Shown here: positions 1 through 36,254 of the stretch, piece after piece
Layout of the letters: every line of letters begins with the position of its first letter
How positions within the stretch are numbered: the stretch's first letter is position 1
Origin: an uncultured Eubacteriales bacterium
Lineage (GTDB): Bacteria > Bacillota > Clostridia > Monoglobales > Monoglobaceae
Length of the DNA stretch: 36,254 bases
NCBI GenBank assembly: GCA_958346135.1
Contig: CATVQN010000001.1
Coordinates: 1-36,254, forward strand
Reading direction: 5' to 3'
Translations under genes and position numbers: made by a program
Notes under the pieces: generated by a model
The model's input: only the letters and a program-made list of their open reading frames with translations
Databases searched by the model: none
Told to the model about the DNA's origin: nothing

Positions 1-39
1 CCTAATTGCAGGATTTACAATCCAATCCGAAACGAAATT

Positions 40-73
40 AGGAGCGGAAAGGCAAGAATCCCTTTCCGCTCCT
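40..73 (-). terminator. Intrinsic terminator-like hairpin after csoR
   Basis: Perfect 13-bp inverted repeat AGGAGCGGAAAGG (40-52) / CCTTTCCGCTCCT (61-73) just past the csoR stop. Confidence 0.75.
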
Positions 74-77
74 GGTA

Positions 78-341
78 TTACCGTGCCATTTTTTCAAGTA
101 GTTTCAGGGCTTCCTCCAGCTTCGGATTTTCTGCATCGGTTTGCAAAGCCTCCCGGACACAGTTTCGGATATGTGCCTGTAGAATCTGTTGATTTACGCT
201 CTTTAACAAAGCCTGCACGGACTGAAGCTGCGTGGATATATCTACACAATAGCGATCTTCCTCAATCATTTGCAGGATACCGTCTATTTGTCCTCTGGCA
301 ATCTTCAATTTGTGGGTAATATCATCTTTTTTTGCTTTCAT
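78..341 (-). CDS. csoR: CsoR family copper-sensing transcriptional repressor
   Basis: 87 aa; IARGQIDGI..MIEEDRYC.D and HIRNCV give the C-H-C Cu(I) ligand fingerprint; directly downstream of copA. Confidence 0.92.
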   Translation of the reverse strand: MKAKKDDITHKLKIARGQIDGILQMIEEDRYCVDISTQLQSVQALLKSVNQQILQAHIRNCVREALQTDAENPKLEEALKLLEKMAR

Positions 342-352
342 AGGCCGCCCGT

Positions 353-2926
353 TTACTGGATACCCACAACCTGATAGCCCGCATCCTCAATCGCCGCTTT
401 CAATAATTCATCCGGCACATCCTGATTAAGCTGCACCTGTGCCGATTTGTTTTCAAGGCTGACAGAAACCTCCCTGATGCCCTGGATTTCACGCAGCGCC
501 TTGTCAACGTGCTTTACGCAGTTCATGCAGACCATCCCCTCAATATTCAATACTTTTTCCATTTCAATCGCTCCTTTGCTTATTTTTTTAGCTGGTGTTT
601 CTGCATACGATTGGGCCGTGTCTGGCTCCGTATGGGATAAATGCTTTGCCTTGAACCATCTCAGCCGCAGGGCGTTCGATACCACAAATACAGAGCTGAA
701 GCTCATGGCAAACGCACCGATCATTGGATTCAATTTCAGGTCAAAAGGCAGGTAGAAAAGCCCTGCTGCCACCGGAATCCCGATAATGTTATAGATAAAT
801 GCCCAGAACAGATTCTGCTTGATGTTGCGGATCACCGCCTTACTAAGCTGAATTGCCGTCGATACATCCAGCAAGTCACTTTTCATTAAGACAATATCTG
901 CGGATTCAATCGCCACATCGGTTCCCGCTCCGATGGCGATACCGACATCTGCTCTGGCAAGTGCCGGTGCATCATTGATGCCGTCGCCAACCATCGCAAC
1001 CTTTTTCCCCTCGTTCTGTAATCGCCGGATCTCCTTTTCCTTGTCCTGGGGAAACACCTCGGCAACCACACGGTTCACACCGACTTGACGCCGGATTGCT
1101 TCAGCAGTCTTGGCATTATCCCCGGTCAGCATGACGACTTCAATCCCCATGCGGGCCAGTTCCTGCACCGCCTGTCTGCTGGTGGGCTTCACTACATCGG
1201 CCACGGCAATGACACCAATGAGCTGCCCGCCACGGGCAAAGAACAGCGGTGTTTTGCCATCCACAGCCATTTCCTCGCCCAACTGGAGGAGTGCGCCGCC
1301 CTGGATACCATTTGCCTCTATTAACCGGCGATTGCCGGCAAGGCAGGTATCATCACCGATCCAACCGACAATACCCTGGCCGGGAATCTGCTTAAAATCG
1401 CTCACCGGCAGGAAAGAAAGCCCCTCTTTTTCAGCTTCTGTTACAATCGCATCTGCCAAAGGATGTTCGGACAGTTTTTCCAGAGAAGCCGCAATTTGCA
1501 GCAGCTCTTTTGAGCGGATACCCTCTTTGCAGAGCATATTTGTTACCACAGGTGTACCCTGGGTAATGGTTCCGGTCTTGTCCAGAACGACCGTATCAAT
1601 GTTATGGGCGGTTTCCAGGGCTTCCGCTGATTTAATCAGGATGCCATTTGTCGCACCTTTGCCGGTTCCAACCATAATAGCAGTAGGCGTTGCCAGTCCC
1701 AACGCACAGGGGCAGGAAATGACCAGAATGGAGATACCGATAGAAAGGGCAAATTCAAATCCATAGCCCAACAGCAGCCAGACTACAACGGCAATCAAGG
1801 AAATCGTGATAACTACCGGTACGAATACGCCGCTAACTTTATCAGCCAGCTTTGCAATGGGAGCTTTGGAACTGGTCGCCTCATCCACCAGGCGGACGAT
1901 CTGCGCCAGCGTAGTATCATCGCCCACTTTGGTAGCCTGCATTTTGAAATAGCCGGACTTACTTGTAGTCGCACCGATCACTTTGTCCCCAATATGCTTT
2001 TCCACCGGGATGCTCTCGCCGGTTAAGGCGGATTCATCAACAGAGGAAAATCCCTCAATTACAATGCCATCCACTGGCACGGATTCTCCGGCCTTGACAA
2101 TCAGGGTTTCACCTAACTGCACATCTTCAACAGGAACTTGAAGTTCCTGGCCGTCCCGCTCCACAGTAGCAGTCTTGGGAGCCAGGTTCATCAGTTTTGT
2201 AATCGCATCAGAAGTTTTGCCCTTTGCACGGGCTTCCAGGGTCTTGCCCAGGGTAATCAAGGTCAGGATCATACCTGCGGATTCAAAATACAAATCCATC
2301 ATAAAGCTGTGAACCGTAGCCATATCCCCGTGACCGAATCCGATGCCGATTTTATAAATGGCATAAATACCATAGACGATTGCTGCACTGGAACCTATGG
2401 CAATCAGGGAATCCATATTGGGCGAACCGTGGAACAAAGTCTTGAATCCCATGCGATAGTATTTGAAATTGATAAATACCACCGGGATCAGCAGAAGAAA
2501 CTGGGTAAATGCAAAACTCATCGCATTTTCCATGCCCAGCAGAAAACCGGGCAAGGGCCAGCCCATCATGTGACCCATAGAGATATAAAACAGCGGTATC
2601 GTAAAGAGGGCAGACAGCAAAAGCCGTTGTTTCATCTGCTTATATTCTGCCTGCGCTGTGCTGGCTTCCGGCTTTGCTGCCGGGGCAGCCGTGTGGCTTT
2701 TCGTTCGTGCCGGAGTTTTTGGGAACGCACCATATCCGGCTTTTTCAACTGCCTGGACAATTCCCGCCGTGTCCAAAACAGACTCATCATAAGAAGCAAC
2801 CATGCTATTCTTCAGCAGATTGACGGACACTTCTTTGATGCCGGGGAGCTTGCCCACGCTCTTTTCAATCCTGGCAGAGCAGGCCGAGCAAGTCATACCC
2901 GTAATGTCAAATTGCTCCTTTTGCAA
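353..2926 (-). CDS. copA: Copper-translocating P1B-1 ATPase with N- and C-terminal HMA domains
   Basis: GMTCSAC N-terminal MBD, TGES, CPCALGLATP, DKTGT, SEHP, GDGINDAP, YN..GIP and MSFSS; C-terminal GMVCMNC HMA; TTG start with RBS. Confidence 0.95.
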   Translation of the reverse strand: MQKEQFDITGMTCSACSARIEKSVGKLPGIKEVSVNLLKNSMVASYDESVLDTAGIVQAVEKAGYGAFPKTPARTKSHTAAPAAKPEASTAQAEYKQMKQRLLLSALFTIPLFYISMGHMMGWPLPGFLLGMENAMSFAFTQFLLLIPVVFINFKYYRMGFKTLFHGSPNMDSLIAIGSSAAIVYGIYAIYKIGIGFGHGDMATVHSFMMDLYFESAGMILTLITLGKTLEARAKGKTSDAITKLMNLAPKTATVERDGQELQVPVEDVQLGETLIVKAGESVPVDGIVIEGFSSVDESALTGESIPVEKHIGDKVIGATTSKSGYFKMQATKVGDDTTLAQIVRLVDEATSSKAPIAKLADKVSGVFVPVVITISLIAVVVWLLLGYGFEFALSIGISILVISCPCALGLATPTAIMVGTGKGATNGILIKSAEALETAHNIDTVVLDKTGTITQGTPVVTNMLCKEGIRSKELLQIAASLEKLSEHPLADAIVTEAEKEGLSFLPVSDFKQIPGQGIVGWIGDDTCLAGNRRLIEANGIQGGALLQLGEEMAVDGKTPLFFARGGQLIGVIAVADVVKPTSRQAVQELARMGIEVVMLTGDNAKTAEAIRRQVGVNRVVAEVFPQDKEKEIRRLQNEGKKVAMVGDGINDAPALARADVGIAIGAGTDVAIESADIVLMKSDLLDVSTAIQLSKAVIRNIKQNLFWAFIYNIIGIPVAAGLFYLPFDLKLNPMIGAFAMSFSSVFVVSNALRLRWFKAKHLSHTEPDTAQSYAETPAKKISKGAIEMEKVLNIEGMVCMNCVKHVDKALREIQGIREVSVSLENKSAQVQLNQDVPDELLKAAIEDAGYQVVGIQ

Positions 2927-2960
2927 AAATTATCCCTTCTTTCTTTTTGGGTATTGTGCG

Positions 2961-2984
2961 AGTACCCTCCCCCCGTAGGGCACT
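2961..2984. promoter_or_regulatory. Putative CsoR operator upstream of copA
   Basis: Pseudo-palindrome AGTACCCTCCCCCCGTAGGGCACT with central C/G tract, resembling the Bacillus copZA CsoR operator; about 35 bp from the copA start. Confidence 0.8.
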
Positions 2985-3160
2985 AAAAACCGTTATAGAA
3001 AGGGGCGTTTGGCATCTTTGGGGGAAAGATACCTGTCCGCCCCAGTCATAGCGTTGCACGAATGGTCATTACTTGACCGTGCATTATTATACTTGCCAGC
3101 ACCGTTTTTTGTCTGCTCCAATGGGTAGGCTTTCAAATCCATTTAGCTGTTTTCTGAAAA

Positions 3161-3194
3161 GAAAAAGGGAGCTTGCTTCAGCAGCAAACTCCCC
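3161..3194 (-). terminator. Intrinsic terminator after the two small membrane-protein ORFs
   Basis: GGGAGCTTGCT...AGCAAACTCCC stem with an A-tract on its left (U-tract on minus strand). Confidence 0.7.
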
Positions 3195-3207
3195 GTGTGG
3201 CAGAGTA

Positions 3208-3399
3208 TTATTTTTTTCGGCTCGAAAGAATCCCCGAAATACCAAAGATCAATCCAGTTACCAGAGATATTACCGCTAAAACCAGAATGATAAAAGCTGA
3301 ATCATTTCCGTTGAAGCCAAGTGCTGTTAAAGTATAGAGAAATACAAGAGTGAGCATCAAGCAAAAGATACCGAAAAGGATTTTAGTGTTATCGCTCAT
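3208..3399 (-). CDS. Small hypothetical membrane protein (63 aa, two TM helices)
   Basis: Two hydrophobic stretches, basic C-terminal tail SSRKK, GAGAGG RBS, followed by terminator. Confidence 0.7.
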   Translation of the reverse strand: MSDNTKILFGIFCLMLTLVFLYTLTALGFNGNDSAFIILVLAVISLVTGLIFGISGILSSRKK

Positions 3400-3499
3400 A
3401 TTTATCAGCCTCTCTCCTAATTAGCTCTAAGTGTGACCGGAGCTGCTGTGTACTTTGAATATAGAGTATTATTTTTCTGGCATAAAACGGTTTCCAAAA

Positions 3500-3652
3500 T
3501 CAGCGGTCTTTTCCTTTTGATAGTAAATATATAATAGCCGCTCCAATAATGCTAACCGACATTACTACCCCGATGCCTGGATTGAAAAAAGCAAACCAAG
3601 TTCCAACTATTGCGCTAACAAGTCCAATCAAAACAGCAATAACAATTCTCAT
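3500..3652 (-). CDS. Small hypothetical membrane protein (50 aa, two TM helices), below ORF-track cutoff
   Basis: Hand translation MRIVIAVLIGLVSAIVGTWFAFFNPGIGVVMSVSIIGAAIIYLLSKGKDR*; AGGTG RBS upstream of ATG. Confidence 0.65.
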   Translation of the reverse strand: MRIVIAVLIGLVSAIVGTWFAFFNPGIGVVMSVSIIGAAIIYLLSKGKDR

Positions 3653-3898
3653 GATTTCACCTAATAGCTAAAAGTTTTCTGATTGCCTCGTTCGTCAGAG
3701 GAACCGAGATTTTTATTCATAGAATACTTTCTCTCAAAAAGGCACCTTATCTGCTTGGTTAGAGTTATTATATGAAATATCGCTTTTTGTGTCCGCTCCA
3801 TAAAGGAGATTTTTTTACCCAAAAAGCAAGAGATTTTTTGAGTAAAAATCCAATCAGCAGGTTTTCCAATCCAAAGGGCAATATCAGCTCCCAAGCCA

Positions 3899-3927
3899 TT
3901 GACTAAGGGCTTTTTTGTGAATATACT
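3899..3927 (+). promoter_or_regulatory. Sigma70-type promoter for the HMA-ATPase operon
   Basis: TTGACT (3899-3904), 17 bp, TATACT (3922-3927). Confidence 0.75.
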
Positions 3928-3934
3928 GGCGGCA

Positions 3935-3964
3935 TGAACGATTAAACATCCTTTTAATTGTTCA
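3935..3964. promoter_or_regulatory. Putative ArsR/SmtB-family operator
   Basis: Inverted repeat TGAACGATTAAA-N6-TTTAATTGTTCA immediately downstream of the -10 box, in repressor position. Confidence 0.65.
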
Positions 3965-4010
3965 GCCATGTCAAACCAACCAAATCACAAAAAGAAAGGG
4001 GGCTATCTCC

Positions 4011-4229
4011 ATGAAAAAGACAATTAAGCTGATTGACCTGGATTGTGGTCACTGTGCGGACAAAATCCAGAACGCCGTAAAGAAAATCGACGGTGTTACC
4101 AGCGTATCCGTCAACTTCCTGGGCCAGAAGATGGTTCTGGAAGCGCCGGATGACAAGTTTGATGCCGTCCTGGCCGAAGCAAAGGCACTGATTAAAAAGA
4201 TCGAGCCGGATGTAACCGTCAAGGCGTAA
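4011..4229 (+). CDS. Stand-alone heavy-metal-associated (HMA) domain protein
   Basis: 72 aa, DLDCGHCA motif, ferredoxin-like HMA pattern, upstream of P1B ATPase. Confidence 0.9.
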   Translation: MKKTIKLIDLDCGHCADKIQNAVKKIDGVTSVSVNFLGQKMVLEAPDDKFDAVLAEAKALIKKIEPDVTVKA

Positions 4230-4293
4230 TAAAAGCCATCCACCGGCTGCCATCCCTGGTAGCCGGTGTTTTCATGAAAGGAGAACTTAACTT

Positions 4294-6156
4294 ATGACAC
4301 GAAAACAAAAGCATCTGCTTACACGCATCCTTGTGGCGGCGGTGCTGTTCCTTGCAGGCAGTCTGCTCCATCTCCCCGAATATGTGGAGATGGGAGTATT
4401 CCTTGTCTGCTATGCAGTAGTTGGGTGGGATATTGTTTGGAAAGCAATTACGAACATTCTGCATGGGCAGGTGTTTGATGAAAATTTCCTGATGACGATT
4501 GCCACCATCGGCGCATTGATTTTAGGCGAACATTCAGAGGGTGTCGCCGTTATGCTGTTCTATCAGGTTGGAGAATGGTTCCAATCTTATGCGGTTTCCA
4601 AATCCAGAAAATCTATTGCCAGCCTGATGGATATTCGACCGGACTATGCGAACGTCGAACAGGACGGCAAACTGGTGCAGGTTGACCCTGACGAAGTTCA
4701 GATCGGTTCTGTTATCGTAGTAAAGCCGGGTGAACGTATCCCGTTGGATGGAACCATCATCAAAGGTTCTTCCGCTCTGGATACATCCGCCCTCACAGGC
4801 GAATCCATGCCTCGTGAGGTGGAACCGGGAATGGAGGTCATCAGCGGCTGCATCAACCAGACTGGTATCTTGACTATCCAGACAACAAAAGAGTTTGGGG
4901 AATCCACCGTAGCGAAAATCCTTGACCTGGTTGAAAATGCAAGCGATAAAAAAGGAAAAACCGAGAACTTTATTACACGCTTTGCCCGTTACTACACGCC
5001 TGCGGTGGTATTTGCCGCCCTTGCGCTGGCAGTCCTGCCGCCGCTTATTACTGGGCAGGCGTTTGGCGTCTGGATTTACAGAGCCTTGACTTTCCTGGTT
5101 ATTTCCTGTCCTTGTGCGCTGGTCATTTCCATCCCGCTTAGCTTCTTTGGCGGTATCGGCGGTGCTTCCAAGATTGGTGTTCTCGTAAAGGGCAGCAACT
5201 ATCTGGAATCTCTGGCTCATGCCGAAGTTGTAGTCTTTGATAAGACTGGCACTTTGACCAAAGGATCTTTTGTGGTAAGTGAAATCCATCCCAATGGCAT
5301 GAAAGAGGAAAAACTTCTGGAGCTGGCGGCATACGCAGAGGATTATTCCAACCATCCTATTTCGCTCTCGATCAAGAAAGCCTATGGGAAGAAAATCGAC
5401 AACAGCCGTATTTCCAACGTGCAGGAAATTGCCGGTCATGGTGTGCAGGCTGTCATTGACGGCAAATCGGTTCTGGCTGGCAACGCCAAACTAATGGAAA
5501 AGGAACACATCAAGTACAAACCGTCTGTTTCCATTGGTACAGTGGTTTATCTGGCCTGTGACGGAAAATATGCCGGGTGTATTGTCATCGAAGATGAAGT
5601 CAAGGAAGATGCACCGGCAGCTATTAAGCTGCTGAAATCTTCCGGTATCCGCAAAACTGTTATGCTGACCGGTGATGCAGATGCGGTTGGGCAAAAGGTA
5701 GCCGGCCGCCTTGGTCTGGATCAGGCATATACCGAACTGCTCCCGGCTGACAAGGTTGACCGTGTGGAAGATCTGCTGAAGCAGAAAAGCGAAAAGGGCA
5801 AGCTGGTCTTTGTCGGGGATGGTATCAATGATGCCCCTGTGCTGGCAAGAGCCGATGTAGGTATTGCTATGGGAGGTTTGGGTTCCGACGCTGCTATCGA
5901 AGCTGCCGACGTCGTTCTGATGACGGATGAACCGTCCAAGATTGCCGCCGTTATGAAGATTGCCCGTAAGACCATTGGTATTGCCAATCAGAACATCGTA
6001 TTTGCCCTGGGCGTTAAATTCCTGGTACTGGTTTTAGGCGCTTTGGGGTATGCAAATATGTGGGCGGCGGTATTCGCTGACGTAGGTGTTTCTGTCATCG
6101 CTATCCTGAACGCAATCCGGGCCATGCGTGTGAAGCAGCCGAATATGACTGCGTAA
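4294..6156 (+). CDS. cadA: Cd/Zn-translocating P1B-2-type ATPase (CadA/ZntA-like, no fused N-terminal MBD)
   Basis: TGES, SCPCAL, DKTGT, SNHP, GDGINDAP, TM7 Lys (LGVK) and TM8 ADVG; AAAGGAG RBS. Confidence 0.88.
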   Translation: MTRKQKHLLTRILVAAVLFLAGSLLHLPEYVEMGVFLVCYAVVGWDIVWKAITNILHGQVFDENFLMTIATIGALILGEHSEGVAVMLFYQVGEWFQSYAVSKSRKSIASLMDIRPDYANVEQDGKLVQVDPDEVQIGSVIVVKPGERIPLDGTIIKGSSALDTSALTGESMPREVEPGMEVISGCINQTGILTIQTTKEFGESTVAKILDLVENASDKKGKTENFITRFARYYTPAVVFAALALAVLPPLITGQAFGVWIYRALTFLVISCPCALVISIPLSFFGGIGGASKIGVLVKGSNYLESLAHAEVVVFDKTGTLTKGSFVVSEIHPNGMKEEKLLELAAYAEDYSNHPISLSIKKAYGKKIDNSRISNVQEIAGHGVQAVIDGKSVLAGNAKLMEKEHIKYKPSVSIGTVVYLACDGKYAGCIVIEDEVKEDAPAAIKLLKSSGIRKTVMLTGDADAVGQKVAGRLGLDQAYTELLPADKVDRVEDLLKQKSEKGKLVFVGDGINDAPVLARADVGIAMGGLGSDAAIEAADVVLMTDEPSKIAAVMKIARKTIGIANQNIVFALGVKFLVLVLGALGYANMWAAVFADVGVSVIAILNAIRAMRVKQPNMTA

Positions 6157-6183
6157 AGAAAATACAGGTTGGAGAATAAAAGC

Positions 6184-6220
6184 AGAAATGCGCCGCTGTT
6201 TTCTTCTGCGGCGCATTTCT
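6184..6220. terminator. Bidirectional terminator between convergent ATPase and ArsR genes
   Basis: AGAAATGCGCCGC / GCGGCGCATTTCT 13-bp inverted repeat. Confidence 0.75.
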
Positions 6221-6223
6221 CTA

Positions 6224-6589
6224 TTACAAATCAGTCGGACATGATATTTCAAACAACGCATCTATGGAACGGTGCAGCAGCTTTGCCTGTGGCGTGTCGG
6301 CTAAAGAATAATAGACTTCCTTTCCGTCCCTCCGGCTGGATATAATGCCGCTTTTCTTTAGTATTCGCAGATGATGCGATACAGCCGGGGCACTCATATC
6401 AACAGCCGCCGCAATATTGCAGACACATTCGTCGCAATGGCACAAAAGCCATAATATCCGCAGGCGTGTCGGATCTCCAAGTTGCTGAAACAGAAAAGCT
6501 ATATCTGTGAAGTCCTCTGTGTGAGGCATTTTATTTAAAACCCGTTCCATATTCTGCCCGTGGTTATGAGGTAAATTATAATGCGGCAT
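6224..6589 (-). CDS. ArsR/SmtB family transcriptional regulator (His-rich N-terminus, Cys-rich alpha3)
   Basis: F..LGDPTRLRIL, CHCDECVC, S.PAVSHHLRILK, RDGKEVYYSL. Confidence 0.9.
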   Translation of the reverse strand: MPHYNLPHNHGQNMERVLNKMPHTEDFTDIAFLFQQLGDPTRLRILWLLCHCDECVCNIAAAVDMSAPAVSHHLRILKKSGIISSRRDGKEVYYSLADTPQAKLLHRSIDALFEISCPTDL

Positions 6590-6613
6590 AAGGCTCAGCT
6601 CCTTCCTGAAATA

Positions 6614-6642
6614 ATGATACCTGCATCTATTTTATCTGTCAA
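6614..6642 (-). promoter_or_regulatory. Sigma70-type promoter of the minus-strand ArsR gene
   Basis: Minus strand TTGACA (6642-6637), 17 bp, TATCAT (6619-6614). Confidence 0.7.
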
Positions 6643-6669
6643 ACAGCTTATATAGATTGGAGAAAATAC

Positions 6670-6987
6670 ATGGACAAAACAGAAAAAATTGTTTCCGCAA
6701 TTCCCAGTGCTGCCGAATTAGAGCAACTGGCTGAATTGCATAAGGCAATGGGCGACCATACCCGAATGCGAATCCTCTGGCATCTAACGCAGAAAGAATA
6801 CTGCGTCAGTGATCTTGCCAAGGAAATCGGTGTTACAGAATCCGCTTTATCCCACCAACTCCGTGCATTGCGGATTGTTCGATTAGTCCGGTCACGCAAA
6901 GAGGGAAAGAAAGTAATCTATTCCTTGCAGGATGAACATATCGGATGGGTACTGGAAGAAACCTATGCCCATATTTCAGAAAGATGA
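6670..6987 (+). CDS. ArsR/SmtB family regulator, SmtB/CzrA-like alpha5 metal site
   Basis: MGDHTRMRIL, ESALSHQLRALR, and DEH-x10-HISE matching DxH-x10-H-x2-E. Confidence 0.9.
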   Translation: MDKTEKIVSAIPSAAELEQLAELHKAMGDHTRMRILWHLTQKEYCVSDLAKEIGVTESALSHQLRALRIVRLVRSRKEGKKVIYSLQDEHIGWVLEETYAHISER

Positions 6988-6991
6988 AAAG

Positions 6992-7020
6992 GCAGCCCCT
7001 GCGTTGTGGGCAGGGGCTGC
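6992..7020. terminator. Terminator hairpin between convergent ArsR and nitroreductase genes
   Basis: GCAGCCCCTGC / GCAGGGGCTGC inverted repeat. Confidence 0.7.
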
Positions 7021-7032
7021 GCTGGACGCTCG

Positions 7033-7551
7033 TTACAGGTTTTCGTAGGAAACCAACTGGCTCATCGGGATACGCTGGGAATCGAAACGATTGGTGTCAG
7101 CGTCCTCCTCATCTGAGTAGCCGACAACCAGGATGTTGACCGGCTCCAAGTTGGCCGGGAGGTTAAATTCCTGCTTCAGCACATCAGGCTGGAAATAGCA
7201 AACCCATACCGTGCCAAGTCCCAGCTCTGTGGCCTGGAGCATCATGTGATCTGTCAAAATGGAAGCGTCGATGTCACCGCTCTGCTTCTTATCGAAAGGC
7301 CGTGTCCATGCCTTGTTGTGATCGGCGCACACGATGATTGCCAGGGGCGCACCGTAGATGCCCGCTGCCTTGCTGATTTTGGCAAGGCCCTCCTCACTCT
7401 GAACGACAAGCAGATGAACCGGCTGGAGGTTCGCCGCAGTCGGAGCCACATGAGCGGCTTCCAAAATCTGCTCCAGCTTTTCCGGCTCAACTTTCTGGTT
7501 AGTGTAACTGCGTACCGAGTGACGCTGTTTTGCGATATTGATAAAATCCAT
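7033..7551 (-). CDS. Nitroreductase family protein
   Basis: RHSVRSY, APTAANLQP, MMLQATELGLGTVWV motifs. Confidence 0.92.
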   Translation of the reverse strand: MDFINIAKQRHSVRSYTNQKVEPEKLEQILEAAHVAPTAANLQPVHLLVVQSEEGLAKISKAAGIYGAPLAIIVCADHNKAWTRPFDKKQSGDIDASILTDHMMLQATELGLGTVWVCYFQPDVLKQEFNLPANLEPVNILVVGYSDEEDADTNRFDSQRIPMSQLVSYENL

Positions 7552-7629
7552 AGTATGAAGTCCTTTCTGTAATCATGTATTGTGTCAAATCAACCGTTGA
7601 ATTTATTGTAGCACTTAGAATGAAAACCG

Positions 7630-7674
7630 CAAGAATGCACTTTTTTGATAGGCACTATCCCAAAAGATAGCAGC
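7630..7674. promoter_or_regulatory. Putative HxlR/DUF24-family operator, copy 1
   Basis: CAAGAATGCACTTTTTTGATAGGCACTATCCCAAAAGATAG between nitroreductase and divergent HxlR gene; repeated at 9291-9335. Confidence 0.7.
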
Positions 7675-7697
7675 TTGCGTGAAAGGAGTTATCTTAA

Positions 7698-8060
7698 ATG
7701 AAATGCGAAACGAACCCAAATAACTGCCCTATTGAAGTAACATTGTCCTTAATCGGCGGCAAATATAAGCCGGTGATTCTCTGGTTTCTGATAGACCATC
7801 CCCTGCACTATGCTGAATTGCAGCGACTCATACCAAAAGCAACCCCTAAAATGCTCTCTCAACAGCTCCATGATCTGGAAAACAGTGGTATCATTCATCG
7901 TGAAGTTATACCGGAAAAGCCACCAAAGACTCTGTATTCCCTCACTGCTTTTGGCAAGAGCCTTATCCCTATTTTGGACGCAATGTGCCAATGGGGAAAC
8001 AGTTATCTGGACGGGCTGGATGTTCAGGCACCATGCTGTCAAAACCATAACTCTCAATAA
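7698..8060 (+). CDS. HxlR/DUF24 (MarR-like) winged-helix redox regulator
   Basis: CPIEVTLSLIGGKYK.VIL, TPKMLSQQL..LE..G, PPK..YSLT..G; conserved N-terminal Cys. Confidence 0.92.
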   Translation: MKCETNPNNCPIEVTLSLIGGKYKPVILWFLIDHPLHYAELQRLIPKATPKMLSQQLHDLENSGIIHREVIPEKPPKTLYSLTAFGKSLIPILDAMCQWGNSYLDGLDVQAPCCQNHNSQ

Positions 8061-8207
8061 TACAAAAATTGGATAATCGCCTTTTCATGGTAACTACCCG
8101 TATGTTGTGCTTTGTTAGAATGTGTTGTATCATAAGAACCAAACTGTCATAATATGAGCCAATAAATCTGGAATTTGTAAAGGAGATATAGAAAGAAAAT
8201 TGAGAAA

Positions 8208-9233
8208 TCAAATTTGGGATTGCCTAATATAATTACACAGCGCAACAAAGTCAACATCTGGACTTTTACCCAAAATATTTTTCAAGCTTTCTTCCGCCTT
8301 TTTATGCAGCTCCGGCTTTTTCAGATCATCCAGCAGAAAGAAAATGTTGAGCCGCCTGCCAATCGTAAAAAGAAGTTTTTCATCCGGGGATAAAGACAAA
8401 AACCGATCAATCGCCGATAGCATTTCCTGTTTCTCTGTCCGCAAATTGCCCCGGACTTCCAGAAGAAGATTGATGATGTGTTCATTTACATAGTAGCTGT
8501 CCATCGCTTGTAACTGCTGCAAAAACATCTTTTGCTCTATTACAATTTCTTCTTCTGATTGCAAGGTGAAAGAGCCATCACGGACGAACTCCCCCAGCTT
8601 GGATTCCGGTTTAATACCCGTAGCATGGACACGGATAAAATCAGGCTGGATCACGTTCAATGCTTTTGCCGTCTGGATCGCATTTTCTTCCGATAACTCT
8701 TTACCGCCGATCCCAAGCAATATAAACTCTGACAAAATCATGTCAGCGTCTTTTGCCATGCAGCCACTTCGTACAACCGTATCTGAATCGAATCCTTTAT
8801 TTATTAGTCTCAATATCTGAGCTGAACCGGTTTCCATTCCGCAGTAGAGATGATTTAGTCCAGCTTGCCGGAGTATCTTTAACTCTGCTGGAGTTTTCCG
8901 AGTGATACTATCCGCACGGGCATAGGAAGTGATGTATTGAATGTCGGGGAAATACTGATTGATTGCGTCCAATATGCGAAGCAAATAATCTGTTTTTAAC
9001 ACCAGAGCATCCCCGTCCTGCAAGAAACAGGAATTGATTTTCTTGCCCTGATAAAACTGGGCTTGCTGTCTAATGTCCTCTATGGTTTCGTCGATGGGAC
9101 GCATGGAAAACTGCATGGATTTATAAAGCCCACAAAAATAGCACTTATTCCAATGACATCCTCTTGTAACTCGTATCAGTAGGCTATTACTCTCAGAGGG
9201 CGGGCGAATAGGCCCAATTTCTATATCTTTCAT
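8208..9233 (-). CDS. Radical SAM protein of unknown function
   Basis: GPIRPPSE..SLLIRVTRGC lead-in, CHWNKCYFC (CxxxCxxC-type), GMETGS. Confidence 0.9.
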   Translation of the reverse strand: MKDIEIGPIRPPSESNSLLIRVTRGCHWNKCYFCGLYKSMQFSMRPIDETIEDIRQQAQFYQGKKINSCFLQDGDALVLKTDYLLRILDAINQYFPDIQYITSYARADSITRKTPAELKILRQAGLNHLYCGMETGSAQILRLINKGFDSDTVVRSGCMAKDADMILSEFILLGIGGKELSEENAIQTAKALNVIQPDFIRVHATGIKPESKLGEFVRDGSFTLQSEEEIVIEQKMFLQQLQAMDSYYVNEHIINLLLEVRGNLRTEKQEMLSAIDRFLSLSPDEKLLFTIGRRLNIFFLLDDLKKPELHKKAEESLKNILGKSPDVDFVALCNYIRQSQI

Positions 9234-9290
9234 GAGTATATGTCCTTTCTATGTATTCATGTTTAGGGTATCATCCCGGACAAATCTAAA

Positions 9291-9335
9291 CAAGAATGTA
9301 CTTTTTTGAAAGGCACTATCCTTTTGGAAAGTAGC
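9291..9335. promoter_or_regulatory. Putative HxlR/DUF24-family operator, copy 2
   Basis: 29/31 identity of 9291-9321 to 7630-7660; same orientation relative to a minus-strand gene. Confidence 0.7.
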
Positions 9336-9373
9336 AAGATGCGGTACACGGGAGCAAATAACGAAAGATTTTG

Positions 9374-9530
9374 CAAGCAATGGAAAGGGATATCCTTTTG
9401 CCCTCCACCCCTTATGGGGCGGAGGGCAGAAGTTTATCCCTTTCCGCTTGTTGGGGAGTTCCCCAAGCCCCCGGCAGAGTGCTGGCGCAACTCTGACCGA
9501 ACACCACATAATTGTGGTGGCTACGCTTCG
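9374..9530. other. Candidate oriT region (cluster of inverted repeats next to relaxase gene)
   Basis: Long imperfect hairpin 9382-9445 containing TATCCTTTTGCCC, palindrome TTGGGGAGTTCCCCAA, CACCACATAATTGTGGTG hairpin; adjacent to MOBP relaxase. Confidence 0.5.
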
Positions 9531-9538
9531 CTTATAAA

Positions 9539-9583
9539 AGAAAAAACCGGAAGCTGGACACTATGCCACGGCTTCCGGTTTTC
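9539..9583 (-). terminator. Intrinsic terminator after relaxase
   Basis: AAAACCGGAAGC / GCTTCCGGTTTT stem with A-tract on left. Confidence 0.75.
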
Positions 9584-9591
9584 CTAATACC

Positions 9592-11013
9592 TTAGCGGTC
9601 TTGCTCCTGTTTTTTCTCTTGTTCCTGTTCTTTCTTTTCTTCCTGCTTAATCTGAAGCAGACTGTCCACATTTGACTTGACCGCCTGCAATTCCTGATTT
9701 TCCTGCCGCAGCCGCTTGAAATCCTCATAGGCTGCTTTTTTCTTTGCCAGCAGGTCGGTGTACTCCGCTTGCAGCACCTTAACCGTCGGCAGCTTCTTCA
9801 CGCCTTGGGCATCAAACGCCCGCTTCGCCGCTTCATGCAGAAGCAGATCCGTTTCATGGGCTGCCCTAAACGCCGGTTTATCCGCAGCTTTTGTTTTCCG
9901 GTAAGCCAGATAGGTATTCCGGGTCTTGGCATAGTTGATGATATGCGTCTTTAAGGCTGCGATCTGTTCCATACGATGTTCCATCTGCTTGATAGAGGTA
10001 GAAACCGCTTCAAAATCTGCCGAAGCCGTTTCTGCTTTGGATACCAGAACATCATACTCCGTGATACCATGCTCTGTAAGATAGTTGAGGGTTTTTGCGG
10101 CCTCTTTCAGATTGTGAATCTTCATCCACCGCTCCATGCCAGGGCCACGCCCTTGCAGGCGGGCCTGAATGTCCATAAGCAGATTGATACGGGTATCCTT
10201 TTCCAGATTGACTTTCTTTTTACGGCGGGGTAACTGGGTCTTTCCAATACGCTCTTGCAGGGCTTCCAGCGTGTAATCGGCTCCCAGTGTCCGGGAGCGG
10301 GTAAAACGCTCCTGTCCCTGGGCACGAAATTTCAGAATCTTTTTACTCTGGACGACCTCATAGCCCTCCTGCCGCATAGCTTCCAGAAATTCATCAAAAG
10401 TCTTAACCGCAGGCAGTATCCGGTCAATATTTTTCCGCAAGAGATTTTTCCAACTCTTGCCGTTTTTCTCTGCCGCCCACTCCGCATAGTGCTTGCCTTT
10501 TTCCTGGGGTTCTTCAATGATGTTCAAGCCAAATTCCTGGCATATCCGGTCATTGGCTTTCCGTAGAGGGAGAAAGCTGTTTTTCACATTGTTGAACTTG
10601 TGGGAGCAGTCCAGAGCGGTGCTGTTAAATTCGATGTGATTATGGATATGCTTCTTATCCACATGGGTCGCCACAATAAATTGATGTTCTCCACCAGTAA
10701 ACTCCAAAGCCAATTTATATCCCAGCTTATTGGCATCCTCCGGCGTGATGGTTCCCGGCTCAAAGGACTGGATAATCAGATAAGAAATCACATCCTGATC
10801 CGGGGCACGTTTGCGCCCGGTTGTAGCGGTATAAATCTGCTTGGACACCGCAAATTCCTGCCATGCCGTATCCGGGGAACACTGATAGCCAGTGACCAGT
10901 AAGCCGCCGTCTGTTTTCTCTGGATTCTTGTCATAGTCCAGCCGGTCTTTTAACACAGCGGCAATGCTGCGCCCCTCGCTGGCATGGCGGGGTTTGAGTT
11001 TTGAGATCGCCAT
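9592..11013 (-). CDS. MOBP-type relaxase/mobilisation nuclease (start moved to ATG 11013, 473 aa)
   Basis: LDYDKNPEKT (motif I Tyr), IQSFEPG, HQFIVATHVDKKHIHNHI (3H/HUH motif); GAAAGGAG RBS at 11021-11028. Confidence 0.92.
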   Translation of the reverse strand: MAISKLKPRHASEGRSIAAVLKDRLDYDKNPEKTDGGLLVTGYQCSPDTAWQEFAVSKQIYTATTGRKRAPDQDVISYLIIQSFEPGTITPEDANKLGYKLALEFTGGEHQFIVATHVDKKHIHNHIEFNSTALDCSHKFNNVKNSFLPLRKANDRICQEFGLNIIEEPQEKGKHYAEWAAEKNGKSWKNLLRKNIDRILPAVKTFDEFLEAMRQEGYEVVQSKKILKFRAQGQERFTRSRTLGADYTLEALQERIGKTQLPRRKKKVNLEKDTRINLLMDIQARLQGRGPGMERWMKIHNLKEAAKTLNYLTEHGITEYDVLVSKAETASADFEAVSTSIKQMEHRMEQIAALKTHIINYAKTRNTYLAYRKTKAADKPAFRAAHETDLLLHEAAKRAFDAQGVKKLPTVKVLQAEYTDLLAKKKAAYEDFKRLRQENQELQAVKSNVDSLLQIKQEEKKEQEQEKKQEQDR

Positions 11014-11032
11014 ACAGCGGCTCCTTTCTGTC

Positions 11033-11072
11033 AAAAGTAAGGGCACGGCAGCTTGAAAATACTGCCGTGCCC
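11033..11072 (-). terminator. Intrinsic terminator-like hairpin between mobC and relaxase
   Basis: GGGCACGGCAG / CTGCCGTGCCC 11-bp stem followed on minus strand by TTACTTTT. Confidence 0.6.
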
Positions 11073-11158
11073 GGTTGGGGTTATGCTGTTAAATTGCCTT
11101 TCGCATACTGTTTATATCGTCTACTTGTTCTGTCAGCCAGACAGCCGCCCCCGGCGGT

Positions 11159-11497
11159 TCACAAATCCTCAAACTTGGAGAGCAGGGAGCTGAACGCTCC
11201 CCACAGTTCTCCGTATCTGGTTTTTAAATCTGCGATGTCCTCCCCATACAGATTGCCGGTGCTGTTCACACGCCTTGCGATCTGGTTCAAATTGTTGGAG
11301 CAGGTGCGCAGCAGGGCGGCCAGTTCCTTAACGTCTGTCATATCTACCCGGACAACGTAGCCGTCCACCGCCATTTTTCTGAGGTACGCCCTCTGGTTGT
11401 GCGTGCCGAGCAGTTCCATCTTTTTGTCAATAATCTCTTTTTCTTCGGGCGATACCTTGAAATACAAGGGAATGGTGCGCCCACTGCGTGGATTCAT
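11159..11497 (-). CDS. mobC: MobC relaxosome accessory protein
   Basis: RHH-like N-terminus, YLRKMAVDGY, NNLNQIARRVN; TAATG overlap with helicase stop. Confidence 0.92.
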   Translation of the reverse strand: MNPRSGRTIPLYFKVSPEEKEIIDKKMELLGTHNQRAYLRKMAVDGYVVRVDMTDVKELAALLRTCSNNLNQIARRVNSTGNLYGEDIADLKTRYGELWGAFSSLLSKFEDL

Positions 11498-14400
11498 TAA
11501 ATTGCCACCTCCATTTCTTTATCTTTCTTTGGTGCTGCACTGGCGGCGGACTCCACACCCATACGGCGCAAAAGCCGCTTGATGGAAGTCTTGCCGTCAT
11601 GCTTTTGCCGTTCCCGGCTGTTTGGTTTGTCTTTGCCGCCGATATTTAACGCCACATTTAAGGCAGCCAGCCGCTCCGATTTTTCCGCAAGCTCCGCTTC
11701 CTGGGGGAATGGACGCTTGACCTCAACCTTGGCGTCCTCCATCTGCTGGAGTAGGTTTCCAAGAACCGTCTGATGCTGTTTCAGGTTATCCCGCATTCCC
11801 TCCAGCACATTGTCCATACGGGTAATGTTGCCAAAGGGGTCGCTGCCCGGTTCAAAGGTGTGGGAGCGTGTATGCTTCAAAGTAATCTGAAGTTTCGGAG
11901 ATAGGCCGCTGTCGGATACCCATAACGTCATGGGAAAACCACGATATTCGCCCAGTTCCACCTTGTCGCTCAAATCTTTCAGGCTTTCAAATGCAGCGAT
12001 GATCGCCTGACCTGCTTCTTTCTTCTCGGTGTAAGTAGTGCCCCTGACCGTCATGGAAAAATGCTCCTTGTCCGGCGGCGTATGGGCTTCCAAGTGCCGG
12101 ATGTCTGTCTCCAGGTCAGCAATCGTTTCCTGTTCCCGTTTGATTGCCTGGGGATAGAACTTAATCAGGTTATCCTCCAGGGCATACCTCTGGCTTTCAT
12201 GGTTGGCTTTTAACAGCTTTAGCTTCGTGACCTGCCCATCCAGTTCGGTCTTTTCCATAATCCTGGGGTCGCCGGATGCCAGCGCCTTGACTTCTGCATA
12301 GGAAAGAGCAGCTTCGTCCACATCCTCGCAAGAGCGGGATGGGTTTTTGCCGCTCATAAGCTGGCCGATGAATTTCTGTTTGTTCTCAATCAGCCCCCAG
12401 TTATAAGCATCAAAGGTTCCCTCGGTCACATACTTAAAGATCTTGACGCTCTTAAACTGGTTGCCCTGGCGCAGAATACGCCCTTCTCGCTGTTCGATAT
12501 CCGCAGGCCGCCACGGACAGTCCAAATGGTGGAGCGCCGCAAGCCGTGTCTGGACATTGGTGCCAGCCCCCATCTTGGAGGTGGAGCCTAAGAGGACACG
12601 CACCTGTCCTTTCCGTACTTTGGAAAAAAGCTCCGCTTTCTGAACGTCGGTCTTTGCGTCATGGATAAAAGCAATCTGTTCCGGCGGAACGCCCTGCGCC
12701 ATCAGCTTCTGTTTGATGTCATCGTACACATTAAAGGAATTATCCCCGTGGGGTGTGGAAAGGTCGCAGAAAACAAGCTGGGCACCTTTCTGGGGTTCCG
12801 TATCCCGCCAGACTTTTAGCACATTTCCCACACAGGCATTGACTTTGCTTTCCGGGTCGTCAGGCAGTTCAGGATATGCCAGACGCTGATCCAGCGCCAG
12901 CTTCCTGCCGTCCGATGTAATCTTGAGCATATTGTCCTCCCTGGGGTCCACTAAGCGGTTTCTTACATCCTCCGCACGTTCTCCCAGTTCAGCAACCAGC
13001 TCTTTTTGAAATTCGCTGGGCTTTGTAACTACCGTGATATTTTCCGATGCCGGAACCGGCAGCTTTAACATTTCAGCAGTCTGGATGTCCGCCGCCTCTT
13101 TCCACATGGCCATCAGTTCCGGCAGGTTGAAAAACTTGGCAAACCGGGTCTTGGCACGGAAACCGCCGCCCTCCGGTGCCAGCTCCAGCGCCGTGACCGT
13201 TTCGCCAAATGCTGCCGCCCAGCTATCAAAGTGGTCAAGGCCGGTTTCTTTTAACAGGTCATATTGCAGGTAGCGCATCATGGTGTAAAGTTCCACCATG
13301 CTGTTGCTGACCGGGGTTCCGGTGGCAAACACCACGCCTTTCCCTCCGGTCAGATCGTCCAGATACCGGCACTTGGCAAACATATCGCTGGATTTCTGAG
13401 CTTCGGACTGCCCGATGCCGGCAACATTCCGCATTTTTGTTGTGAGGAAAAGATTTTTGAATCCGTGTGCCTCGTCCACAAACAACTTATCCACGCCCAG
13501 TTCCTCAAAAGTGACCACATCATCCTTGCGGCTCTGGTCATTTAGCTTTTCCAGTTTCGCCTGCAAGGATTTCCGGGATTTTTCAAGCTGTTTGATGGTG
13601 TAGCGTTCGCCGTTCTGGGCTTTGGCTTCCTCAATGCCGTCAATCACCTGGTCAATCTGCTCCCGCAGGATTGCTTTCTGCCGCTCCGGGGAGAGGGGGA
13701 TTTTCTCAAACTGGGAATGCCCGATCACCACCGCATCATAATCGCCGGTGGCAATCCGGGAACAAAATTTCTTCCGGTTCTGGGGTTCAAAGTCTTTCTT
13801 TGTGGCAACCAGCACTTTGGCACCGGGATAGAGCCGCAGAAAATCTGCGCCCCATTGTTCCGTCAGGTGGTTGGGAACCACCACAAGGTTTTTCCGGCAT
13901 AAGCCCAGCCGTTTGCCCTCCATAGCCGCCGCAATAATCTCAAAGGTCTTGCCAGCGCCCACACAGTGGGCAAGCAGGCTGTTCCCGCCGTAAAGCATCC
14001 GGGCAACGGCATTCTGCTGGTGAGGGCGCAGCTTGATTTCCGGTGTCATACCGGTAAAGCGGATATGGCTGCCGTCATATTCACGGGGTTTGATGCTGTT
14101 GAAGATCTCATTGTATTTTTGGCACAGCGCTTCCCGGCGCTCCGGGTCTTTCCATATCCAGGATTTAAAGGCTTCCCGCACCATTTCCTGTTTCTGCTGG
14201 GCCAGCATGGTTTCTTTCGTGTTGAGGACACGCTTTTCCGTGCCGTCTGCATCGTGGATGGTGTCATAAACCCGGCAGTCCCGCAGATTTAAGCTGTCCT
14301 CAATGATGGCATAGGCGTTCTTGCGCTTGGTTCCGTAGGTCACATAGGCAAGGGTATTGTTCGTACTGTCACGGGTCTTACCGCTGATGTTCCACTCGCC

Positions 14401-17400
14401 GGTGGCAGCGGAATACCGTGCGGCAATGGTATCGCCCCTGAGATAACCGGGGGTCTTTAAAAGTTCATAGGTAAACTGGGTGTAATACTTCGGGTCAATC
14501 CAGGTTGCGCCGATCCGCACATCAATCTCAGCCGCAGAGAGGTCTTTGGGCTGTGACTGCTCCAGCGCAGATACGTTAACCGCATACGCCGGGTCATGTT
14601 CTGCCGCAGCCCTGGCAGCCGCCAGTTTCTTCCGCACGTTGCCGGAAAGGTACTCGTCAGCGTTTTCCCAGCCCTCCAGCGGATGATCCAGCCCTTTTTC
14701 CGGGTTCTTAAAGATCACGCCGGAGAGTTCCTTGGCAATCTCCAGTTCCTCGCCGGGGCGGTCTAATATCTCCGCCATAAAGGAAAGGTCAACCCCGGCC
14801 CGCTCCCCAATGGACACCGCCAGGGCTTCCACCGGGGTATCCACATGGTTAATGCGCTTTTCCTGGTTGATGGTGCGCTTGGAGAACATATCCGCTTTGC
14901 GCTCCAGGTTCCTGTCCTCGTCCAGCACTTCCAGGGAACATAACAGGCAGTAGGAGCTGTCCTGCTCAAACGCACGCTTGTTGCCGGTGCTGTTGAGAAG
15001 CCCCCATTTTGCGGTGAAGCTGTCATAAGCCGAGTTCAGCCGTGTCTGAAGCTGTGCAATCTGCGCATCGGAACCGCCGTTTAGCTGGGTTTCAATTAAG
15101 TTCCGGGTAATGTCCCGCAGGGCGATCATGCCCCGGATGCGTTCCTCCGTGGCAGCCGGGACTTCGACCGGAATCAGCCCGCCATCTTCCTTGTAGTAAA
15201 GTTTTCCGTTTGCTTCGGTGTAACTGAAATTGCGGACTTCGGCAGGGGCGTCCAGGGGTTCGGCTTCCTGCTCCGGTGCAGCCGCTTCCCGCATCAGCAG
15301 GGCTTTGTCCGGTGCGCTTAAATTTGCCACCGCAGCGGCAAGCTGTTCTTTCAAGTCGGCATCCGGCAGCGGCTTGCAGGCGGTTTCCTGCCCGTAGGGG
15401 CCGCCTTCCCATACCATAGAACCCAGAACCATTTCCGGGTGCTGTTCAAAATATTTGTTGACGGGAATGCCGGCAGCGGTCTGGGAAACGTCTACCCAGT
15501 CCGGCATCTGTTCCGGCGGAGCGGCCCGTTTCTGCAAAAAGATGATGTCGCTGGTCACTTCCGTACCGGCATTTTTAAACGCATTGTCCGGCAGGCGGAC
15601 AGCGCCCAAAAGGTCGGCTCTCTCTGCCAGGTATTCCCGGACGGCGGTGTTCGGCTTATCCAGTGTGCCTTTTGATGTGATAAATGCCACGATACCGCCT
15701 GGACGCACTTTATCCAACGTCTTTCCAAAGAAATAATCGTGGATGAAAAAGTGCTGCTTATCATACCGGGCGTCGGCTATCTGGTAGTTGCCAAAGGGCA
15801 CGTTGCCCACCGCCAGGTCAAACCGGTTATCGGCAAAGTTGACACGCTCGAACCCGTCCACTGTGATATGCGCCTGGGGATAAAGCTGCTTGGCGATCCT
15901 GCCCGTGATGGAATCCAGTTCCACGCCGTAAAGGGCAGTATCTTTCATGGAATCCGGCACCATGCCAAAAAAATTGCCGGTGCCCATCGCAGGCTCCAGC
16001 ATGGTTTTTGGTTCTAAGCCCATCTGCTCCACGGCATGATAAATGCTTTCAATGATGACCGGTGCGGTGTAATGGGCGTTTAGGGTCGAACCTCTGGCGG
16101 CTTCATATTCAGCCGGGGTTAAAAGCCCTTTCAGTTCGGCATATTCTGTTTTCCACTTTTCATCGGAACCGTCAAACGCCTGGGGAATGCCGCCCCAGCC
16201 CACATAACGGGACAGGGTTTCCTGTTCCTCCGGCGTGGCATTTCGGCCACCGGCTTCCAGTTCCTTTAACAGCCGGATGGCCGCCACATTCGCCTGATAC
16301 TTTGCTTTCGGGCCGCCCACTCCCAGATCGGGAGCAGTAATGCGGAAATTTTCTGCTTTGGGCGGTTGGGGCTGCACAGGTGCTGCCGGTTCGGACGGCT
16401 CCGACAGCGGAGCGCCGGATGCAGCCAGTTCTTCCAGTTCCTTGTCCTGGGCGTCTTTGACCAGTTCCCGGACGTAAGACACCGGCTCATTCCTGAAAAC
16501 CGGGAATCCGGTTCCGGCAGCAAAGGTATCATCCCGCAGGCTGACCGAGCCGAAATCATAGTCTACGCTGTCAATGGTAAAAGTGCGCCCCTCGTCTGTG
16601 ACCTGCATCCCGATGGGGATATAGTCTGCAATCTCCAGGACTTTCTGGACTTCGTAGGTTTCTCCCTCCGGGCGGGCAAACAGGGCGCTGTTTCCGTGCT
16701 GGAGCAGCTTTTCCCCCAATGCCTGCCAGCTTGCGGCAGAGCCGGTGACGGCAGTTTCCCCAAGTCCCGGAATCTCCCTGGTAACGATCTTGCTCCCCAG
16801 GGCTTTGGCGGCAGTTTCCGCATCCTTGCCATAGAACAGATACAGATCATCCACTCGGACACCTGCCACATGGCCGGGGTATTCTGCTTTGAGCTTTAAG
16901 TATTCTTCGGTCAGCGGCGTAAGGTTCGGCTCCGGCTGGGGGCTTTCTTCCTCTGACGGTGCGCCCGCACGGGTTTCCCTGTCAGTACGTTCCGGCTGGG
17001 GCAGGGTACTTTCCTGTCCGGCTTCCTTTAAGGTCAGTGTGCGCCCCAGGGCGGTATAAGTTTCGCCGTTATCCTGGAAGAACACCGCAGGCAGGCCCGC
17101 CGTCTGTAACCGGTCAGCGGCTTCCTGCCAGCCCTCCCGGATACCTGCCACGGTCACTTCGCCTATTCCCGGCAGATCAACCGGCAGAAGCCAGGATACC
17201 GGCACCGCTTCAAAGGCAGTCCGGGCATCTTCACCGTAAAACAGGCAATACCCGCCGTTTTGGATACCGACCAATTCTTTCGGGTGCTTTTCTTTTAAGG
17301 CGTTGTAGGCATCCACATGGGGTAAAAGGGTTGTAGAGCCAGACGTTTCAGCCGGTTCTTCCGGTTCTGTCTTTCCCGTTACCCACGCAGGAGCATCGGG

Positions 17401-20400
17401 GTCATTTTCGTGCTGTTCCACGCTGGTACGGCGATCCGTTACCATATCCTGATAAGTACGCTCTAAAATATCGTCGATTAAGTATTCCCTGAAATCCGGC
17501 AGCGTGGTGTAGGCTTCATAAAGGGCGGGACGGCTGTCTTTCAGACCGGACAGCAGTTCGTCCAGTTTTGCTGAAAGTTCTTCCTGGGCATCCAGCACAT
17601 CTGTATCCCGGTCACGCAGGAAAGGATAGATCTCACTCTGTTCGATCAATCCGATCAGTTCCGGCAGCGCCGCTTCATAAAGCCGTTTCGGGGTAAGGGC
17701 TGCCTGTTCCGTTGCCTGGGCAAGCACTTCCTTGTGCAGACGGTTATGGAAAGCGGACACATCAAAATAGGCTTTGGTCAGTTCCACATCGTCCACGGCA
17801 AGCACCGCCCGCCTGATAGCGACGTCGCACTCGATTTTGATATTTTCCTCATCGGAATTTTCCAGGGCGTTGGCAAAGGCGTTATCCTGTAAGACCTGGG
17901 CTAAGACCACGGGCTGGAATTGCTCATAAATATCCCGGACAGTGCGCTTTGCCGGTTCCGGCTCCAGGGCGGCCTCCGCTTCGTCACGCTCCAGCATAGA
18001 CCGGGTGTGGTCTGCCAGTTCCTCCGGCTTCGGGGTTTCACTTCCCAATTCCTCAAAAGCGTCATTCAAATATTCTTCAGAAACCACAAGCCCTTGTTTA
18101 TCCAACAGTTCCTGTGCCTGTAAAATGATTTTCTCACGGGAGGATGGAGCATCCGGTTTTTCCGGTTCCGTCTGCACCGCACTTTCCGAAAAATCAAAGG
18201 AAAGCTGTTCCGGTTCGTCCGCTTTTGCCGTTTTGCGGCTCTGGCTCTTTAACCGCCGCAGGGCAGACTGGGCGGCATCCAGGGGCTTTTGTTCCCGGCT
18301 GGCTTTCGGCTGTTTCGCCGGTGCCGCCTTTTGGGGCATATCCGCCGCCCTTTGGATCAGCGAATAGGAGCCGTCTTTGTAAGCGGAAAGCCTGTCATAC
18401 GCCCTGGTGCAGACTTCATAGCCATACTGTTTGGGTGTCAGGGACTGCAAGCCGTCTTTCATCACAGACAGCAGGCCGTCCACCTGCGCCGGATTATCAA
18501 GCATGGGGCGAACCTGCTTCCAGCCATCAAAGAATCCCTCCACCTGATAAGGACGCTGTTCTTTGGCTGCATAGTGGAAAAAGGAATCCACATCACGGGA
18601 GAGGATAAAACGCTCATATTCCGGGAACCGTGCCTTATCGTCCGGGGTAAGGAACCGCCCACTTTCCATAAGCTGATGGATATGGCGCTCGGCCTGGTTC
18701 CAGTTCAAAGAAGTTTCCGCATAAGGCTTCCCATAGCTGCGCTTGATCTTCATGCCTTTGGCATCATGCCAGGTATCACGGATAGAACTGCCACTGCCGC
18801 CAGTGCCAAAAGACTCTTTCAGATAATCCTGTCTTTCTTTGCGGTCTGTGTGATTCTGGAAAAACACATACGCCGCCAGCTTGCTGTCCGAATAGCCGCC
18901 GCCAGGGGCAAGCACCTCATTGATTTCGTCTTCTGTAATGAAAGTGGGGCGTTCTTCCTTGAACTGCCCATCCAGGGGAAAGACTTCTGCCGGGATCTGC
19001 GCCTGCTCAAGCCGGTGCAAAATGGCGTTGGGGCGGTGAAAATGGAACCGCAGGATTTCCCGGTTCTCCTGGTAAGCATCGCAGAAGCCCTCCATTTCTT
19101 TTACAACAGCCGCCAACTGCTCCGGGGATTGCAGCAGCTTTTCTAACTTAGCCGTATCCTCCGGGAAACCGCCCCTCTGCATATAGACTCCATCCACAGT
19201 GGGGAGAAGTCCGGCTTCCTTTGCCCCATCGCCAAAATCCTGCCTAAGATACCAAAGCTGCGCCGCCAGTTCTTTAAATTCATTCCCTTTGACCCGGCCT
19301 GCCTGTTCCGCAGAAAGATATTTGCCGGTTTCCACCAGCCTGCGGATACGGCTTTCTACCTCCGTCCAGGACAGGCGCAGGCTCTCTTTGTCATAGCGGG
19401 CACTTTTGCCGCTGTTGATAGAAAGCCCGTTTTCATCAAACCAGACCGCATAGGGAGTGCCGTCTATGGTAAAGCCACGCCCGCCGGTGCCGAACTCTTT
19501 GCGTAAGGATACCGCCATTTCTCCCGCAGGAGCGCCAGCCTGATACTGGGCATAAATACGGAGCGCACCGGCAGGCTCGTTGGTTCCGGCAGACAAAATC
19601 CGCTCGACTGCCTGCTCCGGCACCATGCCCACAGAAAAAGCGGGGGCGCTTGCCTCCGCTTGTGACTGGGCGATCTGTTCAATCTGTTCCTCCACGGTGG
19701 GGAACAGGGACATTTGTGTAAAAGTTGGGTTGGCATCGGAATAGGGGCCGTCCATCTCCACAGACGATAAGACGGCAGGCTCGCCGCCTGCCGTCCGGGT
19801 GTCTGTATTTAACTGTAAATCAGGTCTGCCATCACGATCTCCTCGGCTCTCTGCCGGATGTTGTTCATCCGCTGTACCCATTCCATCTGGTTGGCTGCTT
19901 TCAGTTCCTCCGTCACGCCCTCGCTCATCGCCAGTTCCGCCATCACGCTCTCTACCTGCTGGTTCGCCGCCTGGTCGATCTCCGTCAGATGTGCCCACAG
20001 GGTTCCTTTCAACAGCATCGCCGTGTAAGCCGCTTTCCGGTGTTCCATCAGATATTTCTCCCTCGCCCTGCCGTACCGGGTCAGGGTTTCCGGTTCGTTC
20101 TTCCTGCTGTCCATCACGATGTTCGGAATCTGATAACCGTTCCGGTTGGTGTATGTCAATTCGCTCATCTTCGCCACTCCTTTCACGCTTTAAAGTGTTA
20201 AACTGTTCATCTTTATTATAGGACACATCCGGCTGTTTGGCAAGGCTTTTTTTCGCCTGTCTGACCTGTTCCAGTTGGATATTTTTTACCGCCTCACCGA
20301 TCTCCATTAAAATGGTGCGGTTGGCTTCGGCGGTGGCAGTGCCCAGGCAGGCCAGGGTGCCCACGTTGTTAAAGTTCGTGATGCCCCGCAGATCGTCTGC

Positions 20401-21027
20401 GTCGATATAGAGGGAAGCGTCCAGCCCGCAGCGGGTTAAAACCGCATACTGGACGCTGGCTTTTATGGTGTCACGGAAAATGACCTCTATGTTGTGGTCG
20501 TCCAGTCCCTCTAAAAAGCTGTCCTCCACCTCATAGTGCAGGTCACGGAGATATTCCCCATAGTGTTCCTCCGACACCTTTGAAGCCGCTTCCATCAGGC
20601 ACTCGCCCAGGTCGCCGCCCTCCGGGATACCGAACGCTTTTGCCAGCCGTTCCATAACCGGGGCATGATAGGCTTCCTCCATTCTCCAAAGCCACGGGTC
20701 TTTGCCGCCTTTTACCCTATGAGTATCAGAAACATCGTGGACGTTCTGGATATAGGGCCTGCCGCCTGTGCCTTTGCGGATCAAGCCGATTGCATTGGAA
20801 CCAGCGGTGACCCAGCGGTGCATCTTGTTATTCCACGTTTCAATGTCCGCACAGGCGACTGCATCCGGGCGCTGGATATAGATTAAAAGCTGGTCGTCAA
20901 AATCATAGCTTTTATAAAACCGGGATGCCGTGGTTAGAAACTTCTGCCAGTTTTCCGGTGTTCTTGTGACTTCCTGCTGGGCTTTCTGCGCCAGCTCAGA
21001 AATATACAGAAACCATCTGTTTGCCAT
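11497..21027 (-). CDS. Giant polyvalent protein: ArdC-like N-terminus, repeated accessory domains, N6-adenine MTase, SNF2-like helicase (DarB-like)
   Basis: [12 protein letters not shown] (MTase motif I), GNVPFG (motif IV), [28 protein letters not shown]-terminal W..FL.TASRFY.Y.F..QLLIY.QRP; AAAGGAGG RBS. Confidence 0.92.
19809..20168 (-). CDS. tnpV: TnpV-family protein (119 aa) nested in the +1 frame of the giant helicase gene
   Basis: MSELTY...GYQIPN...[12 protein letters not shown]...L.AHL.EID..A...[34 protein letters not shown] is the TnpV pattern; AAAGGAG RBS 8 nt upstream. Confidence 0.85.
20215..20243 (-). promoter_or_regulatory. Internal sigma70 promoter for nested tnpV
   Basis: Minus strand TTGCCA (20243-20238), 17 bp, TATAAT (20220-20215), about 46 nt upstream of the tnpV ATG. 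Confidence 0.75.
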
Positions 21028-21042
21028 TGTGACCTCCTTTCA

Positions 21043-21086
21043 AACGAAAAACACCCAGAACCTGCTTTTTTACAAGTTCTGGGTGT
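21043..21086 (-). terminator. Intrinsic terminator immediately upstream of the helicase RBS
   Basis: ACACCCAGAAC / GTTCTGGGTGT 11-bp stem then TTTTCGTTT on minus strand. Confidence 0.7.
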
Positions 21087-21105
21087 AGTTTACAAATAGG
21101 ATTCT

Positions 21106-21330
21106 TTAATAATTTTGTTTTGCCTGTTCCGATAAATGGCGGATCAATTCTTCTGGGGTTGGGATTTCTCCCTTGCATGGAACACGGCTCTGATAGGCTT
21201 TGGTTATCTCGTTATTATTTAGTGGATTGGTATATGCGTCCGTAATAGCAGCCTGCATTTCCCGCTTGACTTCTTCCACGCTGACACCGTATTCTTTCGC
21301 TACTTTCCGGTATATCTTCCTCATGTTCAT
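21106..21330 (-). CDS. Small Spo0A C-terminal-domain-like DNA-binding protein (74 aa)
   Basis: IYRKVAKEYGVS.EEV.REM..AI..A and PTPEELI resemble the Spo0A effector HTH; AGGAGG RBS. Confidence 0.7.
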   Translation of the reverse strand: MNMRKIYRKVAKEYGVSVEEVKREMQAAITDAYTNPLNNNEITKAYQSRVPCKGEIPTPEELIRHLSEQAKQNY

Positions 21331-21375
21331 AAAAGTTTCCTCCTAAGTAAATACTGTAATCGCCTGAATGATTCG

Positions 21376-21404
21376 ATTATAAGCGATAATAACACTCGTT
21401 TCAA
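21376..21404 (-). promoter_or_regulatory. Sigma70 promoter for the Spo0A-C-like gene
   Basis: Minus strand TTGAAA (21404-21399), 17 bp, TATAAT (21381-21376). Confidence 0.75.
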
Positions 21405-21478
21405 TAGAAACAGGCGTTACAATCGCTCGGTTTTGGCTTCGGCGTGACTTATGATTATCTACAAGGAGGGAGCAGCAA

Positions 21479-21796
21479 ATGGAAGAACAATTTATTCGTG
21501 ACCGGCTTTCCAAACTTCGGGAAGAAAAGCAGGTTTCAGAACGAAAAATGAGCCTGGATTTAGGACACAGCACCAGTTATATCCGTGGCATCACATCCGG
21601 CAGGTCGCTCCCGTCTATGAGCGAGTTCCTTTATATCTGTGAATACTTAGGTATCACACCATCAGAATTCTTCAAAGAAGAAAAAGAAACCACTTTGACC
21701 CAACAAAAAGCGATTGACTATATCTATACCATGACGGATGAGGACATCCAGTTACTAATTGGATTTATCGAACGGATGAAGCACACAGACGAATAA
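21479..21796 (+). CDS. XRE/Cro-C1 family HTH regulator
   Basis: RL..LREEK.VSE.KMSLDLG.S.SYI..I.SG...PS......IC.YLG.TP.EFF; AAGGAGG RBS. Confidence 0.9.
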   Translation: MEEQFIRDRLSKLREEKQVSERKMSLDLGHSTSYIRGITSGRSLPSMSEFLYICEYLGITPSEFFKEEKETTLTQQKAIDYIYTMTDEDIQLLIGFIERMKHTDE

Positions 21797-21831
21797 CAGG
21801 CGGTATCTGAAAAGAACGGACACCGCCTGTT
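21795..21831. terminator. Bidirectional terminator between convergent genes
   Basis: AACAGGCGGT / ACCGCCTGTT inverted repeat. Confidence 0.7.
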
Positions 21832-21833
21832 TC

Positions 21834-22121
21834 TTATTGTCGGCGTTCTTTATTTTTCCGGTTCATATCCTCCAAAACCTTTTTCTGTGCTTCAGACAAC
21901 ACCCTGGGCGGGGCAATCTTAACCCACTTCTTGGGAAGTGAGTATGTCAGACCGCCGTAGCCATTGTCGCCAGTCTGCGTGACCTGCTCCGGGTGGCTCT
22001 GGTACAAGCTGTTCAGCGTGTTCTGCAAGCCTGTGTTGTAGGTATAAACCGCAGCAGTGGATTCACTCTCATTAAAGAGGATGATCGTTTCCTGCTCATA
22101 CTTTGTTAATCTCATAGGCAT
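21834..22121 (-). CDS. Conserved ICE hypothetical protein
   Basis: LTKYEQETII.FNE...A.VYTYN and PKKW.....PR pattern seen in Firmicutes ICE backbones; TAATG coupling to upstream gene. Confidence 0.8.
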   Translation of the reverse strand: MPMRLTKYEQETIILFNESESTAAVYTYNTGLQNTLNSLYQSHPEQVTQTGDNGYGGLTYSLPKKWVKIAPPRVLSEAQKKVLEDMNRKNKERRQ

Positions 22122-23194
22122 TACCTCTCCAAATCTTTCCGCTTCGCCGGGGGCTTGGCTGCCGTATGCTGTTCCGGCTTTTTCGCAAGCTGCTCCCGGA
22201 TCGAGGGCTTTTTTTCCGTTTTCTTTTGCGGCTGCTCCCTGGAAAAATCTTTTTCCCGCATCTGCCTAAAAGCGGTGATCCTGCCGGTTTCATCCGTGAC
22301 GGGGGCATACATCTTCGGAATCTTAAACATCATGCCGTCCAGACTGATGCCGCCGTAGTAATTCCCGTGGGCGTCCCGTTCTTTCTGAAGCAGCACGGTC
22401 TTATCGGCAAGGATAAAGCCCTCCATTTCATGCTTATAGACCAGGCCACAGGGAATCCCGCCAGACTGGGTAAGGGCGATTTCTTTGCCCACCGGCTCAA
22501 AGGGATTCTCCACCGGCGCATCCTCCACCACACGAAAAGCGGTAGGCTTGCCCCGTTTGCTCCGCTCGGCAACTTCATAGATATGGGCATCAATGTAACT
22601 GCCGTTTACCCTGCGGTTGGAGGACTCATAAAAATCCGGGTTGGACGCACAGGGCGTTAAAAGGATGCCGCCTTTGACAATGTACTGATCCTGGGTAATC
22701 TCACCGGGTTCGATATACCGCTCAAAGCGGTTGACCGGCACGACCCGTAGAAGCGGCGTTTCCGATTTTTGTTTCAACACCTCATTTGCCGTTACTGGTT
22801 CTTCTTTTTTGGCTGTTTCCTCCTGGACAGATATGTTATTGATAATGCCGTCAATCATGTTATAATTCTGTTCCATGCTCATTTCTGCATATTTTATAGG
22901 ATTTTCCTCCAATTCCATAAATGGAAAAGCAGCACCGTAATGCTTTCCCAACTGCCGGAGGGATGTCAGGGTATGTTCTGTCAACACAGAACTGGTTCCA
23001 TCTTGGTTATATACAATCGCATCATTCAAGAGAAATTTATAGAAATTTTTTCCCGTCCATTGACTGTCTGCGTCTTTTGCAAATATCCGCCCATCTTTTG
23101 TGTGGGAAAGGCGGATGTCATAAATTTTCAAACGGTCAAGGGTGGTATAAAGGATGTCAATCTCATCTTCCAACAATGTTTTGATGTCCATCAT
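22121..23194 (-). CDS. DUF4316-containing protein
   Basis: ENPIKYAEMSMEQNYNMIDGIINN signature; C-terminal KKPSIREQL...KRKDLER tail. Confidence 0.8.
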   Translation of the reverse strand: MMDIKTLLEDEIDILYTTLDRLKIYDIRLSHTKDGRIFAKDADSQWTGKNFYKFLLNDAIVYNQDGTSSVLTEHTLTSLRQLGKHYGAAFPFMELEENPIKYAEMSMEQNYNMIDGIINNISVQEETAKKEEPVTANEVLKQKSETPLLRVVPVNRFERYIEPGEITQDQYIVKGGILLTPCASNPDFYESSNRRVNGSYIDAHIYEVAERSKRGKPTAFRVVEDAPVENPFEPVGKEIALTQSGGIPCGLVYKHEMEGFILADKTVLLQKERDAHGNYYGGISLDGMMFKIPKMYAPVTDETGRITAFRQMREKDFSREQPQKKTEKKPSIREQLAKKPEQHTAAKPPAKRKDLER

Positions 23195-25297
23195 TTACCC
23201 CTTTCCTTGAATTTTCTGTCTGGGCGGCAGCTCGATCTTGTAATTCACATACTTTTCTCCGCTATCCGCCAGCACCACCACAGCATCATAGAGTACGCCT
23301 TTTTTCTCGCTGAACAGACCTTTCATCTTGATACGCCCATTCTTTAAGAGCGCCGCCGCCATCGGTTTGGTCAGTTCCTTGTGCTTGGAAGTGAAAAAGC
23401 GATCGTTTTTCCACATGGAAAACTGGCACTCCCGGTTGGAGCAGTAAAAATTCTTCTTGCCCTCCAGCACATCAGAGCCGCATCGGGGGCATTTCCCGAT
23501 AACCTCCCTCTGTTGGAACAGGGAAGTATCCGCTTTGACGGCACTGTACTGGGCAACCAGATCGGACACCATCTGTTCAATGCCGCCCATAAACGCATCA
23601 GGAGCCTGCTCGCCTCGCTCCACCGACTTTAAGTCAGCTTCCCACTGGGCGGTCAGCCTGGCGGACTTCACGCTGTCCGGCAGCACCACAATCAGGTTGA
23701 ACCCCTTTTTTGTGGGAAGAAGCTGCCTGCCCTTGCGTTCCAGGAAACCGCCACGCACCAGCTTTTCCAGCACACCGGCACGGGTGGCAGGTGTGCCCAG
23801 GCCCGTGCGCTCTGCGCCCTCGATCTCGGCAAATTCTTCGGCGCTGGCGTGTTCCATAGCTGATAAAAGCAGATCTTCCGTGAAGTGCCGGGGCGGGCTG
23901 GTGGTTCCCTCTTTGGTAGAAGCCCTGACCTTTTCAAAGGTCTGCCCCTCTGCAAGCGGCGGCAGGGCTTTGGCATCCTCGTCCTTGGGATCATCCTCCG
24001 GCTTCTTTTTCAGCGTAGCAAAAAAAACCTGTTCTATCTCCTTAAAACCGGGCGATACCACCACACGCCCCTTTGCCGTAAATGTAGCGCCGCCGCAGAG
24101 AAGAACAACGGCGGTATCCTCATAAAGATGTTTTTCCCCCACAGCACACAACAGCCGCACCGTTACCAATGTCAGGATATTGCGCTCCCCGGCAGGAAGT
24201 GAGGAGAGATCAGCACCGGAAATCTGCTTTGTGGGCAGTAATGCGTGGTGGTCGCTGACCTTGCCGTTATTGATGACACGGGGCGTATCCACGCTGAGAG
24301 CCGCCACGGAAAACGGCAGGGCGGACGCCGCCAGCTCACACAGCGCCGGAATGGTGTCTTTCATATCCTCCGTCAGATAGTTGGAATCCGTCCGTGGGTA
24401 GGTCAGCAGCTTTTTCTCATACAACGCCTGGGCGTAATCAAGCACCTGCTGGGCCGTATATCCAAACAGCCGGTTCCCGTCCCGTTGAAGCGAAGTCAGG
24501 TCATAGAGCTTGGGCGGCTGTGTGGACTTCTGCTTCTTTTCCACGGACTGCACAACAGCCGCCTGCGTACTGCAGGCGGCTGAAAGATGGTCGGCGGCTT
24601 TTCGGTTCTCACACCGTTCACTGGCGGCGGTAAACTTCCCGCAGTCCAGCACCACCGTATAAAACTTTTCCTTTTTAAAATCGGAAATGGCAGTTTCCCG
24701 GTCTACTACCAGGGCAAGGGTCGGGGTCATAACCCTGCCGATGTTCAAAGTTTTCCGGTACAGAGAAGAAAACAGCCTGGTGCCGGAGATGCCCACCAGC
24801 CAGTCCGCCTTGGCACGGCACAGGGCAGCTTCATACAAAAGGTCATAATCTGTGCCGGGGCGCAGGTTCTCAAATCCCTCCCGGATTGCGGAATCTTCCA
24901 TACTGCTGATCCACAACCGCTGAAAGGGCTTTGTGCATCCGGCATGGTCATAGACCAGCCGGAAAATCAATTCCCCCTCACGCCCCGCATCCGTAGCGCA
25001 CACAAGGCTTTCCACATCCGGGCGGTTCATCAGGGAAACCAGCACCTCATACTGGTCTTTTTTATCCGGGGCCACCGTGTATTTCCATTCTTCCGGGATA
25101 ATAGGCAGATCTTCATAGCACCATTTGGAATACCGGGCATCATAAGCGTCAGCCGCCGCCAGCCCGATGAGATGCCCCACACACCAGGACACCACATAAC
25201 CGTTTCCCTGCAAATATCCCTGTCCACGTTCCTTTGCGCCCAGCACAGCGGCTAAACTCTGCGCCACGCTGGGCTTTTCTGCAATTACTAATTTCAA
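23195..25297 (-). CDS. topB: Type IA DNA topoisomerase III (ICE-encoded)
   Basis: LVIAEKPSVA, ATDAGREGELI (TOPRIM), LTYPRTD catalytic Tyr, GLGTPATR, C-terminal CPRC zinc ribbon. Confidence 0.95.
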   Translation of the reverse strand: MKLVIAEKPSVAQSLAAVLGAKERGQGYLQGNGYVVSWCVGHLIGLAAADAYDARYSKWCYEDLPIIPEEWKYTVAPDKKDQYEVLVSLMNRPDVESLVCATDAGREGELIFRLVYDHAGCTKPFQRLWISSMEDSAIREGFENLRPGTDYDLLYEAALCRAKADWLVGISGTRLFSSLYRKTLNIGRVMTPTLALVVDRETAISDFKKEKFYTVVLDCGKFTAASERCENRKAADHLSAACSTQAAVVQSVEKKQKSTQPPKLYDLTSLQRDGNRLFGYTAQQVLDYAQALYEKKLLTYPRTDSNYLTEDMKDTIPALCELAASALPFSVAALSVDTPRVINNGKVSDHHALLPTKQISGADLSSLPAGERNILTLVTVRLLCAVGEKHLYEDTAVVLLCGGATFTAKGRVVVSPGFKEIEQVFFATLKKKPEDDPKDEDAKALPPLAEGQTFEKVRASTKEGTTSPPRHFTEDLLLSAMEHASAEEFAEIEGAERTGLGTPATRAGVLEKLVRGGFLERKGRQLLPTKKGFNLIVVLPDSVKSARLTAQWEADLKSVERGEQAPDAFMGGIEQMVSDLVAQYSAVKADTSLFQQREVIGKCPRCGSDVLEGKKNFYCSNRECQFSMWKNDRFFTSKHKELTKPMAAALLKNGRIKMKGLFSEKKGVLYDAVVVLADSGEKYVNYKIELPPRQKIQGKG

Positions 25298-25485
25298 GCT
25301 GTTTTCCTCCTTTCGCTCATCAGCTTTTTGTAGCAGATACCCACACAGCGCCGCCCCTTGCCATAACCACAGTCATAGCAGGGGGAATCGGGGGCAGGTG
25401 CCGGCCTTTCCTCCGACACCTGCCGCCCAGCGGGTTTCTGCTGCATCATCCGTTCCAGTCTTGGGTTATCAGAAAACAAGGTCAT
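25294..25485 (-). CDS. Small Cys-rich hypothetical protein (63 aa; start moved to ATG 25485)
   Basis: MTLFSDNPRLERMMQQKP...CYDCGY....CVGICYK; GAGGG RBS; overlaps both neighbours (translational coupling). Confidence 0.65.
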   Translation of the reverse strand: MTLFSDNPRLERMMQQKPAGRQVSEERPAPAPDSPCYDCGYGKGRRCVGICYKKLMSERRKTA

Positions 25486-27466
25486 CGTCGCCCTCGATGG
25501 GAATGTCCTCATTATCTTCCTCATAAAGCCTGCGCTGTTCGGCTTCTTCTTCCTCGGAAAGTTCCTCCTGACCTGCATCCTCGCCGGTTGCTTCCTCATC
25601 TTCGTTGACGGCAGGCTCCTCCGGCCCCTCAAACTCAAAATCGTCGATGTCCTCGGCATCGTCCAGATCATGCTTCGGCTTATAAACCTTGAAGTAATAG
25701 CCCAGGCCGCCAGCCGCCAGCGCAATCACAATCACAAGGAATATCATGCTGTTACTGCTCTTGGGGGCGGGCTGCTCCGGTTCGGGTTCCGGTGTTTCCG
25801 GTTCTGACGGTTCCTCCGGCTCGGCAGGAGCGGCGGGTTCCGGCTCTGACGGTGCGGTCGGTGTGACAGTCTGGCTGTCCGTGTCTTTTTGTGCCAGCGC
25901 CATCAGGTCGCTTTCCGTTACGGCATTGAGGAAATACACATTTTCGCTGTCACGCTGCTTGTCGATAATAAGGTAAAACACATTTTCATCCGGGGTCATA
26001 ATGGTATAGAACTCCTTGCCCTGTTCATCGCTAGCGTTATCAACCACCGTGGCGCTGCCATCCGGGGTAAACGGGTTATCCTCCGTTTCCTCCGTGGCAA
26101 CCGGGCTTACCGCAGACGGGTCTTTTTCGGTATCCGCTTTATTAGAGGAAGAAATAGTGCCGCCGGTAGGCTTTGCCGTCTGCCCGGTAGAAGCAGTCCC
26201 GCCAGTGCCAGACTGTGAAAGCGTGGTGCCGGTGCCCCCGCCCGTGGGCGTTGTAACCGTGGATGCAGGGATAGACGGACTGGTGGGAGAACTGGAAGTC
26301 TTATCGCTGTCTTTTTTCGGTTCCTCATAATAGGGATTGTTAAGCTGGGTCATGCGGCTTTTATTCCCGGCACGGTCAGTGGCCTGGATCGTGATCTGCT
26401 CATAATTGTCCGCATAATCTTTCAGGCGAATATCCAGAGTGCCATTATTCAGCTTGGAAAAGGAATTACCGCAGACGTAGATTTTATCCACGCCGGAAAG
26501 GTCATCGCTTGCTTCCACACGGAGCAGCTCGCCCTCAATCCCCGCACGGATCGTCGGGGCTTCCCGGTCAAAGACCTCAATGTAACGGTTCTTGGTGTGG
26601 GACTTCCCGTTTTTATCGGTCACGGTCACATAAATAGTGCAGTTTTCGGAGATTTCCAGGGATACCTTGTCTTTATCCACCAGATCGTCCGTTAAATCAA
26701 TCCAACTGCCGCCGCTGTTGATTTTGGCTTCCACGGTATCCCAGCCGGTTTTATTGACATCCTTAATGCGGATTTCCACGTTTGCCCGATTGGTGTACCA
26801 GCCATCCGGGGCAAGAATGGAAATGGTAAACTTGGGGTCAACCACTTCCGGCTCCTTGCCCTCGCATTTTGTCAGGTCATTCTTGCAGATCTCGCAGCCT
26901 GTATTGACCGCACCAGCGGCACATTTATCGGTGCAGGTGCATTTTTCCGGTTCGGCAGGCTGTTCCGGCTCCGTGGGCGTATCCGGTTCCGTAGGCTGTT
27001 CCGGCTCCGTGGACGTATCCGGTGCTTTCCCGATGCACTGTGCCCGGTCAGACTGGCAGACAGCACAGTCAGGATTCACCGCACCCTCCTGGCACAGAAC
27101 CGTGCAGATACAAGCTGCCGGTTCTCCTGCCGGGGGAGCGGTACACAAATCCATATCGGCAGCACAGGCGGGGCACTCGGTATTGTGATCGTCCTTGGTG
27201 CATTTCTTCTCGCAAAAGCAGGGCAGCATGTTCGGCTCTGCCGCCTGCCCTTTGCAGGCATCGGCATTTCCCTTGCACACCGGGCATTCCTGATTGGGAT
27301 TTTCCACCGAGCATTTCGTATCACAAATGCAGGCAGGCGCATCGTTGCCCGATACGTCCTGCGCCGCAGCCATGCCCAAAAGGGGCATCGTCAAAAGGAA
27401 GATGGAGAGCATCATGCAGACCATTCCGGTCAGCCGCTTACTCCGCTTCATGTTCAGATTCTTCAT
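25469..27466 (-). CDS. DUF4366 (CD1107-like) surface/membrane protein with four Cys-rich repeats (start moved to ATG 27466, 665 aa)
   Basis: Signal peptide, 4x six-Cys repeat, Ig-like region, S/T/G linker, KEFYTI.T..ENVFYLIID..R..ENVYFLN.V.E.DL (DUF4366), TM anchor, acidic tail. Confidence 0.88.
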   Translation of the reverse strand: MKNLNMKRSKRLTGMVCMMLSIFLLTMPLLGMAAAQDVSGNDAPACICDTKCSVENPNQECPVCKGNADACKGQAAEPNMLPCFCEKKCTKDDHNTECPACAADMDLCTAPPAGEPAACICTVLCQEGAVNPDCAVCQSDRAQCIGKAPDTSTEPEQPTEPDTPTEPEQPAEPEKCTCTDKCAAGAVNTGCEICKNDLTKCEGKEPEVVDPKFTISILAPDGWYTNRANVEIRIKDVNKTGWDTVEAKINSGGSWIDLTDDLVDKDKVSLEISENCTIYVTVTDKNGKSHTKNRYIEVFDREAPTIRAGIEGELLRVEASDDLSGVDKIYVCGNSFSKLNNGTLDIRLKDYADNYEQITIQATDRAGNKSRMTQLNNPYYEEPKKDSDKTSSSPTSPSIPASTVTTPTGGGTGTTLSQSGTGGTASTGQTAKPTGGTISSSNKADTEKDPSAVSPVATEETEDNPFTPDGSATVVDNASDEQGKEFYTIMTPDENVFYLIIDKQRDSENVYFLNAVTESDLMALAQKDTDSQTVTPTAPSEPEPAAPAEPEEPSEPETPEPEPEQPAPKSSNSMIFLVIVIALAAGGLGYYFKVYKPKHDLDDAEDIDDFEFEGPEEPAVNEDEEATGEDAGQEELSEEEEAEQRRLYEEDNEDIPIEGDDDLVF
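26946..27023. repeat. 36-bp coding tandem repeat (about 2.2 copies; PDT(S/P)TEPEQP(T/A)E linker)
   Basis: Units 26946-26981 and 26982-27017 differ at 3 positions. Confidence 0.85.
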
Positions 27467-27704
27467 GTTCGTTATCCTCGCTTTCCATAAAATCAGGCGT
27501 CCCGGCTTTAGAGCCACGGAACGCCTTGATAAATGCTGCCAGTTCCTCCGGGGCTACATCCAGCCCGCGAACCATACCGACAATCTCCATATTTTCCAGT
27601 TCGGTCTTTTGCTGCTCCAGTTCCCTAAGCCGGGTCTGCTGGACAGCGATTTTTTCTTTTACCTTGTCGATCTCCGACAAGACTTTCTGCAACTTGTTAC
27701 TCAA
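27438..27704 (-). CDS. DUF4315 family protein
   Basis: KL.K...EIDK.KEKI...Q.RLRELE.QKTELEN.EIV..VR coiled coil; AAGGAGG RBS; canonical position. Confidence 0.88.
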   Translation of the reverse strand: MSNKLQKVLSEIDKVKEKIAVQQTRLRELEQQKTELENMEIVGMVRGLDVAPEELAAFIKAFRGSKAGTPDFMESEDNEHEESEHEAE

Positions 27705-27716
27705 ATCAAAACCTCC

Positions 27717-29444
27717 TTAATTTAATCTGCCGATGGCATAGAAATGCTGCGACCAATAGCTGCTGTCAGTCCTTGCGTACTGGATGGGCGACCCACAGTG
27801 AATCATCATATTGTTGCCGACGTAGATTCCCACATGGCTCACTGGCCCTGGGGAGTTATAAGTGCCAGTAAAGAAAATAATGTCGCCGGGCTTGGCTTCT
27901 GACATTGGAATATGGGCGCATTGGTTATAAATGCCCTGGGCGGTGGTGCGGGGCAGGTTGTGAACGCCACTGTGCGTGTAAACGTAGCATACAAATCCGC
28001 TGCAATCGAAGCTGGTGCTTGGAGAAGAACCGCCCCAAACGTAGGGGAACCCTAAGTATTTTTCGGCTTCTGCGATCAGTGCGGCAAAATCAGGGTCAGC
28101 CAGGGCTTCCCCCGGAATGTCGTAATCTTCACCGGTGCTTTCATTGGCGTAAATATCGCTGCCGAACAGATAGGGCTTATTCCCCTTTAAGGAAAGGGTG
28201 GCCGTATAGCGTTCTTTCTGCTCCTCGTCCAAGTTCTCCAGGGCAACCGCCCCGAACCCTTTATTTCTAAGGGTCACATAGAGGATGTAATACTCATATT
28301 CCTCCTCATCCTCCGTGGTTTCCCCTGTTTCCGGGTCGGTGGAAGTAACCGTGCGGGTTCTGATCTCCACCACCTCACGGGTGGTCAGGCTGTACTGCCT
28401 GTCGAACATGGCTTCCAGTTCTGCCTGCACCTGTGCAGGCGTAAAAGCGTCAAACTTTGCCGTCAGATAGGAAATCAGTTCATTGGGGTTATGCCCGATG
28501 CTGTCCACATCGTACCGGTATTCATCATAGCCGGGGTGGGTGCGCTCGATGTTCGCCAATTCATTTTGCAGAGCGGTTTCCAGGGCGGTGTAATTGGCTT
28601 CTGTCTGAATGATGTCGGGATCTTCCGAAGTGTAGGAAGTGCCCAACACGGCGCTCATGGCTCCATCCATCATCACAGAGCAGGAAGAAAGGGACGAAAA
28701 CACCATAATAATCAGCATGGCAATCGCACCAGCCATCACCAGCCCGCCTTTATGCTCCTGCACCGCAGTCGCCACGGTCTGACCGATGCTGCCAAACATA
28801 TCCTTTGCTTTCTGGACAAATGCCGACCCCTGTTTCTCAGCCTGCTTTGCTTTCCGAAACTCTTTGGCATACTGGCGCTTGATGCGCTGTTTCTGAATAA
28901 GACGTTTGACGGCGTTTTCCTGCAATTCCGGGTTATCCCGGACAGCGGCACGATAAGCGGCACTGACATTCGCCCGGTTGACCTGGGCTTCCAGCTTCTC
29001 CACACGCTTATACGGGGCGTTCTGCCGGTACTTGCGGATTTCATGGCTGGCGAGAGCAGCGGCCCCCTCAGACGCAAGCTCTGTCCGATGGGCGGCTTTC
29101 GTACCCACATTTTCTTCCTCCACCTGATGAATCTTGGAGTGGACGGTGGCGCTGGCACTCTGTACCATGCGCCTGCCCGCCTTTTTCGGCAGGGCTTCCT
29201 GCCCTCGTTTTTTCTCCACTTCCTCAAACCGGAGTGTGTGCTTCAGCCTGCTTTTTTCGGGATCAAGTTCTTTTTGCAAGCGCAGCTTTTTCTTCTTAGG
29301 CACTTTCTTTTTCGCCTTTTCCAGCTTCGTGCCCAAAACCTCCGCCTTGTGTTCCGCACGGGCAGCCCGTTCCTCCGGGGTGAAATTCAGCCGTTTGCTG
29401 CGCTCCACATCGTCAGCATCGTAAATATTGGCTTTTTTCTTCAT
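27717..29444 (-). CDS. Conjugation cell-wall hydrolase, NlpC/P60 (CD1108-like)
   Basis: Basic N-terminus, TM segment, KYLGFPYVWGG...FDCSGFV...HVGIY....MIH. Confidence 0.92.
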   Translation of the reverse strand: MKKKANIYDADDVERSKRLNFTPEERAARAEHKAEVLGTKLEKAKKKVPKKKKLRLQKELDPEKSRLKHTLRFEEVEKKRGQEALPKKAGRRMVQSASATVHSKIHQVEEENVGTKAAHRTELASEGAAALASHEIRKYRQNAPYKRVEKLEAQVNRANVSAAYRAAVRDNPELQENAVKRLIQKQRIKRQYAKEFRKAKQAEKQGSAFVQKAKDMFGSIGQTVATAVQEHKGGLVMAGAIAMLIIMVFSSLSSCSVMMDGAMSAVLGTSYTSEDPDIIQTEANYTALETALQNELANIERTHPGYDEYRYDVDSIGHNPNELISYLTAKFDAFTPAQVQAELEAMFDRQYSLTTREVVEIRTRTVTSTDPETGETTEDEEEYEYYILYVTLRNKGFGAVALENLDEEQKERYTATLSLKGNKPYLFGSDIYANESTGEDYDIPGEALADPDFAALIAEAEKYLGFPYVWGGSSPSTSFDCSGFVCYVYTHSGVHNLPRTTAQGIYNQCAHIPMSEAKPGDIIFFTGTYNSPGPVSHVGIYVGNNMMIHCGSPIQYARTDSSYWSQHFYAIGRLN

Positions 29445-29455
29445 GGCAGACCTCC

Positions 29456-31888
29456 TTATGCTGCCAAATCCGCAGGCTTCGTGGTCATAACCTGGTACAA
29501 CTTCGTATCCGTGGGGAACTTATCAACAAAGGGAATAATCTTATCTCCAAAGAACAAAAGCCCCTCACCGGCATCACTGTTCGTGATGTGACCCAGCTCC
29601 TGGGGAGAAATACCAAGACGCTGCGCCAGAATGTTCCGGTCACTGGCCGCCTGGTTCAGCATCAGGATAAAATCGCTGTTTTCCAGGATATTTTCAATCT
29701 CCGGGCTTTCCAGCAAATCCTTGACGTTCTGCGTTAGCGATGTCGGGATGCCATTCCATTTTCGGAATCTCTTGTAGATTTCTGCGGTGTAGGCTGCCGT
29801 CTGCGGCTCCTTCAAAAGCAGATGGAACTCATCTAAGTAGATGCGGGTGGTCTTTCCGGCATAGCGGTTTACAATGGTGCGCTGCCAGATATTATTCTGG
29901 ACAGTCAGCATACCAGGCTTTTTCAGGTTCTGCCCCAGACCACTGATGTCATAGCAGGCCACACGGTTATCAACATTGACGTTGGTTCGGTGGTTCAGAT
30001 AATTGAGGGAACCAAACACATACAATTCCAACGCCGTGGCAAGTTCCTGTGCCTGTTCTTCCTGCTGTGCCCGCAGGCACTCATACAAATCCCCCAGGAT
30101 CGGCATATTTTCCGGTCTGGGGTCTTTGATGAGCTGGCGGTAGATTTTCGGGATACAGCGGTCAATGACCGATTTCTCAATAGGCTTTAAGCCGCCCTGA
30201 GCGGCGGACAAAATCAGTTCACAGAATGACATGATAAAGTCCGCTTTCATCAGAAGCGGATTCTCGCCGGTATTCGTGGTCAAATCTACATCCAGCGGAT
30301 TGATATAATCGTGGCTGTCCGGGGCAAGCCGGATCACCTGTCCTGAAAGCTGCTGGCACAGGGAAGTATATTCATTCTCCGGATCGAGGAACAAAATGTC
30401 ATCCGTGGTATGCAGATAGACGTCTGCCGCTTCCCGCTTGCAGCTAAAGGATTTACCGGAACCGGGAGTGCCAAGCACCACTCCGTTGGGGCACTTGAGC
30501 GTTTTGCGGTCAGCCAGAATCATCCGGTTTGTGGTGGCGTTTAACCCATAGTAAACGCCTTTGGGCTGGAATACCTCACAGGCACGGAACGGCAAAAAGA
30601 TTGCCGTCCCGCTGGTAGTAAGCCCACGCTGGATTTCCACCTGGTTGATGCCGATGGGCAGCGCAGACACAAAGCCCTGTTCCTGCTGATAGTCCAGCCG
30701 GATCAGATCGCAGTTCTGGGTATTGGTAATGCCGTTTGCGGAGTAAATCAGATTTTCCAGCTTCTGACGGCTGGACGCCGCATGGACAACCAGGATTGTG
30801 ACCATAAACATTTTCTCGTCATGGTTCTGCAAATCCTCCAAAAGTTTCTGGGCTTCCTTGCCGAATGTCACAAGGTCGGGCGGCAGGATGTCCATATCAA
30901 AACCGGAGCGGACAGCCCGTTTTTGTTCGTCGATCTTTGCCTTGTCCAGATCACTCAGCTTGCGCTTGACTGCTTTCAGAGCGGCATTCTGGTCGAGGGC
31001 TTTGGCATGGATGCTGACGATCTGGCTTCCCTCCATGTTCAAAATGCTGTTTAACAGCGTGTCATACAGTTTGGTCGCCCGGATCTGCAAAAAAGAAACC
31101 GCCCCGAAAGATGCGCCGGAGCGGAAATAGCGCCCATCCTTGAAGAAGAACGAGCTGGGGGCAATATAGTCTTTGCTGGACAGCCCTGTGTGCTTTAAGG
31201 AATCCCAGTTAAAACGGAACTTCCGGTTTTCCTCCAGATGCAGGCACCGATGAAGAATCGTCAGCCGCTCATAACCGTCCATCGGATGTGCGGCAACCGT
31301 CAGGGCACGGAAATGCCCCACCACATCATTGTCGATCTGCTCCAGGCGGGAACGGGCCTGCCTGATGCCGTCTGCTTCGATAGTATAGGTCAGACAGATA
31401 CGGCGCTCATACCGGCTCTTGGAAACCTGCCGCACCAGCATATCGCTGTATTCCTTTCGGATTTCATCGAACTGGTCGCCCTGGGGGTTAAGGGCAAGCA
31501 TTTTCCGGTATTCCACCAGGTCTGCCGGATAGCAGATCACGGAAAGTTCAAAGCCCACAGACGGCCCGAAATAGTTGACCAGCTTGCAGTAAAGCTCAAA
31601 CAAAACCGCCTTTTCATCGTCAGACGCTTCGGCATAGTTGATGTCGTCACAGAGGACGCTTTTACTGTAAAGCCGGTTCGTGATGCGGCAGATGCCGTCC
31701 GGGTACATTTCTTCATAGGGAATGGTCTGCTGGGCGGTCTTTGCGATTTTACCCTCTTTTTTTGCCCGCCGGATTGCCTTTTCCACACGCCTTTTGTCGG
31801 CGGCGGTCAGCTTGGTGTCGGGCCGGATCACGAGATGTTCCCAGCCCACGGCTGTTCTTGCCGGTGGTTTTGTTCTGAATGGAAACAA
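29456..31888 (-). CDS. virB4: VirB4-like conjugal transfer ATPase (start moved to TTG 31888, 810 aa)
   Basis: Walker A GTPGSGKS, LDPENEY, YLDEFH, RFRKWNG...TQN; AGGAGG RBS 9 nt upstream of TTG. Confidence 0.93.
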   Translation of the reverse strand: MFPFRTKPPARTAVGWEHLVIRPDTKLTAADKRRVEKAIRRAKKEGKIAKTAQQTIPYEEMYPDGICRITNRLYSKSVLCDDINYAEASDDEKAVLFELYCKLVNYFGPSVGFELSVICYPADLVEYRKMLALNPQGDQFDEIRKEYSDMLVRQVSKSRYERRICLTYTIEADGIRQARSRLEQIDNDVVGHFRALTVAAHPMDGYERLTILHRCLHLEENRKFRFNWDSLKHTGLSSKDYIAPSSFFFKDGRYFRSGASFGAVSFLQIRATKLYDTLLNSILNMEGSQIVSIHAKALDQNAALKAVKRKLSDLDKAKIDEQKRAVRSGFDMDILPPDLVTFGKEAQKLLEDLQNHDEKMFMVTILVVHAASSRQKLENLIYSANGITNTQNCDLIRLDYQQEQGFVSALPIGINQVEIQRGLTTSGTAIFLPFRACEVFQPKGVYYGLNATTNRMILADRKTLKCPNGVVLGTPGSGKSFSCKREAADVYLHTTDDILFLDPENEYTSLCQQLSGQVIRLAPDSHDYINPLDVDLTTNTGENPLLMKADFIMSFCELILSAAQGGLKPIEKSVIDRCIPKIYRQLIKDPRPENMPILGDLYECLRAQQEEQAQELATALELYVFGSLNYLNHRTNVNVDNRVACYDISGLGQNLKKPGMLTVQNNIWQRTIVNRYAGKTTRIYLDEFHLLLKEPQTAAYTAEIYKRFRKWNGIPTSLTQNVKDLLESPEIENILENSDFILMLNQAASDRNILAQRLGISPQELGHITNSDAGEGLLFFGDKIIPFVDKFPTDTKLYQVMTTKPADLAA

Positions 31889-32240
31889 GTTGTTGTACCT
31901 CCTTTTCATAGTGTGCCTGCCGCTCCAGGGCGGCAAACCGATTGTTGGTCTGGTAAGGTCTGGCCGCAGGTGCGAGCAGCCGGACACGGATGATATTTTT
32001 CAGAATCTTTTCCAAAGGCTGCCCGTTCTTCTCATACAGCCCGAACAGCATAAAGGGCGCTGCCAGGGCAATCAGAAGAAGCAGGGCAAGGTCATTCCCC
32101 AGGGAGTGCCGGGTCAGGAAGTAAGTGCCCACGCCTGCAATCCCGCCCAGGGAAAAGCAGACAATCTGGCGCTTGGTCAGCCCAAAAGCCACCTTGTCCT
32201 TAACCTCGGTCAAGTCTTTGGTAATCGTCACATAAGCCAA
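31749..32240 (-). CDS. prgI: PrgI family protein
   Basis: KDLTEVKDKVAFGLTKRQ..CF, two TM helices, YEKNGQPLEK; overlaps virB4. Confidence 0.9.
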   Translation of the reverse strand: MAYVTITKDLTEVKDKVAFGLTKRQIVCFSLGGIAGVGTYFLTRHSLGNDLALLLLIALAAPFMLFGLYEKNGQPLEKILKNIIRVRLLAPAARPYQTNNRFAALERQAHYEKEVQQLVSIQNKTTGKNSRGLGTSRDPARHQADRRRQKACGKGNPAGKKRG

Positions 32241-32263
32241 TCGAAACCCTCCTTTCTCAAAAC

Positions 32264-33133
32264 TTAGTGTGCGTTTAGGATGCTTTTCGCCACGGAGCCG
32301 GTCTTAAACAGGCTGAAGCACAGAAGCACCGTGTAGGCGGCGCAGCTCCAGATGGAAGCCTGCAAATCCCCGCCCAGGGAAAGAGCATTGACCAGCACGG
32401 CATAGATGCCGACACAGATCATGATTAAGAATCCTTGCAGCCCCAGGGCGGCAAGCCCCCGGACGTAGTTGGTGCCGATGTTGCCCCATTCCCGGTTCAT
32501 AAAGGTGGCAAAGGGCAGCGGGCCGACACTGGCGTAAATATAAATTTCAATCATCCTGCCATACAAAATGACCGTGATGATAAGCCCCATCGCTTTCATG
32601 GCAAAGGATACGACCCAGGTTTCCAGCATCAAGGCAAATAGATCTCCCAGCCCCGTGGCCTGAAGCTCCGTCGTGATGTTGGCGATTGCAGAGGAAATGT
32701 CGATGCTGGCGTTGGTATCTATGACACCGGCACTCCTTTGAACCATTGTCTGCGCAACCTGGAAAATCGCCATGATGAAATCAAAGGTATGATTAACGAT
32801 GATTGCCGCCGCCGCTGACTTGAACGCCCATTTGAAGAACATAAAGGTATCAATGTCGTGCATATTGTTCTTCTCGATAATCATGGAAATCAGTTCATAC
32901 GTCAGGACGGCGGCGATCACAAGCCCCGCTATGGGGACTACCACATTCTTAGACAGCGTAAGAATAATGGAAAAGACGCTGGAGTTCCAGGACTCCGGCG
33001 TCTTTCCCACTTCGGTTGCGATTGTGGCGACCTTGCTGTTGACATCGCTAAACATACTCGACAGATTGCCAGTGATGGCTCCGATTAAGAAGTCTTTCAG
33101 CCACTGTTCAATGGCGTCGATTATGCTTTGCAT
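32264..33133 (-). CDS. virB6: VirB6/TrbL-like polytopic conjugal transfer protein
   Basis: Multiple TM helices, EKNNMHDIDT, GRMIEIY...V.P.PFAT..N.EW..IG.NY. Confidence 0.9.
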   Translation of the reverse strand: MQSIIDAIEQWLKDFLIGAITGNLSSMFSDVNSKVATIATEVGKTPESWNSSVFSIILTLSKNVVVPIAGLVIAAVLTYELISMIIEKNNMHDIDTFMFFKWAFKSAAAAIIVNHTFDFIMAIFQVAQTMVQRSAGVIDTNASIDISSAIANITTELQATGLGDLFALMLETWVVSFAMKAMGLIITVILYGRMIEIYIYASVGPLPFATFMNREWGNIGTNYVRGLAALGLQGFLIMICVGIYAVLVNALSLGGDLQASIWSCAAYTVLLCFSLFKTGSVAKSILNAH

Positions 33134-33152
33134 AAGCCGCTACCCGTGCCGA

Positions 33153-33371
33153 TTAGACGGTAATCAGGCTGGACAGCAGCGGAACCACCTTCAGGCCGAG
33201 AAGCATAATGCCGCCGCCCGCCATAAGCTGCTTGACACCCTGGCTTTTGGAAGCAGGGTTGTCGGCTCCGTAACCTTCCATGAGGTTGACCACACCCCAT
33301 ACGCCAACGCCGCCGCCCAGGGCAACAACCAGAGTAGACATCGTAGAAACAGCAGTCGTAAAGAAACTCAT
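33153..33371 (-). CDS. Maff2 family protein (VirB2-like pilin/membrane subunit)
   Basis: LV.ALG.G...WG..NL.EGYG.DNP..KSQG.KQLMAGGG signature; AGGAGG RBS. Confidence 0.92.
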   Translation of the reverse strand: MSFFTTAVSTMSTLVVALGGGVGVWGVVNLMEGYGADNPASKSQGVKQLMAGGGIMLLGLKVVPLLSSLITV

Positions 33372-33394
33372 AATAAAATCCTCCTACAATATAT

Positions 33395-33640
33395 TTGTGG
33401 GTAGCCTCACGGCATCCAGTCGTGTTGCTATCCAGCTTGTTGCCTAAGCTGTAGAATAAGAATGTAGTGGCCTGACACGATAATCCCTGGACTCACACGT
33501 CCGTCAAGGAGTCAGTCAGCCGCCGTTCTTATTCGCAGCATTCGATTTACGCAGGTAGTTCCACCGCAAAGCGGTGCGTTCGTGTTACCCAGGAGATTGA
33601 ACAAGCAATAAGTAAAAGGCGGAAGCCATTGCAAATTCAA
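33395..33640 (+). ncRNA. Putative IS110 bridge RNA (ends approximate)
   Basis: Nested stems with two internal loops carrying matches to the target (ATAATCC 33480-33486; TCAAGGA 33504-33510) and donor (GCAGG 33551-33555; AGGAG 33591-33595). Confidence 0.72.
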
Positions 33641-33656
33641 ATTGGGAGGAAAACGA

Positions 33657-34883
33657 ATGACCGTAGTTGGAATCGATGTTTCTAAGGGTAAGAGTATGGT
33701 AGCTGCCATGAAGCCCGGTGGGGAGCTTGTTGCAGCGCCATATGAGGTAAGGCATTCAGATATTGAACTGTCGCGCCTTGCGTTGGATGTTCTTTGCATG
33801 GAGCCAGATACCCGCGTTGTAATGGAAGCAACCGGCAGATACCATGAGCCGGTAGCAGCGCTGCTTCACAGTGAGGGAATCTTTGTGAGCATCCTAAACC
33901 CATTGCTTATTAAGCAAAGCGGAGCAGGCTCTCTGCGCAAGGTAAAATCCGATCCGAAGGATGCTCTTAAAATTGCTAAATATGGGCTTGACAACTGGTC
34001 TACATTGCGGGAATATACTCCTACGGAAGCAATTAGACAACAACTCAAGCTGTGCGAACGTCAATGCGACTTGTATAGCAAGAACATTGTCATGCTCACA
34101 AACAACCTTATTTCTTTGTCTGACAAGACCTTTCCGGGTGTAAACGAGCTGTTCTCAAGCCCCGAAAAGGCAGACGGACATTTGAAGTGGGTAGATTTTT
34201 ACAGAACCTTTTGGCATTGCGACTGCATTAACCGTATGTCACCGGATGCTTTTGGAGAGCGATACAAGAAATGGTGCAAGAAAAAGGGCTACCATTTTAG
34301 TGCTGATGCGACAAATGCTCTCTACGCAGCCAGCTGCGGACTTTACACCACGCTGCCGCGTGACAACAATGCCAAGTTACTGGTTACGGTTGCCGCCGAC
34401 CAGCTTATTGCACTGCGCGAAAACCAGTCCAAGCTGGAAGCCGAGATGCTGAATCTCTGCAAGCAGCTGCCGGAGTACGAGACCGTTATGGCCATGTATG
34501 GCGTTGGGAAGTCCACTGGGCCGCATCTCATGGCTGAATTAGGTGATATTCGCCGTTTCCCGCACCGCAGTTCTATTGTGGCCTTTGCAGGCGTAGACCC
34601 CGGCGTTGTTGGCTCCGGCAAGATGCAGCTTTCCAGTGTGGCAACTTCCAAGCGTGGATCACCTCAATTGAGAAAAGCACTCTTTCAAGTGGTTTCTACT
34701 TACGTCAAACGCAAACCCAAAAACGAGGCGGTTTACCAGTTCTACGCCAAAAAGCGTGACGAGGGAAAGCCTTTCTTCGTTTGCACTACCGCTGCTGCGA
34801 ACAAGTTCCTGCGTATTTACTATGCCCGTGTCAAGGAGTGTCTGAACGCTGCTGAAAGTGCAGTTCAAACCGAAGAAGGCTAA
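33657..34883 (+). CDS. IS110 family DEDD recombinase/transposase (start moved to ATG 33657, 408 aa)
   Basis: VGIDVSK, MEATG, KSDPKDA (D-E-D-D), GVG, AELGDI.RF, AGVDP...SG (Ser), SKRGS..LR; GGAGG RBS. Confidence 0.95.
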   Translation: MTVVGIDVSKGKSMVAAMKPGGELVAAPYEVRHSDIELSRLALDVLCMEPDTRVVMEATGRYHEPVAALLHSEGIFVSILNPLLIKQSGAGSLRKVKSDPKDALKIAKYGLDNWSTLREYTPTEAIRQQLKLCERQCDLYSKNIVMLTNNLISLSDKTFPGVNELFSSPEKADGHLKWVDFYRTFWHCDCINRMSPDAFGERYKKWCKKKGYHFSADATNALYAASCGLYTTLPRDNNAKLLVTVAADQLIALRENQSKLEAEMLNLCKQLPEYETVMAMYGVGKSTGPHLMAELGDIRRFPHRSSIVAFAGVDPGVVGSGKMQLSSVATSKRGSPQLRKALFQVVSTYVKRKPKNEAVYQFYAKKRDEGKPFFVCTTAAANKFLRIYYARVKECLNAAESAVQTEEG

Positions 34884-34953
34884 TTTGTAATGCTCATTTT
34901 GTCATTTGGCTGCCTCCGATTTTTGAGGGAGTCCTGTTTGCTGTACGCATTTT

Positions 34954-34981
34954 TACTCGGCTATCTGCCGAGTATTTTTTT
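34954..34981 (+). terminator. Intrinsic terminator in IS110 right end
   Basis: TACTCGGC-N5-GCCGAGTA then T7. Confidence 0.7.
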
Positions 34982-35031
34982 GCGATTTTTTATGGAAACC
35001 TATTGACTTTTATTTGCAGGACTCCTTGAAT

Positions 35032-35277
35032 TTAAAAAACGTGTTGATATGTTGTCGGTTTGGTTTTTGGATTGGAGCAGCCCCTTTCAGGCTCTGCCCG
35101 GACAGGCGGACGGATATGCTTTTTCATCCGCACCGCCGTTTTGGAAAATTCCGGGCAGATCAGGGCTTTCTCCGGGGAGCGGTTATAAAAATCTGCCATT
35201 GAACCGTAATAAAAAGCGCCGTTTAACGCCCTGGCTATCGTTTCCAATACATGAACCGCTTCGTCGTAAAATCCCAT
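35032..35277 (-). CDS. Hypothetical 81-aa protein with Maff2-like N-terminus (start moved to ATG 35277)
   Basis: GGGAGG RBS; MGFYDEAVHVLETIARALNG aligns by eye with Maff2 MSFFTTAVSTMSTLVVALGG. Confidence 0.45.
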   Translation of the reverse strand: MGFYDEAVHVLETIARALNGAFYYGSMADFYNRSPEKALICPEFSKTAVRMKKHIRPPVRAEPERGCSNPKTKPTTYQHVF

Positions 35278-35325
35278 TTTGACCTCCCATGTGATGAAAT
35301 TGCCGGTGTCCGGCTGGTTTTGGGC

Positions 35326-35384
35326 AAAAAAAGAAAAGGCTCCACCGATTTCAAAGCCCACAAAGGGGCATCGGTGGAGCCTTT
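35326..35384 (-). terminator. Intrinsic terminator directly after virD4
   Basis: AAAGGCTCCACCGAT / ATCGGTGGAGCCTTT 15-bp stem, 20-nt loop, then TCTTTTTTT on minus strand. Confidence 0.65.
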
Positions 35385-36210
35385 AGGCAGCCGCTTGGGG
35401 CTGTTCTATCTCTCCGAGGTCATAGACCTCAAATTCTTCTTCCGGCTTGACTTTGAGCCGGTGTTGCAGGTATGTCTTTACATCAAAGGTAAACTTGGGG
35501 TTGGCGTCTGCCGTGTACTTGTACTGGGGATGCTTCGTCAGATCATACTTCTTGGAGTAGAATGGGCGGACACCCTGCACCTGGACGATGCAGCGGCTGG
35601 AGGGCATGACAGCCAGCTCATCCACGCTCATCAGTTCTTTGCCCAGCTTCTGATAGTTCAGACCGTAGGTACGCTGGGCACCACGGGAATCGCTTTCATT
35701 CATGGTGTCAATGGTTTCTTTTCCCAAAAGCCCGGACACCATCTTTAAGCTGCTTTCCTCTTTCCCGCCCAGAAACAGCATAGTCGAGCAGCACCCGGCA
35801 ACGGTTTCCGCATTGTCCTTATACATTCCTTTAAGCTGGCTGAACGTCTGGAGGACGATGTGGGCAGATATATTCCTCGACCGGATCACGGAAACCAAAT
35901 GCTCCCAGTTCGGAATTTTTTGGTTTGCGAACTCATCAAACAGGCAGGTTACATGGATCGGGAGCCTGCCATGATAGACTTTCAACGCCCGGTCGCACAG
36001 TACGTTGAACATCTGGGAGTACATCATGGCTGAAATGAAGTTGAACGTCGGGTCGGTATCGGAAACCACCGCAAAGAGGGCGGTTTTCTCGTCACCCAGC
36101 TTTTCAAGCTCTAATTCATCATAGGACATCATCTCCCGGACGGCGGCAATATCAAATGGGGCTAATCTGGCCCCGCAGGAAATAAGTATGCTTTTTAGAG
36201 TTTTTCCAGA
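35383..36210 (-). pseudogene. virD4: 3' part of VirD4/TraG-like coupling protein gene, separated from its 5' part
   Basis: Frame reads SGKTLKSILISCGARLAPFDI..REMMSYDELE...LFDEFAN...IRSRNIS...LQ..SQL..Y; in-frame TGA at 36222-36220 and non-homologous AT-rich DNA upstream. Confidence 0.85.
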
Positions 36211-36254
36211 GACGAAAAGTCAAGGACTTTTTCATCAAATTCACAAACAAGTTA

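What the first reader, a model, noticed from the sequence alone, without database searches (positions are those of the whole stretch)
19809..20243. Hidden transcription unit: full TnpV-family gene with its own promoter and RBS overprinted inside the 9.5-kb MTase-helicase gene
Seen: a 119-aa ORF (20168-19809) on the same strand and in the +1 frame of the 3176-aa ORF. It is preceded by AAAGGAG (8 nt spacing) and TTGCCA-N17-TATAAT, all inside the host reading frame. The nested product has a normal helical composition and the TnpV pattern. The host-frame product over the same bases is a G/D/E/R/P-rich disordered linker, as expected when the other frame carries the selection. Knowledge: TnpV was named in Tn4451-type transposons and its function is unresolved; gene callers normally drop fully nested genes. 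Inference: this is a real dual-coding locus. The promoter lies downstream of the terminator at 21043-21086, so TnpV (and perhaps an N-truncated MTase-helicase, mobC) could be expressed while the transfer operon is off. TnpV is therefore a candidate overlooked ICE regulator or partner of the anti-defence protein.
Basis: partly seen in the sequence, partly recalled or inferred. Interest (0 to 1): 0.88.

Follow-up and report, generated by a model that had tools for sequence, protein, structure and literature searches.

The report
TnpV gene nested inside conjugation gene
A small, complete gene (tnpV) is written in a second reading frame inside a giant conjugative-element gene, both readings are kept intact across many distantly related bacteria, and the small protein is predicted to clamp onto the part of the giant protein encoded just upstream of it.

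Summary
Window 20168-19809 (-) is a 119-aa ORF that matches Pfam TnpV over its full length (E 3.2e-39). It lies in the +1 frame of the 3176-aa ORF 21027-11497 and is preceded by AAAGGAG-N8-ATG and TTGCCA-N17-TATAAT.

The arrangement is conserved, not a chance open frame. I fetched 61 distinct TnpV ORFs. In all 45 that sit inside a homologous giant ORF, the frame relation is the same and the host frame has 0 stops, while the third frame has 6-20. All 16 stand-alone tnpV genes have 3-12 stops in the equivalent frame.

Nested copies occur in 18 of 401 genomes sampled across the phylum (15 families) and on Enterococcus faecalis plasmids. Substitutions favour the TnpV frame. The host reading of the overlap is an acidic segment predicted to be disordered (pLDDT <50), lying between an ArdC-like N-terminal domain and the rest of the protein.

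A complex prediction places TnpV on that ArdC-like domain (ipSAE 0.92, best control 0.00). Expression could not be tested because no RNA run was listed.

Public records annotate either TnpV or the full giant ORF. I found no paper that describes the overlap. It is a new variant of embedded-gene architecture, closest to lambda Rz/Rz1.

The parts
11497..21027 (-). Host gene: a 3176-aa polyvalent protein. It comprises an ArdC-like header, an acidic linker, MutS-I (aa 1370-1421, 16765-16920), an N6 DNA methylase (aa 1645-1836, 15520-16095), an SNF2/ResIII ATPase (aa 2330-2525, 13453-14040) and Helicase_C (aa 2773-2855, 12463-12711).
   Evidence: ORF, translation, Pfam domains.
20230..21027 (-). ArdC-like N-terminal header domain of the host protein (aa 1-266). 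It is the predicted docking site of TnpV.
   Evidence: AF2 pLDDT is 83-94 over aa 1-266. R388 ArdC gives the top Foldseek hits, prob 0.97-0.99, E about 0.01. VIA-align gives Z 10.3, 215 residues aligned, rmsd 4.9, with the next best at Z 5.1. There is no Pfam hit at E<=0.01 and no HExxH at the protease position in 16 of 16 sequences.
19699..20229 (-). Host-frame acidic linker predicted to be disordered (aa 267-443). It contains the tnpV promoter, SD, ORF and hairpin.
   Evidence: pLDDT is below 50 for aa 267-443. Linker pI is 4.1-4.9 in 16 of 16 relatives. Mean pairwise identity is 31% in the host frame against 46% for TnpV over the same DNA.
20215..20243 (-). Internal sigma-70-like promoter, TTGCCA-N17-TATAAT (-35 at 20243-20238, -10 at 20220-20215).
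   Evidence: Found and conserved in L002 and L003. Sites scoring at least 9 of 12 occur in 16 of 23 nested loci against 7.8% of 1150 control windows. Where the host has Tyr-Asn at this spot, the codons are TATAAT in 13 of 16 loci and AAT in 16 of 16, against a background of 0.35.
20177..20184 (-). Shine-Dalgarno sequence GAAAGGAG, 8 nt before the tnpV ATG. It reads Glu-Arg-Ser in the host frame.
   Evidence: A GAAAGG core sits in the 18 nt before the start in most of the 44 nested loci listed. The exceptions are L045, L048, L051, L053-L056 and L081, which have variant or weak sites.
19809..20168 (-). tnpV: 119 codons plus TAA, in the +1 frame of the host gene.
   Evidence: Nested homologues are, and 15 of 15 tested exceed the Pfam cut-off. 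The AF2 model (beta-hairpin plus helices) has mean pLDDT 84.7.
19759..19807 (-). Strong RNA hairpin (core stem 19770-19796) starting 2 nt after the tnpV stop, still inside the host frame.
   Evidence: dG is -32.4 kcal/mol with z -5.7. The stem is invariant in L002 and L003 and is flagged terminator-like there. It is absent from the other nested loci.
21041..21086 (-). Intrinsic-terminator-like hairpin with a T tail, 24 nt upstream of the host gene's ATG.
   Evidence: A similar site lies upstream of the L003 homologue.
21106..21404 (-). Upstream unit: promoter TTGAAA-N17-TATAAT (21404-21376) plus a 74-aa Spo0A_C-like ORF (21330-21106). This is the only promoter-like site found that could feed the host gene.
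   Evidence: Pfam Spo0A_C matches at E 2.8e-7.

Best explanation
tnpV is a functional gene embedded in the +1 frame of a conjugative-element polyvalent protein gene (ArdC-like header, MutS-I, adenine methylase, SNF2 helicase). Both readings are used.

Ribosomes that start at 21027 read straight through and turn the tnpV DNA into an acidic, disordered tether of about 175 aa between the ArdC-like header and the rest of the protein. This is inferred from the conserved open frame.

TnpV itself is started independently at its own ATG, behind a conserved GAAAGGAG. In this locus it is probably also transcribed from its own promoter at 20243-20215. This is inferred from conservation and is not measured.

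The 119-aa product is a beta-hairpin plus a helical bundle. It then binds the ArdC-like header encoded immediately upstream, laying its hairpin against the header's beta-strands, which are the presumed ssDNA-binding face. This step is a prediction only.

My preferred reading of the purpose is that TnpV acts as a cis-encoded cap, chaperone or regulator of the DNA-binding header of a protein that travels with the transferred DNA.

The TnpV frame carries the amino-acid constraint. The host frame is constrained mainly to stay free of stops.
For: - Same frame relation and 0 host-frame stops in 45 of 45 nested copies. The third frame has 6-20 stops in the 44 copies tabulated. All 16 stand-alone tnpV have 3-12 stops in the equivalent frame.
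- T at TnpV codon position 3 before AA/AG/GA occurs in 0 of 767 cases, against 195 of 1546 in other contexts. Third-position T in the rest of the big ORF is 20.4%.
- Synonymous resampling leaves the host frame open in 9, 4, 5, 4, 0 and 1 of 3000 trials.
- The arrangement is found in 18 of 401 phylum-sampled genomes from 15 families, in 14 of 120 other genomes of the same family, and on E. faecalis plasmids at 33% TnpV identity.
- Substitutions in 11 independent close pairs favour TnpV. Changes that are synonymous in TnpV and non-synonymous in the host make up 47.9% of those observed against 17.9% of those possible. The reverse class makes up 17.5% against 22.2%.
- TnpV exceeds the Pfam cut-off in the window and in 15 of 15 other nested ORFs tested.
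- The SD and promoter are conserved.
- The host linker is modelled at pLDDT below 50, exactly over the overlap.
- The complex prediction gives ipSAE 0.92 in 3 of 3 runs, best of 3 controls 0.00, partner pLDDT 90, and at least 88% shared contacts. In calibration that mark was reached by 58 of 80 solved complexes and 2 of 110 mismatched pairs; these counts hold only roughly because my own alignments were used.
- No solved TnpV structure exists that could explain the pass from memory.
Against: - There is no expression evidence of any kind. No RNA run was listed, and there is no TSS, Ribo-seq or peptide data.
- The promoter-like site is weak or absent in 7 of 23 loci, so a promoter is not universal.
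- In this sub-clade a very stable hairpin follows tnpV inside the host gene. If it terminated efficiently it would cut the host transcript.
- Stand-alone tnpV genes sit next to serine recombinases, DUF6809 or defence genes with no ArdC-like neighbour. TnpV must therefore have, or also have, a role that does not need a cis-encoded header.
- Binding is a model's confidence, not a measurement.
- The loci are related, so the counts are not independent.
Confidence: 0.75

Rival explanations
1. tnpV is translated, but only by internal initiation on the long operon mRNA. The promoter-like motif is not a working promoter, and its conservation reflects host-protein residues (Leu-Ala ... Tyr-Asn).
For: 7 of 23 nested loci score 8 or less out of 12. 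The motif lies at the very end of the folded header domain (aa 262-271), so protein constraint is conceivable. The SD is conserved more widely than the promoter.
Against: Where the host has Tyr-Asn, the codons are TATAAT in 13 of 16 loci and AAT in 16 of 16, against a background of 54% AAT. Protein-level selection does not explain that. The window site matches 11 of 12 positions with a 17-nt spacer. Sites scoring at least 9 of 12 occur in 16 of 23 loci against 7.8% of controls.
Confidence: 0.25
2. The giant ORF is not one protein. The ArdC-like part, tnpV and the methylase-helicase are three separate genes, and the uninterrupted host frame is a by-product of T-poor composition.
For: The coding strand is T-poor, and in the window two reverse frames are also free of stops over the tnpV span. 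One RefSeq record lists TnpV and starts the SNF2 protein about 1.9 kb downstream.
Against: The ArdC-like reading frame has no stop before the end of the 2000-3300-aa ORF in 45 of 45 loci. The third frame has 6-20 stops in the same DNA. Stand-alone tnpV of similar GC content (0.36-0.57) has 3-12 stops in that frame. Even permuting each gene's own synonymous codons opens the frame in only 23-379 of 3000 trials. Indels between relatives keep the frame.
Confidence: 0.04
3. The tnpV frame is a silent relic. An old tnpV gene was swallowed as linker material and is no longer expressed, so only the host frame matters.
For: No expression data exist. The E. faecalis RefSeq plasmid record lists only the giant gene at this place.
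Against: Nested TnpV sequences have diverged to as little as 27% identity to any of my TnpV query sequences. Yet 45 of 45 keep an intact 111-146-aa frame (44, plus L085), and 16 of 16 tested match Pfam above the cut-off. Most keep a start codon behind an SD. Substitutions preferentially spare the TnpV frame, not the host frame.
Confidence: 0.04
4. TnpV sequence is joined to the ArdC-like header by programmed +1 frameshifting rather than made as a free protein.
For: The two frames run on the same strand, offset by +1.
Against: The TnpV frame is closed by TAA 8 codons upstream of its ATG in the window. It is closed 2-13 codons upstream in L034 and L035. tnpV has its own ATG and SD at fixed spacing. 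The predicted complex uses free TnpV.
Confidence: 0.02

Closest known systems
Phage lambda Rz/Rz1 embedded spanin genes (abstracts of PMC5295617 and PMC6139136 seen; that Rz1 lies in the +1 frame of Rz is recalled)
   Same: A small gene lies wholly inside a larger one, on the same strand in the +1 frame. Both are coding, and the two products form a complex.
   Different: Here the host is a conjugative-element protein of about 3000 aa, not a lysis protein. The embedded gene belongs to an independent family that also exists stand-alone. The host reading of the overlap is a disordered tether. Binding is only predicted.
comS inside srfAB of Bacillus subtilis (recalled, no call)
   Same: A short regulatory gene is embedded out of frame in a very large multidomain gene on the same strand.
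   Different: comS is 46 codons and is restricted to close relatives. tnpV is 111-146 codons and the overlap is kept across at least 15 families. comS has no promoter of its own, as far as I recall.
TnpV of Tn4451/Tn4453 (PF14198). [quoted passage not shown]
   Same: Same protein family, with a full-length HMM match. Tn4451-type stand-alone copies (L036, L037) fall among nested copies in the tree.
   Different: The Tn4451-type gene is free-standing, directly after a large serine recombinase, and has 4 stops in the frame that is open here. Neither fold search listed a Xis-like fold among its matches; the best match was Z 6.0.
Polyvalent proteins of conjugative elements (Iyer et al. 2017, PMC5512222; passages read)
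   Same: The host has the typical make-up: an N-terminal ArdC-type header, MutS-I, and an adenine methylase with SWI2/SNF2 ATPase.
   Different: That paper's main text has 0 occurrences of 'TnpV', 'overlapping', 'frameshift' or 'internal promoter'. Its supplements were not seen. The embedded gene is therefore not part of the published description.
VirE1-VirE2 of Agrobacterium (abstract of PMC4513855: small acidic chaperone co-expressed with the secreted ssDNA-binding VirE2)
   Same: A functional analogy only. A small, mildly acidic helical protein (pI 5.4) is encoded next to, and predicted to bind, the DNA-binding module of a protein thought to travel through a type IV system.
   Different: No sequence or fold relation was shown. 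Transfer of the polyvalent protein and any chaperone activity of TnpV are untested.

Membership tests
TnpV (Pfam PF14198) | Full-length match to the family HMM above the gathering score | tested here: met
   133.8 bits against a cut-off of 27, profile positions 1-111 of 111. 15 of 15 other nested ORFs are also above the cut-off, the weakest at 28.2 and 29.8 bits.
TnpV (Pfam PF14198) | Free-standing small gene of a transposon, next to a TnpX-type serine recombinase (the Tn4451 arrangement) | tested here: not met
   In the window it is fully inside ORF 11497-21027. No recombinase was found among the 21 window ORFs scanned. The free-standing arrangement is seen in L036 and L070.
Embedded same-strand overlapping gene pair (Rz/Rz1 type) | The inner gene lies wholly within the outer gene in another frame, and both frames are kept open in diverged relatives | tested here: met
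   45 of 45 nested loci, against 16 of 16 stand-alone controls with stops.
Embedded same-strand overlapping gene pair (Rz/Rz1 type) | Both products are made | not testable with these tools
   No RNA run was listed. The only evidence is indirect: a conserved SD and start and TnpV-frame purifying selection.
Embedded same-strand overlapping gene pair (Rz/Rz1 type) | The two products bind each other | tested here: inconclusive
   Prediction only: ipSAE 0.92, best control 0.00.
Polyvalent protein of conjugative elements (Iyer 2017) | Several unrelated effector domains in one polypeptide of a mobile element, with an ArdC-type header and a methylase-SNF2 dyad | tested here: met
   MutS_I, N6_Mtase, SNF2-rel_dom, ResIII and Helicase_C are present. 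The header has an ArdC-like fold. The flanking genes are relaxase, MobC/NikA, VirB4-like, TrbL-like, VirD4-like and CD1107-like.
ArdC antirestriction protein | Fold of R388 ArdC (ssDNA-binding N domain plus helical domain) | tested here: met
   Z 10.3, 215 residues aligned, rmsd 4.9 over model residues 7-245, with the next entry at Z 5.1. Foldseek prob is 0.97-0.99 but E is only about 0.01.
ArdC antirestriction protein | Sequence-model match (Pfam ArdC-N) and the zincin HExxH motif | tested here: not met
   No Pfam family at E<=0.01 for aa 1-270. No HExxH at the protease position in 16 of 16 aligned sequences. I therefore call it 'ArdC-like fold', not a member.
Lambda Xis-type excisionase (the old proposal for TnpV) | Xis-like DNA-binding fold | tested here: inconclusive
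   No such entry appears among the Foldseek or VIA-align matches, and the best match is Z 6.0 to an unrelated helical protein. A missing match does not exclude the fold.

The most novel reading that the evidence does not exclude
TnpV is the dedicated partner of the ArdC-like header of T4SS-delivered polyvalent proteins. It caps the header's ssDNA-binding beta-face in the donor, in the manner of VirE1 with VirE2. Writing tnpV inside the tether that follows the header makes partner and target emerge from the same stretch of mRNA, which allows co-translational assembly. That would explain why the overlap has been held across a whole phylum. Free-standing tnpV genes on mobilizable transposons such as Tn4451 would then be escaped copies that let a hitch-hiking element engage the header of a helper conjugative element.
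Probability: 0.25. Interest if true: 0.9.

Novelty: new variant of a known kind. Interest (0 to 1): 0.8.

Why it matters
Long same-strand overlapping genes in bacteria are few and often disputed. Here the comparative evidence is unusually clean: 45 nested copies, 16 natural controls, a third-frame control, and spread across a phylum.

The finding shows a route opposite to classical overprinting. An older, constrained gene has become the raw material for a disordered linker of a larger protein.

It gives the first testable functional handle on TnpV, a family whose function remains unresolved (it was only postulated to be Xis-like; PMC3158075): a predicted binding site on the ArdC-like header of conjugative polyvalent anti-defence proteins.

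It also exposes a systematic annotation conflict. The gene tables seen list either TnpV or the full giant ORF, so one of the two is missing or truncated. This affects elements common in gut Bacillota and on enterococcal plasmids. The window's exact TnpV sequence alone is on 448 contigs.

Tried and rejected
- **RNA evidence.** The look-up of sequencing runs (rna) on window 18000-22000 listed no RNA holder.
- **TnpV fold.** Foldseek against PDB found no match at E<=0.001. VIA-align wide gave a best Z of 6.0, below what helical models reach by chance. The PDB sequence profile gave only one hit, at E 0.1, to a designed protein. No fold-based function could be assigned.
- **DUF6809.** It lies directly upstream of 4 of the 13 stand-alone tnpV loci whose neighbours I scanned. 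I compared it with the ArdC-like header profile as a possible stand-alone equivalent, and hhalign gave probability 0.04. Rejected.
- **N-truncated helicase.** I looked for a conserved in-frame restart codon after the tnpV stop. The window's GGAG-ATG is not conserved in L002 or L003. Dropped.
- **Single origin of nesting.** The tree needs 6 changes of state, of which at least 4 are forced by strongly supported branches. With only 117 columns and no root, I make no claim about direction.
- **Genome-contig scan.** Using the header protein it gave only 2 loci. The genome search was far more productive.
- **Technical corrections.** One Pfam call failed on a frame slip and was corrected.
Full report
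**1. The observation**

On the minus strand, an ATG at 20168 opens a 119-codon frame that ends with TAA at 19811-19809. It lies inside the 3176-aa ORF 21027-11497, and the offset of 859 nt puts it in the +1 frame. The product matches Pfam TnpV (PF14198) end to end at E 3.2e-39 and 133.8 bits, against a cut-off of 27.

AAAGGAG sits 8 nt before the ATG. TTGCCA-N17-TATAAT lies at 20243-20215 and matches 11 of 12 consensus positions.

**2. Setting**

The window is part of a conjugative element. It encodes:
- a VirD4-like coupling protein
- TrbL/VirB6-like and VirB4-like proteins
- an NlpC/P60 hydrolase
- a CD1107-like protein
- topoisomerase III
- a DUF4316 protein

These are followed by the giant gene, then MobC/NikA-like and relaxase genes, and then cargo: a radical-SAM protein, a nitroreductase, ArsR and two P-type ATPases.

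The giant protein carries MutS-I, an N6-adenine methylase and an SNF2/ResIII helicase. This is the make-up of the 'polyvalent proteins' of conjugative elements (PMC5512222, passages read).

Its first 266 residues fold confidently, at pLDDT 83-94. The only clear structural match is R388 ArdC:
- Foldseek prob 0.97-0.99, with E only about 0.01
- VIA-align Z 10.3, 215 residues aligned, rmsd 4.9, with the next entry at Z 5.1

The region has no Pfam hit and no HExxH at the protease position in 16 of 16 aligned sequences. I therefore call it ArdC-like rather than a member of the family.

**3. Is the double reading more than chance?**

The coding strand is T-poor here (14% T), and that lowers stop frequency generally. 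Four controls show this is not the explanation.

(a) Third-frame control. The third frame of the same DNA has 15 stops in the window and 6-20 in the 44 nested relatives tabulated.

(b) Resampling. Redrawing TnpV's codons from the big ORF's own usage leaves the host frame open in 9, 4, 5, 4, 0 and 1 of 3000 trials for six loci. Permuting each gene's own synonymous codons opens it in only 23-379 of 3000 trials.

(c) Codon context. In 20 nested loci, T at TnpV codon position 3 occurs 0 of 767 times before a codon starting AA, AG or GA, which are the only contexts that would create a host-frame stop. It occurs 195 of 1546 times elsewhere. This count left out the stand-alone L021 and the truncated L026.

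(d) Natural controls. All 16 free-standing tnpV genes I fetched have 3-12 stops in the equivalent frame.

**4. Conservation**

Searching the header-plus-linker through whole genomes gave matches in 19 of 121 genomes of the window's family. It gave matches in 37 of 401 genomes drawn evenly from the phylum.

Every place where the header domain (profile positions about 1-245 or more) matched lay in an open frame of 728-3300 aa with no internal stop. Every such locus I fetched contained an intact tnpV in the same +1 relation. The same profile also hit 14 places through its linker part alone, and all 14 had 3-12 stops. These are stand-alone tnpV genes read out of frame.

In total there are 61 distinct TnpV ORFs, 45 nested and 16 free-standing. 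One search gives 60 of them. Hits covering fewer than 70 query residues were dropped, and identical ORFs were merged; for example L038 equals L014. L085 was added.

Nested copies come from:
- 18 of the 401 phylum-sampled genomes, in 15 families
- 14 other genomes of the window's family
- two genome contigs records, Eisenbergiella porci and a Eubacteriales MAG
- plasmid-collection records, including E. faecalis pCFSAN126951_02. There the match lies under the 2101-aa 'SNF2-related protein' WP_010730142.1, and no TnpV is listed at that place.

I tested 15 nested ORFs spanning the range of divergence, and all 15 exceed the Pfam TnpV cut-off. One distant header homologue, L086, goes straight from header to methylase without a tnpV-like frame. 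The overlap is therefore not obligatory for every ArdC-like polyvalent protein.

**5. Which frame carries the selection?**

Across 20 nested loci, mean pairwise identity is 46% for TnpV and 31% for the host reading of the same DNA.

I chose 11 non-overlapping close pairs from 26 pairs of equal length with 1-20% DNA divergence, and classified the substitutions:

| Effect of the change | Observed | Of all possible single changes |
|---|---|---|
| Synonymous in TnpV, non-synonymous in host | 47.9% | 17.9% |
| Non-synonymous in TnpV, synonymous in host | 17.5% | 22.2% |
| Non-synonymous in both | 28.7% | 49.7% |

TnpV is thus under purifying selection while nested. The host frame is tolerant apart from the ban on stops.

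The host reading is always acidic, with pI 4.1-4.9 in 16 of 16 sequences. It is modelled at pLDDT below 50 from residue 267 to 443. In most loci the next conserved host motif (SLF..PTEEQ) begins at the tnpV stop codon itself. The tether is, in effect, the tnpV cassette.

**6. Expression signals**

A GAAAGG core lies in the 18 nt before the start codon in most of the 44 nested loci listed. The exceptions, with variant or weak sites, are L045, L048, L051, L053-L056 and L081.

A sigma-70-like site scoring at least 9 of 12 lies 25-65 nt upstream of the ATG in 16 of 23 loci. One of the 23, L038, duplicates L014. The same score is reached by 7.8% of 1150 control windows taken from the same ORFs.

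Where the host protein has Tyr-Asn at that spot, the codons are TATAAT in 13 of 16 loci, TACAAT in 3, and never ...AAC. The background expectation for TATAAT is 0.35, giving binomial p = 2e-4; the loci are not independent. This points to selection on the DNA hexamer itself.

The big gene starts 24 nt after a terminator-like hairpin. That hairpin follows a small Spo0A_C-like gene with its own promoter. A similar hairpin precedes the L003 homologue.

**7. What TnpV may do**

The AF2 model has mean pLDDT 84.7. It shows an N-terminal beta-hairpin, at low confidence when modelled alone, followed by four to five helices. It has no convincing match in the PDB.

The header and tnpV always travel together, so I used the one complex job on TnpV against host residues 1-266. 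The result was ipSAE 0.92 in three of three runs, 0.00 in all three controls, partner pLDDT 90, and at least 88% of contacts shared between runs. In calibration this mark was reached by 58 of 80 solved complexes and 2 of 110 mismatched pairs; these counts hold only roughly here because my own alignments were used.

The predicted interface has two parts:
- TnpV residues 4-21 (the conserved TY..GDY.IPNL hairpin) lie against host residues 73-97. These are the beta-strands that correspond to the ssDNA-binding hairpins of ArdC-N/Rad4 BHD described in PMC5512222.
- TnpV helices 33-58 lie against host helices 5-17, 42-47 and 222-234.

No solved structure of TnpV exists, so the pass cannot come from memory of a known complex. 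It remains a prediction.

**8. Evolution**

On a TnpV tree of 61 rows and 117 columns, built with a quick search and left unrooted, nested and free-standing copies are intermixed. The tree needs 6 changes of state, of which at least 4 are forced by well-supported branches. Tn4451-type copies that lie behind a serine recombinase (L036, L037, L070) fall inside a group of nested copies. One free-standing copy, L073 with 9 host-frame stops, is sister to a nested one, L049 with 0 stops, at 98% support.

The state has therefore switched several times, and the stop-free condition tracks it. I make no claim about direction.

Free-standing copies have varied neighbours: a serine recombinase, DUF6809 in 4 of the 13 loci whose neighbours I scanned, HTH regulators and defence genes. 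None has an ArdC-like neighbour. DUF6809 is unrelated to the header. TnpV therefore cannot depend solely on a cis-encoded header.

**9. Known or new?**

The nested proteins themselves are in public databases under the name 'TnpV protein'. Examples are the L002 protein from Eisenbergiella porci, and relatives from E. faecalis, C. difficile and S. suis. The window's exact sequence occurs on 448 contigs.

The gene tables seen treat the locus inconsistently. The table for the E. faecalis RefSeq plasmid lists the whole giant gene and no TnpV. The table for the Monoglobus record lists TnpV and starts the SNF2 protein about 1.9 kb downstream, although one uninterrupted frame spans everything. These tables omit pseudogenes.

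In the literature library:
- 'TnpV' occurs in 38 papers, and none of the titles or abstract openings listed concerns an overlap.
- 'TnpV' together with 'ArdC' occurs in one paper, only as entries in separate lists.
- The polyvalent-protein paper does not mention TnpV, overlapping, frameshift or internal promoter in its main text. Its supplements were not seen.
- A search on overlapping genes, alternative frames and conjugative elements returned nothing relevant among the 14 papers listed.

Subscription journals are not covered by these searches.

The closest known architecture is lambda Rz/Rz1 (abstracts of PMC5295617 and PMC6139136 seen; the frame detail is recalled). The closest functional analogy is VirE1-VirE2 (abstract of PMC4513855).

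**10. Verdict**

The finding is real and conserved, and its main interpretation is correct. What is shown:
- the two open frames
- their conservation, with controls
- the direction of selection
- the conserved SD and promoter-like site
- the ArdC-like fold
- the disorder of the host reading

What is inferred: that both products are made, and that the promoter fires. What is predicted only: that TnpV binds the header.

Noticed in passing
window 21106-21404 (-): A promoter-like site (TTGAAA-N17-TATAAT), a 74-aa Spo0A_C-like ORF (Pfam E 2.8e-7) and a strong terminator-like hairpin lie directly upstream of the giant gene. The giant gene has an SD of its own, but no promoter-like site was found between the hairpin and its ATG. 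This looks like an attenuator-type gate on the giant gene.
   Followed up: partly
window 19759-19807 (-); L002 3991-4015; L003 5243-5257: A very stable hairpin (-32.4 kcal/mol, z -5.7) follows the tnpV stop, inside the host reading frame. It is present only in the window/L002/L003 sub-clade, as part of an insert of about 70 nt relative to the other nested loci. It is unclear whether it terminates or stabilises a tnpV transcript, and how the host transcript passes it.
   Followed up: partly
L066, L067, L077, L078 (stand-alone tnpV loci): A DUF6809 gene lies directly upstream of tnpV in 4 of the 13 stand-alone loci whose neighbours I scanned, which suggests a second conserved TnpV partnership. 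DUF6809 shows no profile similarity to the ArdC-like header.
   Followed up: partly
L085 2150-2587 (+), inside a 2449-aa ORF: A very divergent nested TnpV of 146 aa (Pfam 29.8 bits) occupies the same +1 position behind a GAAAGGAAG site. tblastn with the other TnpVs missed it, so more divergent nested copies probably exist.
   Followed up: partly
L086 (G432:C5), 2354-aa ORF: A distant header homologue whose ORF runs from the header through a short Pro/Ser-rich stretch straight into the methylase, with no tnpV-like frame. It is a possible pre-capture or post-loss state.
   Followed up: partly
L026 (G014:C5) and L003 7336-7429: L026 holds a truncated copy, with the header in a 355-aa ORF and only a 46-aa TnpV remnant. 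In L003 the giant ORF stops after 1111 aa and a second long ORF follows. This is either decay or a MAG assembly error.
   Followed up: no
L038 (NZ_OY725736.1) and L034 (NZ_CP119161.1): The gene tables seen for these RefSeq records resolve the overlap in opposite ways. In one, TnpV is listed and the SNF2 protein starts about 1.9 kb downstream. In the other, the whole SNF2-related protein is listed and TnpV is not.
   Followed up: yes
window 33642-34883 (+) and 35383-36132 (-): An IS110-family transposase gene sits between the TrbL-like gene and a VirD4-like ORF. That ORF matches only the C-terminal half of the T4SS-DNA_transf profile (positions 247-445 of 468), so the coupling-protein gene may be split or truncated near the window end.
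   Followed up: no
window 18625-18939 (-) and 19228-19620 (-): The giant protein holds internal repeats of a module of about 110 aa. Query residues 469-579 match a second place in the same ORF, and relatives show two or three such places. This part has no Pfam family.
   Followed up: no
window 19725-20221 (+): Two long ORFs on the opposite strand (158 and 140 aa) overlap tnpV. They are explained by the T-poor coding strand: 0 stops in two reverse frames in the window, but 1-7 in most relatives. They are not conserved.
   Followed up: yes

Follow-up and report, generated by a model that had tools for sequence, protein, structure and literature searches.

The window, i.e. the whole stretch of 36,254 nucleotides analysed here (positions 1 to 36,254 of contig CATVQN010000001.1 of an uncultured Eubacteriales bacterium, assembly GCA_958346135.1), contains an IS110-family element of 1641 bp (33381/83..35021/23) within a set of genes that Pfam identifies as belonging to a conjugative element. 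To the left of the insertion, all on the minus strand, lie genes for a Maff2-family protein, TrbL_2, PrgI, a VirB4-like ATPase, an NlpC/P60 protein and a CD1107-like protein; to the right follows a VirD4-like coupling protein of the CD1115 family, which Pfam likewise places in a conjugative element. The features of the element and its junctions are given in Table 1.

The boundaries of the element could be read directly from alleles that lack it. The unbroken stretch 33361-33384, used as a query against metagenome contigs, retrieved 47 contigs, and in each of them ...AAAATCCTCC is joined to the right flank from position 35026, with 39-41 of 41 bases identical, while none enters the left end of the IS. 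Because all 47 run from flank to flank, we regard the event as a precise insertion of 1641 bp and the empty site as real and as a common allele. Its sequence, AAAATCC-TCCTTGA, is the one that had been reconstructed in an earlier reading of this DNA from the letters alone (hereafter the sequence-only reading). CTCCT is found at both junctions (33381-33385 and 35022-35026), and the empty site limits the repeat to CT(CCT), with no longer target duplication. The best inverted match between the two ends measures 5 nt, and no terminal or sub-terminal inverted repeats were found. The left non-coding end is longer than the right one (274 nt compared with 138 nt) and contains a structured RNA (33404-33612). 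Searches among genomes of the same order (151 genomes) found no copy of the IS, the one other hit being a 71%-identical match in 1 of the remaining 150, and a blastn search of plasmids gave no match to the element. The left flank, queried against 121 genomes of the same family, had no exact empty site among them and found homologues of ~71-77% identity only, in which the gene order without the IS is conserved.

Table 1. Features of the IS110-family element, its target site and the adjoining gene (positions in the window).
Feature	Position	Strand	Basis or remarks
Maff2-family protein gene, 72 aa, target gene	33153..33371	-	Pfam Maff2, 122.4 bits; ORF; start codon 9 nt after GGAG
Left target half (LT) AAAATC	33375..33380	+	Empty site 47/47; AAATC also at the sites of other copies
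Left CT core copy (crossover dinucleotide)	33381..33382	+	CT alone common to both junctions in all relatives
Left non-coding end (LE), 274 nt	33383..33656	+	Ends conserved in 54 related loci
Right donor CCT, start of LE	33383-33385	+	Part of LE
Candidate -10 box TACAAT, junction promoter	33385..33390	+	Formed on RE-LE joining
5' hairpin of bridge RNA	33404..33428	+	Changes on both sides in 3/10 pairs
Bridge RNA body, outer stem 33436-33444/33604-33612 around both stem-loops	33436..33612	+	Double changes in 4/7 pairs
Target-binding stem-loop	33448..33539	+	RNAalifold, covariation
Target-loop stems	33448-33464/33524-33539; 33469-33476/33515-33521	+	RNAalifold, covariation
Target internal loop, 12 x 12	33477-33488 x 33503-33514	+	Hairpin at 33489-33502
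Left target guide (LTG) ATAATCC	33480..33486	+	Target top-strand sense, AAAATC + core C; covariation
Right target guide (RTG) CAAGGAG	33505..33511	+	Reverse complement of CT + CCTTG; covariation
Donor-binding stem-loop	33541..33601	+	Closing stem 33541-33548/33594-33601; hairpin 33562-33576
Probable left donor guide (LDG) GCAGG	33551..33555	+	Matches right-end terminus GCAGG(A)
Right donor guide (RDG) AGGAG	33591..33595	+	Reverse complement of CT + CCT at left-end junction
IS110-family recombinase, 408 aa	33657..34883	+	Pfam, NCBIfam, alignment to IS621 8wt6
Right non-coding end (RE), 138 nt	34884..35021	+	Terminator-like hairpin 34954-34974, then T run
Candidate -35 box TTGACT, junction promoter	35003..35008	+	Formed on RE-LE joining
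Left donor (LD) GCAGGA	35016..35021	+	Right-end terminus, conserved among relatives
Right CT core copy	35022..35023	+	Junction comparison among relatives
Right target half (RT) CCTTG	35024..35028	+	Covariation test, empty site, other copies

The gene of the element encodes an intact recombinase of the IS110 type, as had been proposed before: its reading frame is open, its catalytic residues are kept and the Pfam and NCBIfam matches lie above cut-off. The protein matches DEDD_Tnp_IS110 (PF01548, 92.8 bits) and Transposase_20 (PF02371, 66 bits), and scores 192.5 bits against NF033542, 'IS110 family RNA-guided transposase' (cut-off 140). With phmmer, the transposases of solved structure from IS621 (8wt6) and ISCro4 (9t56) are found at E ~5e-13; the similarity falls into two segments, one RuvC-like and one belonging to Tnp, and both domains are present: an N-terminal RuvC-like DEDD domain and a C-terminal Tnp domain with the catalytic serine. 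D7, E57, D99, D102 and S320 align with the catalytic positions of IS621, and all five are kept.

A scan for relatives, restricted to one genome per species, yielded 125 stretches encoding related recombinases, 80 of which were kept. They come mostly from gut Clostridia of the Oscillospiraceae type, and the complete genome of Bengtsoniella intestinalis BP47G alone holds at least 14 copies. The same left terminus occurs at 54 loci, which reduce to 42 unique left ends, and there is hardly any variation at the termini: TTGACT plus 13 nt ending in GCAGGA closes the right end and is followed by CT, and the left end begins with CC-TACAAT.

The left end folds into a structure that is conserved among these relatives. 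The predicted fold of 33390-33657 has a z-score of -5.05, with none of 200 shuffles as good. RNAalifold, applied to an alignment of 39 relatives (L044 and L058 were left out, and L016, with the same guides as L013, is also absent), predicted 62 pairs, 19 of them compensatory. Among 58 pairs that were counted, 18 change on both sides, compared with 8.2±1.8 in shuffles and with none of 500 shuffles reaching 18; over the 39 relatives 98.0% of the cells of these 58 pairs are paired, as against 38-45% when the partners are slid. Folding and covariation, the check that the sequence-only reading had proposed for the left end, thus bear out most of the stems it had drawn by eye. The outer target stem (33454-33464/33524-33534), the GGAC/GTCC hairpin (33489-33492/33499-33502) and the CACCGC/GCGGTG stem (33562-33567/33571-33576) are all recovered with compensatory changes. 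The stem TTCGAT/ATTGAA (33541-33546/33596-33601) is recovered as well; since it is invariant in all 39 sequences, counting covariation is uninformative about it either way. One stem had to be redrawn: CTGAC (33472-33476) can pair with GTCAG at 33511-33515 in the window copy, but this segment reads GTCCG in most relatives, and the conserved stem that closes the loop joins GGCCTGAC (33469-33476) with GTCAGCC (33515-33521). A scan of 33300-35100 against Rfam 15, which has no bridge-RNA family to match, gave a sub-threshold match to anti-hemB at the right-end terminator, which we rejected.

Near-identical copies of the element were found in Logan contigs from four runs belonging to four studies (X2, X4, X5 and X8), with 0-12 differences per ~1650 bases and no difference listed in the guide region (33375-33720). 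The copy in X2 lies at AAAATC-CTCC-TT, with ...GTTA to the left and TCCCGCG to the right, and that in X4 at AATAAAATC-CTCC-TTG, between ...CCATAA and TAAACAG. For X5 the right side alone is available, CTCC-TTG followed by TATATAT, and for X8 the left side alone, where ...CATAATGG precedes AAATC-CTCC. It had been stated beforehand that copies at sites unrelated to the proposed target would speak against a guide RNA; the copies lie instead at AAATC-CTCC-TT(G/T). Because copies with so few differences occupy other sites in the runs of four studies, the element appears to have moved recently, and we consider it a real and intact bridge-RNA element of the IS110 group that is probably active. The opposite view would be that the window copy is a fossil, once part of a bridge system and no longer moving. 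This would agree with its being the single copy in its own genome (78% complete), in which we found no second one, and with an integrated left end that is without a good -35 box. None of the sequencing runs with the element is on record as RNA (the RNA-Seq label of X8 was a guess, and the run was discounted as RNA evidence, its contig extending into flanking DNA), and no RE-LE circle junction was seen in the Logan contigs, where such junctions would rarely assemble. Yet the reading frame is open with its catalytic residues preserved, the guides fit the site, the copies elsewhere have hardly diverged, and the conjugative element occurs without the IS in 47 contigs. A fossil is therefore, in our judgement, very improbable.

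The otherwise conserved left end contains two hypervariable patches, one on the 5' strand of the first internal loop and the other comprising the 4 nt before GGAG on the 3' strand. The sequence-only reading had taken these strands for target guides, and the matches it reported are correct: ATAATCC (33480-33486) agrees with AAAATCC (33375-33381) at 6 of 7 positions, and TCAAGGA (33504-33510) is the exact reverse complement of TCCTTGA, a match that grows to 8/8 when G33511 is added. We compared the patches of each element with its own flanks and permuted the flanks among elements 20000 times, thereby carrying out the covariation test suggested in the same reading. For the left guide, 232 of 390 positions match the left flank (36 elements, 49 sites), compared with 142.6±13.0 after permutation (maximum 199); for the right guide, 153 of 198 match the right junction (28 elements, 40 sites), compared with 97.9±7.4 (maximum 129). 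In neither test did any permutation reach the observed value, although these p-values overstate the significance because the relatives are not independent. In the right-side test the junctions of L009, L019, L023, L049, L024, L027, L055 and L067 were read by eye and entered by hand, and L044 and L047 were left out; their element has lost an internal part of the right end, its left end is disrupted, and by eye their right flank would match poorly.

The signal is confined to a few positions. On the left it comes from positions -2 to -5, is weak at -6 and -7 and is absent at -8, so that the LTG would pair with ~5-7 flank bases and, within the core, with the first base only. On the right it comes from the fourth base of CTCC and from positions +1 to +3, with none at +4 (9/38 compared with 0.21 expected). 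The RTG of the window, CAAGGAG, matches CT+CCTTG at 7 of 7 positions; T33504 also matches the target, but at a position without covariation signal. Of the long right-target guide proposed earlier, the 7 nt including the core thus stand and the first T does not. The RTG includes both core bases, and the LTG column opposite the second core base is T in 18 of 39 relatives, unlike in IS621. The agreement between guides and sites is not perfect: position -5 of the LTG is U, and all four known sites of the window variant have A there (a constant mismatch), and the match between guide and site is poor at some loci, e.g. L028, L021 and L067. Bengtsoniella intestinalis provides an internal comparison: its genome has three left-end variants whose guides differ, and each of them agrees with the flanks next to it.

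These data also bear on the possibility that the protein itself chooses the site through CTCC or a Shine-Dalgarno-like motif, the structured left end being a 5' leader that regulates transposase expression. The RNA does lie directly upstream of the transposase gene, and C-CT-CC is nearly invariant in the clade, hence the lack of a covariation signal there (position -1: 0.80 compared with 0.78 expected). A protein that recognizes such a motif would not, however, make the flank positions -2 to -5 and +1 to +3 track the loops, as they do in a manner not reached in any of the 20000 permutations, nor would it account for the relation between guides and flanks within a single genome with three guide variants. 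Moreover, the LTG of L058 matches, at 10 of 10 positions, a flank in a tRNA gene that is not a Shine-Dalgarno sequence. We consider site choice by the protein very improbable. That the matches between loops and target are a chance similarity in an AG-rich, Shine-Dalgarno-like leader is scarcely conceivable, even though the left end has three words resembling AGGAG (one each in the RTG, the RDG and the Shine-Dalgarno sequence of the transposase itself), given that just 8 out of 5000 dinucleotide-shuffled left ends yield the window match (the right-guide 7-mer plus a left-guide match of at least 6/7 lying 11-45 nt upstream) and that guides and flanks covary throughout the family.

The comparison of junctions among relatives does not support the 5-bp shared core that had been deduced from the window, since CT alone is common to both junctions. 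Four relatives (L009, L019, L023 and L049) have CTCC at the left junction and CTCA or CTCT at the right one, so that the fourth base differs. The RTG tracks the right junction in the first three of these (TGAG or AGAG instead of GGAG); that of L049 retains GGAG, so its fourth base is mismatched. Relatives of ~50% identity have CT-ATT, CT-GTT or CT-ACT at the left junction and CT-TT... or CT-TA... at the right one, so that the third base differs too, and in L074, L075 and L077 the right junction matches the RTG at 7/7 or 8/8. Position -1, on the other side, differs between the flank and the right end. Read from these junctions, the recombination core is CT, as in IS621. The two junctions of the element in the window share a further CCT because its right donor (CCT) and its right target (CCTTG) start with the same bases.

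The donor-binding loop had been matched to the donor junction GCAGGA-CTCCT through GCAGG and AGGAG, with the caution that these short matches were less certain. This caution proved justified for the left donor guide and unnecessary for the right one. The RDG, a pentamer that directly precedes the closing stem on its 5' side, is the exact reverse complement of the left-junction pentamer in 30 of the 31 unique left ends that were caught by the search pattern (out of all 42), the exception being L053, and it covaries with the junction in four types: CTCCT, CTATT, CTGTT and, in L063, CTACT/AGTAG. The LDG covaries with the right-end terminus in two lineages, L024/L027 (GCAGA in both loop and terminus) and L067 (GCAAG in both). 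No such compensation is seen in 12 Bengtsoniella copies, where ACAGGA faces GCAGG, or in L064/66/68, and the lineages differ by one base in the distance from LDG to core.

In a joined RE-LE sequence, TTGACT and TACAAT come to lie 17 nt apart. The same spacing of 17 is found in 22 of 22 distinct end pairs, including lineages in which a base adjacent to the core has been lost and an extra T further in makes up for it. We regard this as a candidate promoter of the sigma-70 type that would be rebuilt across the RE-LE circle junction; a junction promoter is described for IS110 elements by Durrant et al. (2024, PMC11208160). An outward minus-strand promoter at 33507..33480 was also considered and rejected: three promoter-like sites compare with 1.8±1.3 by chance, and the stretch overlaps the variable RTG.

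The target of the element in the window is a Shine-Dalgarno sequence. The minus strand at the junction reads GGAGG (33380-33384), 8 nt and the ATG of the Maff2 gene (33371), from which it follows that the IS sits in the Shine-Dalgarno sequence of this gene. In order to assess how general this is, we scored a site when a start codon lies 3-14 nt after a GGAG-type 4-mer and is followed by at least 40 codons or by a frame open to the end of the locus. This arrangement was found at 41 of 55 distinct sites, as opposed to 99 of 439 control GGAG words from elsewhere in these flanks (odds ratio 10, Fisher p = 4e-14); several of the other 14 sites look like real starts with short ORFs or with another register. 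Judged from these sites, the clade as a whole is one that homes to Shine-Dalgarno sequences. The register is not the same everywhere: in the group to which the window belongs, C-CT-CC straddles the core, and in a distant group the site reads CCTC-CT-TT and the Shine-Dalgarno sequence (CCTCCT) occupies the left target and the core. Because its position relative to CT differs between the two groups, the motif has been kept while the register moved. In every insertion the recombinase gene points away from the target gene, an orientation that is fixed by the construction of the CT-CC target, and in either group the gene next to the left end retains its Shine-Dalgarno sequence at the original spacing. 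The CC with which the left end of the element starts restores GGAG(G), so that its distance from the start codon stays as it was.

Taken together, the element is very probably an intact and recently active insertion sequence of the IS110 group, 1641 bp long, whose DEDD/serine recombinase of 408 aa would be guided by a bridge RNA of at least ~215 nt encoded in its left end. The layout of LTG/RTG and LDG/RDG known from bridge RNAs of the IS621 type, which the sequence-only reading had recognized in the window, is upheld by the covariation of guides and flanks, by that of the structure, by the intact catalytic residues and by the other copies at matching sites. Homology with IS621 leads us to expect expression, RNA ends, binding of RNA and protein, circle formation and recombination of a corresponding kind. 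Excision to a circle would bring the two ends together, and the promoter TTGACT-17-TACAAT thus formed would drive the RNA. Its donor-binding loop would hold the joined ends, the LDG GCAGG reading the terminus of the right end (for which covariation speaks in part) and the RDG AGGAG reading CT+CCT (as covariation shows), and its target-binding loop reads the new site, as shown by the covariation with the flanks. Strand exchange would then take place at the CT core, whose limits are taken from the junctions and whose chemistry is modelled on that of IS621. The insertion in the ribosome-binding site (RBS) of the Maff2 gene would cut off this gene, and the T4SS genes behind it, from whatever lies upstream. 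The guide may be reprogrammable, as had been suggested.

Beyond the single element, we lean towards the view that a widespread bridge-RNA clade of gut Clostridia has programmable guides that are kept on Shine-Dalgarno sequences in at least two registers, with the RBS always rebuilt, a behaviour that could be termed RNA-guided 'translation-start homing'. If this is true, whatever genome, plasmid or conjugative element the IS can reach offers it a target, and the long-known RBS targeting of IS900 would find an explanation in an RNA guide. In any case the family constitutes a natural data set on specificity, with ~40 guide variants paired with their sites in a recombinase clade that is far from IS621, and from these pairs it can be seen that the guides read 5-7 positions on the left side, followed by CT and by 5 positions on the right side. 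For builders of tools it represents a further family of orthologues with a naturally long right guide; for the biology of insertion sequences it ties RBS targeting in the IS110 family to a guide RNA. Such a class of targets also bears on spread via conjugative elements and on the silencing or uncoupling of operons.

Bridge-RNA elements of IS621 and of the IS110 group are reportedly also the subject of Hiraizumi et al. 2024. The window element resembles them, as they are portrayed in the relevant passages of Durrant et al. (2024, PMC11208160), in its recombinase with DEDD residues and a serine, in the absence of inverted repeats and in the CT core; in a long left end that encodes an RNA with a 5' hairpin, a target-binding loop and a donor-binding loop; in an LTG of target sense on the 5' strand and an antisense RTG on the 3' strand; and in a sigma-70 promoter rebuilt across the RE-LE junction, which is here predicted from the ends. 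The differences are nevertheless considerable. The recombinase has 408 aa compared with the 328-residue chain of IS621, the similarity between them amounting to E ~5e-13 only; the RNA measures at least ~215 nt compared with 177 nt, and its outer stem encloses both loops; the RTG has 7 nt compared with 4, although long RTGs are known in some orthologues (PMC11208160); the RDG consists of the core plus 3 nt only, unlike that of IS621; and the target is a Shine-Dalgarno sequence and not a REP element. The cluster may already be listed in the supplementary tables of Durrant et al. (2024) or of the 2026 genomic-language-model preprint.

Targeting of the RBS is not new for the IS110 family, because IS900 of Mycobacterium avium subsp. 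paratuberculosis has such a target: its motif CATGNNNNNNTCTCCTT is described as the antisense of start codon and RBS (PMC8141618). Both elements belong to the IS110 family, have transposases of similar size and are without inverted repeats, a likeness in general features. IS900 is described as having a long antisense ORF, hed, which spans the element, and a hed-like ORF is absent here, the longest stop-to-stop antisense frame being 117 aa. A paper by Doran et al. from 1997 is said to bear the title 'IS900 targets translation initiation signals...'. Here the crossover lies inside or at the edge of the Shine-Dalgarno sequence, which is rebuilt; IS900 differs in that its insertion point falls between RBS and start codon. 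Our literature searches found nothing that links IS900 to a bridge RNA or that gives an RNA-guide explanation of its RBS targeting, and among the papers that contain both bridge RNA and Shine-Dalgarno none combines the two in its title, the one with bridge RNA in its abstract naming Shine-Dalgarno only with a riboswitch.

Two further systems invite comparison. With IS1111 and its seekRNA the window element shares the transposase family and the RNA-guided choice of site, as presented by Siddiquee et al. (2024, PMC11187229). The IS1111 group is characterized, according to Durrant et al. (2024, PMC11208160), by an RNA in the right end and by sub-terminal inverted repeats of 7-17 bp, whereas the window element has its RNA in the left end and no inverted match above 5 nt. 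CazIS110-1 from Caloranaerobacter azorensis is likewise an IS110 bridge-RNA element from a member of the Clostridia and, according to the study that describes it (bioRxiv 10.1101/2025.10.25.684509), is experimentally active.

The complete genome (chromosome) of Bengtsoniella intestinalis BP47G carries at least 14 related IS copies (the loci L031, L033-L041, L045, L046, L048 and L061), which fall into three left-end variants with guides differing between the variants. In all three, the insertion sites track the guides of the respective left end. Among these copies are ten with one and the same left end; each occupies a ribosome-binding site of its own, and by eye the mismatches number 0-3. In a further relative, L058 (220-560), the guides are redirected and the target is no longer a ribosome-binding site: its left flank, a tRNA gene's T-arm region, matches its own left target guide (LTG) at 10/10 positions, the right target guide ends in AGAG, and the donor-loop hairpin contains an insertion of about 60 nt.

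At LTG position -5 the window has U, but A stands there in all four known sites of this variant. Of 39 relatives, just 18 have T in the LTG column facing the second core base. Both features deviate from the simple full pairing described for IS621.

Because the IS targets a Shine-Dalgarno sequence (SD), its RNA bears an SD-like word in each guide loop (AAGGAG in one, CAGGAG in the other), and the transposase's own GGGAGG lies downstream of both. The LTG of the distant group of relatives (about 50% identical) reads UCCUCC, which resembles in sequence the anti-SD of 16S rRNA. The relatives L044 and L047 probably represent a damaged element: its left end diverges past the donor loop's 5' half, and its right end lacks bases in the stretch from the -35 box to the terminus.

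The window's IS is located within a conjugative element, among minus-strand genes, and an IS-free version of this conjugative element is present in 47 metagenome contigs. The single ORF of 3176 aa looks like a giant methylase-helicase of a type common on conjugative elements. Two P-type ATPases, one of them with two heavy-metal-associated (HMA) domains, are probably metal-resistance cargo.

Features of the window's IS, the conjugative element hosting it and adjoining genes
Feature	Position	Strand	Remark
LTG	33480-33486
AAGGAG	33506-33511		guide loop
CAGGAG	33590-33595		guide loop
GGGAGG	33645-33650		transposase
VirD4-like coupling protein, CD1115 family	within 22121-36132	-	conjugative element
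Maff2, TrbL_2, PrgI	within 22121-36132	-	conjugative element
VirB4-like ATPase, NlpC/P60, CD1107-like protein	within 22121-36132	-	conjugative element
Topoisomerase, DUF4316			further minus-strand genes of the conjugative element, within 22121-36132
MobA/VirD2 relaxase	9592-11046		same conjugative element
ORF, 3176 aa	11497-21027	-	MutS_I, N6_Mtase and SNF2/ResIII/Helicase_C domains
P-type ATPase	353-2926	-	adjoins conjugative element
P-type ATPase	4294-6156	+	adjoins conjugative element
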